In this document: positions 1 to 64,000 of the stretch, one piece after another
How positions within the stretch are numbered: position 1 is the first letter of the stretch
Layout of the letters: every line of letters begins with the position of its first letter
NCBI RefSeq assembly: GCF_044704955.1
Contig: NC_091996.1
Coordinates: 96,534,001-96,598,000 of the forward strand
Direction: 5' to 3'
Source: Pristiophorus japonicus
Taxonomy: Eukaryota
DNA: 64,000 nucleotides
Notes under the pieces: model-generated
What the model saw: only the letters and a program-made list of their open reading frames with translations
What the model was told of the DNA's origin: nothing
Database searches by the model: none
Translations under genes and position numbers: made by a program

Positions 1-1678
1 CTGTTTTTGCCCCCAAAGTGGATAACCTCACATTTATCCACATTATACTGTATCTGCCATGCATTTGCCCACTCATCTAACCTGTCCAAGTCACCCTGCA
101 GCCTCTTAGCATCCTCCTCACAGCTCACACCGCCCCCCAGCTTAGCGTCATCTGCAAACGTGGAGATATTACACTCAATTCCTCCATCTAAATCATTTAT
201 GTATATTGTAAAGAGCTGGGGTCCCAGCACTGAGCCCTGCGGCACCCCACTAGTCACTGCCTGCCATTCTGAAAAGGACCCGTTTATCCCGACTCTCTGC
301 TTCCTGTCTGCCAACCAGTTCTCTATCCACGTCAGTACATTACCACCAATACCATGTGCTTTAATTTTGCACACTAATCTCTTGTGTGGGAACTTGTCAA
401 AAGCCTTTTGAAAGTACAAATACACCACATCCACTTGTCCACTCTACTAGTTACATCCTCAAAAAATTCTAGAAGATTTGTCAAGCATGATTTCCCTTTC
501 ATAAATCCATGCTGACTTGGACTGATCCTGTCACCGCTTTCCAAATGCGCTGCTATTTCATCTTTAATAATTGATTCCAACATTTTCCCCACTAGCGATG
601 TCAGGCTAACCGGTCCATAATTCCCTGTTTTCTCTTTCCCTCCTTTTTAAAAAGTGGTGTTACATTAGCTACCTTCCAGTCCATAGGAACTGACCCAGAG
701 TCAATAGACTGTTGGAAAATGATCACCAATGCATCCACTATTTCTAGGGCCACTTCCTTAAGTACTCTGGGATGCAGCCTATCAGGCCCTGAGGATTTAT
801 CGGCCTTCAATCCCATCAATTTCCCTAACACAATTTCCTGTCGAATAAGGATTTCCTTCAGTTCCTTCTTTTCGTTAGACCCTCGAACCCCTAGTATTTC
901 CGGAAAGTTATTTGTGTCTCCCTTCGTGAAGACTGATCCAAAGTATTTGTTCAGTTGGTCTGCCATTTCTTTATTCCCCATTATAAATTCACCTGATTCT
1001 GTATGCAAAGGACCTATGTTGGTCTTCACTAATCTTTTTCTCTTCACATATCTATACAAGTTTTTGCAGTCAGTTTTTATGTTCCCAGCAAGCTTCCTCT
1101 CATACTCTATTTCCCCCCTAATTAAACCCTTTGTCCTCCTCTGCTGAATTCTAAATTTCTCCCAGTCCTCAGGTTTGCTGCTTTTTCTCACCAATTTATA
1201 TGGCTCTCCCTTGGATTTAACACTATCCTTAATTTCCCATGTTAGCCACGGTTGAGCCACCGTCCCTGTTTTATTTTTACTCCAGACAGGGATGTACAAT
1301 TGTTGAAGTTCATCCATGTAATCTATAAATGTCTGCCATTTCATATCCACTGTCAACCCTTTAGTATCATTTGCCAGTCTATCCTAGCCAATTCACGTCT
1401 CATACCATCGAAGTTATCTTTGCTTAAGTTCCGGACCCGAGTCTCTGAATTAACTGTGTCACTCTCCAGCTTAATAAAGAATTCTGCCATATTATGGTCA
1501 CTCTTCCCCAAGGGGCCTCGCACAACAAGATTGCTAATTAGTCCTTTCTCATTACACAACACCCAGTCTAGGATGGCCAGCTCTCCAGTTGGTTCCTCGA
1601 CATATTCGGTGTAGAAAACCATCCCTAATATACTCCAGGAAATCCTCCTCCACCGCATTGCCACCAACTTGGTTAACC
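1..1678 (-). mobile_element. CR1-clade LINE, ORF2 fragment (end of endonuclease, linker, RT N-terminus), frameshifted; runs off the window
   Basis: Minus ORFs 1353-1667, 601-1356 and 374-592 carry CR1 motifs ([38 protein letters not shown]). Near-identical to the copies at 32.5-34.6 kb and 43-46 kb. Confidence 0.95.
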
Positions 1679-1747
1679 TTTAACAGGATTAATGCTGGGA
1701 AAATGGTTCTGGAGAGTCTAGAACTAGCGGTGACAGTCATAGAATAA

Positions 1748-2465
1748 GGCTGACACTCCCCAGTGCAGTACTGAGGGAGCGCTGCACTGTCAGAGATGCT
1801 GAAAGACGGCACCTCAGTACTGCCCCTACGCTAGTGCGGCGCTCCCTCAGTACTGCCCCTCCGACAGTGTGGCACTCCCTCAGTACTGCCCCTCCGACAG
1901 TGCGGCGCTCCCTCAGCAATGCTCCTCCGACAGTGCGGCGCTCCCTGAGTACTGCCCTTCCGACAGTGCGGCACTCCCTCAGTACTGCCCCTCCGACAGT
2001 GCGGCACTCCCTCAGTACTGCCCCTCCGACAGTGCGGTGCTCCCTCAGTACTGCCCCTCCGACAGTGCAGCGCTCCCTCTACTGCCCCTCCGACAGTGCG
2101 GCGCTCCCTCAGTACCACCCCTCCGACAGTGCGGCGCTCCCTCAGTACCGCCTCTCCGACAGTGCGGCGCTCCCTCAGTACCGTCCCTCCGACAGTGCGG
2201 CGCTCCCTCAGTACCGCCCCTCCGACAGTGCGGCGCTCCCTCAGTACCACCCCTCCGAAAGTGCGGCGCTCCCTCAGTACCACCCCTGTGACAGTGCGGC
2301 ACTCCTCAGTACTGCCCCTCCGACAGTGCGGCCCTCGCTCAGCACTACCCCTCCGACAGTGCGGCGCTCCCTCAATCCTGACACTGGGTGTTTTAGCCTG
2401 GATACGTGTGTAATTTGAAACCTCGACCTTTGACTCCGAGGAGGGCGAGCCAGTGCTCCCCAGTG
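1748..2465. mobile_element. SacSINE1/DeuSINE-like SINE composite: short plus fragment 1748-1800, then minus 5' half with a 33-bp tandem array
   Basis: Parent segment CAGTGCAGTACTGAGGGAGCGCTGCACTG, then about 17 units of CTCCCTCAGTACTGCCCCTCCGACAGTGCGGCG, then a degenerate tRNA-like head. Confidence 0.8.
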
Positions 2466-2469
2466 ATAC

Positions 2470-2585
2470 CTACAGATGGCCTGGAGGAGAGAGTCTCACT
2501 TTGCTTTGGAGCAAGTCTGGGTCTTCACCCGGACTAACGAGCTGAACTTTGGTGCAAAACTGGAACAGCTTCAAACCAATGCTGG
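2470..2585 (-). CDS. Candidate exon of an unrecognised minus-strand transcript (would end the 89-aa ORF)
   Basis: Unique non-repeat sequence with acceptor ctctccgcag and donor TAG|gtatca. Only the frame matching the phase-1 exon 8930-9088 stays open to the exon end. Confidence 0.4.
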
Positions 2586-2699
2586 CTGCGGAGAGTGAAT
2601 GCACAAAGCTGCCATTGAAAGAACAGGAGTCCCTCTCAGAGTAAGGGCCCACCAGGAGTGACCAGGACAATCCCAGAACTGGGACGTTGTACCGATCGG

Positions 2700-3185
2700 C
2701 AACGACTGAACAGGCCGGAGCTCTTACTTTAGAAAAGAGAAGACCAAGGGGCGAACTGATAGGGGACTTTAAAATTATGAAAGGGGTTTGATAGGATAGA
2801 TGTAGAGAATGTTTCCACTTGTGGGGGAGACAAGAACAAGGGGGCCATCGATATCAGACAGTCACTGATAAATCCAATGGGGAATTCAGGAGAAACTTCT
2901 TTACCCAGAGAGCGGTGAGAATGTGGAACTCGCTGCCACAGGGAGGGGTTGAGGCGAATAGTATCGATTCATTTAAGGGGAAGCTGGATAAACACACGAG
3001 GGGGAAAGAAATAGAAGGAGATGGTGATGGGGTGAGATGGAGAGGGGTGGGAGGGAGCTGGTGCGGAGCATAAACCCCGGCACGGAGGGGTGGGAGGGAG
3101 CTGGTGCGGAGCATAAACCCCGGCACGGAGCGGTGGGGCCCAGTGGCCTCTTCCAATGCTGTAAATCCCATGTCATTCTATGCAA
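2700..3185 (+). mobile_element. CR1 3' fragment with a 43-bp duplication in its 3' UTR
   Basis: Encodes RRNFFTQRAVRMWNSLP; the repeat starts at 3048 and 3091. Confidence 0.85.
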
Positions 3186-3254
3186 CAGGACCGAAACCAA
3201 CACATGGTGTCAAATTGTAGCGTCGCATCATTCGGGCACACTGCTGAAATGGCA

Positions 3255-3410
3255 ACTCCCTCCCTAACAGCACTGTGGGAGCACCTTCACCACATGGACT
3301 GCAGCGGTTCAAGAAGGGGGCTCACCACCACCTTCTCGAGGGGCGATTAGGGATGGGCAATAAATGCCGGCTTTGCCAGCGACGGCCACATCCCAGGAAT
3401 GAATCAAAAC
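3255..3410 (+). mobile_element. 3' end of a second LINE family (CR1/L2 superclade)
   Basis: Matches 26630-26945, which encodes WNSLPNSTVGAPSPHGLQRFKK and ends in an A-rich tail. Confidence 0.7.
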
Positions 3411-3489
3411 AAAAATTCTGTAAAGTGTTCTATAAAAATGTGTTGTGTGTAAAATGGGGAAACTTCCTGTGACCAAACCCTGCTTCATA

Positions 3490-4010
3490 AGCAACAGGAA
3501 AGATGTGATTGCACTGGAGAGGGTGCAGAGGAGATTTACCAGGATGTTGCCGGGATTGGAGAATTTTAGCTGTGAGGAAATATTGGATAGGCTGGGGTTG
3601 TTTTCTTTGGAACAGAGGAGGCTGAGGGGAGACCTGATTGAGGTGTATAAAATTATGAGGGGCCTGGATAGAGTGGATAGGACGGACCTGTTTCCCTTAG
3701 CAGAGGGGTCAAGAACTAGGGGGCATAGATTTAAAGTAATTGGGGGGAGGTTTAGAGGGGATTTGTGGGAAAATTTCTTCACCCAGGGGGTGGTGGGGGT
3801 CTGGAACTCACTGCCTGAAAGGGTGATAGAGGCAGAAACCCTCACCACATTTAAAAAGTACTTGGATGTGCACCTGAAATGCCGTAACCTACAGGGCTAC
3901 GAACCCAGAGCTGGAAAGTGGGATTAGGCTGGGTAGCTCTTTGTCGGCCGGCACGGACACAATGAGCTGAAATGGCCTCCTTCCGTGCTGTAAATTTCTC
4001 TGATTCTAGG
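3490..4010 (+). mobile_element. CR1 3' fragment
   Basis: ORF 3445-3927 contains ALERVQRRFTRMLPG, RRLRGDLIEVYKIM and WNSLP. Confidence 0.9.
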
Positions 4011-4514
4011 CAAGGTCTATCCTAGGTCCTGACTTCCTGTGTCAATGCCACATGAGATCACCTGAACAGGAGGAGGCTATTCAGCCCCTCAAACCTGTTC
4101 CGCCAGTCAATTGGATCATATCTGATCTCTATCCATCCACGTCGGTTCCGTAACCCTTAATATCCTTCCCCAACAAAATTCGATCAATCTCTGTTTCTAA
4201 ATGTTTAACTGACCCCTCCCCTCCCCAGCCTCAAGAGTTTTTTTTTGGGGGGGGGCGAGGGGGAGAGAGTTGCAGATTCCCACGGCCCTTTGTGTGAAGA
4301 AGTGCTTCCTGACATCACCCTGAACGGCCTGGCTCTAATTTAAAGGTTCTGCCCCTTGTTCTGGACTCCCCCCACCAGAAGGAATAATTTCTCTCTACCC
4401 TTCAATCCTTTAAACATCTCAATAAGATCTCCCCTTAATTTTTTATACTCTTGGTATTGCAAGTTTCGTCTGTACAATATGCAACAATGAGATGGACTAG
4501 TAAAATTCATGAAC

Positions 4515-7215
4515 CATTATCATCGTAGGCAGTCCCTCGGAATCGAGGAAGACTTGCTTCCACTCTTAACATGAGTCCTTAGGTGGCTGAACAGTCCAAT
4601 ACGAGAGCCACAGTCCCTGTCACAGGTGGGACAGACAGTGGTTGAGGGAAGGGGAGGGTGGGACTGGTTTGCCGCACGCTCCTTCCGCTGCCTGCGCTTG
4701 GTTTCTGCATGCTCTCGGCGACGAGACTCGAGGTGCTCAGCGCCCTCCCGGATGCACTTCCCCACTTAGGGCAGACGGGTCTTTGGCCAGGGACTCCCAG
4801 GTGTCGGTGGGAATGTTGCACTTTATCAGGGAGGCTTTGAGGGTGTCCTTGAAACGTTTCCTCTGCCCACCTTTGGCTCGTTTGCCGTGAAGGAGTTCCG
4901 AGTAGAGCGCTTGCTTTGGGAGTCTCGTGTCGGGCATGCAGACAATGTGGCCCGCCCAGCGGAGCTTATCGAGTGTGGTCAGTGCTTCGATGCTGGGGAT
5001 GTTGGCCTAGTCGAGGACGCTAACGTTGGTATGTCTGTCCTCCCAGGGGATTTGCAGGATCTTGCGGAGACATCGTTGGCAATATATCTCCAGCGCTTTG
5101 AGGTACATGGTCCATGTCTCTCAGCCATACAGGAGGGCGGGTATCACTACTGCCCTGTAGACCATAAGCTTGATGCCAGATTTGAGGGCCTGGTCTTCAA
5201 ACATTCTCCTCCTCAGGCGACCGAGGGCTGCACTGGCGCACTGGAGGCGGTGTTGGACCTTGTCATCGATGTCTGCCCTTGCTGATAGGCTCCTGAGGTA
5301 TGGAAAGTGGTCCACGTTGTCCAGGGCCGTGCCGTGGATTTTGATGACTGGGGGGCAGTGCTGTGCGGTGGGGTCAGGTTGGTGGAGGACCTTTGTCTTA
5401 CGGATGTTTAGTGTAAGGCCCATGCTTTCGTACGCCTTGGTGAAGATGTTGATGATGGCTTAGAGTTCAGACTCTGTGCGCAGACGCAGGCATCATCCGC
5501 CTACTGTAGTTCAACGACCGAGGATGGGACGACCTTGGATCTAGCCTGGAAGGTTGAACAGGTTCCCACTGGATCGATAGTTTCGTTCCACTCCAGCGGG
5601 GAGCTTGTTGAGTGTGAGATGGAGCATTGCAGCGAGGAAGATCGAGAAGAGAGTTGGCGTGATGACGCAGCCCTGCTTGACCCCGGTCCGGACGTGGATT
5701 GGGTCTGTGGTGAATCCGTTGGTCAGGATCACGGCCTGCATGTCGTCGTGGAGCAGGCAGTGGATGGCGACAAACTTTTGAGGGCAGCCAAAACAGAGGA
5801 GGACGCTCCATAGACCCTCACGGTTAACAGTGTCAAAGGCCGTTGTGAGATCAAAGAAGGCCATGTACAAGGGTTGGTGCTGTTCCCTGCATTTCTCTTG
5901 TAATTGTCACACGGTGAAGATCATGTCCATTGTATCCCTTAGTGGACGGAATCTGCATTGTGACTCTGGGTGGAGCTCTTCAGTCACAGGGAGAAGATGG
6001 TTGAGGAGGATTCTAGCGATGACTTTCCCAGTGGCCGACAGCAGGGAGATTCCCCTGTACTTGCCGCAGTCGGACTTGTCCCCTTTTTTAAAGTTGGTCA
6101 CGCTTACGGCATCTCTGAGATCCCCGGCATGCTCTCCTCCCTCCAGGTGAGAGAGATGAGGTTGTGTATTCGTGCCAATAGTGTCTCTCCGCCATACTTT
6201 AGTGTCTCAGCAGGGATTCCATCCGCTCCTGATGCCTTGTTGTTCTTGAGCTGACGGGTGGCCTTTTCTACCTCGTGCAGGGCTGGGGTTTTGCGGAGAT
6301 GGTGGCGGGTCACATGCTGCGGGATGGAGTCGAGAACACTCGTGTCAAAGGCAGAGTTTCGATTAAGGAGATCTTCGAAGTGCTCCTTCTAGCGGTTCCT
6401 GACTGCCTCGATGTCCTTGATGAGTGTTTCCCCGTTCTTGGCCAGCAGTGGGGTGGGGCCTTGGGAGTTTGGGCCGTAGGTGGCCTTGACTGCGGTGAAA
6501 AATCCTCGCACATCATGGCTGTCGGCCAGCTGCTGGATCTCCTGTTGCTTTCTCCATCCACCATCTATTCAGGTCGCGGGTTTTTCTTGTTGGACCTCGG
6601 CCTTCAGCCGACTGTGGAGCTGCCTTGCTGCTCCCGAGTTGGGTTGTTGTTTAAGGCTCAGAAAGGCCCTGCGCTTGCGATCTATTAGCTCCTGGATCTC
6701 CTGGTCATTCTCATCAAACCAGTCCTGGTGTTTCCTGGTTGTGTAACCGAGCGTCTCTTCACAGGCACTGGTTATGGAGACCTGGAGGGCAGACCAAGCA
6801 CTGTGGGCAGTCTGCGTCTCGGGGTCATCAAGACACGCCAGGTTGGCAGTGAGGCACTGGCTGTATAGGGCTCTCTTAACTGGGTCTTTAAGTGCCCCGG
6901 CATTGACTTTTCTGCGGCATTGCTTCTGTTGCCGTCGCAATTTGGGGCTGTATTAATGTTGATGATGGAACGGATTGGGCAGTGGTCTGTCCAGCTGTTG
7001 TCGGCTCCTGTCATGGCGCGGGTGATGCGCACATCTTTACGGTCCCTGGCTCAGACGATGACGTAGTTGAGCTTGGAGCGAGGGTGTTGCCACGATACCT
7101 TGTACTGGTCCCTCTGACGGAACATGGTGTTGGTGAACATGGTATTGTTCTCGGCATTTTGTCAGGAGTTGGCTTTCCCTACCCACTCTCTGCTGATCAC
7201 ACCAATGATGCTGTC
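4515..7215 (-). mobile_element. RTE-clade (BovB-like) LINE, 5'-truncated and degenerate (APE end plus RT)
   Basis: ORF pieces DCGKYRGISLLSATGKV, AFFDLTTAFDTV, TGVKQGCVITPTLF and GLTLNIRKTKVL, with a (TGA)n-type tail at 4515. Confidence 0.92.
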
Positions 7216-7399
7216 ATTCCCCCAGCTCTGTGACGATAAATTAAATGTGACAAGGCCTGCCATTCATGTTTGCCCCAGAGGTGGCGCTATAAACCTATCT
7301 CGGCCTGTTACTACAACAACAACTTGCATTTATACAGCACCTTTAATACAGTTAAATATCCCAAGCCACTTCACAGGAGCGTTATCAAACAACATTTGA

Positions 7400-7910
7400 C
7401 ATCTCCAACAGTGCGGCCCTCCCTCAGTACTGCCCCTCCGACAGTGCGACACTCCCTCAGTACTGCCCCTCCGACAGTGCAACACTCCCTCAGTACTGCC
7501 CCTCCGACAGTGCGGCGCTCCCTCAGTACTGCCCCTCCGACAGTGCGGCACTCCCTCAGTATTGCCCCTCCGACAGTGCGGCGCTCCCTCAGTACCGCCC
7601 CTCCGACAGTGCGACACTCCCTCAGTACTGCTCTGTCAGGTGGACGTAAAAGATCCCATGGCACTATTTCGAAGAAGAGTAGGGGAGTTCTCCCCGGTGT
7701 CCTGGGGCCAATATTTATCCCTCAATCAACATAACAAAAATCGATGATCTGGTCATTATCATAGTGCTGTGTGTGGGAGCTTGCTGTGCGCAAATAGGTG
7801 TTTCCCATATTACAACAGTGACTACACTCCGAAAAGTACTTCATTGGCTGTGAAACGCTTCGGGACGTCCTGAGCTGGTGAAAGGCGCTATATAACTGCA
7901 AGTACTTTCT
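7400..7910. mobile_element. 33-bp array (minus sense) fused to a plus-strand SINE 3' half, preceded by an L2 tail (7310-7400)
   Basis: About 7 units at 7403-7630, then a Deu-type body and the tail GAAAGGCGCTATATAA. Confidence 0.8.
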
Positions 7911-8155
7911 GTTTTACGGTTAAATAGCTGGCCAACCTTTTTTCTCTCTTCGCCATTGATCGCAGCCCTGGGACCCAAGCTCCCGGACTTGCCTTGGGGA
8001 CATGGGGCAGAAGATTCTCGGTGCTCAAGGGGACAGAATCCAGGTGGCTGGATTGGGATAAACCGTGGCCCCACCCCCTGTGGTGTCCTGGGCCAGCCCT
8101 CCCTCCCTCCCTCGACCAAAACAACAAGCCAGTCACCTCGCGGGCACTCGTGGGA

Positions 8156-8696
8156 CCATCGTAGGGAACCATCGGCAGGCCGGGGCCATTGGAGGGAGCA
8201 GCGTGGGGCGGTATACCACTGCAGGGAGCAGCGCGTGTTGCTGCAGGAGGGCGATGACTATGAAGCCAGGTCGCTGACTGCAGTGCAGGCAGGCACAGCA
8301 AGAGGGGCGAAGGAGCGGCGAGAGATCGTAGAGGGACGTGACCGGGGCCCAGGAGAGTCGTGAATCTGGGGCCCAGAAGAGGCGAGGGCCCAGGGGCAGC
8401 ACGGACCAGCCCACACTGCGATATGTGAGCGCACTGGGTCCGTGCAGCAGAGCTGCTCTCCAATCATCCTGGTTAACCCTTGCCCCTGGACCAAGACCTC
8501 GCTCTGTCAAGCCCGTGTGATGGCTGGTGTGCAACGGTCACCCCACGTTAAAACAATCCACCCACAGGCATCTTCCACCCTTCAGGATGTAGTTCGGGAT
8601 CCGGAATATTAGGTCCTTCATTGGGACACCGCGAACTCATCCCTTTTTGGTGTGGAAGCAAGTCACCCTCGCTTCGAGGGATCGCCTCTGATGATG
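8156..8696 (+). mobile_element. Non-autonomous retroposon with an RTE-derived 3' tail
   Basis: Ends GTGGAAGCAAGTCACCCTCGCTTCGAGGGATCGCCTCTGATGATGA, like the RTE tails at 4515 and 16705. Flanked by ACTCGTGGGA / ACTTGTGGGA (8146-8155, 8697-8706). Confidence 0.75.
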
Positions 8697-8929
8697 ACTT
8701 GTGGGAGCTTGCTGTGCGCACAAGGGTTGCCAGGAGAACGCCCACCTGGGCAGCTTGCTGCACTGGAATTGGTCGCGGGGCGTTTTTGGGGGGGGGGAGG
8801 TTTTCTGCCCACCATGGCGCTAAATCGAATGCAAACTCGAAAACACTGCAGCCTATCAAAGGCCGAGTTGTTACGTAATTAATCCGGATCTGTGGTGGGG
8901 GACGGGGGGAAGGGCTGTTCGATACGCAC

Positions 8930-9088
8930 CGAGGCTGAACCAGGAGATGTGCAGGAGGATCGGGTTTCGTGTCCCTGGCCCAGGGCCAGCGCTGAATACT
9001 GACAGAGGCAACACTCCCCGCACCAACACCAACACAAGCGACTCGGGACAGTGCTTCACAGGCCAAGGAACGCCGAGAGTCATGGCAG
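8930..9088 (-). CDS. Candidate exon with ATG at 9083 (MTLGVPWPVKHCPESLVLVLV...)
   Basis: Acceptor ccctgccttatgttcag, Kozak-like GCCATG, donor G|gtgcgt, in unique sequence between repeats. Confidence 0.45.
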
Positions 9089-9146
9089 CTGAACATAAGG
9101 CAGGGCAGTAACCCGCAACAACAGCAAAGGAAGACAGACATCGTAG

Positions 9147-11835
9147 TTATATAGCGCCTTTCACGACCACCGGACGTCCCAAAGCGCTTAACAGCCAATG
9201 AAGTACTTTTGGAGTGTGGTCACTGTTATAATGTGGCAAACGCGGCAGCCAATTCACGCACAGCAAGCTCCCACACACAGCAATGTGATAATGATCCAGA
9301 TCATCTGTTTTTTTGTTATGTTGATTGAGGGATAAATATTGGCCCCAGGACACCGGGGAGAACTCCCCTGCTCTTCTTCCAATAGTGGCCGAGGGAACTT
9401 TTACATCCACCCGAGAGGGCAGACGGGGCCTCGGTTTAACGACTCATCCGAAGGATGGCACCTCCGACAGTGCAGCACTCCCTCAGTACTGCCCCTCCGA
9501 TAGTGCGCCGCTCCCTCAGTACTGCCCCTCCGATAGTGCGGCACTCCCTCAGTACTGCCCCTCCGACAGTATGGCGCTCCCTCAGTACTGCCCCTCCGAC
9601 AGTGCAGCGCTCCCTCAGTACTGCCCCTCCGACAGTGCGGCGCTCCCTTAGTACTGCCCCTCCGACAGTGCGGCGCTCCCTCAGTACTGCCCCTCCGATA
9701 GTGCGGCACTCCCTCAGTACTGCCCCTCCGACAGTGCGCCGCTCCCTCAGTACTGCTCCTTAGACAGTGCGGCGCTCCCTCAGCACTGCCCCTCCGACAG
9801 TGCGGCGCTCCCTCAGTACTGCCCCTCCGACAGTGCGCCGCTCCCTCAGTACTGCTCCTTAGACAGTGCGGTGCTCCCTCAGTACTGCCCCTCCGACAGT
9901 GCGGCGCTCCCTCAGTACTGCCCCTCCGATAGTGCGGCACTCCCTCAGTACTGCCCCTCCGACAGTGCGCCGCTCCCTCAGTACTGCTCCTTAGACAGTG
10001 CGGTGCTCCCTCAGTACTGCCCCTCCGACAGTGCGCCGCTCCCTCAGTACTGCTCCTTAGACAGTGCGGTGCTCCCTCAGTACTGCCCCTCCGACAGTGC
10101 GCCGCTCCCTCAGTACTGCCCCTCCGACAGTGCGGCACTCCCTCAGTACTGCCCCTCCGACAGTGCGCCGCTCCCTCAGTACTGCTCCTTAGACATTGCG
10201 GCGCTCCCTCAGTACTGCTCCTTAGACAGTGCGCCGCTCCCTCAGTACTGCTCCTTAGACAGTGCGGCGATCCCTCAGTACCGCCCCTCCAACAGTGCGG
10301 CGCTCCCTCAGTACTGCTCCTTAGACAGTGCGGCGCTCCCTCAGCACTGCCCCTCCAACAGTGCGGCGCTCCCTCAGTACTGCTCCTTAGACAGTGCGGC
10401 GATCCCTCAGTACCGCCCCTCCGACAGTGCGGCCCTCCCTCAGTACTGCCCCTCCGACAGTGCGGCCCTCCCTCAGTACTGCCCCTCCGACAGTGCGGCG
10501 CTCCCTCAGTACTGCCCCTCCGACAGTGCGCCGCTCCCTCAGTACTGCTCCTTAGACAGTGCGGCGCTCCCTCAGCACTGCCCCTCCGACAGTGCGGCGC
10601 TCCCTCAGTACTGCCCCTCCGACAGTGCGCCGCTCCCTCAGTACTGCTCCTTAGACAGTGCGGCGCTCCCTCAGCACTGCCCCTCCAACAGTGCGGCGCT
10701 CCCTCAGTACTGCTCCTTAGACAGTGCGGCGATCCCTCAGTACCGCCCCTCCGACAGTGCGGCCCTCCCTCAGTACTGCCCCTCCAACAGTGCGGCGCTC
10801 CCTCAGTACTGCTCCTTAGACAGTGCGGCGCTCCCTCAGCACTGCCCCTCCAACAGTGCGGCGCTCCCTCAGTACTGCTCCTTAGACAGTGCGGCGATCC
10901 CTCAGTACTGCCCCTCCGACAGTGCGGCCCTCCCTCAGTACCGCCCCTCCGACAGTGCGGCCCTCCCTCAGTACTGCCCCTCCAACAGTGCGGCGCTCCC
11001 TCAGTACTGCCCCTCCGACAGTGCGGCGATCCCTCAGTACCGCCCCTCCGACAGTGCGGCCCTCCCTCAGTACTGCCCCTCCAACAGTGCGGCGCTCCCT
11101 CAGTACTGCTCCTTAGACAGTGCGGCGCTCCCTCAGCACTGCCCCTCCAACAGTGCGGCGCTCCCTCAGTACTGCTCCTTAGACAGTGCGGCGATCCCTC
11201 AGTACTGCCCCTCCGACAGTGCGGCCCTCCCTCAGTACCGCCCCTCCGACAGTGCGGCCCTCCCTCAGTACTGCCCCTCCGACAGTGCGGCGATCCCTCA
11301 GTACTGCCCCTCCGACAGTGCGGCCCTCCCTCAGTACCGCCCCTCCGACAGTGCGGCCCTCCCTCAGCACTGCCCCTCCAACAGTGCGGCGCTCCCTCAG
11401 TACTGCTCCTTAGACAGTGCGGCGATCCCTCAGTACCGCCCCTCCGACAGTGCGGCCCTCCCTCAGTACCGCCCCTCCGACAGTGCGGCCCTCCCTCAGT
11501 ACCGCCCCTCCGACAGTGCGGCCCTCCCTCAGTACTGCCCCTCCGACAGTGCGGCGCTCCCTCAGTACTGCCCCTCCGACAGTGCGCCGCTCCCTCAGTA
11601 CTGCTCCTTAGACAGTGCGGCGCTCCCTCAGCACTGCCCCTCCGACAGTGCGGCACTCCCTCAGTACTGCTCCTTAGACAGTGCGGCGATCCCTCAGTAC
11701 TGCCCCTCCGACAGTGCGCCGCTCCCTCAGTACTGCTCCTTAGACAGTGCGGCGCTCCCTCAGCACTGCCCCTCCAACAGTGCGGCGCTCCCTCAGTACC
11801 GCCCCTCCGACAGTGCGGCGCTCCCTCAGTACTGC
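9147..11835 (-). mobile_element. SacSINE1-like SINE 3' half with an expanded 33-bp array (9460-11835, about 72 units)
   Basis: SINE tail and body at 9147-9460 followed by 33-bp periodicity (11-aa periodic ORFs). The head is absent. Confidence 0.9.
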
Positions 11836-12915
11836 ATTTATATAGTGCCATTAACGTACTGAAACGTCCCAAGGTGCCTCACAGGAGTGTGATGAGACAA
11901 GAAATTTGACACCGAGACACATAAGGAGAAATTAGGGCAGGTGACCAAAAGCTGGGTCAAAGAGGTCGGTTTTAAGGAGCGTCTTAAAGGAGGAGAGAGA
12001 GGTAGAGAGGTTTTGGGAGGGAGTTCCAGAGCTTGGGGCCCAGGCAACAGAAGGCACGGCCACCGATGGTGGAGTGATTATAATCAGGGATGGTCAGGAG
12101 GGCAGAATTAGAGGAGTGCAGAGATCGCGGGGATTGTGGGGCTGGAGGAGATTACAGAGATAGGGAGGGGCGAGGGCCATGGAGGGATTTGTAAACAAGG
12201 ATGAGAATTTTGAAATCGAGGCGTTGCTTAACCGGGAGCCAATGTAGGTCAGTGATCACAGTGGGTGATGGGTGAGCGGGACTCGGTGCGAGTTAGGACA
12301 CGGGGCAGTGAGCACAGGGGGTGATGGGTGAGTGGGACTTGGTGCCAGTTAGGACACGGGGGCAACGAGCACAGGGGGTGATGGGTGAGTGGGACTCGGT
12401 GTGAGTTAGGACACGGGGCAGTGAGCACAGGGGGTGATGGGTGAGCGGGACTCGGTGCGAGTTAGGACACGGGGCAGTGAGCACAGGGGATGATGGGTGA
12501 GTGGGACTGGGTGCGAGTTAGGACACGGGGCAGTGAGCACAGGGGGTGATGGGTAAGTGGGACTGGGTGCGAGCTAGGACACGGGGCAGTGAGCACAGGG
12601 GGTGATGGGTAAGTGGGACTGGGTGCGAGCTAGGACACGGGGCAGCGAGCACAGGGGGTGATGGGTGAGTGGGACTGGGTGCGAGCTAGGACACGGGGCA
12701 GCGAACACAGGGGCAGATAGGTGAGTGGGACTCGGTGCAAGTTAGGACACGGGGCAGCGAGCACAGGGGGTGATGGGTGAGCGGGACTCGGTGCGAGTTA
12801 GGACATGGGGCAGCGAGCACAGGGCGTGATGGGTAAGTGGGACTCGGTGCGAGTTAGGACACGAGGCAGCTGAGTTTTGGATGAGCTCGAGTTTACAGAG
12901 GATGCAAGGTGGAGG
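11836..12915 (-). mobile_element. L2-clade LINE 3' end with an internal 56-bp tandem array (about 12265-12865)
   Basis: Encodes KLELIQNSAA followed by repeats of [13 protein letters not shown]; 3' UTR is L2-type. Confidence 0.85.
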
Positions 12916-13149
12916 GCCGATTGTTAGCAGAGTCAGAATTCTGTGGGCCTGGAATGTTGAAAAGGGGCTGAATTTAACGCTGGTGTCTCTCTCTGTCGAA
13001 CCTAAACCAGAATCCCGAGATCCGTTGGTACTGAGTTGAGAAACAGGTGAGGTAGTCAAACAGGGGGCAATCTTCACCACTGCAGCCCCCGAGTGGGCAC
13101 AGCAAGAGCCCGTGAAAATAACCAGTTTGCACACTGCTACCTTAGGGAT

Positions 13150-13475
13150 TCCGTCTTCTGAATGAGACGTTAAACCGAGGCCCCGTCTGCCCTCTCAGGT
13201 GGACGTACACAATCCCACGGCACTATTTTGAAGAAGAGCAGGGGAGTTCTCCCCGGTGTCCTGGGGCCAATATTGATCCCTCAATCAACATAACAAAAAC
13301 AGATGATCTGGGTCATTATCACATTGCTGTGTGTGGGGGCTTGCTGTGCACAAATTGTCTGCCGCGTTTCCCACATTACAACAGTGACTACGCTCCAAAA
13401 GTACTCCATTGGCTGTAAAGCGCTTTGGGACGTCCGCAGGTGCTGAAATGCGCTATATAAATGCAAGTTCTTTCT
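13150..13475 (+). mobile_element. SacSINE1-like SINE 3' half
   Basis: GAGACGTTAAACCGAGGCCCCG through GCGCTATATAAATGCAAG. Confidence 0.85.
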
Positions 13476-13589
13476 GAACCTGAAATTGGGTTCTTCTCTT
13501 GTACCTGTCCCGGGAGTTACAGCCGGGGCAATGCGGTGTGTGGGACTGTACTGTGTAACGGATAGACGCTTGTCATAAGCGCTCCCCCT

Positions 13590-13988
13590 ACCCGATCTCA
13601 AAATTCTCGTCCTTGTTTACAAATCCCTCCATGGCCCTCGCCCCTCCCTATCTCTGTAATCTCCTCCCGACCCACAACCCCCCGAGATCTCTGCGCTCCT
13701 CTAATTCTGCCCTCCTGACCATCCCTGATTATAATCGCTCCACCATCGGTGGCCGTGCCTTCTGTTGCCTGGGCCCCAAGCTCTGGAACTCCCTCCCTAA
13801 ACCTCTCCGCCTCTCTCTCCTCCTTCAAGACGCTCCTTAAAACCCACCTCTGTGACCCAGCTTTTGGCCAGCTGCGCTCATTTTTACCTGTGCGGCTCAG
13901 GGTCAGATTTTTTACCTGGTAACGCTCCTGTGAAGCGCCTTTAGACGTTTCACGACATTACAGGCGCTATATAAATACATGTTGTTGT
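13590..13988 (+). mobile_element. L2-clade LINE 3' end
   Basis: Encodes RSLRSS and GGRAFCCLGPKLWNSLP; ends in a (TTG)n tail. Confidence 0.85.
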
Positions 13989-13989
13989 C

Positions 13990-14560
13990 CCCGCCCCCGG
14001 GAGGGGCGCGGGCGAGATAGGGAACTCACCGGCAGTGAGGCGCCCGCGGGATCGCACTGTGCGCCGTTGGCCGAGGCCGGTTAGCGTGACATTTCTCGGC
14101 GTGCGCGAGGGTGCGGGGTGGGCTGGTGGTGGTGGTGGTGGGGGGGGGGGAGCGAGCGGAAAGACTGTTGCGACACCATTCGGTGAGCCATTAACCAACT
14201 CCGTTAACGACCAACCCAGCGTGAGCAGCAAGGGGAACCAGGACCTTTCCCACCTCCCCGAACCGTTACAGAGCGTCGTACTCACGGGTTAGCAACGCGC
14301 GGCGCCCCCCCCGCTCGCTTCGCCCCCGCGTTCGGGCCTCCTGTCCTTCCGGGGCCGACGTCGCCTGCGATCGCACACGCCCGTTACCTTCCCCGCTCGG
14401 GACGGGGCTCGCTCACAGCCCTTTGCGCTCGCTGCTGCAACAAGGATAGTTCAGTCAGCTGATGCACCTCGTTACCCCCGGTTAATAAGTCACCCGCTGC
14501 TATCTCCTGGGCGACGGCTGACTGGATGGCTGCAGCTCCCAGCCCGGTGAGCGACTCTGT
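13990..14560. promoter_or_regulatory. CpG-rich promoter/first-exon region, probably bidirectional
   Basis: High CpG density. Minus-strand donors at about 14030 (ccg|gtgagt), 14285 (ccc|gtgagt) and 14388 (aag|gtaacg); plus-strand donor ccg|gtgagc after 14546. Confidence 0.6.
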
Positions 14561-14872
14561 CTGCTCGTCAGTCCCTCCCCCTCCCTGTCCAACCCCACCT
14601 CGCTGTCCAACCCCAGCCTCCCCTTCTCTCTCCCCAAACCCTGTCCACACACGCCGTCATCAGAAATGGGAGCAGGAGTCGGCCATTCGGCCCCTCGAGC
14701 CTGCTCCGCCATTCAATCAGATCACCGCTGATCTTCGACCTCAACTCCACTTTCCCGCCCGATCCCTCGATTCTCCGAGAGTCCCAGAATCTATCGATCT
14801 CAGCCCTGAATATACTTCAGTGACCCAAGCCTCCACAGCCCTCTGGGGCACACAATATTCACAACCCTCGGG

Positions 14873-15400
14873 TGTCAGCTGTGGCTCAGTGGGTAGCACT
14901 CTCCCCTCTGGGCCACAAGGTCGTGGATTCAAGTCCCACTCCAGGGACTTGAGCACAAAAATCTAGTACTGAGGGAGCCCCCTCCGACAGTGCGGCGCTC
15001 CCTCAGTACTGCCCCTCCGACAGTGCGGCGCTCCCTCAGTACTGCCCCTCCGACAGTGCGGCGCTCCCTCAGTGCAGCCCCTCCGACAGTGCGGCGCTCC
15101 CTCAGTACTGCCCCTCCGACAGTGCGGCGCTCCCTCAGTACTGCCCCTCCGACAGTGCGGCGCTCCCTCAGTACTGCCCCTCCCACAGTGCGGCGCTCCC
15201 TCAGTACTGCCCCTCCGACAGTGCGGCGCTCCCTCAGTACTGCCCCTCTGACAGTGCGGCACTCCCTCAGTACTGCCCCTCCGACAGTGCGGCGCTCCCT
15301 CAGTACTGCACTGGGAGTGTCAGCCTGGATTTATGTGCTCGAGTCCCTGGAGTGGGATTTGAACTCAGAGGCGGATGTGCTGCCCACTGAGCCACGGCTG
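14873..15400. mobile_element. Two SINE heads facing inward around a 33-bp array
   Basis: Plus head with A/B boxes at 14873-14965, array at 14980-15310, minus head at 15310-15400. Confidence 0.8.
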
Positions 15401-15959
15401 TGAGTGAAGTGAGAGCGTTTGAGAGAGAGAGGGCATGTGCGTGTGTGTGTGTGTGTGTGTGTGTAAATGAGTCATTAAGGCAAGACCTGAGCCGATCAAA
15501 TCTCATTCAGCCACTGGCACATCGTGCCCCCTGCAGACAACCTGCAGCATTCCATGGTTCTACCCCCGGAGTAAGTGGAAATGGAGGGTTTGGGACATGT
15601 TCATGAAAATACCACTTGGGGCCAATGACACACTTTTTGTCGAAGTGTGGTCACTGCGGGATTTGCGGCCCGCCAATTTGCGCACAGCAAGCTCCCACAA
15701 ACACGCGATGTGACAGTGGCCCGGGTCATCGGGAGGTTGAGGGATAAATATTCTCACTCCCCCGCCTTTGATCTGTAAACCCCAGCAACGGCCCTTAGAA
15801 AGCCAGTGACCAGGTGCTTTGCCCGAGGTCACGTCACAGGAGCCCCTCGCCGTCAGTCGTTGGTTCATACCCCCCCCCCCTCGGCAGGAAATAGTCAGCG
15901 ATTGGCACCTAAACGGACCCCCTCAGGACTGGTTAAACTGGCCCTTTAAAAGGGACCCC

Positions 15960-16390
15960 TGCAGAACACAAGAATTAGGAGCAGGAGTTGGCCATTCGGC
16001 CCCTCGAGCTGCTCCACCAGTCAGTGAGATCATGGCTGATCTTCGACCTCAATCCCACTTTCCCGCCTGATCCCCATATCCCTCGATTTCCTTAATATCC
16101 AAAAATCTATCGATCTCGGCCTTGAATATACTCAGAGACTGAGCCTCCACAGCCCTCTGGGGCCGAGAATTCCAAAGATTCCCCTCCCTCTGCTCAATCT
16201 CTCCTCATAGGACAACCCCCCCATCCCAGGAATCAGTCTGGTGAACCTTCGCTGCACTCCCTCTGTGGCAAAGTATATCCTTCCTTCGGTAAGGAGACCG
16301 ACACTGTCCACAATACTCCAGGTGTGGTCTCACCAGGGCCCGATATAATTGCAGGAAGATGTCGTCAAATCCTCTTGTAATAAAGGCCAC
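15960..16390 (-). mobile_element. CR1 3' fragment (a similar one lies at 14655-14870)
   Basis: Encodes [15 protein letters not shown]; CR1 3' UTR present. Confidence 0.8.
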
Positions 16391-16704
16391 AGTTCCACAA
16401 AGAACAGTGCAAACCGGCACTGAAAGGGGAAACGGTCCCCGTGTTTGCTGATCGCGACACAGGACAGCGTACTCGTGGGTTGCGCGTGACGTTTTCCCAT
16501 GTGACCCAGCAGCATTCGAGGGGGCGTTACATCGGAGAGACCGGCTGATCTTTAAACACTTTGCTCACCAACTAAATCTTTGAAGATATTGAAGCTGGGC
16601 TCAGGGGTTGGGCGCTGTGGGTAGCGAATACACACACGCAAATGTGCACATACATGTACACACGCACGCACGCACACACACACCCCATGCACACACGCTC
16701 ACAC

Positions 16705-17740
16705 TCATCATAGGCAGTCCCTCGGAATCGAGGAAGACTTGCTTCCGCTCTAAAAATGAGTTCTCAGGTGACTGAACAGTCCAATTCGGGAGCCACAGTC
16801 CCTGTCACAGGTGGGACAGACAGAGGTTGAGGGAAGGGGAGGGTGGGACTGGTTTGCCGCACGCTCCTTCCGCTGCCTGCGCTTGTTTTCTGCACGCTCT
16901 CGGCGACGAGATTTGAGGTGCTCAGCGCCCTCCCGGATGCACTTCCTCCACTTAGGGCGGACTGGTCTTTGGCCAGGGACTCCCAGGTGTCAGTGGGGAT
17001 GTTGCACTTTATCAGGGAGGCTTTGAGGGTGGTCCCTTGTAACGTTTCCTCTGCCCACCTTTGGCTCGTTTGCCGTGACGAGTTCCGAGTAGAGCGCTTG
17101 CTTTGGGAGTCTCGTGTCAGGCATGTGGACAATGTGGCCCTGCCCAGCGGAGCTGATCGAGTGTGGTCAGTGCTTCGATGCTGGGGATGTTGGCCTGGTC
17201 GAGGACGCTAACGTTGGTGCGTCTGTCCTCCCAGGGGATTTGTAGGATCTTGCGGAGACATCGTTGGTGATATTTCTCCAGCGACTTGAGGTGTCTACTG
17301 TACATGGTCCATGTCTCTGAGCCATACAGGAGGGCGGGTATTACTACAGCCCTGTAGACCATGGGCTTGGTGGTAGGTTTGGGGGCCTGGTCTTCAAACA
17401 CTCTTTTCCTTAGGTGGCCAAAGGCTGCACTGGCGCACTGGAGGCAGTGTTGGATCTCGTCGTCGATGTCTGCTCTTGTTGATAGGAGGCTCCCGACGTA
17501 TGGTAAATGGTCCACGTTGTCCAGGGCCGCGCCGTGGATCTTGATGGCTGGGGGGCAGTGCTGTGCGGCGAGGACAGGCTGGTGGAGGACCTTTGTCTCA
17601 CGGATGTTTAGTGTAAGGCCCATGTTTTAGTACTCTTCGGTAAATACGTCGACTAAGTCCTGGAGTTCAGCCTCTGTGTGTGCACAGACGCAGGCGTCGT
17701 CCGCGTACTGTAGCTCGACGACAGAGGTCGGGGTGGTCAC
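16705..17740 (-). mobile_element. RTE-clade LINE 3' fragment
   Basis: ORF 17117-17623 contains VIPALLYGSETW; (TGA) tail at 16705. Confidence 0.9.
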
Positions 17741-17741
17741 G

Positions 17742-18212
17742 CTCACACACGCACGTGCGCACACACACACACTTACACACACACACGCACACGCGTACAC
17801 ACATGCTCACGCACGCATACATGCTCAAGCACGCAAACATGCTCGCACGCGCACGCATGCGTACATACATGCTTGCACACACGCGCATGCGTACACACAT
17901 GCTCGCATACACATGCTCGCACACGTGTACACGCATGCTCGCTCACTCACACACATACACAGATGCTCGCACACGCACTCACACACACACGTACACTGCT
18001 CGCTCACACACACACGCTCGCACACGCACTCACACACGTACACAGATGCTCGCACACGCACACACGTACACAAATGCTCGCTCACACGTACACACACACT
18101 CACACACGTACACAGATGCTCGCACACACACACGTACACAAATGCTCGCTCACGCACACACACACACTCACCTACGTACACAGATGCTCGCACACACACA
18201 CGTACACACATG

Positions 18213-18252
<40 letters not shown>
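17742..18252. repeat. Degenerate CA-rich microsatellite/minisatellite
   Basis: (CA)n interspersed with CACGTACACAGATGCTCG motifs. Confidence 0.9.
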
Positions 18253-18254
<2 letters not shown>

Positions 18255-18693
18255 GCTCCTGTGACTGTGCAGCTACTATCCTTCCTGTTACAAACAGTTG
18301 AAATTTGGAACGGACTGTCGCCTACCTCCCGGTCCTCCTCATTGATGGCAGTTCCCAGCCGAGTGTGAGGCGAGTTTGAAGGAGGACAGTGGGATGGGCG
18401 AGCTGCCCGCTCCGGTCTCAGCCTCCTCCGAGGTCTGCGCTCTCTGGTCCAGCACAGCTCGGGTCTATTGAAGTTAATCAGCCGTCAGCCACGCTCAGTG
18501 ACTGTGATGTAAGACTCACTGCCCCTCACCCACACCCAGGTCTGGTCAGTGCTCAGTGCAATGCACGACTGCACACTCCAGCACCACTCAGTCGTCGCAT
18601 ATGTCGATGTCTTGTTTTAATATGAAAAGGAACATCCTTTATAAAAACTGGCATGGTCCATTCTGATAAAAAAAAATGTGGTTGATCTCTAAA

Positions 18694-19710
18694 AACTTGC
18701 ATTTATATAGCGCCTTTCACGACCACCGGACGTCTCCAAGCGCTTTACAGCCAATGAAGTACTTTTGGAGTGTAGTCACATCGCTGTTGTAATGTGGGAA
18801 ATGCCAATTTGCGCACAGCAAGCTCCCACACACAGCAATGTGATAATGACCCGGATAATCTGTTTTAGTGATGTTGATTGAGGGATAAATATTGGCCCCA
18901 GGACACTGGGGAGAACTCCCCTGCTCTTCTTCCAAATAGTGCCGTGGGATCTTTTACATCCACCTGAGAGAGCAGACGGGGCCTCGGTTTAACGTCTCAT
19001 CCAAAAGACGGCACCTCCGACAGTGCGGCGCTCCCTCAGTACCACCCCTCCGACAGTGCGGCGCTCCCTCAGTACCACCCCTCCGACAGTGCGGTGCTCC
19101 CTCAGTACTGCCCCTCCGACACTGCGGTGCTCGTTCAGTACAGCCTCTCCGACAGTGCGGTGCTCCCTCAGTACTGCCTCTCCGACAGTGCGGTGCTCCC
19201 TCAGTACTGCCCCTCCGACAGTGTGGCACTCCCTCAGTACTGCCTCTCCGACAGTGCGGTTCTCCCTCAGTACTGCCCCTCCGACAGTGCGGCACTCCCT
19301 CAGTACTGCCCCTCCGACAGTGCGGTTCTCCCTCAGTACTGCCCCTCCGACAGTGCGGCACTCCCTCAGCACTGCCCCTCCGACAGTGCGGCGCTCCCTC
19401 AGCACTGCCCCTCCGACAGTGCGGCACTCCCTCAGCACTGCCCCTCCGACAATGCGGCGCTCCCTCAGCACTGCCCCTCCGACAGTGCGGCGCTCCCTCA
19501 GCACTGCCCCTCCGACAGTGCGGCACTCCCTCAGTACTGCCCCTCCGACAGTGCGGCACTCCCTCAGCACTGCCCCTCCGACAGTGCGGCACTCCCTCAG
19601 CACTGCATTGGGAATGTCGGTCTGGATTTTTGCGCTCAAGTCCCTGGAGCGGGACTTGAACCCACGACCTCTGACTCAGAGTGTGCTGCCCACTGAGCCA
19701 CGGCTGACAC
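18694..19710 (-). mobile_element. Full-length SacSINE1-like SINE with about 18 units of the 33-bp repeat
   Basis: tRNA-like head at 19620-19710, array at 19015-19605, body and tail down to 18694. Confidence 0.9.
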
Positions 19711-19949
19711 TCTAAGGAAAAGAAGTTGGACTGGTCGGCCTAAACGTCTTCGTTTTTTGAACCTGTAAGATATTCCTCAGTGTGCAGAGCGCGAGAGGCC
19801 ACGCCCACAACCTGGAAGTCTCTCTCCCAAAAGGCTTTTGAGGTTGGGGGTGGGTTCCGTTGGAGCTTTCAAGACGGAGATCGACAGATTTTGGTTGGGC
19901 GAGGTCTTTAAGGGTTACAGAACCTGGGCAGGTAGATGGAGTTGGCTCA

Positions 19950-20638
19950 CATAAGAAATAGGAGTCGGTCATTTAAGCCCTCGAGCCTGCTCCGCCATTT
20001 AATACGATCATGGCTGATCTGATCATGGACTCAGCTCCACTTCCCCGCCCGCTCCCCATAACCCTTTACTCCCTTATCGTTCAAAAATCTGTCTATCTCC
20101 ACCTTAAATATAGTCAATGACCCAGCCTCCACAGCTCTCTGGGGCAGAGAATTCCACAGATTTACAACCCTCTGAGAGAAGAAATTTCTCCTCATCTCTG
20201 TTTTAAATGGGCGGCCCCTTATTCTAAGACCATGCCCCCTAGTTCTAGTCTCCCCCATCAGTGGAAACATCCTCTCTGCATCCACCTTGTCAAGCCCCCT
20301 CATAATCTTATACCTTTCGATAAGATCACCTCTCATTCTTCTGAATTCCAATGAGTAGAGGCCCAACCTCCTCAACCTTTCCTCATAAGTCAACCCCCTC
20401 ATCCCCGGAATCAACCGAGTGAACCTTCTCTGAACTGCCTCCAAAGCAAGTATATCCTTTCGTAAATATGGAAACCAAAACTGCACGCAGTACTCCAGGT
20501 GTGGCCTCACCAATACCCTGTATAACTGGAGCAAGACTTCCCTGCTTTTATACTCCATCCCCTTTGCAATAAAGGCCAAGATACCATTGACCTTCCTGAT
20601 CACTTGCTGTACCTGCATACTAACCTTTTGTGTTTCAT
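19950..20638 (-). mobile_element. CR1 3' fragment
   Basis: ORF 20031-20699 contains [17 protein letters not shown]; TTCTTATG tail. Confidence 0.92.
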
Positions 20639-20794
20639 CGCAGATCAACCTTCTCCTGTCCCAATGATCTATGCGCCAGAGATTGCCATAAAAATGCATC
20701 TGGGGGCCTCCTCCCCTTCACCGGGATCCTTTGAGGGACTGTTACCTTTTGGCTGGTGTGGACTGAGCCTCCGCTCACGGGTTGCTGGGTTACA

Positions 20795-21740
20795 GTATCG
20801 CCAACCATGATTGGCTGGATTCCTGGCGGTTCCATCACATGATCTCCTGCCTCCCACCGTCCCACCCAATCAAACAGCCTTTTCAATCTAACCCTACATT
20901 GATCCCTGGGATAAGAGAGTTGGCATAGGAGGAGAGGTTGAGTCGATTGGGCTTACTCTACTCTTTGGAGTTTAGAAGAATGAGAGGTGATATTGATTGT
21001 ATAAAATTAAGAGGGCTTGACAGGTTGGATAAGCAGGAGATTTTGGTGTAGTCCATTGCCGTTCAGTGTTTTTTTTGACAATTACATCTACCTATTAAGA
21101 AGTCAGGGCAAAAGATTAGGACAAAGCAGCCCGCTTGATTGGTATCCCATCCACCACCTTCAACATTCACTCCCTCCACCACTGGCGCACCGTGGTGAAT
21201 CTTTGGAATTCTCTACCCCAGAGGACTGGGGACGTTGAGTATATTCAAGGCTGAGATCGATAGATTTTTGGAGTCTCGGGGAATCGAGGGATATGGGGAT
21301 CGGGCGGGAAAGTGGAGTTGAGGTTGAAGATCAGCCGTGATCTCATTAAATGGCAGAGCGGGCTCGAGGGGCCGAATGGCCGACTGCTATTTGTAAGGAT
21401 CCAATCTATAATGCCCTCTAACTGGGAGGTAGAACGCCCTCGATCTGAATTAAGAAACTGTCAGTGTGAGGAACGCCATTTTTAACTGCACATGGCTACT
21501 CGACAATAGAGAGTGACATTGAACTTAATGAGTTGTTCAGGACTATAAATACACTAATTCTGATATTGTCCCATCTCCAATATTTCTATAACTAATCAAA
21601 AGTGTTTGAAGAATATGAAAATAAAAGTTTCTTGAAAACCCCCGGTTATTTTTCTCCCGGGGTTTTTGTCGGAGCTGTGTCCCGGAGATTAATCTCCGAT
21701 TCCTGGAGACGCCAGGCCCGTCCTGGAGGGTTAGTGACCC
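20795..21740 (+). mobile_element. Degenerate hAT-like MITE split by a CR1 fragment (about 20915-21390) and further sequence
   Basis: Both ends match the element at 41229-41567. Confidence 0.5.
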
Positions 21741-21967
21741 TGCTCGACTGTGGGAGGGTGAGGAGCGGAGAGACAGGCCCCGGGGGTCCAGCTGTGGAAT
21801 GCTCGCCTTGAAAAGTACAGGGCCTACTGTTGGATGGAGGGCCTGGGCTCCGGGTGATTTCCTGCCCCTCTCCTTCGCTTGCCGTGACTCTGTATCACAG
21901 CCCGCCAGTGTGGGCAGTAAGGCCGTGCTCGGGATCGAGGCCATCAACATGTCGGAGAACACAATCA

Positions 21968-22135
21968 NNNNNNNNNNNNNNNNNNNNNNNNNNNNNNNNN
22001 NNNNNNNNNNNNNNNNNNNNNNNNNNNNNNNNNNNNNNNNNNNNNNNNNNNNNNNNNNNNNNNNNNNNNNNNNNNNNNNNNNNNNNNNNNNNNNNNNNNN
22101 NNNNNNNNNNNNNNNNNNNNNNNNNNNNNNNNNNN
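21968..22135. other. Assembly gap
   Basis: Run of N. Confidence 1.
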
Positions 22136-22650
22136 GAGAGAAGGAGTCAGAGAGAGAGGGAGAGTCAGAGAGAGAGAGAGAGAGAGAGAGTCAGAGAGAG
22201 AGAGTTAGAGGGAGTCAGAGAGAGAGGGGGAGTCAGAGCGAGAGAGTGAGTCAGAGAGAGAGAGTCAGAGAGAGTGAGATAGAGGGAGGCAGAGAGAGTG
22301 AGAGAGAGATATAGAGAGAATCAGAGAGGCAGAGAGAGAGAGAGGGGGAGTCAGAGAGAGAGAGATAGAGAGAATCAGAGAGATAGGGAGAGGGAGACAG
22401 AGAGAGACAGAGAGGGAGTCAGAGAGAGAGAGGGGGGGGGGGGAGTTGGAGGGAGAGACAGAGATAGAGGGAGATAGAGAGTCAGAGATATACAGAGAGA
22501 AAGAGTGAGGGAGAGAAAGAGAGGGAGAGAGAGAGATAGAAACAGGGAGAGGGAAAGAAAGACAAAGAAAGAGAGAGACAGACAGAGTGAGATAGAGTGA
22601 GGGAGTTAGAAAACAGTGTGAGATGAGGGAGAGAGATGGAGAGAGAGCCT
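22136..22650. repeat. GA-rich low-complexity repeat
   Basis: (GA)n with GTCAGA interruptions. Confidence 0.9.
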
Positions 22651-22984
22651 GTGTCAGCACAATGAGTGTTGGGTTGGAAGAACTCGATGGAAAGATGGAG
22701 TTTGGAGAAGGTTCAGTGTATAAATAGCTGGCTGTTCAAACACAGGCATTGAGCAATGCAGGCACTTACCCGTGTCAACAGCAGGCCAGCCCCTGCAGCT
22801 CCCCGATGGCTCAGTCAGCCTACCCCCCCCCACCACCGAGGTGCCTGTGGGCCAGGGAGACCCAGGTTCAGTTCCCGGCCTGGGCAGAGTCAAGCAGGGC
22901 CGGAGTGATCCAATCTATCCTAGTGATTGCAGCCTGGGAAAGGTGGGACCCAATCTCCTCGCCCTGACAGCTAGCCAGTGCCTC

Positions 22985-23255
22985 TTGCGGACGCCCCACA
23001 GTGCTTTACAGCCAATGGAGTACTTTTGGAGTATAGTCACATCACTGTTGTAATGTGGGAAACGCCAATTTACGCACAGCAAGCTCCCACACACAGCGAT
23101 GTGATAATGGCCTGGATCATCTGTTTTAGTGATGTTGATTGAGGGATAAATATTGGCCCCAGGACACCGGGGAGAACTCCCCTGCTCTTCTTTCAAATAG
23201 TGGCCATGGGATCTTTTACCTTCACCTGAGAGGGCAGAAGGGGCCTCGGTTTAAC
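22985..23255 (-). mobile_element. SacSINE1-like SINE 3' half
   Basis: Matches the body of the other copies. Confidence 0.85.
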
Positions 23256-23739
23256 ATGAGAAACATGAGGGGGGCCGAGTATAGATCCTTGTGGGAGGGA
23301 GACGACACCAGAGCAACGGGAGAGGGGCGAGCGCGTGATTCGATGTTCCAGCTTGGGGTGGACTGCAGTCTGTAACCTCTGTATTGCGAATAAAACATTA
23401 CGTGCTGCATTGTTGGATGTTTAATGGAGCGATTGTGCAAACAGCGAGAAGCTCGATCGGCACATTTTGATCCCGCACTGTTTGTTCAGGAAGAGAAAAA
23501 CATGACGGTCGGCCGAGAGCGAAATGGTCAGAGCTGGACAGCACTTAGCAGCTAATTGAAGCCATTAGGCCCATCTGTCAGCAGACAGGAGAACAGCACT
23601 CGGCCGTTACCCTCCCCACTGCGAGGCCACACGGAGCCACCGACAGATCTGGCGTAGACTGGAGGGAGAGAGAGAAAAGCACGTTGTAAAGGGTCGTTGT
23701 GAATCGTCACCAAACCACTGACTCCCACCTCCGTAACAT

Positions 23740-24955
23740 CGCCCGTCTCTCCCCCCTGGCCTCACCTCATCCATTGCCCAAACCCTCGTCCATGCCTTCA
23801 TTACCTCCAGACTTGACTATTCCAATGCACTCCTGGCCGGCCTCCCACATTCTACCCGACGTAAAGTACAGGTGATCCAAAACTCGGCTGCCCCATGTCC
23901 TAACTCGCACCGAGTCCCGCTCACCCATCACCCACTGTGCTCGCTGCCCCGTGTCCTAACTCGCACCGAGTCCCACTCACCCATCACCTCCTGTGCTCAC
24001 TGCCCCGTGTCCTAACTCACACCGAGTCCCGCTCACCCATCACCCCCTGTGCTCGCTGCCCCGTGTCCTAACTCGCACCGAGTCCCACTCACCCATCACC
24101 CACTGTGCTCGCTGCCCCGTGTCCTAACTCGCACCGAGTCCCGCTCACCCATCACCCCCTGTGCTCGCTGCCCCGTGTCCTAACTCGCACCGAGTCCCAC
24201 TCACCCATCACACTCTGTGCTCACTGCCTCGTGTCCTAACTCGCACCGAGTCCCGCTCACCCATCACCCCCTGTGCTCGCTGCCTCGTGTCCTAACTCGC
24301 ACCGAGTCCCGCTCACCCATCACCCTCTGTGCTCGCTGCCCCGTGTCCTAACTCGCACCAAGTCCTGCTCACCGATCACCCCCTGTGCTCACTGCCCCAT
24401 GTCCTAACTCGCACCAAGTCCCGCTCACCGATCACCCCCTGTGCTCACTGCCCCATGTCCTAACTCGCACCAAGTCCCGCTCACCCATCACCCTCTGTGC
24501 TCACTGCCTCGTGTCCTAACTCACATCGAATCCCGCTCACCCATCACCCCCTGTGCTCACTGACCTACATTGGCTCCGGGTTAAGCAACTCCTCGATTTC
24601 AAAATTCTCATCCTGGTTTGCAAGTCCCTCCATGGCTCTCTCCTCTCCCCTCCCGATCTCTGTAATCTCCAGCCCCACAAATCCCCGAGATCTTTGCGCT
24701 CCTCCAATTCTTGCATATCGCTCGATTATAATCGCTCGATTATAATCGCTCCACCATTGGTGGCCGTGCCTTCTGTTGCCTGGGCCCCAAGCTCTGGAAC
24801 TCCCTCCCTAAACCTCTGCATCTCTCCTCCTTTCAGATGCTCTTTAAAACCTACCTCTTAGTCTAAGTTTTAGCTCATGTGTCCGAATATCTCCTCATGT
24901 AGCTGGGTGTCAAGCTGTGCCTGATTAGGCTCCTGTGAAGACCTTGGGACGTTAC
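23740..24955 (+). mobile_element. L2-clade LINE 3' end with a 56-bp array (about 23888-24562, about 12 units)
   Basis: Encodes [19 protein letters not shown] and DLHWL; period 56 bp (23888 to 23944). Confidence 0.88.
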
Positions 24956-24981
24956 AGTTCACGTTACCACTTCTCCAGCTT

Positions 24982-25333
24982 TGTAATTCACCAAGCGCTG
25001 CTCGTGAGATACATGGAATATACACCAAGTTTGGAAAGTTCTGTTCAAGATCGAAGGTATCCTCTTCCTAACAGAAAACCAGTAGTTAAGTTTGATTTGT
25101 AAATATATCTCTTGTCCATATCTCTTGTGTATAACCATGCAAGTTATGTATGATTACTTTGTTAGGATTACTTCTTCATTAAGGACAGAAAAGTGTAATA
25201 TAGAGCCCCATCTAGTGGACTACTGTGGTAATGCAACTGCTGATCTAAATACAATAAAAGCATCATGTGACTAGGTCAGCTGACAAGTCCGTCTTGTAAG
25301 CGTGTTTTTGTGATGTTGTAAAGAATATATCTC
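24982..25333 (+). mobile_element. Possible solo LTR
   Basis: TGTAA...CA ends and an internal AATAAA; no clear TSD. Confidence 0.35.
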
Positions 25334-25399
25334 AATACTCGTGTAAAGAATGGGTGACTTATGAACCCAGATTGTCCGCACAGGAGTAGATCAAAGTAG

Positions 25400-25945
25400 G
25401 ACAGTGCGGCGCTCCCTCAGTACTGCCCCTCCGACAGTGCGGCTCCCTCAGTACTGCCCCTCCGACAGTGCGGCGCTCCCTCAGTACTGCCCCTCTGACA
25501 GTGCGGCGCTCCCTCAGTACCGCCCCTCCGACAGTGCGGCTCCCTCAGTACTGCCCCTCCGACAGTGCGGCGCTCCCTCAGTACTGCCCCTCCGACAGTG
25601 CGGCGCTCCCTCAGTACTGCCCCTCCGACAGTGCGGCACTCCTTCAGTACTGCCCCTCCGACAGTGCGGTGCTCCCTCAGTACCGACCCTCCGACAATGC
25701 GGCGCTCCCTCAGTACTGCCCCTCCGACAGTGCGGCGCTCCCTCAGTACTGCCCCTCCGACAGTGCGGCGCTCCCTCAATACTGCCCCTCCGACACTCCC
25801 TCAGTACTGCCCCTCCGACAGTGCGGCGCTCCCTCGGTAGTGCCCCTCCGAAAGTGCGGCGCTCCCTCAGCGCCCCGGATCTTGTGCTCAAGTCTCTGGA
25901 GTGGGGATTTGAACCCACGACCTTCTGACTCCGAGGCGAAAGAGA
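25400..25945 (-). mobile_element. SINE 5' half with 33-bp array
   Basis: Array followed by a B-box-containing head at 25880-25945. Confidence 0.85.
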
Positions 25946-26299
25946 GAGCGAGCGACCCAATTAAGCAATGTTGGGCACCTAGCTATAAAAAATATGGGGA
26001 AAAAATGCACATTTCTCAGTTTCGTAAAACTTTATTTCAGTACTGAATATTTTTGCCCGTTGAAGAGTTAATGTAAGAATGGAAACCAGTATTTAAAAAA
26101 ATATATATTTAAATATAAAAAATCATAAAATGATCAAAGACAATACTGATGGACTGGTCACCTGCGGTCAGAGGCCCACTCACAATGGCCTGTGCAGTAT
26201 AGCATGGTGCCACCCTTTGGCTCAAGGACCCAGCGACTGTGACGGGGGCTGTGTGGGGTGGTTGGAGGGCCATTGGTGGACCTAGGACATGAGAGAAGT

Positions 26300-27815
26300 C
26301 GTGCTAACCCTGTATCCAACCTCAGTTAGACCACACGTGGAGCACTGCGTACAGTTCTGGTCACCATATTATATAAAAAGGATAGAGAGGCACTGGAGAG
26401 GTTGCAGAGAAGATTTACAAGGATGATACCAGAAATGCGAGGGTATACATATCAGGAAAGGATGAACAGGCTGGGTCTCCTTTCTCTTGAATAGACAAGG
26501 CTGAGGGGTGAGCTAATCGAGGTCTTTATCATTCTGAAAGGTTTTGATGGAGTGGATAGAGAGAGAATGTTTCCACTTGTGGGGAAGAACATAACTAGAG
26601 GTCATCGATGCAAGATAGTCAGCAAGACTTCTTCGACAGCACCTCCCAAACCCGCGACCTCTACCGCCTAGAAGGACAAGGGCAGCAGGCCCATGGGAAC
26701 ACCACCACCTACACATTCCCCTCCCAGTCACACACCATCCCGACTGGGAAATATATCGGCCGTTCCTTCATCGTCGCTGGGTCACAATCCTGGAACTCCC
26801 TCCCGAACAGCACTGTGGGAGCACCTTCACCACACGGACTGCAGCGGTTCAAGAAGGGGGCTCACCACCACCTTCTCAAGGGGCAATTAGGGATGGGCAA
26901 TAAATGCCGGCCTTGGCCAGCGACAGCCACGTCATGGGAATGGATAAAAATAAAAATAAAAGAAATCCAAATGGGGAATTCAGAAGAAACGTCTTTAACC
27001 AGAGAGACTGTGGAACCCGCTGCCACAGGGAGGGCTTGAGGTGAATAGTATCGATGCGTTTCAGGGGAGGCTGGATAAACACACGAGGGGGAAAGGAATA
27101 GAGGGATATGGTGACGGGGTGAGATGGAGAGGGGTGGGAGGGGGCTGGTGTGGAGCATAAACCCCGGCACGGAGCGGTGGGACATAAACCCCGGCACGGA
27201 GCGGTGGGAGATAAACCCCGGCACGGAGCGGTGGGACATAAACCCCGGCACGGAGCGGTGGGACATAAACCCCGGCACGGAGCGGTGGGGCCCAGTGGCC
27301 TCTTTCAATGCTGTAAATTCCATGTGATGGATTCTTCATCGTCACTACTGCAATTCTAGAATTATGGATTTTTAAATTAAATTTTAAATTACGAGGAGAG
27401 ACTACATAAACTAGGGTTGTAATCCCTTGTATTCAGACGGTTAAAGGGTGATCGAGTCGAAGTTTTCAGGATATTACGAGGAACAGATAGGGTAGTGCGG
27501 GAGAGACTATTCCCGTTGGTTGGGGAGTCTGGGACTAGGGGGCACAGTTGAAAGGTTAGAGCCAGACCCTTCAGGAGTCGAGCTCGGAAACACACAGAGG
27601 GTGGGGGATGTTTGGAACTCTCTTCCACAAAGGCCAGTTGGGTGCTGGGTCAGTTATTCTAAATCGGCAATTGATAGCTTTCTGTTGACCAAAGGTATTC
27701 AGGGACATGGGCCAACGGCGGGTGGGTGACGTCAGGTCGCAGGTCAGCCACGATCTCATCGAATGGCGGGACAGGCTCGAGGGGCTGAATGGCCTCCTCC
27801 TGTTCCCATGTTCCT
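26300..27815 (+). mobile_element. CR1 3' fragments: first is interrupted by another LINE tail (26630-26945) and carries a 27-bp x5 array (27156-27290); second at 27390-27815
   Basis: CR1 C-terminal motifs; repeat unit CATAAACCCCGGCACGGAGCGGTGGGA. Confidence 0.8.
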
Positions 27816-27999
27816 GGTTTGCCTTCAGCCATTGAAGCGGCCGCGTGGATCTGAACCAGTCTGGAGGCGTGACCTCTTCCTCTTCACGTTAGCCGGGACA
27901 TCGCCGGGATCTTGGCTGGGTTCCAATCCCGCATTAGAAACCGGAATTTCCTCAGGTGCAAAAATCGCAAAAAAAACGTTTTTTTTTAAATAAATCCCA

Positions 28000-28051
28000 A
28001 TCGTGTAAACCTCTTGATTTATTTTCCTCTTTGGCTGGATTAACGCAGAAC
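28000..28051 (-). terminator. Probable non-coding terminal exon and polyadenylation signal of the SCHIP1-like gene
   Basis: Acceptor ttattttcctccctcag at 28052, AATAAA at 28023-28018, U-rich tract downstream. A distal AATAAA lies near 26030. Confidence 0.5.
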
Positions 28052-28239
28052 CTGAGGGAGGAAAATAATAAAGAGACCGATTAGGCAGGTTCCAGTCACT
28101 GCCTTCTCTCCCCCAAAACCTGAGACATGATTCAGAGAGCAGCAGGGCCAGATAAATAAAGGTCTCGCATTGATACAGTGCCTCAAGACATCCCTTATCA
28201 CTGGATAGATATCTGTCCCCTTTAAAACTAGTACCAGTA

Positions 28240-28712
28240 CTGACAATCCCAGTGCAGTGCCGAGGGAGCCCCGCGCTGTCGGAGGGGCAGTACTGAGGGA
28301 GCGCCGCACTGTCGGAGGGGCAGTACTGAGGGAGTGCCGCATTGTCGGAGGGGCAGTACTGAGGGAGTGCCGCACTGTCGGAGGGGCAAACTTTCAGATG
28401 AGACATTAAACTAATATGCCTCCCCTCTCAGGTGGACATAAAAGATCCCATAGCTACTATTTCGAAGAAGAGCAGGGGAGTTCTCTCCGATGTCCTGGGG
28501 CCAATATTTATCCCTTAATCAACATCACTAAAACATCCGGGTCATTATCACATTGCTGTGTGTGGGAGCTTGCTGTGCGTAAATTGGCTGCTGCATTTCC
28601 CACATTGCAACAGTGTCTACACTCCAAAAGTACTTCATTGGCTGTAAAGCACTTTGGGACATCCTGTAGCCGTGAAAGGCGCTATATAAATGCGATGTCT
28701 TTTTTCTTTCTT
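28240..28712 (+). mobile_element. SacSINE1-like SINE inside the 3' UTR intron
   Basis: Four 33-bp units, Deu-type body and tail. Confidence 0.85.
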
Positions 28713-28769
28713 TAGCAAGGTAGCTATCTGACCCCTTAAAGTGACCCCTCCACTCACCTCCATTTGCGA

Positions 28770-28867
28770 TCAGTGAGTCAGGTCTCCGATCTCCACCAAC
28801 ATAGCGTCCTGTTCTGTCTGCAGGTCATCGCGCGATTCGAGAAGTTCCATCAGTTGGGTGTTGAGGC
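28770..28867 (-). CDS. SCHIP1-like: SCHIP1-like gene, last coding exon ([31 protein letters not shown])
   Basis: Resembles the SCHIP1 C-terminal coiled coil ([30 protein letters not shown], recalled). Acceptor ttctcctgttcag, phase 1; donor gag|gtgagt at 28758. Confidence 0.9.
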
Positions 28868-28934
28868 CTGAACAGGAGAAGCAGTGCAGGGTCAGTGCTG
28901 GGCATCGGCATTCCCAACCGTGCTGGGGCCTGCT

Positions 28935-30171
28935 CCCCCCACACACACACTCCCCCTCCCCCCACACACACACTCCCCCTCCCCCCACACACACACTCCC
29001 CCTCCCCCCACACACACACTCCCCCTCCCCCCACACACACACTCCCCCTCCCCCCACACACACACTCCCCCTCCCCACACACACACTCCCCCCTCCCCCC
29101 CCCCACACACACACTCCCCCCCCCCCACACACACACTCCCCCCTCCCCCCACACACACACACTCCCCCCCCCCACACACACACTCCCCCCTCCCCCACAC
29201 ACACACACTCCCCCCTCCCCCCACACACACACACTCCCCCTCCTCCCCCACACACACACACTCTCCCCCTCCCCCCACACACACACTCCCCCCCTCCCCC
29301 CCCACACACACACTCCCCCCCCCACACACACACTCCCCCCTCCCCCCACACACACACACTCCCCCCCCCACACACACACTCCCCCCTCCCCACACACACA
29401 CACCCCCCCCACACACACACACTCCCCCCCCCCCCCACACTCCCCACCCCACACACACACTCCCCCCTCCCCCCCACACACACTCCCCTCCCCCCACACA
29501 CACACTCCCCCCTCCCCCCACACACACTCCCCCCACCCCACACACACACACTCCCCCCACACACACACTCCCCCCTCCCCCCACACACACACTCCCCCCT
29601 CCCCCCACACACACACTCCCCCCTCCCCCCACACACACACCCCCCCTCCCCCCACACACACACTCCCCCCTCCCCCACACACACACTCCCCCCTCCCCCC
29701 ACACACACACTCCCCCCTCCCCCCACACACACACTCCCCCCTCCCCCCACACACACACTTCCCCCTCCCCCCACACACACACTCCCCCCTCCCCCACACA
29801 CACACCACTCCCCCCTCCCCCCACACACACTCCCCCCTCCCCCCACACACACACTCCCCCCCTCCCCCCACACACACACACTCCCCCCCCACACACACAC
29901 TTCCCNNNNNNNNNNNNNNNNNNNNNNNNNNNNNNNNNNNNNNNNNNNNNNNNNNNNNNNNNNNNNNNNNNNNNNNNNNNNNNNNNNNNNNNNNNNNNNN
30001 NNNNNNNNNNNNNNNNNNNNNNNNNNNNNNNNNNNNNNNNNNNNNNNNNNNNNNNNNNNNNNNNNNNNNNNNNNNNNNNNNNNNNNNNNNNNNNNNNNNN
30101 NNNNNNNNNNNNNNNNNNACACACACACTCCCCCCCCCCCACACACACACTCCCCCCCCGCACACACACAC

Positions 30172-30203
<32 letters not shown>

Positions 30204-30248
30204 ACCCCCCCACACACACACACACTCCCCTCCACACACACACACACT
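28935..30248. repeat. C-run/(CA)n minisatellite containing gap 29906-30118; a further gap spans 30249-30591
   Basis: Units of the form CTCCCCCCTCCCCCCACACACACA. Confidence 0.9.
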
Positions 30249-30919
30249 NNNNNNNNNNNNNNNNNNNNNNNNNNNNNNNNNNNNNNNNNNNNNNNNNNNN
30301 NNNNNNNNNNNNNNNNNNNNNNNNNNNNNNNNNNNNNNNNNNNNNNNNNNNNNNNNNNNNNNNNNNNNNNNNNNNNNNNNNNNNNNNNNNNNNNNNNNNN
30401 NNNNNNNNNNNNNNNNNNNNNNNNNNNNNNNNNNNNNNNNNNNNNNNNNNNNNNNNNNNNNNNNNNNNNNNNNNNNNNNNNNNNNNNNNNNNNNNNNNNN
30501 NNNNNNNNNNNNNNNNNNNNNNNNNNNNNNNNNNNNNNNNNNNNNNNNNNNNNNNNNNNNNNNNNNNNNNNNNNNNNNNNNNNNNNNNNNNGGAAGTTCT
30601 GCTAAACCGTTATAAACTGGTCAGGGTCCAGCTGCATATTGTGTCCAGATCCGGGCACCGCACTTTAGGAAGGATGTGAAGGCCCTGGAGAGGGTGCTGA
30701 GGAGCGAGAGTGGGGGGGGGGGGGGGAAGGGGGAGCGAGGGGGGGAAGAATGGGCTGTTTCCCATTTGAATCCAGACATTGAGAACAGGAACAGTATCCC
30801 GAAGCCCGGGACCACGCAGGTATTAAATTACTGGCCTGGGGGTTAAGCCAAGTTATTTTGCAGTGAAGGATTGAACGCACTGGGGAAATCAGGGACTTTC
30901 AAACCTATCCCAACTTATA

Positions 30920-31882
30920 CAGCGTCTCTTGCAACCTCAGAATGTTGCAGAGTGTTTCACACTCAGTGAAGTACTTTAAGTGCACAGCAAGCTCCCACAA
31001 TGTGATAATGACCTCAGTACTGCCCCTCCGACAGTGCGGGGCTCCCTCAGTACTGCCCCTCCGACAGTGCGGCGCTCCCTCAGTACTGCCCCTCCGACAG
31101 TGCGGCGCTCCCTCAGTACTGCCCCTCCGACAGTGCGGCGCTCCCTCAGTACTGCCCCTCCGACAGTGCGGCACTCCCTCAGTACTGCCCCTCCGACAGT
31201 GCGGCGCTCCCTCAGTACTGCCCCTCCGACAGTGCGGCGCTACCTCAGTACTGCCCCTCCGACAGTGCGGCGCTCCCTCAGTACTGCCCCTCCGACAGTG
31301 CGGCGCTCCCTCAGTACTGCCCCTCCGACAGTGTGGCGCTCCCTCAGTACTGCCCCTCCGACAGTGCGGCCCTCCCTCAGTACTGCCCCTCCGACAGTGC
31401 GGCGCTCCCTCTGTACTGCCCCTCCGACAGTGCGGCGCTCCCTCAGTACTGCCCCTCCGACAGTGCGGGGCTCCCTCAGTACTGCCCCTCCGACAGTGCG
31501 GGGCTCCCTCAGTACTGCCCCTCCGACAGTGCGGCGCTCCCTCAGTACTACCCCTCCGACAGTGCGGGGCTCCCTCAGTACTGCCCCTCCGACAGTGCGG
31601 GGCTCCCTCAGTACTGCCCCTCCGACAGTGCGACACTCCCTCAGTACTGCCCCTCCGACAGTGCGGGGCTCCCTCAGTACTGCCCCTCCGACAGTGCGAC
31701 ACTCCCTCAGTACTGCTCCTCCGACAGTGCGGGGCTCCCTCAGTACTGCCCCTCCGACAGTGCGGGGCTCCCTCAGTACTGCACTGGGAGTGTGTGTGCA
31801 GACTTTTTGTGCTGGAGTCTCTGGAGTGGGGCTCGAACCCACTGCTTTCTGTCCAAGGCGAGAGCGCTCCCTCTGAGCCACT
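30920..31882 (-). mobile_element. SINE with internal deletion and a 33-bp array of about 23 units (31012-31782)
   Basis: Degenerate tail, array, and tRNA-like head. Confidence 0.85.
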
Positions 31883-32074
31883 AAACTGGGCTCTCCATTC
31901 TATCCCGTTTGTTCAGAGTCTGCTCTCATTCACACAGGCCATAATGTCAGTGTGTGGGATACGCAGTGACCGACCGAGGCGAGGCTTTCTGTATGGAAAC
32001 CACTGATGTGAGGGGACCGCCCTCTGGTGGTTAAACCATCAACTGCAGTGCAATGGAGCACTGCATCGTGTACA

Positions 32075-34680
32075 ACAACAACTTGTATTTATATAGCGTG
32101 TAGTCAAATGTCCCAATGCACTTCACATGGGTGTTATAAAGGCACACAAAAAATTTGACACCGAGCCGGCTGTGAACAAATTAGCGCAGGTGACCAAAAG
32201 CTTGGTCAAAGAGGTCGGTTTTAAGGAACGTCTTAAAAGGAGGAGAGAGAGGTCGAGAGGTTTAGGGACGTGTAATGTATGCTCCTGTGAGGATGCTCAC
32301 AGGTTGGTGGCACTGTTGAGCTGGGAGCGGCTTAGCCAGCAACGTGACGTTCACAAGACTCAATAAAACCCCAGCCAGTTGGGTTCAGGGGATCCACGAT
32401 GGGGCAGGTGGTTGTGAGCCTGGTGGATGAACCGGTAATGTGTCGTGTGATTGTTAAACCTTTTGCTAATAAACCAACTAGAAACAAAGAAACATAGAAC
32501 ATAGGTGCAGGAGTAGGCCATTCGGCCCTTCGAGCCTGCACCACCATTCAATAAGATCATGGCTGATCATTCCCTCAGTACCCCTTTCCTGCTTTCTCTC
32601 CATACCCCTTGATCCCTTTAGCCGTAAGGGCCACATCTAACTCCTTTTTGAATATATTTAGTGAATTGGCCTCAACTACTTTCTGTGGTAGAGAATTCCA
32701 CAGGTTCACCACTCTCTGGGTGAAGAAGTTTCTCCTCATCTCGGTCCTAAATGATTTACCCCTTATCCTTAGACTGTGTCCCCTGGTTCTGGACTTCCCC
32801 AACATTGGGAACATTCTTCCTGCATTTAACCTGTCCAGTCCCGTCAGAATTTTACATGTTTCTATGAGATCCCCTCTCATCCTTCTAACTTCCAGCGAAT
32901 ACAAGCCCAGTTGATCCAGTCTTTCTTCATATGTCAGTCCTGCCATCCCGGGAATCAGTCTGGTGAACCTTCGCTGCGCTCCCTGAATAGCAGGAATGTC
33001 CTTCCTCAGGTTAGGAGACCAAAACTGTACACAATACTCCAGGTGTGGCCTCACCAAGGCCCTGTACAACTGTAACAACACCGCCCTGCCCCTGTACTCA
33101 AATCCCCTCGCTATGAAGGCCAACATGCCATTTGCCGCCTTCACTGCCTGCTGTACCTGCATGCCAACCTTCAATGACTGATGTACCATGACACCCAGGT
33201 CTCGTTGCACCTCCCCTTTTCCTAATCTGTCACCATTCAGATAATAGTCTGTCTCTCTGTTTTTACCACCAAAGTGGATAACCTCACATTTATCCACATT
33301 ATACTTCATCTGCCATGCATTTGCCCACTCACCTAACCTGTCCAAGTCACCCTGCAGCCTCCTAGCATCCTCCTCACAGCTCACACTGCCACCCAGCTTA
33401 GTGTCATCTGCAAACTTGGAGATATTACATTCAATTCCTTCGTCCAAATCATTAATGTATATTGTAAAAAGCTGGAGTCCCAGCACTGAGCCCTGCAGCA
33501 CCCCACTAGTCACTGCCTGCCATTCTGAAAAGGACCCGTTTATCCCGACTCTCTGCTTCCTGTCTGACAACCAGTTCTCTATCCACGTCAGTACATTACC
33601 CCTAATACCATGTGCTTTAATTTTGCACACCAATCTCTCGTGTGGGACCTTGTCAAAAGCCTTTTGAAAGTCCAAATACACCACATCCACTGGTTCTCTC
33701 TTGTCCACTCTGCTCGTTACATCCTCAAAAAATTCTCGAAGACTTGTCAAGCATGATTTCCCTTTCATACATCCATGCTGACTTGGACCGATCCTGTCAC
33801 TACTTTCCAAATGCGCTGCTCTTTCATCTTTAATAATTGATTCCAACATTTTCCCCACTACTGATGTCAGGCTAACCGGTCTATAATTACCCGTTTTCTC
33901 TCTCCCTCCTTTTTTAAAAAAGTGGTGTTACATTAGCTACCCTCCAGTCCATAGGAACTGATCCAGAGTCAATAGAATGTTGGAAAATGATCACCAATGC
34001 ATCCACTATTTCTAGGGCCACGTCCTTAAGTACTCTGGGATGCAGACTATCAGGCCTTGGGGATTTATCGGTCTTTAATCCCATCAATTTCCCTAACACA
34101 ATTTCCTAACTAATAAGGATTTCCTTCAGTTCCTCCTTCTCGCTAGACCCTCGGTCCCCTAGTATATCCTGGAAGGTTATTTGTGTCTTCCTTAGTGAAG
34201 ACAGAACCAAAGTATTTGTTCAACTAGTCTGCCATTTCTTTGTTCCCAGTTATAAATTCACCTGAATCTGACTGCAAGGGAGCTACATTTGTCTTCACTA
34301 ATCTTTTTCTTTTCACATTTCTATAGAAGCTTTTGCAGTCAGTTTTTATGTTCCCAGCAAGCTTCCTCTCATACTCTATTTTCCCCTCCTAATTAAACCC
34401 TTTGTCCTCCTCTGCTGAATTCTAACTTTCTCCCAGTCCTCAGGTTTGCTGCTTTTTCTGGACAATTTATATGCCTCTTCCTTGGATTTAACACTATCCT
34501 TAATTTCCCTTGTTAGCCACGGTTGAGCCACCTTCCCCATTTTATTTTTACTCCAGACAGGGATGTACAGTTGTTGAAGTTCATCTAGTTTTTAATGGCA
34601 ATGTGTTGCGATGGATGGTTAAGCAAAGAACCCATGAAGTAAATAAATTATCGGAGTGACTTCGAGAGCTCCTCCCACCA
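32075..34680. mobile_element. Nested cluster: L2 tail containing a solo-LTR-like element (32271-34652), itself containing a CR1
   Basis: L2 sequence resumes after 34652. The insert starts TGTAAT and has AATAAA motifs. Confidence 0.55.
32482..34584 (-). mobile_element. CR1 LINE, 5'-truncated, RT frame open at 32575-33858
   Basis: YLDFQKAFDKV and KFADDTKL motifs; TTCTATG-type tail; CTAG present at both junctions. Confidence 0.95.
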
Positions 34681-34811
34681 ATACATCTCACCCCATCACC
34701 CTAACCCTCGATTCCCTTCTCCCCCATATACTTGTCCAGCCTCCCCTTAAATACATCGATACTATTCGCCTCAACCCCTCCCTGTGGCAGCGAGTTCCAC
34801 ATTCTCACCGC

Positions 34812-35660
34812 CCGGCCAAACTTGTTCTCACATTGAGCAACTTCTCTTTTCACGCCACTCACTTCCTCCAAATTAAAGGTGTTGCTATGGGAACCTGTAT
34901 GGGTCCTAGCGATGGCTGCCTTTTCGTGGGATATGTGAAACATTCTTTGTGCCAGTCCTACTCAGGTTCTCGCTCTCACCTCTTTTTCCGGTACATTGAT
35001 GACTGTATCGGTGCCGTTTCCTGCTCTCGCCCTGAACTAGAAAATTTCATTCACTTTACATCCAATTTCCACCCTTCCCTCACCTTCACATGGTCCATCT
35101 GCAAATCTTCCCTTCCCTTCCTCGACTTCTCCGTCTCCATCTCTGGGGATAGGCTTTCGACCAGTATCCGGTATACACCCACTGACTCCCACAGACACGT
35201 CCTCCCACCCCGCATCCTGTAAGGACTCCATTCCATTCTCCCAGTTTCTCCGTCTCATCTGTTCTGACGACACCATCTTTCACACCAATGCCTCGGACAA
35301 GTCTTCCCTTATCCTCAACCAAGGATTCCCCTCCGCCGTGGTCAACACGGCCCTCGACCGTGTCTGTTCTATTTCCCCCACCTCTGCCCTCACCCCTTCC
35401 CCTTCCCCTCCCTCCCAGAACCTCGACAGTGTTCCCCTTGTCCTCACCTTTCACCCCACCAGCCTCCACGTTCAACGGATCATCCTCCGCCATTTCCACC
35501 ACCTCCTGCGTGATCCCAGCACCAATCACACCTTCCCCTCCCCCCTCAGCGTTGTGAAGGGACCACACCCTCCGTGACACCCTGGTCCATTCCGCAGTCA
35601 CCCCCAGCACCCGCTGCTCACCCCCTTCCCGTGCAAGCACAGGAGCGGTAACACCCTCGC
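34812..35660 (+). mobile_element. Penelope-like retroelement RT fragment, degenerate
   Basis: QIKGVAMGT, FFRYIDD, FHPSLTFT and LPFLD motifs. Confidence 0.88.
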
Positions 35661-35710
35661 TTGCCCCTCTCCGGAGCCTCTCCCCTGGACCCCCCCCCCC
35701 ACAGACTTAC

Positions 35711-35819
35711 GGTGAATTTGGGAGAAGACATTGGCTTGCAGGCTCTGAAGTTGCACCAGGGTCATCTCGTGCAGGACACTTGGCTCCAGTCCCCTTCCCC
35801 TCCACTGGGCCTCTCCGGA
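35711..35819 (-). CDS. SCHIP1-like: SCHIP1-like coding exon 4 (SGEAQWRGRGLEPSVLHEMTLVQLQSLQANVFSQIH)
   Basis: Acceptor ctctcccccag and donor C|gtaagt; 109 bp, phase 0/1. Aligns to the SCHIP1 segment [20 protein letters not shown]. Confidence 0.88.
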
Positions 35820-35869
35820 CTGGGGGAGAGAGAAAGATTCATTGCATCAACGGAATTCAAGGATTATAG

Positions 35870-36502
35870 AAAGAAGGACATTGCATTTATATAGCGCCTT
35901 TCACAACCACCGGACGCCCCCAAAGCGCTTCACAGCCAATGAAGTACTTTTGGAGTGTAGTCACTGTTGTATTGTGGGAAACGCCAATGTGCGCATAGCA
36001 AGCTCCCACACACAGCGATGTGATAATGGCCCAGATCATCTGTTTTTTATGTGATGTTGATTGAGGGATAAATATTGGTCAGAACACCGGGGACAACTCC
36101 CCTGCTCTTCTTCCAATGGTGTCATGGGATCTTTTACATCTACCTGAGGCGGCAGACGGGGCCTCGGTTTAACGTCTCATCCGAAAGACGTCACCTCCGA
36201 CAGTGCGGCACTCCCTCAGCACTGCCCCTCCGACAGTGCGGCGCTCCCTCAGCACTGCCCCTCCGACAGTGCGGCGCTCCCTCAGCACTGCCCCTCCGAC
36301 AGTGCGGCGCTCCCTCAGCACTGCCCCTCCGACAGTGCGGCGCTCCCTCAGCACTGCCCCTCCGACAGTGCGGCGCTCCCTCAGCACTGCACTGGGCGTG
36401 TCGGTCTGGATTATGTGCTCACGTCTCTGGAGTGGGACTTGAACCCACAACCTTCTGACTCCGAGGCGAGAGAGAGTGCTGCCCACTGAGACAAACTGAC
36501 AC
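35870..36502 (-). mobile_element. Full-length SacSINE1-like SINE with six 33-bp units
   Basis: Head, array, body and tail all present. Confidence 0.9.
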
Positions 36503-36728
36503 TCCATAACGTATTTCAAAGTTGAAAGGTCACGGGAAGTGTAACAGAGCTCCACCTGGTGGACGACTGATGTAACAACAATAAAAGGGTCATGTCGCAA
36601 GGTCATGTGATCACAGCTGTGTTGGGGGCCATCTTGTAGCGTGTGTGCTCGTGCAGTGGCGTGTAAAGATCTGACAGTGAGCCATTTGCTGAGCGTCCGC
36701 CCCACTCTGCGGGCCGAGCCCCACTCAC

Positions 36729-36878
36729 CCAGTCCGAGGCTGCCTGCGTTCGCTGCTTTTGCTTCTCCAGGTCAATCTGCCTCTTCACCATCGCCAGGCC
36801 TCGCTTGGCCTCGCACTCCAGCTCCTTCTGGCGGGAGTGAAGGTCTCCCTCAGCCGACGGGACCTCGTCTGGAGCCTC
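36729..36878 (-). CDS. SCHIP1-like: SCHIP1-like coding exon 3 (EAPDEVPSAEGDLHSRQKELECEAKRGLAMVKRQIDLEKQKQRTQAASDW)
   Basis: Acceptor cattccag and donor TGG|gtgagt; 150 bp, phase 0/0. Resembles RQKKLQAEAKMALAM...EKQ. Confidence 0.9.
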
Positions 36879-36919
36879 CTGGAATGATTCACACACACCG
36901 GGTCAGCGCAAGGCTGGTG

Positions 36920-37790
36920 CAGCAAAGGAGGCCGCCATTGGGCCCATCGAGCCTGTGCCGGCTCTGTGAGCGAGCGATCCCATCAGTCCCACTCCCCCCC
37001 GCTCTCTCCCCACAGCCCGGTGAATGTTTCCCCGTCAAGTGTTTATCCAATTCCCGGTTTGAAAGTTACTATTGAATCTGCTCCCACCGCCCTTTCAGGC
37101 AGCGCGTTCCCGATCACAACAACTCGCTGCGTAAAAACATTCTCCCCATCTCCCCCTCTGGTTCCATCGCCGATTATCGTCAATCTGTGTCCCCCTGGTT
37201 CCCGATCCTTCCACCAATGGGAACAGTTTCTCTCGATCTACTCTGTCCAGACCCCTCATGATTTTGAACACCTCGATCAAATCTCCTCTCAACCCTCTCT
37301 GCTCCGAGGAGAACAACCCCAGCTTCTCCAGTCTATCCCCGTAACTGAAGTCCCTCATCCCTGGAACCATTCTGGTCAATCTTTTCTGTACCCTCTCTAA
37401 GGCCTTCACATCCTTCCTAAAGTGCGGTGCCCACAGTGTTTTATAAAGGTTCATCATAACGTCCTGGCTTTTGTATTCTGCCTCTATTTATGAAGCCCAG
37501 GATCCTGTGTGCGTTTTTAACCGCTTTCTCATCCTGCCCTGCCACCTTCAACGATGTGTGCCCATATACCCCCAGGTCTCTCTGTTCCTGCACCCCCTTT
37601 AGGATTGTACCCTTTCATTTATATTGCCTCTCCTTGTTCTTCCTACCAAAATGTATCACTTCACACTTTTCTGCGTTAAACTTCATCTGCCACGTGTCAG
37701 CCCATCCCACCAGCCTGTCTGTGTCCTCCTGAAGTGTATCACTATTCTCCTCACTGTTCACTACACTTCCAAGTTTTGTGTCATCTGCAG
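36920..37790 (-). mobile_element. CR1 3' fragment
   Basis: ADDTKLG and LERVQKRLTRMVPG motifs. Confidence 0.88.
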
Positions 37791-38231
37791 ACCATGAAAT
37801 GAAACCCTTGCACCCATTAAAGAGCATACATTTTGAAAAGGTACAATCAAAGGTTCTGTTTCCTGGGTTCCTGTTTTGACAACAATTCTATCTCATTGAC
37901 ATCACGTGGACATATTGACCCCTGGACTGACCCCAGGTCCTGGCCTCCTGGGTTACAATCCGCCCTTGACCCTGGACTACAAGGGGCGAAAGTCTCAGGT
38001 GGCCCTCGAGCGGTTAAAGCAAGAAAGACTCGGATTTATATAGCGCCTTTCACAACCACCGGACGTCCCAAAGCGCTTCACAGCCAATGAAGTACTTTTG
38101 GAGTGTGGTCACTGTTGTAATGTGGGAAACGCGTAGCCAATTTGCGCACAGCAAGCTCCCACACACAGCGATGTGATAGGTAACAACTGGGAGGAGGAGG
38201 ACAGGAATTGCAGAGCAGCAGGATGACCTGT

Positions 38232-39035
38232 AAACTGTGGCTCACTGGGCTGCACCCTCGCCCGAGTCACAACGTTGTGGGTTCAAGTCCCACTCCAGGA
38301 ACTTGAGCACAAAAATTTAGGCCGACATTCCAGTGCAGTACTGAGGGAGCGCCGCACTGTCGGAGGGGCAGTACTGAGGGAGCGCCGCACTGTCGGAGGG
38401 GCAGTGCTGAGGGAGCGCCGCACTGTCGGAGGGGCAGTGCTGAAGGAGCGCCGCACTTTCGGAGGGGCAGTACTGAGGGAGCGCCGCACTGTCGGAGGGG
38501 CAGTGCTGAGGGAGCACCGCACTGTCGGAGGGGCAGTGCTGAGGGAGTGCCGCACTGTCGGAGGGGCAGTGCTGAGGGAGCGCCGCACTGTCGGAGGGGC
38601 AGTGCTGAGGGAGCGCCGCACTGTCGGAGGGGCAGTACTGAGGGAGCGCCGCAGTGCTGAGGGAGCGCCGCACTGTCGGAGGGGCAGTGCTGAGGGAGCG
38701 CCGCACTGTCGGAGGGGCAGTGCTGAGGGAGCACCGCACTGTCGGAGGTGCCATTAAACCGAGGCCCCGTCTGCCCTCTCAGGTGGACGTAAAAGATCCC
38801 ACAGCCACTATTTCGAAAACGATCAGGGGAGTTGTCCCTGGTGACCTGGGGCCAATATTTATCAACATAACAAAAACTAGATTGCTGTGTGTGGGAGCTT
38901 GCTGTGCGCAAATTAGTTGCTGCGTTTCCCACATTACAACAGTGACTACACTTAAAAAGTACTTCATTGGCTGTGAAGTGCTTTGGGACGTCCGGTGGTT
39001 GTGAAAGGCGCTATATAAATGCAAGTCTTTCTTTC
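38232..39035 (+). mobile_element. Full-length SINE with a 33-bp array of about 13 units; a minus-strand SINE tail lies at 38020-38180
   Basis: A/B-box head, array, body and GCAAGTCTTTCTTT tail. Confidence 0.9.
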
Positions 39036-39100
39036 ACTCTCCAGGACACACTTTCACCTCACTATCAAACGCCGAAGGTCAGAGGGAGGGTCGGTGTTAC

Positions 39101-39206
39101 CTGAGGGGATGGAGTCGCGGACACTCCCTGGGCCGGGTCATCGCTCTCGCTCTCGCTGCTGCTGTCGTTGATGAAACACAACTGCAAATTCATTCGGCTG
39201 TGGAAC
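39101..39206 (-). CDS. SCHIP1-like: SCHIP1-like coding exon 2 (FHSRMNLQLCFINDSSSESESDDPAQGVSATPSPQ)
   Basis: Acceptor tctccctctcacag and donor CAG|gtaaca; phase 2/0. Matches the SCHIP1 motif MNLQICFVNDS. Confidence 0.92.
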
Positions 39207-39419
39207 CTGTGAGAGGGAGACAGAAAATGCCAATGGTTTCCGTGGTCGCCGGGTCGTTTGAGCAGCAGTAGGCCCGAGGCTTTGCCTGGTGTCAGCCGTG
39301 GCTCAGTGGGTCTCTCTCTCGCTCTCTCTCACACCTCGAGTCAGAAGGTCGTGGGTTCGAGTCCCACTCCAGACACTCGAGCACAAAATCCAGGCCGACA
39401 CTCCAACAATCGGCCCAGC

Positions 39420-41228
39420 ACCAATCGCCGCTTGCGGACGTGCGTTCCAAACCTCTACCACCCTGCGTGTGTCGGAGTGTTTCCTAATTTCACTCCTGAT
39501 GCTCCCCTCGTTCTAGACTCACCAACCAGCGGGAATATTACATCGGACCACACGGGATATACAGCCCAGAAACAGGCCGTTCGGCCCAACCAGTCCAGGC
39601 CGGGGTTTATGACCCACTCGAGCCTCCTCCCGTCTTTCCCCATCTAACTCTATCGGCATAACCCTCGATTCCCTTCTCCCCCATATACTTGTCCAGCCTC
39701 CCCTTAAATACATCGATACTATTCGCCTCAACCCCTCCCTGTGGCAGCGAGTTCCACATTCTCACCACTCTCTGGGTAAAGAAGTTTCTCCTGAATTCCC
39801 CATTGGGTTTCTGGGTGACTATCTGATATTGATGGCCTCTAGTTATACTCTTCCCCACAAGTGGGAACACTCTCTCTGTATCCACTCCATCAAAACCTTA
39901 ACCAATAAGGGAATTAAGGGTTATGGGGAGCGGGGGGGTAAGTGGAGCTGAGTCCACGGCCAGATCAGCCATGATCTTGTTGAATGGCGGAGCAGGCTCG
40001 AGGGGCTAGATGGCCTACTCCTGTTCCTAATTCTTATGTTCTTATGTTTCATCATTTTACAGACCTCTATTAGCTCATCCCTCAGCCTTTTCTTTTCAAG
40101 CCTGTCCGTCCTTTCCTGATGTGTATACCCTCGCATTTCTGGTATCATCCTTGTAAATCTTCTCTGCACCCTCTCCAGTGCCTCTCTATCCTTTTTATAA
40201 TATGGCGACCAGAACTGTACGCAGTGCTCCACGTGTGGTCCTATATGTCTTCCTCCTGTGGCTCTCTATCCTTTATCTCTCTACCTACCCTATCACTGCC
40301 CCTCAATATCTTGGAGACCTCCATCAGTGTTTAAGCAGAAAGTTCCCATTTAATCATGTCCCGGGGTCAGACTTAAAGCCACAACCTTCTGACAAGGCAC
40401 CAAAAAGTACTTCATTGGCTGCAAAGCGCTTTGAAACAACCGGTGATCGTGAAAGGCGCTATATAATTGCAAATCTTTCTTGCCAACTCAGGCAAGTTGC
40501 AGCCGGAATAAACACAGTTCCAATCGCCTTGCCCCTTACTTCCTCTACAACGCCTTCTGTCCCCGATTCTATGCCAACGTTGTTGGATCGGGAGGTTACA
40601 TAACAGAAGAACATAAGAAATAGGAGCAGGAGTCGGCCACAAGGCCCCTTAAGCCTGCTCCGCCATTTAATACGATCATGGCTGATCCGATCATGGCCTC
40701 AGGTCCACTTCCCCGCCCGCTCCCCATAACCCCTTATCGTTTAAGAAACTGTCTATCTCTGTCTTAAATTTATTCAATGTCCCAGCTTCCACAGCTCTCT
40801 GGGGCAGCGAATTCCACAGATTTACAACCCTCAGAGAGAAGAAATTCCTCCTCATCTCAGTTTTAAATGGGCGGCCCCTTATTCTAAGACCATGCCCTCT
40901 AGTTCTAGTCTCCCCCATCAGTGGAAACATCCTCTCTGCATCCACCTTGTCAAGCCCCCTCATAATCTGATACGTTTCGATAAGATCACCTCCCATTCTT
41001 CTGAATTCCAATGAGTAGAGGCCCAACCTACTCAACCTTTCCTCATAAGTCAACCCCTCAACCCCGGAATCAACCTAGTGAACCTTCTCTGAACTGCCTC
41101 CAAAGCAAGTATATCCTTTCGTAAATATGGAAACCAAAACTGCACGCAGTACTCCAGGTGTGGCCTCACCAATACCCTGTATAACTGGAGCAAGACTTCC
41201 CTGCTTTTATACTCCATCCTCTTTGCAT
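39420..41228. mobile_element. Cluster of CR1 3' fragments, mostly minus; the youngest spans 40605-41228
   Basis: ORFs 39607-39885, 39921-40232 and 40691-41053 carry CR1 C-terminal motifs. Confidence 0.85.
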
Positions 41229-41567
41229 GGGGTGGCCAACTCTGATTGGCTGTATCCCTGGTGGTTTCATCACATGACCTCCCACCACGCTCCAGCCCTC
41301 CCGCCATTGGCCCATCCTCCAGGCCCACCCCCTTCCTACGGCCAATCACAAAGGGAACACGCTCTTTGTCATCCAATGGGATTCACCTTGACGGTAAGCC
41401 ACTTACCCCCCCGATATTCAGTATTATCAATGAAAAAAAGTGTTGAGAGAAAATGAAAATAAAAAAACAGCATTTTATTTCCCCCCGGGTTTGCTTGTGG
41501 CTGTGACCCGGAGATTAATCTTCGATCCCTGGAGACACCGGGCCAGTCCTGGCTGATTGCCGACCCC
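41229..41567. mobile_element. Degenerate hAT-like MITE
   Basis: Imperfect TIRs GGGGTGGCCAA / TTGCCGACCCC, resembling TAGGGTTGCCA-type hAT ends. Related copies at 20795-21740 and 57913-58030. Confidence 0.55.
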
Positions 41568-41744
41568 TCATCGGGGGAGGCAACATGTGCTTCTCCCCCA
41601 AGCCCACAATGGTGTGGGGGTTTACTCTGCGAGTCTCCCTTGTGAAACACGGAAGGGAATCACGCCAGCCCTCCTGCAGAAAAGGCCTCGTTTCCATAGC
41701 GACGGCAAGGCCTCAAACTACTCCTTTGGCCTTGTGAAAGGAAA

Positions 41745-42385
41745 GGAAAGAACTCGCATTGAAATAACGCCTTTCACCACCTCAGCACGTCCCAAAGCAC
41801 TTTACAGCCAATGAAGTACTTTTGGAGTGTAGTCACTGTTGTAATGTGGGAAACGCCAATTTGCGCACAGCAAGCTCCCACACACAGCAACGTGATAATG
41901 ACCCAGATAATCTGTTTTTGTTATGTTGATTGAGGGATAAATATTGGTCAGGACACCGGGGAGAACTCCCCTGCTCTTCTTCCAAATAATGGCCATGTGC
42001 TCTTTTACATCCACCCGAGAGGGCAGACGGGGCCTCGGTTTAACGTCTCATCCGAAAGACGGCACCTCCAACAGTGCGGCACTCCCTCAGTACTGCCCCT
42101 CCGACAGTGCGGCGCTCCCTCAGTACTGCCCCTTTGACAGTGCGACACTCCCTCAGTACTGCCACTCCGACAGTGCGGAGCTCCCTCAGTACTGCCCCTC
42201 CGACAGTGCGGCGCTCCCTCAGTACCCCCCCTCCGACAGTGCGGCACTCCCTCAGTATTGCACTGGGAGGGTTAGCCTGGATTTGTGTGTTCGGGTCTCT
42301 GGAATGGGAACTTGAACCCACGACCTTCTGACTCAGAGGCGAGAGAGAGAGAGAGAGTGTGCTGCCCACTGAGCCAGGGTTGACG
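41745..42385 (-). mobile_element. Full-length SacSINE1-like SINE with six 33-bp units
   Basis: Head, array, body and tail all present. Confidence 0.9.
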
Positions 42386-42518
42386 GTGCAATCACATACA
42401 GGCCTCACACACCTGTGAGCAGGGGTGGACGTGGTCACTTGGCATTGACCAATCGTGGCTCCGGGATTAGGCCATGTTGCAGGGAATACTGAGCAGACGT
42501 TGTGGCCTTGCTCCTTAC

Positions 42519-42625
42519 CGTGACGTGCAGCTAAAGGTGGCGCCCATTGTCGGCCAGCTGTTGTTCTCAGTCCGCTCCCAAGACGTCAACCTCTGTGCGC
42601 CATCCATTTTCCTCCTCCCCAAGGG
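42519..42625 (-). CDS. SCHIP1-like: SCHIP1-like coding exon 1; probable start ATG at 42607 (MDGAQRLTSWERTENNSWPTMGATFSCTSR)
   Basis: Acceptor ttttcccttgcag, Kozak AAAATGG, donor CG|gtaagg. Phase 2 matches the next exon. Confidence 0.75.
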
Positions 42626-42734
42626 CTGCAAGGGAAAAGTCAGCAGCCTCTTCATGGAATACTCTTCGATATAGTGCACGCTCTCAGAGACCCATATAAT
42701 ACAACTCTCCCCCCATCCAACCCCTGCGCGTACT

Positions 42735-45700
42735 CTCGCTCTCCATATGTATCTCCCCCTCTCCCTCCCTCCCCATGTGTATGTATCTCCCCCTCTCCCC
42801 ATGTGTATGTATCTCCCTCTCTCCCTCCCTCCCCATGTGTATGTATCTCTCTCTCTCCCCATGTGTATGTATCTCCCGCTCTCTCTCCCCATGTGTATGT
42901 ATCTCCCGCTCTCTCTCCCCATGTGTATGTATCTCCCTCTCTCTCTCCCCATGTGTATGTATCTCCCGCTCTCTCTCCCCATGTGTATGTATCTCCCGCT
43001 CTCTCTCCCCATGTGCATGTATCTCCCCCTCTCTCCCCATGTGTATGTATCTCCCTCTCTCTCCCCATGTGCATGTATCTCCCTCTCTCTCCCCATGTGC
43101 ATGTATCTCCCTCTCTCTCCCCATGTGTATGTATCTCCCTCTCTCTCCCCATGTGCATGTATCTCCCTCTCCCTCCACATGTGCATGTATCTCCCTCTCC
43201 CTCCACATATGCATGTATCTCCCTCTCCCTCCACATATGCATGTATCTCCCTCTCCCTCTCTCTCTCTCTCTACGTGCAAATAGATGTTAACAAATATGA
43301 TGTGATTGGGATTACAGAGACGTGGCTCCAGGATGATCAGGGCTGGGAACTCAACATCCAAGGGTATTCAACATTTAGGAAGGATAGAATAAAAGGAAAA
43401 GGAGGTGGGGTAGCATTCTGGTTAAAGGGGAGATTAATGCAATAGTTAGGAAGGACATTAGCTTGGATGATGTTGAATCTATATGGGTAGAGCTGCAGAA
43501 CACCAAAGGGCAGAAAACGCTTGTGGGAGTTGTGTACAGACCTCCAAACAGTAGTAGTGATGTTGGGGACAGCATCAAACATGAAATTAGGGGTGCATGC
43601 AATAAAGGTGCAGCAGTTATAATGGGTGACTTTAATATGCACATAGATTGGGCTAACCAAACTGGAAGCAATACGATGGAGGAGGATTTCCTGGAGTGCA
43701 TAAGGGATGGTTTTTTAGACCAATATGTCGAGGAACCAACTATGGGAGAGGCCATCTTAGACTAGGTGTTGTGTAATGAGAGGGGATTAATTAGCAATCT
43801 CGTTGTGTGAGGCTCCTTGGGGAAGAGTGACCATAATATGGTGGAATTTTACATTAGGATGGAGAATGAAACAGTTAATTCAGAGACCATGGTCCAGAAC
43901 TTAAAGAAGGGTAACTTTGAAGGTATGAGGCGTGAATTGGCTAGGATAGATTGGCGAATGATACTGAAGGGGTTGACTGTGGATGGGCAATGGCAAACAT
44001 TTAGAGACCGCATGGATGAACTACAACAATTGTACATTCCTGTCTGGCGTAAAAATAAAAAAAGCGAAGGTGGCTCAACCGTGGCTATCAAGGGAAATCA
44101 GGGATAGTATTAAAGCCAAGGAAGTGGCATACAAATTGGCCAGAAATAGCAGCGAACCTGGGGACTGGGAGAAATATAGAACTCAGCAGAGGAGGACAAA
44201 GGGTTTGATTAGGGCAGAGAAAATAGAGTACGAGAAGAAGCTTGCAGGGAACATTAAGACGGATTGCAAAAGTTTCTATAGATATGGAAAGAGAAAAAGG
44301 TTAGTAAAGACAAACGTAGGTCCCCTGCAGTCAGAATCAGGGGAAGTCATAACGGGGAACAAAGAAATGGCAGACCAATTGAACAAGTACTTTGGTTCGG
44401 TATTCACTAAGGAGGACACAAACAACCTTCCAGATATAAAAGGGGTCAGAGGGTCTAGTAAGGAGGAGGAACTGAGGGAAATCCTTATTAGTCGGGAAAT
44501 TGTGTTGGGGAAATTGATGGGATTGAAGGCCGATAAATCCCCAGGGCCTGATGGACTGCATCCCAGAGTACTTAAGGAGGTGGCCTTGGAAATAGCGGAT
44601 GCATTGACAGTCATTTTCAAACATTCCATAGACTCTGGATCAGTTCCTATGGAGTGGAGGGTAGCCAATGTAACCCCACTTTTTAAAAAAGGAGGGAGAG
44701 AGAAAACAGGGAATTATAGACCGGTCAGCCTGACATCGGTGAGTAAAATGATGGAATCAATTATTAAGGATGTCATAGCAGCGCATTTGGGAAGAGGTGA
44801 CATGATAAATCCATGCTGACTTGGACCTGTGAAAGGGAAATCATGCTTGACAAATCTTCTGGAATTTTTTTGAGGATGTTTCCAGTAGAGTGGACAAGGG
44901 AGAACCAATTGATGTGGTATATTTGGACTTTCAGAAGACTTTTGACAAGGTCCCACACAAGAGATTAATGTGCAAAGTTAAAGCACATGGGATTGGGGGT
45001 AGTGTGCTGACGTGGATTGAGAACTGGTTGTCAGACAGGAAGCAAAGAGTAGGAGCAAATGGGTACTTTTCAGAATGGCAGGCTGTGACTAGTGGGGTAC
45101 CGCAAGGTTCTGTGCTGGGGCCCCAGCTGTTTACACTGTACATTAATGATTTAGACGAGGGGATGAAATGTAGTATCTCCAAATTTGCGGATGATACTAA
45201 GTTGGATGGCAGTGTGAGCTGCGAGGAGGATGCTATGAGGCTGCAGAGTGACTTGGATAGGTTAGGTGAGTGGGCAAATGCATAGCAGATGAAGTATAAT
45301 GTGGATAAATGTGAGGTTATCCACTTTGGTGGTAAAAACAGAGAGACAGACTATTATCTGAATGGTGACAGATTAGGAAAAGGGGAGGTGCAACGAGACC
45401 TGGGTGTCATGGTTCATCAGTCATTGAAGGTTGGCATGCAGGTACAGCAGGCGGTTAAGAAAGCAAATGGCGTGTTGGCCTTCATAGCGAGGGGATTTGA
45501 GTACAGGGGCAGGGAGGTGTTGCTACAGTTGTACAGGGCCTTGGTGAGGCCACACCTGGAGTATTGTGTACAGTTTTGGTCTCCTAACTTGAGGAAGGAC
45601 ATTCTTGCTATTGAGGGAGTGCAGCGAAGGTTCACCAGACTGATTCCCGGGATGGCGAGACTGACATATCAAGAAAGACTGGATCAACTGGGCTTGTATT

Positions 45701-48700
45701 CACTGGAGTTCAGAAGGAAGAGAGGGGACCTCATAGAAACGTTTAAAATTCTGACGGGTTTAGACAGGTTAGATGCACGAAGAACGTTCCCAATGTTGGG
45801 GAAGTCCAGAACCAGGGGTCACAGTCTAAGGATAAGGGGGAAGCCATTTAGGACCGAGATGAGGAGAAACTTCTTCACCCAGAGAGTGGTGAACCTGTGG
45901 AATTCTCTACCACAGAAAGTTGTTGAGGCCAATTCACTAAATATATTCAAAAAAGAGTTAGATGAAGTCCTTACTACAAGGGGGATCAAGGGGTATGGTG
46001 AGAAAGCAGGAATGGGGTACTGAAGTTGCATGTTCAGCCATGAACTCATTAAATGGCGGTGCAGGCTTGAAGGGCCGAATGGCCTACTCCTGCCCCTATT
46101 TTTCTATGTTTCTATGTGTATGTATCTCCCTCTCCTCTCTCCCCATGTGTATGTATCTCCCTCTCTCGCTCTCTCTCTATGTGTATGTATCTCCCCCTCT
46201 CTCTCCCCATATGTATGTATCTCCCTCTCTCGCTCTCTCTATGTGTATGTATCTCCCCCTCTCTCTCCCCATATGTATGTATCTCCCTCTCCTCTCTCTC
46301 TCTCCCCATGTGTATGTATCTCCCTCTCTCTCCCCGTGTATGTATCTCCCTCTCTCTCCCCATGTGTATGTATCTCTCTCTCTCTCCCCATGTGTATGTA
46401 TCTCCCTCTCTCTCCCCATGTGTATGTATCTCCCTCTCTCTCCCCATGTGTATGTATCTCCCTCTCTCTCCCCATGTGTATGTATCTCCCTCTCTCTCCC
46501 CATGTGTATGTATCTCCCCCTCTCTCCCCATGTGTATGTATCTCTCTCTCTCTCCCCATGTGTATGTATCTCCCTCTCTCTCCCCATGTGTATGTATCTC
46601 CCCCTCTCTCTCCCCATGTGTATGTATCTCCCTCTCTCTCCCCATGTGTATGTATCTCCCTCTCTCTCCCCATGTGTATGTATCTCCCTCTCTCTCCCCA
46701 TGTGTATGTATCTCCCTCTCTCTCCCCATGTGTATGTATCTCCCTCTCTCTCCCCATGTGTATGTATCTCCCTCTCTCTCCCCATGTGTATGTATCTCCC
46801 TCTCTCTCCCCATGTGTATGTATCTCCCTCTCTCTCCCCATGTGTATGTATCTCCCCCTCTCTCCCCATGTGTATGTATCTCTCTCTCTCTCCCCATGTG
46901 TATGTATCTCCCTCTCTCTCCCCATGTGTATGTATCTCCCTCTCTCTCCCCATGTGTATGTATCTCCCTCTCTCTCCCCATGTGTATGTATCTCCCTCTC
47001 TCTCCCCATGTGTATGTATCTCCCTCTCTCTCCCCATGTGTATGTATCTCCCTCTCTCTCCCCATGTGTACGTATCTCCCTCTCTCTCTCTCTCTCTCTC
47101 TCCCCCCATGTGTATGTATCTCCCTCTCTCTCCCCATGTGTATGTATCTCCCTCTCTCTCTCTCCCTCCCTCTCTCTCCCTCTCCCCATGTGTATGTATC
47201 TCCCTCTCCTCTCTCTCTCTCCCCATGTGTATGTATCTCCCTCTCCTCTCTCTCTCTCTCCCCCATGTGTATGTATCTCCCTCTCCTCTCTCTCTCTCTC
47301 TCCCCATGTGTATGTATCTCCCTCTCTCTCTCCCCATGTGTATGTATCTCTCTCTCTCTCTCCCCATGTATATGTATCTCTCTCTCTCTCCCCATGTGTA
47401 TGCATCTCCCTCACTCTCCCCATGTGTATGTATCTCCCTCTCTCTCTCCCCATGTGTATGTATCTCTCTCTCTCTCCCCATGTGTATGTATCTCTCTCTC
47501 TCTCCCCATGTGTATGTATCTCCCTCTCTCTCCCCATGTGTATGTATCTCCCTCTCTCTCCCCATGTGTATGTATCTCCCTCTCTCTCCCCATGTGTATG
47601 TATCTCTCTCTCTCTCCCCATGTGTATGTATCTCCCTCTCTCTCCCCATGTGTATGTATCTCCCTCTCTCTCCCCATGTGTATGTATCTCCCTCTCTCTC
47701 CCCATGTGTATGTATCTCCCTCTCTCTCCCCATGTGTATGTATCTCCCTCTCTCTCCCCATGTGTATGTATCTCCCTCTCTCTCCCCATGTGTATGTATC
47801 TCCCTCTCTCTCCCCATGTGTATGTATCTCCCTCTCTCTCCCCATGTGTATGTATCTCCCTCTCTCTCCCCATGTGTATGTATCTCCCTCTCTCTCCCCA
47901 TGTGTATGTATCTCCCTCTCTCTCTCTCTCTCTCTCTCCCCCCATGTGTATGTATCTCCCTCTCTCTCCCCATGTGTATGTATCTCCCTCTCTCTCTCCC
48001 TCCCTCTCCCTCGCCCTCTCCCCATGTGTATGTATCTCCCTCTCCTCTCTCTCTCCCCATGTGTATGTATCTCCCTCTCCTCTCTCTCTCTCTCCCCATG
48101 TGTATGTATCTCTCTCTCTCCCCATGTGTATGTATCTCTCTCTCTCTCTCCCCATGTATATGTATCTCTCTCTCTCTCCCCATGTGTATGCATCTCCCTC
48201 ACTCTCCCCATGTATATGTATCTCCCTCTCTCTCTCCCCATGTGTATGTATCTCTCTCTCTCCCAATGTGTATGTATCTCTCTCTCTCTCCCCATGTGTA
48301 TGTATCTCTCTCTCTCTCCCCATGTGTATGTATCTCCCTCTCTCTCTCCCCATGTGTATGTATCTCCCTCTCTCTCCCCCCATGTGTATGTATCTCTCTC
48401 TCTCCCCATGTGTATGTATCTCCCTCTCTCTCTCCCCATGTGTATGTATCTCCCTCTCTCTCTCCCCATGTGTATGTATCTCCCTCTCTCTCCCCATGTG
48501 TATGTATCTCCCTCTCTCTCCCCATGTGTATGTATCTCCCTCTCTCCCCATGTGTATGTATCTCCCCCTCTCTCTCCCCATGTGTATGTATCTCTCTCTC
48601 TCTCCCCATGTGTATGTATCTCCCCTCTCTCTCCCCATGTGTATGTATCTCCCTCTCTCTCCCCCCATGTGTATGTATCTCTCTCTCTCTCTCCCCCCAT

Positions 48701-51353
48701 GTGTATGTGTCTCCCTCTCTCTCCCCATGTGTATGTATCTCTCGCTCTCTCTCTCCCCATGTGTATGTATCTCCCTCTCTCTCCCCATGTGTATGTATCT
48801 CCCCCTCTCTCTCCCCATGTGTATGTATCTCCCTCTCTCTCTCCCGATGTGTATGTATCTCCCTCTCTCTCTCCCGATGTGTATGTATCTCCCTCTCTCT
48901 CTCCCCATGTGTATGTATCTCTCTCTCTCTCCCCATGTGTATGTATCTCCCTCTCTCTCCCCATGTGTATGTATCTCCCTCTCTCTCCACATGTGGATGT
49001 ATCTCCCCCTCTCTCTCCCCATGTGTATGTATCTCCCTCTCCCCATGTGTATGTATCTCCCTCTCTCTCCCCCCATGTGTATGTATCTCCCTCTCTCTCC
49101 CCCCATGTGTATGTATCTCCCTCTCTCTCCCCATGTGTATGTATCTCCCTCTCTCTCTCTCCCATGTGTATGTATCTCTCTCTCCCCATGTGTATGTATC
49201 TCTCTCTCCCCATGTGTATGTATCTCTCTCTCTCTCTCTCTCTCTCTCCCCATGTGTATGTATCTCTCTCTCTCTCTCTCCCCCCATGTGTATGTATCTC
49301 TCTCTCCCCATGTGTATGTATCTCTCTCTCCCCATGTGTATGTAGCTCTCTCTCTCTCTCCCCATGTGTATGTATCTCTCTCTCCCCATGTGTATGTATC
49401 TCTCTCTCTCTCTCTCCCCATGTGTATGTATCTCCCTCTCTCTCTCCCCATGTGTATGTATCTCCCTCCCTCTCTCCCCATGTGTATGTATCTCCTCTCT
49501 CTCTCCCCATGTGTATGTATCTCTCTCTCCCCCCATGTGTATGTATCTCCCTCTCTCTCCCCATGTGTATGTATCTCCCTCTCTCTCTCCCCATGTGTAT
49601 GTATCTCTCTCTCCCCATGTGTATTATCTCTCTCTCTCTCCCCATGTGTATGTATCTCCCTCTCTCTCTCCCCCATGTGTATGTATCTCCCTCCCTCCTC
49701 TCTCCCCATGTGTATGTATCTCCCTCTCTCTCTCCCCATGTGTATGTATCTCTCTCTCTCCCCCATGTGTATGTATCTCCCTCTCTCTCCCCATGTGTAT
49801 GTATCTCCCTCTCTCTCTCCCCATGTGTATGTATCTCCCTCTCTCCCCATGTGTATGTATCTCCCTCTCCCCATGTGTATGTATCTCCCTCTCTCTCTCC
49901 CCATGTGTATGTATCTCTCTCTCTCTCTCCCCATGTGTATGTATCTCCCTCTCTCTCCCCATGTGTATGTATCTCCCTCTCTCTCTCCCCATGTGTATGT
50001 ATCTCCCTCTCTCTCTCCCCATGTGTATGTATCTCCCTCTCTCTCTCCCCATGTGTATGTATCTCTCCCTCTCTCTCCCCATGTGTATGTATCTCTCTTC
50101 TCTCTCCCCATGTGTATGTATCTCCTCTCTCTCCCCATGTGTATGTATCTCTCTCTCTCTCCCCATGTGTATGTATCTCCCTCTCTCTCTCCCCATGTGT
50201 ATGTATCTCCCTCTCTCTCCCCATGTGTATGTATCTCCCTCTCTCTCCCCATGTGTATGTATCTCTCTCTCTCTCCCCATGTGTATGTATCTCCCTCCTC
50301 TCTCCCCATGTGTATGTATCTCCTCTCTCTCTCCCCATGTGTATGTATCTCCTCTCTCTCCCCCATGTGTATGTATCTCCCTCTCTCTCCCCATGTGTAT
50401 GTATCTCCCTCTCTCTCTCCCATGTGTCTGTCTCTTCTCTCTCTCTCCCCCATGTGTATGTATCTCCCTCTCTCTCCCCATGTGTATGTATCTCCCTCTC
50501 TCTCTCTCTCTCTCCCTCCCTCTCCCTCGCCCTCTCCTCATGTGTATGTATCTCCCTCTCCTCTCTCTCTCTCCCCATGTGTATGTATCTCCCTCTCCTC
50601 TCTCTCTCTCTCTCCCCCATGTGTATGTATCTCCCTCTCCTCTCTCTCTCTCTCTCCCATGTGTATGTATCTCCCTCCTCTCTCCCCATGTGTATGTATC
50701 TCTCTCTCTCTCCCCATGTGTATGTATCTCCTCTCTCTCTCTCCCCATGTGTATGTATCTCCCTCTCTCTCCCCATGTGTATGTATCTCCCTCTCTCTCT
50801 CCCCATGTGTATGTATCTCTCTCTCTCCCCATGTGTATGTATCTCTCTCTCTCTCCCCATGTGTATGTATCTCTCCTCTCTCTCCCCATGTGTATGTATC
50901 TCTCTCTCCCCATGTGTATGTATCTCCCTCCCCATGTGTATGTATCTCCCTCTCTCTCCCCATGTGTATGTATCTCCCTCTCTCTCTCCCCATGTGTATG
51001 TATCTCCCTCTCTCTCCCCATGTGTATGTATCTCCCCTCTCTCTCCCCATGTGTATGTATCTCCCTCTCTCTCCCCATGTGTATGTATCTCCCCTCTCTC
51101 TCCCCATGTGTATGTATCTCCCTCTCTCTCCCCATGTGTATGTATCTCCCTCTCTCTCTCTCCCCATGTGTATGTATCTCCTCTCTCTCTCCCCATGTGT
51201 ATGTATCTCCCTCTCTCTCCCCCATGTGTATGTATCTCCCCCTCTCTCTCCCCATGTGTATGTATCTCTCTCTCTCTCTCCATGTGTATTGTATCTCCCC
51301 TCTCTCCCCCATGTGTATGTATCTCCCCTCTCTCTCCCTCCCCATGTGTATGT
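42735..51353. repeat. CCCCATGTGTATGTATCT(CT)n minisatellite of about 28-30 bp, split by a CR1
   Basis: Constant core with a variable CT tract, at 42735-43272 and 46118-51353. Confidence 0.95.
43273..46117 (+). mobile_element. CR1 LINE with nearly complete ORF2 (APE plus RT), inactivated
   Basis: GITETWL, MGDFN, SDH and FADD motifs; stops at 43763 and 45283 plus frameshifts; TTTCTATG tail. Confidence 0.96.
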
Positions 51354-51553
51354 NNNNNNNNNNNNNNNNNNNNNNNNNNNNNNNNNNNNNNNNNNNNNNN
51401 NNNNNNNNNNNNNNNNNNNNNNNNNNNNNNNNNNNNNNNNNNNNNNNNNNNNNNNNNNNNNNNNNNNNNNNNNNNNNNNNNNNNNNNNNNNNNNNNNNNN
51501 NNNNNNNNNNNNNNNNNNNNNNNNNNNNNNNNNNNNNNNNNNNNNNNNNNNNN
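51354..51553. other. Assembly gap of exactly 200 N (probably an arbitrary-size scaffold join)
   Basis: Run of N between two different satellites. Confidence 0.95.
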
Positions 51554-54500
51554 GGGGGCGACTCTACTTGGGGGGGCGACTCTACTTGGGGGGGTCGACT
51601 CTACTTGGGGGGGCGACTCTACTTGGGGGGGCGACTCTACTTGGGGGGGCGACTCTACTTGGGGGGGCGACTCTACTTGGGGGGGCGACTCTACTTGGGG
51701 GGGCGACTCTACTTGGGGGGGCGACTCTACTTGGGGGGGCGACTCTACTTGGGGGGGCGACTCTACTTGGGGGGGCGACTCTACTTGGGGGGGCGACTCT
51801 ACTTGGGGGGGCGACTCTACTTGGGGGGGCGACTCTACTTGGGGGGGCGACTCTACTTGGGGGGGCGACTCTACTTGGGGGGGCGACTCTACTTGGGGGG
51901 GCGACTCTACTTGGGGGGGCGACTCTACTTGGGGGGGCGACTCTACTTGGGGGGGCGACTCTACTTGGGGGGGCGACTCTACTTGGGGGGGCGACTCTAC
52001 TTGGGGGGGCGACTCTACTTGGGGGGGCGACTCTACTTGGGGGGGCGACTCTACTTGGGGGGGCGACTCTACTTGGGGGGGCGACTCTACTTGGGGGGGC
52101 GACTCTACTTGGGGGGGCGACTCTACTTGGGGGGGCGACTCTACTTGGGGGGGCGACTCTACTTGGGGGGGCGACTCTACTTGGGGGGGCGACTCTACTT
52201 GGGGGGGCGACTCTACTTGGGGGGGCGACTCTACTTGGGGGGGCGACTCTACTTGGGGGGGCGACTCTACTTGGGGGGGCGACTCTACTTGGGGGGGCGA
52301 CTCTACTTGGGGGGGCGACTCTACTTGGGGGGGCGACTCTACTTGGGGGGGCGACTCTACTTGGGGGGGCGACTCTACTTGGGGGGGCGACTCTACTTGG
52401 GGGGGCGACTCTACTTGGGGGGGCGACTCTACTTGGGGGGGCGACTCTACTTGGGGGGGCGACTCTACTTGGGGGGCGACTCTACTTGGGGGGCGACTCT
52501 ACTTGGGGGGGCGACTCTACTTGGGGGGGCGACTCTATTTGGGGGGGCGACTCTATTTGGGGGGGCGACTCTATTTGGGGGGGGCGACTCTATTTGGGGG
52601 GGCGACTCTATTTGGGGGGGCGACTCTATTTGGGGGGGCGACTCTATTTGGGGGGGCGACTCTATTTGGGGGGGCGACTCTATTTGGGGGGGCGACTCTA
52701 TTTGGGGGGGCGACTCTATTTGGGGGGGCGACTCTATTTGGGGGGGCGACTCTATTTGGGGGGGCGACTCTATTTGGGGGGGCGACTCTATTTGGGGGGG
52801 CGACTCTATTTGGGGGGGCGACTCTATTTGGGGGGGCGACTCTATTTGGGGGGGCGACTCTATTTGGGGGGGCGACTCTATTTGGGGGGGCGACTCTATT
52901 TGGGGGGGCGACTCTATTTGGGGGGGCGACTCTATTTGGGGGGGCGACTCTATTTGGGGGGGCGACTCTATTTGGGGGGGCGACTCTATTTGGGGGGGCG
53001 ACTCTATTTGGGGGGGCGACTCTATTTGGGGGGGCGACTCTATTTGGGGGGGCGACTCTATTTGGGGGGGCGACTCTATTTGGGGGGGCGACTCTATTTG
53101 GGGGGGCGACTCTATTTGGGGCGACTCTATTTGGGGGGGCGACTCTATTTGGGGGGGCGACTCTATTTGGGGGGGCGACTCTATTTGGGGGGGCGACTCT
53201 ATTTGGGGGGGCGACTCTATTTGGGGGGGCGACTCTATTTGGGGGGGCGACTCTATTTGGGGGGGCGACTCTATTTGGGGGGGCGACTCTATTTGGGGGG
53301 GCGACTCTATTTGGGGGGGCGACTCTATTTGGGGGGGCGACTCTATTTGGGGGGGCGACTCTATTTGGGGGGGCGACTCTATTTGGGGGGGCGACTCTAT
53401 TTGGGGGGGCGACTCTATTTGGGGGGGCGACTCTATTTGGGGGGGCGACTCTATTTGGGGGGGCGACTCTATTTGGGGGGGCGACTCTATTTGGGGGGGC
53501 GACTCTATTTGGGGGGGCGACTCTATTTGGGGGGGCGACTCTATTTGGGGGGGCGACTCTATTTGGGGGGGCGACTCTATTTGGGGGGGCGACTCTATTT
53601 GGGGGGGGCGACTCTATTTGGGGGGGGTGACTCTATTTGGGGGGGGTGACTCTATTTTGGGGGGGTGACTCTATTTGGGGGGGTGACTCTATTTGGGGGG
53701 GTGACTCTTTTTGGGGGGGTGACTCTATGTGGGGGGGTGACTCTATGTGGGGGGTGACACTATGTGGGGGGGGTGATACTATGTGGGGGGGGGGGTGATA
53801 CTATGTGGGGGGTGACTCTATGTGGGGGGTGACTCTATGTGGAGGGGTGACTCTATGTGGGGGGGTGACTCTATGTGGGGGGGTGACTCTATGTGGGGGG
53901 TGACTCTATGTGGGGGGTGACTCTATGTGGGGGGTGACTCTATGTGGGGGGTGACTCTATGTGGGGGGGTGACTCTATGTGGGGGGGTGACTCTATGTGG
54001 GGGGGGTGACTCTATGTGGGGGGGGTGACACTATGTGGGGGGTGTGACACTATGTGGGGGGGTGACTCTATGTGGGGGGTTGAGACACTATGTGGGGGGG
54101 GGTGACTCTATGTGGGGGGGGGTGAGACACTATGTGGGGGGGTGACTCTATGTGGGGGTGAGACACTATTTGGGGGGGTGACTCTATGTGGGGGGGTGAC
54201 ACTATGTGGGGGTGAGACACTATGTGGGGGGGGTGACACTATGTGGGGGGGGTGACACTATGGGGGGGGTGACACTATGTGGGGGTGAAACACTATGTGG
54301 GGGGGGTGACTCTATGTGGGGGGGTGAGACACTATGTGGGGGGGTGACTCTATGTGGGGGGGGTGACACTATGGGGGGGGTGACACTATGTGGGGGTGAA
54401 ACACTATGTGGGGGGAGTGACTCTATGTGGAGGGGGGTGAGACACTATGGGGGGGGTGACACTATGTGGGGGGGTGACTCTATGTGGGGGGGGGGTGACA

Positions 54501-57450
54501 CTATGTGGGGGGGGTGACACTATGTGGGGGGGGGTGAGACACTATGGGGGGGGGTGACACTATGTGGGGGGGTGAGACACTATGTGGGGGGGGTGAGACA
54601 CTATGGGGGGGGGTGACACTATGTGGGGGGGGTGAGACACTATGTGGGGGTGAGACACTATGGGGGGGGGTGACACTATGTGGGGGGGGGTGAGACACTA
54701 TGTGGGGGTGAGACACTATGTGGGGGGTGTGACACTATGTGGGGGGGGTGAGACTCTATGTGGGGGTGAGACACTATGTGGGGGGTGACTCTATGTGGGG
54801 GGGGTGACACTATGGGGGGGGTGACACTATGTGGGGGGGGGTGAGACACTATGTGGGGGTGAGACACTATGTGGGGGGTGACTCTATGTGGGGGGGGTGA
54901 CACTATGGGGGGGGTGACACTATGTGGGGGGGGGGGTGAGACACTATGGGGGGGGGGTGACACTATGTGGGGGGGTGAGACACTATGTGGGGGGGGTGAG
55001 ACACTATGGGGGGGTGAGACACTATGGGGGGGGGTGACACTATGTGGGGGGGTGAGACACTATGTGGGGGTGAGACACTATGGGGGGGGTGACACTATGT
55101 GGGGGGGGTGAGACACTATGTGGGGGTGAGACACTATGTGGGGGGGTGACTCTATGTGGGGGGGTGACACTATGGGGGGGGGTGACACTATGTGGGGGGG
55201 TGAGACACTATGTGGTGGGGGGGTGACTCTATGTGGGGGTGAGACACTATGTGGGGGTGAGACACTATGGGGGGGGGTGACACTATGTGGGGGGGGGGGT
55301 GAGACACTATGTGGGGGTGAGACACTATGTGGGGGGGTGACTCTATGTGGGGGGGGTGACACTATGGGGGGGGGTGACACTATGGGGGGGGGGTGAGACA
55401 CTATGTGGGGGGGGTGAGACACTATGTGGGGGGGTGACACTATGTGGGGGGGGTGAGACACTATGTGGGGGTGAGACACTATGTGGGGGGGTGACACTAT
55501 GTGGGGGGGTGACTCTATGTGGGGGGGGTGACACTATGGGGGGGGTGACACTATGGGGGGTGAGACACTATGTGGGGGGGTGACACACTATGTGGGGGGG
55601 TGACTCTATGTGGGGGTGACTCTATGTGGGGGTGACTCTATGTGGGGGGGGGTGACTCTATGTGGGGGGGGGTGACTCTATGTGGGGGGGGTGACTCTAT
55701 GTGGGGGGGGGTGACTATGTGGGGGTGAGACACTATGTGGGGGGGGGTGACTCTATGTGGGGGGGTGACTCTATGTGGGGGGGGGTGACTCTATGTGGGG
55801 GGGGTGACTCTATGTGGGGGGGGTGACTCTATGTGGGGGGGGTGACTCTATGTGGGGGGGGTGACTCTATGTGGGGGGGGGGTGACTCTATGTGGGGGTG
55901 AGACACTATGTGGGGGGGGTGACACTATGTGGGGGGGGTGACACTATGTGGGGGTGAGACACTATGTGGGGGGGGTGACACTATGTGGGGGGGGGTGACA
56001 CTATGTGGGGGTGAGACTCTATGTGGGGGGGGTGACACTATGTGGGGGGGGGTGACACTAATGGGGGGTGAGACACTATGTGGGGGGGTGACTCTATGTG
56101 GGGGGGTGACACTATGTGGGGGGGTGACACTATGTGGGGGGGGTGACTCTATGTGGGGGGGTGACTCTATGTGGGGGGGGTGAGACACTATGTGGGGGGG
56201 TGACTCTATGTGGGGGGGTGACACTATGTGGGGGGGTGACACTATGTGGGGGGGTGACACTATGTGGGGGGGGTGACTCTATGTGGGGGGGGGTGAGACA
56301 CTATGTGGGGGGGTGACTCTATGTGGGGGGGGGTGACACTATGTGGGGGGGTGACTCTATGTGGGGGGGGTGACTCTATGTGGGGGGGGTGAGACACTAT
56401 GTGGGGGGGGTGACTCTATGTGGGGGGGTGACACTATGTGGGGGGGGTGACTCTATGTGGGGGGGGTGAGACACTATGTGGGGGGGTGACTCTATGTGGG
56501 GGGGTGACTCTATGTGGGGGGGTGACTCTATGTGGGGGGGGGTGACACTATGTGGGGGGGTGACTCTATGTGGGGGGGTGACTCTATGTGGGGGGGGGTG
56601 ACACTATGGGGAGGGTGACACTATGGGGAGGGTGACACTATGTGGGGGGGGGTGACTCTATGTGTGGGGGGTGACACTATGTGGGGGGGTGACTCTATGT
56701 GGGGGGGTGACTCTATGTGGGGGGGGGTGACACTATGTGGGGGGGTGACACTATGGGGAGGGTGACACTATGGGGAGGGTGACTCTATGTGTGGGGGGTG
56801 ACTCTATGTGGGGGGGGGTGACACTATGTGGGGGGGTGACTCTATGTGGGGGGGGGTGACACTATGGGGAGGGTGACACTATGGGGAGGGTGACACTATG
56901 TGGGGGGGGTGACTCTATGTGGGGGGGGGTGAGACACTATGTGGGGGGGTGACACTATGGGGAGGGTGACACTATGGGGAGGGTGACACTATGTGGGGGG
57001 GTGACTCTATGTGGGGGGGGGTGACACTATGGGGAGGGTGACACTATGTGGGGGGGGTGACTCTATGTGGGGGGGTGACACTATGGGGAGGGTGACACTA
57101 TGTGGGGGGGTGACTCTATGTGGGAGGGTGACACTATGTGGGGGGGTGACACTATGGGGAGGGTGACACTATGTGGGGGGGGTGACTCTATGTGGGGGGG
57201 TGACTCTATGTGGGAGGGTGACACTATGTGGGGGGGTGACTCTATGTGGGGGGGGGTGACACTATGTGGGGGGGTGACACTATGTGGGGGGGGGTGACAC
57301 TATGTGGGGGGGTGACTCTATGTGGGGGGGGGTGACACTATGTGGGGGGGTGACACTATGTGGGGGGGGGTGACACTATGTGGGGGGGTGACTCTATGTG
57401 GGGGGGTGAGACACTATGTGGGGGGGGTGACTCTATGTGGGGGGGGGGGG
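51554..57450. repeat. 18-20-bp G-rich minisatellite (GACTCTACTTGGGGGGGC and variants)
   Basis: 18-bp period giving 6-aa periodic ORFs; G5-G11 runs. Confidence 0.97.
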
Positions 57451-57455
57451 TTTAC

Positions 57456-57900
57456 CTGCCCGCGCCTCCTCTCTCTCTCTCTCTGTCTGTCTCTCTCTCC
57501 AGGCCCGCCGATCCCTCACACGCCGCCCTCCATTTTGCAGCGCCTGCCAGATCTCGTCTTCTCGCCTCGCCCGCTCCCGCGAGACCTTCCAGCGCTCACC
57601 CCTCCTGCAGCCAATCAGGCAGCGTCCTCTCAGAAATCTACCCAGCAACAGGCGACGTGACTCCGCTCAAAGCCTCTGCCCAGCCAATCAGCGAGTGGCG
57701 CAGCTCCGCCCAGCCAATCGGGGAGCGGCGTCTCTAATCGGCCCAGCAACAGGGAATGGAGGCTCAAATCTGCCCAGCAACAGGGAGTGCCAGCTCAAAT
57801 CTGCCCAGCAACAGGGAGTGCCAGCTCAAATCTGCCCAGCAACAGGGAGTGCCAGCTCAAATCTGCCCAGCAACAGGGAGTGGCAATGAAATACTAACCA
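57456..57900 (-). promoter_or_regulatory. Promoter and probable non-coding exon 1 of the SCHIP1-like gene
   Basis: Donor CAG|gtaaac at 57456, YY1-like CAAAATGG at 57530-57537, three CAGCCAATC boxes (about 57608, 57681, 57711), CpG-rich, and a 31-bp x5 repeat from 57741. Confidence 0.6.
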
Positions 57901-58057
57901 GCAACAAGTGTCATGTTGCCAACTCCGGCTTGACGCATTCCTGGAGATTTTATCTCACGACCCTCCTATCCCCCACCGCCCAACCTCCCAATTGGCCTTT
58001 CCCGCCACTTCCCCAATATTGTTATGTCGAATAAAGAAAAGGATTCAGGAAACTGAA

Positions 58058-61000
58058 TATCGATTGGTCAAATCAAATCGCACGGGGTAGCCTGGAGGAA
58101 GAATTCATAGAATGTATACGGGATTGTTTCTTAGAACAGTATGTTACAGAACCTACAAGTGAGCAAGCTATCTTAGATCTGGTCCTGTGTAATGAGACAG
58201 GGATAATAAACGATCTCCTAGTAAAAGATCCTCTCGGAATGAGTGATCGCAGTATGGTTGAATTTGTAATACAGATTGAGGGTGAGGAAGTTGTGTTACA
58301 AACGAGCGCACTATGCTTAAACAAAGGAGACTACAGTGGGATGAGGGCAGAGTTGGCTAAAGTAGACTGGAAACACAGACTAAACAGTGGCACAATTGAG
58401 GAACAGTGGAGGACTTTTAAGGAGCTCTTTCATAGTGCGCAACAAAAATATATTCCAGTGAAAAAGAAGGACGGCAAGAGAAGGGATAACCAGCCGTGGA
58501 TAACCAAGGAAATAAAGGAAAGTATCAAATCAAAGACCAATGCGTATAAGGTGGCCAAGGTTAGTGGGAAACTAGAGGATTGGGAAAATTTTAAGCAACA
58601 GCAAAGAATGACTAAAAAAGCAATAAAGAAAGGAAAGATAGATTACGAAGGTAAACTTGCGCAAAACATAAAAACAAATAGTAAAAGCTTTTACCGGTAT
58701 ATAAAACGGAAAAGAGTGACTAAAGTAAATGTTGGTCCCTTAGAAAATGAAAAGGGGGATTTAATAATGGGAAATGTGGAAATGGCTGAGACCTTAAACA
58801 ATTATTTTGCTTCCGTCTTCACAGTGGAAGACACAAAAACCATGCCAAAATTTGCAGGCCACAGGAATGTGGGAAGGGAGGACCTTGAGACAATCACTAT
58901 CACTAGGGGGGTAGTGCTGGACAGGCTAATGGGACTCAAGGTAGACAAGTCCCCTGGTCCTGATGAAATGCATCCCAGGGTATTAAAAGTGATGGCGGAA
59001 GTTATAGCAGATGCATTCGTTATAATCTACCAAAATTCTCTGGACTCTGGGGAGGTACCAGCGGATTGGAAAGCAGCTAATGTAACGCCTCTGTTTAAAA
59101 AAGGGGGCAGACAAAAGGCAGGTAACTATAGGCCAGTTAGTTTAACATCTGTAGTGGGGAAAATGCTTGAAGCTATCATTAAGGAAGAAATAGCGGGACA
59201 TCTAGATAGGAATAGTGCAATCAAGCAGACGCAACATGGATTCATGAAAGGGAAATCATGTTTAACTAACTTACTGGAATTCTTTGAGGATATAACGAGC
59301 ATGGTGGATAGAGGTGTACCGATGGATGTGGTGTATTTAGATTTCCAAAAGGCATTCGATAAGGTGCCACACAAAAGGTTACTGCAGAAGATACGCGGAG
59401 TCAGAGGAAATGTATTAGCATGGATAGAGAATTGGCTGGCTAACAGAAAGCAGAGAGTCGGGATAAATGGGTCCTTTTCGGGTTGGAAATCGGTGGTTAG
59501 TGGTGTGCCACAGGGATCAATGCTGGGACCACAACTGTTTACAATATACATAGATGACCTGGAAGAGGGGACAGAGTGTAGTGCAACAAAATTTGCAGAT
59601 GACACAAAGATTAGTGGGAAAGCGGGTTGTGTAGAGGACACAGAGAGGCTGCAAAGAGATTTGGATAGGTTAAGCGAATGGGCGAAGGTTTGGCAGATGG
59701 AATACAATGTCGGAAAGTGTGAGGTCATCCACCTTGGGAAAAAACCAGTAAAATGGAATATTATTTGAATGGGGAGAGTTTACAACATGCTGAGGTGCAG
59801 AGGGACCTGGGGGTCCTTGTGCATGAAACTCTTTTAGAGTTTATCTGTAAAACAAAACATTAAACCGTGCCACCCGCCTGGATGACACACCAGACATTTA
59901 CAAGGCCCTTTTTTTTTTTCCTTTTTTTGGTTTTCTTTTTGTGTTTTTCTTTTTTTTTGGGGCACTAAAATCACATTTTTTCCCCAGTGCCCCCTATAAA
60001 AGGGGAGGGGGACACTAAAAGCACCGGCAATTAAAACAAATTAAACTTTAAAACGTAAAATCAAATTAAAATTTGGTTGCCGGGCGTGATGATGCACTCC
60101 AGTCCCTCCGGTGCCCACCTCTCGCGGAAGGCCGCGAGCGTACCGGTGGACACCGCGTGCTCCATCTCCAAGGACACCCTGGACCGGATGTAAGAGCGGA
60201 AGAGAGGCAGGCAGTCTGGCTGAACGACCCCCTCGACCGCCCGCTGCCTGGACCGGCTGATGGCACCCTTGGCCGTGCCCAGGAGCAGTCCTACGAGGAG
60301 GCCTTCAGACCTACCCGCTCCCCTCCGCACAGGGTGCCCAAAGATCAGGAGAGTGGGACTGAAGTGCAGCCAGAATTTCAGGAGCAGCCCCTTCAAATAA
60401 TGGAACAGGGGCTGCAACCTCGTGCACTCAATAAAAACATGGAACACGGACTCCTCCAGACCGCAGAAATTGCAGGCGGCCTGGGAGTCCGTGAACCGGC
60501 TTAAAAATTTATTGCACGGCACTGCTCCGTGCACCACCCTCCAGGCCAAGTCCCCGATGAATAGTGGGAGGACTCCCGCATAGAGTGCCCTCCATCGGGG
60601 ACCCCCGCCTCCTCCGGACGGCAAGATGGTACGCCATGGCGTGTCCGGACGGCCGGCGAGGATGGCAAAGTTGAGAGTGTGCAGGAGCAGCCCGTACAGG
60701 AAACCCCTCCGCGCGGAACTGAAAGGCACGGAGGCGGCTCAAGTTGTGAGGCGCCGGCCCCCGAGGGAGGTTCCGGGATTTGGCGCCAATGAGGAATTCC
60801 GTCCGGACGGGGGTCAGTTCGGACGGGATCTCCCCACGTGCTTGAGCCTCCTCGATGCACCTAACGGAGTCAGGGCCCAGAGCTGTTTTTAGCGACTCGA
60901 TGGCATCGGCCGCGCGGCGGACGTTGGCTGAATTTAGGCGCCGCGCCAGCGTGCCTGGCGCCATCCAGCCCACTCCTCCGCCATCGAACAGGTCCCTGAC

Positions 61001-62639
61001 CCTGGTCACCTCACCAGCCACAGCCCTCTCTTCCGACCGCCACATAAAACCTCGGTCGTGGAGGTACGGATTCCCGAGCAGCGGCTCCTGCAGGACGGCC
61101 GCCACTCCAGCCGGCGGAGAGCTGCGCTTGGTGGAGACTTTGTTCCAGACCCTGATGAGGTCCCTGTAAAAGACAGGCAGCTCCCGGAGGGTGGTCCTGA
61201 CACCCCCCAAGTTCACAAACAGGAGCTGCGTGTCGTAGTTGAGGTCGCGCTGCTGGCGGAAGAAATACGTCGCCAGAGCGCACCACCTAGGAGGGGGCTC
61301 GACGTAAAGGTATCTCTGCAGGATCTGAAGACGGAAAGTCGCGAGCTGGGCGCTGACGCACACCAACGACTGACCGCCCTCCCCAAGCGGGAGCCTCAAG
61401 ACCGCGGCAGAGACCCATTGCTTCTTCTGTATCTTGGCGACAAACGCAGGGGGAGGGGTCAAAGTGACCAGCCGGTACCACAACATTGCGGCCACCAGCT
61501 GGTTTATGACTAGCGCTCGACCCCTGTAGGACAGCACTCGGAGCAGTCCTGTCCAGCGCCCTAGGCGAGCGGCGACCTTGGCCTCCAGCTCCTGCCAGTT
61601 CGCCGGCCAGGCTTCCTCGTCGGGGCTAAGGTAGACTCCCAGATAGAGGAGATGGGTCGTGCTCCAGGCAAAAGGCCTGAGCTCCTCCGGCAGGGAGTCC
61701 ACCCGCCACTGACCCACCAGGAGTCCGGAACATTTCTCCCAGTTGATTCTGGCGGAGGACGCGGCCGAGTAAATCTCTTGGCACTCACGCATCCTCCGCA
61801 GGTCAGCGGGATCCTCTACCGCGAGGAGCACGTCATCGGCGTAAGCCGAGAGGACGACCTCCACGCCCGGCCCTTGCAGAGCCAGTCCCGTCAACCTCGT
61901 CCGCAGGAGGCGCAGGAAAGGCTCCACGTCCTTGTGCATGAATCCCAAATAAAAAAAGTTTGCAGGTGCAGCAGGTAATCAGGAAGGCGAATGGAATGTT
62001 GGCCTTCATTGCGAGAGGGATGGAGTACAAAAGCAGGGAGGTCCTTCTGCAACTGTACAGGGTATTGGTGAGGCCGTACCTGGAGTACTGCGTGCAGTTT
62101 TGGTCACCTTACTTAAGGAAGGGTATACTAGCTTTGGAGGGGGTACAGAGAGGATTCACTAGGCTGATTCCGGAGATGAGGGGGTTACCTTATGATGATA
62201 GATTGAGTAGACCGGGTCTTTACTCCTTGGAGTTCAGAAGGATGAGGGGTGATCTTATAGAAACATTTAAAATCATGAAAGGGATAGACAAGATAGGGGC
62301 AGAGAGGTTGTTTCCATTGGTAGGGGAGACGAGAACCAGGGGGCACAGCCTCAAAATACAGAGGAACCAATTTAAAACCGAGTTGAGAAGGAATTTCTTC
62401 TCCCAGAGGGTTGTGAATCTGTGGAATTCTCTGCCCAAGGAAGCAGTTGAGGCTAGCTCATTGAATGTATTCAAGTCACAGATAGATAGATTTTTAAGCA
62501 ATAAGGGAATTAAGGGTTACGGGGAGCGGGCGGGTAAGTGGAGCTGAGTCCACGGCCAGATCAGCCATGATCTTATTAAATGGCGGAGCAGGCTCGAGGG
62601 GCTAGATGGCCTACTCTTGCTCCTAATTCTTATGTTCTT
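58058..62639 (+). mobile_element. CR1 LINE (different subfamily), 5'-truncated, interrupted by Tx1
   Basis: ORFs 58239-59768 and 61960-62547; TTCTTATG tail. Confidence 0.95.
59828..61927 (-). mobile_element. Tx1/L1-clade non-LTR retrotransposon, 5'-truncated, with 15-bp TSD
   Basis: SAYADD, YLGVYL and zinc knuckle CNFC-x7-H-x4-C. TSD GTCCTTGTGCATGAA at 59813-59827 and 61928-61942. Confidence 0.93.
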
Positions 62640-63179
62640 AAACTGAGGGAAAAAAAAGGCACCCAATATTTTTAATGTTCTGGCTTGGTCCTGGACAATC
62701 CTAGACACGTTAAATCTACCCTGCAACAAAAATAACTTGCACTTACAGAGCGACTGTAACGCAGGAAAACGTTGCAGGGCGCTTCACAGGAGCGTAATCA
62801 AACAAAATTTGCCAACCCAGCCACATAAGGAGAAATTAGGGCAGATGACCAAAAGCTTGGTCAAAGAGGTCGGTTTTAAGGAGCGTCTTAAAGCAGGAGA
62901 GGCGGAGAGGGAGTTCCAGAGCTTAGATCCTCAGAATTCTTTGTAAGTATTGAGGCTGTGGGCATGGAATAAAGTGCTAATGGTTTTCAAGAGGGAAACA
63001 TGTCTGTTTAAAAGCATTTAAAATTAATTGTGGAAAGTAAAATCAGTGTGAAAAAAGAGATAGGTGATTTAAAAAAAAATGCATTCTTTCTGACATATAT
63101 TGAGGCTGTGGGTGTGGAATAAAGTGCAAGTGGTTCTCAAGTTGCAAACATGTCTGTCCCACTGCTTGAGCAACCCACC

Positions 63180-63500
63180 TGGGCGCCATTGTGGCCGGGG
63201 CGCGTGCGCAGTGGGCCGGGCCCGGGCCGTGGTGGCCGGCGCGCGTGCGCAGTGGGGCCGGAGTGTCCTCGGCGCGTGCGCAGAGGGCCGGGCCCGGCCG
63301 CCGTTGCCCCGGGAGACGGCGGTTGGAGAGCCGGGGGGGCGGGCAGTTAGCGCACCGCGGGACAATTCAAAATACGTCAGAGAGCGGCGGGGTTGGGGCC
63401 CTGTTGCCATGGTGACCGAGCGGGTGGGCGACTGAAGGCGCAAGGCCCCAGAGCCAGGACCTGCCCTGCGGCCCGGGGCAACTGCTGCCCCTCAGAGGTG
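63180..63500 (+). promoter_or_regulatory. CpG-island promoter/first exon with three NRF1 motifs and RFX X-boxes
   Basis: GCGCGTGCGCA at 63200, 63241 and 63272; GTTGCCCCGGGAGAC at 63303; GTTGCCATGGTGAC at 63403; possible donor GAG|gtgtgg near 63497. Confidence 0.65.
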
Positions 63501-64000
63501 TGGGCCATGGGGGGAGAGAGGGGGCGGGGCGGGGCTGGGCCATGGGGGGAGAGAGGGGGCGGGGCTGGGCCATGGGGGAGAGAGGGGGCGGGGCCATGGG
63601 GGGGAGAGAGGGGGCGGGGCTGGGCCATGGGGGGGAGAGAGGGGGCGGGGCTGGGCCATGGGGGAGAGAGGGGGCGGGGCTACGGCTGGGCCAGGTGGGA
63701 GAGAGGGGGCGGGGCTAGGGCTGGGCCATGGGGGGAGAGAGGGGGCGGGGCTGGGCCATGGGGGGAGAGAGGGGGCTGGGCTGTGCCATGGGGGGGAGAG
63801 AGGGGGCGGGGCTACGGCTGGGCCAGGTGGGAGAGAGGGGGCGGGGCTAGGGCTGGGCCATGGGGGGAGAGAGGGGGCGGGGCTGGGCCATGGGGGGAGA
63901 GAGGGGGCTGGGCCATGGGGGGGAGAGAGGGAGGGGGCGGGGCCATGGGGGGAGAGGGGGGCGGGGCTGTGCCATGGGGGGAGAGAGGGGTTGGGGCTGG
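63500..64000. repeat. G-rich minisatellite of about 30 bp containing Sp1 GC boxes
   Basis: Units of GGGGGAGAGAGGGGGCGGGGCTGGGCCAT. Confidence 0.92.

Follow-up and report, generated by a model that had tools for sequence, protein, structure and literature searches.

A Tx1-type copy within the coding region of a CR1 element

Within the 64-kb window (the whole stretch of DNA analysed), a Tx1-type copy lies antisense within the ORF2 of a CR1 element, interrupting the plus-strand, CR1-type reading frame within the motif RDLGVLVHE/SQKV (Table 1). The preliminary description had reported a Tx1-type reverse transcriptase (RT)/CCHC element antisense in a young CR1, and we recovered the C-terminal half of an RT and a zf-RVT motif on the minus strand within the CR1-type ORF2 on the plus strand. 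The perfect 15-bp flanking copies it had described are also there, identical over their whole length and with no extension possible at either side, as is the 3' end of the Tx1 copy, which lacks poly(A) and reads ACTCT-AAA-AGAGT followed by TT. The window Tx1 copy is dead and 5'-truncated, and its ORF2 has a gap of 10 codons and is frameshifted at ~60731; the left part of the host CR1 was itself frameshifted already ~60-80 bp ahead of the insertion site.

Table 1. Features of the Tx1 insertion and its CR1 host in the window
Feature	Position	Strand	Remarks
Host CR1, left part, 5'-truncated: end of endonuclease and RT of ORF2	58057..59827	+	RVT_1 match; other copies align from the same point
Target site duplication (TSD), copy at Tx1 3' side (14-bp core 59814-59827)	59813..59827	+	
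Terminal stem-loop, AAACTC / A-rich loop / GAGTTT	59826..59842	-	
Tx1 3' UTR, A-rich tract, no terminal poly(A)	59828..60060	-	
Entire 5'-truncated Tx1 copy, 2,100 bp	59828..61927	-	Positions 5050-7172 of the 7.17-kb full-length copy, 94% identical
Tx1 ORF2 codons 1077-1299, zf-RVT (CCHC) motif	60061..60738	-	Protein 100% identical to full-length copy in L034
Tx1 ORF2 codons 664-1072 (RT C-terminal half onward)	60731..61927	-	
TSD, copy at Tx1 5' side, with one-base microhomology to the element at 61928	61928..61942	+	
Right part of host CR1: discriminating bases on the TCCC side, C-terminus of ORF2, 3' UTR, TTCTTATG octamer tail	61943..62640	+	

The fifteenth base of the repeat coincides with the base that comes next in the Tx1 element's own sequence, and we therefore read the TSD in the window as 14 bp plus one base of microhomology; at the other side, both the element and the target supply base 59827 at minimum. 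Among 27 junctions scored, repeats of 14 bp were the commonest (10), with 15 bp in 5, 16 bp in 4 and the rest tandem or mutated. Thus, the 15-bp duplication originally described is present in the window, but the rule for the family is 14 bp.

The Tx1 element and its CR1 host

Full-length copies of the element (~7.2 kb; 7.17 kb at locus L034) carry an open ORF1 with a zinc knuckle and an open ORF2 specifying an APE endonuclease, an RT and a zf-RVT domain. At L034, these correspond to an ORF1 of ~698 aa with a CCHC knuckle and an ORF2 of 1,299 aa with matches to PF03372, PF00078 and PF13966. ORF2 is 49% identical to that of Xenopus Tx1L over 1,297 residues, rising to 59% within the RT. The RT phylogeny that had been proposed as a check was built by a quick maximum-likelihood search with a distant CR1 outgroup, which leaves the position of the root unfixed; in it the element groups with Tx1L, pairing with a stingray sequence (99) near those of sturgeon, Tx1L and turtle, and 22 teleost-like rows split away at 100. 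By its two ORFs, its combination of APE endonuclease, RT and zinc finger, its RT grouping with Tx1L, and its TSDs and 5' truncation, the element belongs to the Tx1 clade.

The catalytic residues of the endonuclease align with those of Tx1L (45% identity), and its hairpin loop is three residues shorter and lacks RDGH. The hairpin loop is reported to affect target choice, and the Tx1L endonuclease to nick its target specifically by itself (PMC1950540). No protein named Keno, Kibi, Koshi, Dewa or Mutsu was among the hits, and no ribozyme or RNA family reached its gathering score in two full-length loci. Separately, turtle gene models with a second endonuclease profile were free of CR1 pieces at ≥38% identity, and so did not point to CR1 as a target in turtles.

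The best named matches of the host ORF2 were RT proteins of rays and sharks (56-68%) and of birds, turtle, lizard and frog (41-56%), none of them labelled CR1; we take the host to be a CR1 element from the taxa of these matches together with established knowledge. All ten empty CR1 copies inspected, as well as the window copy, end in TTCTTATG repeats without poly(A); the octamer reported for avian CR1 is TTCTGTGA (PMC2612034). CR1-group elements are reported to account for 22-34% of the genomes of sharks and rays (PMC13343379). Pairwise divergence was 3.6% among Tx1 elements versus 5.0-5.2% among their CR1 hosts. Sister CR1 families, which are 70-82% identical to the targeted young family, are older, and the targeted family is the closest in age to the Tx1 element.

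Insertion at one site in a young CR1 family

The preliminary description had predicted that most copies would abut TTCATGCACAAGGAC in CR1, and this proved correct. Genome-wide, the target bases directly follow 923 of 1,099 exact element ends (84%; chance expectation for a random 7-mer, <0.01%). On contig C1, 87 of the first 100 ends lie at the site, counting mutated and tandem cases and with the 7-base match as the sole criterion for 57 of the 87, as do 26 of 30 consecutive ends on that contig and 26 of the 29 best-scoring other copies. The 84% genome-wide and the 87 of 100 on C1 both exceed the 20% of flanks of one type above which a family is counted as target-specific in PMC4494074. Specificity is strong but not absolute, as the remaining 13 of the 100 ends on C1 are off-target. 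Genome-wide counts of 6,088 filled and 24,152 empty sites (0 with reversed-pattern controls) indicate that ~20% of sites are occupied.

What had been envisaged as a conserved site in the abundant shark CR1 holds with respect to site specificity, but the target is narrower, comprising one young CR1 family. Sister CR1 families receive Tx1 at the homologous base at a low rate and are occupied roughly 100-fold less. In one of them, 27 sites were filled among 25,351, some of the 27 being point mutants of the young family, and 30 of 30 sampled sites were empty. In another, which has the identical 19 bases on the duplicated side, there were 9,748 exact empty sites and one Tx1 insertion among 30 sampled of 287 candidate junctions, for an estimated occupancy of ~0.2% after correction. 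As the sister families are older, age or chromatin could add to this discrimination. Off-target TSDs begin with TTC or TCC, often TTCA, and the preceding base is mostly A or C, as in the young family, whereas sister families have T. Beyond this genome, sequencing runs with matching DNA came from eight organisms, with no RNA runs among those listed; contigs from 4 of 18 runs matched the CR1 side as well as the Tx1 coding side, but no listed contig crossed the junction and nothing fell in the 3' UTR bins, a pattern that says nothing either way on a CR1 target in other organisms.

The 3' junction was nearly uniform, reading GAGTTTC at 99 of 107 element ends. It was still GAGTTTC at three off-target sites starting with TCC (L008, L122 and L123), so the Tx1 end extends one base or more beyond that first stated, to at least GAGTT. 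The 3' hairpin is present in the window, but its exact form is not shared across the family: the closing T-A pair is not conserved, as 29 of 61 ends have a loop starting with T, 27 one starting with C or A and 5 an irregular one, and the stem is weak on its own (-1.8 to -2.8 kcal/mol for 26-mers). The terminal GAGT/GTGT of Tx1 matches the bases that adjoin the site in a sister CR1 family.

At the other end of the element, 26 outermost 5' junctions ranged from full length to position 6898 and comprised at least 18 distinct breakpoints, each with its own TSD and with CR1 resuming at the next base; this variation, together with the lower divergence among elements than among their hosts, indicates that the insertions were independent. 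Truncation hot spots lie near 6880-6900, off-target copies included. In L017, L130, L124 and L044, TSDs take in the opening bases of a resident, older copy, and the new copies have picked the junction that retains the TCCC context. Arrays thus extend at the upstream junction, and these TSDs support a second cut set by distance. Adjacent truncated copies shared a 5' breakpoint in 14 of 17 pairs (8 of 10 loci), versus 10 of 465 cross-locus pairs. Most array neighbours diverge about as much as unrelated copies, and on this ground we rejected simple recent tandem duplication as the only origin of the arrays, although duplication or conversion adds to some: in L128, to which duplication contributes, no unrelated copy is as close as the members of three of the five neighbour pairs, and L045 and L130 each have one pair within the lowest 2% of divergence. 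Upstream copies are not always the shorter (L034, L035, L042, L129 and L131 break such a rule), and fixing of the 5' end by the resident copy is therefore not a rule either. L045 also holds a tRNA-Leu-headed copy with a Tx1 tail at the site, which we considered as a dependent SINE and rejected as a single chimera: of 40 hits scored from 1,627 candidates, only L045 itself had the tRNA-Leu/Tx1 join, the other 39 being a tRNA gene and trailer only.

Target choice and related systems

Judged from these sequences, the window copy very probably represents a Tx1L-lineage non-LTR retrotransposon family that inserts antisense at one base in the ORF2 of one young CR1 family, likely through its own endonuclease reading the site. 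Were the shared site instead a mark of descent, with one or a few ancient Tx1-in-CR1 composites multiplied by CR1 retrotransposition or segmental duplication, one could point to the similar young age of Tx1 and CR1 (3.6% and ~5% pairwise) and to recurrent breakpoints, such as 6898 in four CR1 loci. However, the varied breakpoints with their own TSDs refute this account, and 6898 recurs off target too (L121 and L133), sister CR1 families are hit at the homologous site, and arrays grow in place; we give such hitch-hiking virtually no credence. We also regard it as very improbable that the enzyme reads a short core only and that young CR1 copies were favoured for being new, open or in synthesis when Tx1 was active. 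The closeness in age of the preferred family and the low-rate insertion at the homologous base of families 70-82% identical are both in keeping with that idea, but it sits poorly with the A or C that mostly precedes TTC/TCC at off-target sites, where sister families have T, and with the preference of new array copies for the junction keeping TCCC.

Pairing between RNA and primer might instead do most of the targeting, with a loosely specific endonuclease nicking many GAA sites and only those priming that pair well with a read-through transcript carrying the CR1 target at its 3' end. Such pairing is proposed for SART1Bm and R1Bm (PMC7265360), and it suits the lack of poly(A), the uniform GAGTTTC junction and the TTC/TCC (often TTCA) at off-targets; read-through is plausible given that, at 14 of 16 full-length 5' junctions, another copy lies immediately upstream. 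We nonetheless consider pairing unlikely as the main determinant, because occupancy is ~100-fold lower in the sister family whose 19 bases on the pairing side are identical, and the discriminating bases are on the side with which the RNA tail cannot pair.

If the endonuclease does direct insertion, it would nick the CR1 sense strand at CATGAA/TCCC, with much of the discrimination residing on the TCCC side. An RNA without poly(A), ending in or reading through GAGUUUC, could then pair by its last bases with the GAA-3' primer, giving the uniform junction, although a nick one base over and an element ending in GAGTT would fit the 3' junctions almost as well. The second strand would be cut ~14 bases away, whatever the sequence. 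As the TCCC-side junction would retain the recognised context, new copies would stack there, and the new cDNA may often pair with the adjacent resident copy, fixing the 5' end at the same base. A fuller reading, which we regard as possible but doubtful, is that of a hyperparasite locked on another LINE, whose endonuclease follows one young CR1 family through four bases of a motif conserved in ORF2 and breaks a fifth of its copies, whose poly(A) has been replaced by a captured piece of the CR1 target (GAGT/GTGT) that pairs with the primer, and whose resident copies dictate the 5' ends in arrays. Were it true, a LINE-versus-LINE chase would be readable across shark and ray genomes. The CR1 site may also act as a safe harbour, as the preliminary description proposed.

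Targeting of other transposons by Tx1 elements is already known, so the site-specific element is of a familiar sort, but its target, a CR1 LINE, is new; the literature searched, with Repbase outside that search, yielded no LINE or CR1 target of Tx1. The Tx1 target range (RNA genes, microsatellites, DNA transposons and LTR elements) is thereby widened to LINE coding sequence. The thousands of young insertions are a natural data set in which on-target, near-miss family and off-target sites jointly map the sequence that an APE endonuclease reads, an issue of long standing both for site-specific retrotransposons and for using them in targeted insertion. How LINE integration is completed is poorly understood, and the arrays offer in vivo evidence on this second half of the process, namely a distance-set cut and a neighbour-fixed 5' end. 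By breaking a fifth of the copies of one family, such a parasite could shape CR1 turnover, and it will confuse repeat annotation.

Dewa targets tRNA arrays and Mutsu targets 5S; the flanks of the shark element are CR1, rather than these or the targets of Keno (U2), Kibi ((TC)n), Koshi ((TTC)n) or Tx1-Mar (Mariner-N4). The crocodilian families Tx1-Mar, Tx1-8_Crp, Tx1-4_AMi and Tx1-9_AMi likewise favour fixed places in Mariner-N4, LTR elements and Harbinger, often antisense and with tandem insertions around a TSD (Kojima 2015, PMC4494074). In contrast to the young shark element with its open frames, these families, at 85-87% to consensus, are old; Tx1-Mar groups with Keno, the SINEs of these families are poly(A)-tailed, and the text consulted names no LINE target. 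Kibi, Koshi and the crocodilian TTCC/TTTC-targeting Tx1 families share a TC/TTC core at the insertion point with both on- and off-target shark sites, but they target microsatellites (PMC4494074) whereas the shark element needs a longer, non-repetitive context. R1Bm and SART1Bm are site-specific APE elements for which pairing of target-like 3' RNA bases with the nicked strand has been proposed, yet they belong to the R1 clade, target rDNA or telomeres and, in the case of SART1, need poly(A) (PMC7265360). The nearest parallel in lineage and domains (APE endonuclease, RT and zf-RVT) is Tx1L of Xenopus laevis (ORF2, YTX2_XENLA, P0025), from which the teleost cluster stands apart and which also uses one fixed site in another mobile element (PMC4494074, PMC1950540). 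The target of Tx1L is the piggyBac-type DNA transposon Tx1D, whereas that of the shark element is CR1 ORF2, and the bases after the nick are reported as AGTT for Tx1L (PMC1950540) and would be TCCC for the shark element.

The window copy and its relatives

The exact 15-bp repeat that a preliminary description had placed around the Tx1 element proved identical at both positions, and the copy between, as also described there, ends without poly(A), in a 3' UTR that follows ORF2. Its ORF2 begins at codon 664 and carries a 10-codon gap and one frameshift. The host is an RT-encoding LINE on the plus strand whose ORF2 is interrupted in the motif RDLGVLVHE/SQKV, a short way behind a frameshift that predates the insertion, and whose 3' end consists of TTCTTATG repeats. 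None of its best named relatives, which are RT proteins of shark, ray, bird and reptile, carries a CR1 label; its assignment to CR1 rests on the taxa involved, on its octamer tail and on what is established about such elements. The older CR1 copies of the window that were scored at the site are all empty, with sequence unlike the target.

Features at the window copy and at loci elsewhere in the genome
Feature	Location	Strand	Remarks
15-base direct repeat	59813-59827 and 61928-61942		exact, no further extension on either side
Tx1 copy between repeats		minus	2,100 bp; 94% match to positions 5050-7172 of the full-length element
Older CR1 copies	12-1254, 19949-20621, 32491-34525, 40607-41219, 43677-46110		66-81% identical
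G-rich minisatellites	54676-57450 and 63474-64000		long; 18-bp unit and ~18-36-bp units
CCAAT-containing 31-bp tandem repeat and GC-rich promoter-like stretch	57600-57910 and 63170-63470		both sides of the window CR1
Tx1 array, locus L128	3853-9101	minus	at least 6 copies, single 5' breakpoint; homologous site of an older CR1 family
tRNA-Leu(CAG) gene and ~30-base trailer fused to Tx1 3' UTR	L045 7946-8262 (L091 1596-1678)	minus (L045)	single case; forms the base of a five-copy array at the CR1 site
LTR-retroelement-type open frames	L048 2040-3119; L050 946-4331		in flanks; element-sense coordinates

Longer stretches around matches revealed full-length copies of ~7.17 kb that begin at a fixed 5' position. 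They comprise a 5' UTR of ~940 bases, an ORF1 with a zinc knuckle and an ORF2 whose 1,299 residues include endonuclease, RT and zf-RVT. Identity of ORF2 with Xenopus Tx1L is 49% across its length; with a turtle family it is 51%, with a sturgeon sequence 60% and with a stingray fragment 69%. For the RT part of the phylogeny suggested in the preliminary description, a quick tree of 32 rows (30 picked among the 120 matches listed, the element, and the host as outgroup) sets the element beside Tx1L: it pairs with the stingray row, sturgeon, Tx1L and turtle adjoin, and 22 mostly teleost rows are separate. In X14, a sequencing run of another organism (E), the Tx1 ORF2 end is very deeply covered at ~85-90% identity by an abundant related family; a CR1 site there is of the ACAC type.

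Insertion at one site in CR1

With the element's terminal 103 bases as query, the genome yielded 1,412 candidates, of which 40 were scored and 30 sequences examined. In whole-genome exact counts the element end alone has 1,099 matches, and 923 of these (84%) continue with seven target bases, in keeping with the earlier prediction that most copies would abut the target in CR1; a looser end pattern finds 4,118 junctions. On contig C1, end plus target match exactly in 80 of the first 100 cases; 21 of the 23 examined enter CR1 directly and two enter the target and then another copy. All 20 non-matching ends were examined: seven lie in CR1 at the usual site, where there is a mutation, a tandem copy or an older CR1; the remaining 13 are off-target. 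Scored over one set of 22 CR1 bases, 6,088 sites hold the element and 24,152 are empty (~20% occupied), exact matching underestimating both classes. CR1-group elements make up 22-34% of elasmobranch genomes according to the accessible text of PMC13343379, a share that cannot explain use of a site fixed to the base.

Such counts might also arise if a Tx1-in-CR1 composite had hitch-hiked. This is excluded: in CR1 context, the 5' junctions lying outermost vary between full length and position 6898 (n=26), each with its own TSD and CR1 continuing behind, and pairwise divergence is 3.6% between elements versus 5.0-5.2% between CR1 hosts. Site specificity itself is virtually beyond doubt, and the family, which targets the coding region of a LINE, is genuine, young, abundant and strongly site-specific.

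Off-target TSDs are mostly 11-15 bp, starting TTC or TCC and preceded by A or C; three insertions (L009, L059, L129) have no clear TSD. The off-target pairs L008 and L039, and L125 and L131, lie at the same or nearly the same place in two other repeats, which are possible secondary targets.

The accessible text of PMC4494074 (Kojima 2015) gives as Tx1 targets piggyBac, Mariner, Harbinger and LTR elements, U2, U5, 5S, satellites and microsatellites, and names no LINE. Our search of the accessible literature found no paper on Tx1 or another element targeting CR1, and the accessible parts of PMC8869645 and PMC3747384 added no further information. A LINE coding region would extend the known range of Tx1 targets, though an earlier description may exist in print.

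Target recognition and the 3' end

On the non-duplicated side of the site, sister CR1 families have ACAC (46,887 exact sites genome-wide) versus TCCC in the young, targeted family. One sister family has 27 filled sites in a total of 25,351; 20 were examined, some being point mutants of the young family. Another, identical to the target over 19 bases of the duplicated side, has 9,748 exact empty sites and 287 candidate junctions, with the element in one of 30 examined; its occupancy is an estimated ~0.2%, corrected for the half of junctions missed by the pattern. The young family is thus preferred ~100-fold, a bias set by the TCCC side or by family age. Catalytic residues are retained in the endonuclease; the hairpin loop of the Tx1L enzyme, implicated in choosing target (PMC1950540, accessible text), is three residues longer than that of the shark element. 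We consider it likely that targeting is led by the enzyme.

GAGTTTC occurs at 99 of 107 ends, and because these include three whose target begins TCC, at least GAGTT comes from the element. Its RNA may end in, or read through, GAGUUUC and would pair with a GAA-3' primer, much as proposed for SART1Bm and R1Bm in the accessible text of PMC7265360. Either this pairing or a nick one base over could account for the ends; the 14-base stagger, constant at both kinds of site, would slightly favour pairing. Of the hairpin 3' end first described, the stem AAACTC/GAGTTT is kept, with three recurrent variants (two A-to-G, compatible with G-U, and one breaking the outer pair) that represent few inherited changes rather than many events; the T-A pair is not conserved, the loop varies, and folding energies are weak without target bases. 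GTGT at one element end and GAGT at one sister site hint, weakly, at capture of the terminal bases from a sister target.

Arrays and chimeras

Copies are stacked head to tail with the TSD in between, an arrangement already described for Tx1 (PMC4494074, accessible text). At four loci (L017, L130, L124, L044) the upstream copy's TSD extends into the start of the older one, which suggests that new copies insert at the TCCC-side junction and that distance sets the second-strand cut. Both members have the same 5' breakpoint in 14 of 17 adjacent truncated pairs (8 of 10 loci, with eight of the 14 from two loci), compared with 10 of 465 pairs across loci, the breakpoint pattern having overlooked some junctions (e.g., L005, L067, L125, L129, L131). 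Neighbours are mostly as divergent as unrelated copies, at times at shared variant positions; at L128, three of five pairs are closer than any unrelated copy. New cDNA may pair with the resident copy and then be trimmed or switch template there, and in some arrays duplication or conversion also contributes.

Another copy lies directly upstream at 14 of 16 full-length 5' junctions, and where full-length copies start CCAATGG (L017, L038, L126, L130) the junction is 8-bp in every case, not 14. Truncation has a hot spot at positions 6874-6900 of the full-length reference copy L034, near the ORF2 end, on- and off-target, where RNA structure perhaps stalls RT.

At L124, L044 and L048 there are mini-insertions of only the element's last 7-17 bases, with short duplications, that later served as targets. 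The tRNA-Leu/Tx1 chimera at L045 is probably a template switch product. Large tRNA gene clusters (L092-L120; 79-81 Mb of C20, plus small contigs) consist of numerous, almost identical tRNA-Leu(CAG) loci that lie ~100 kb apart and have a common trailer.
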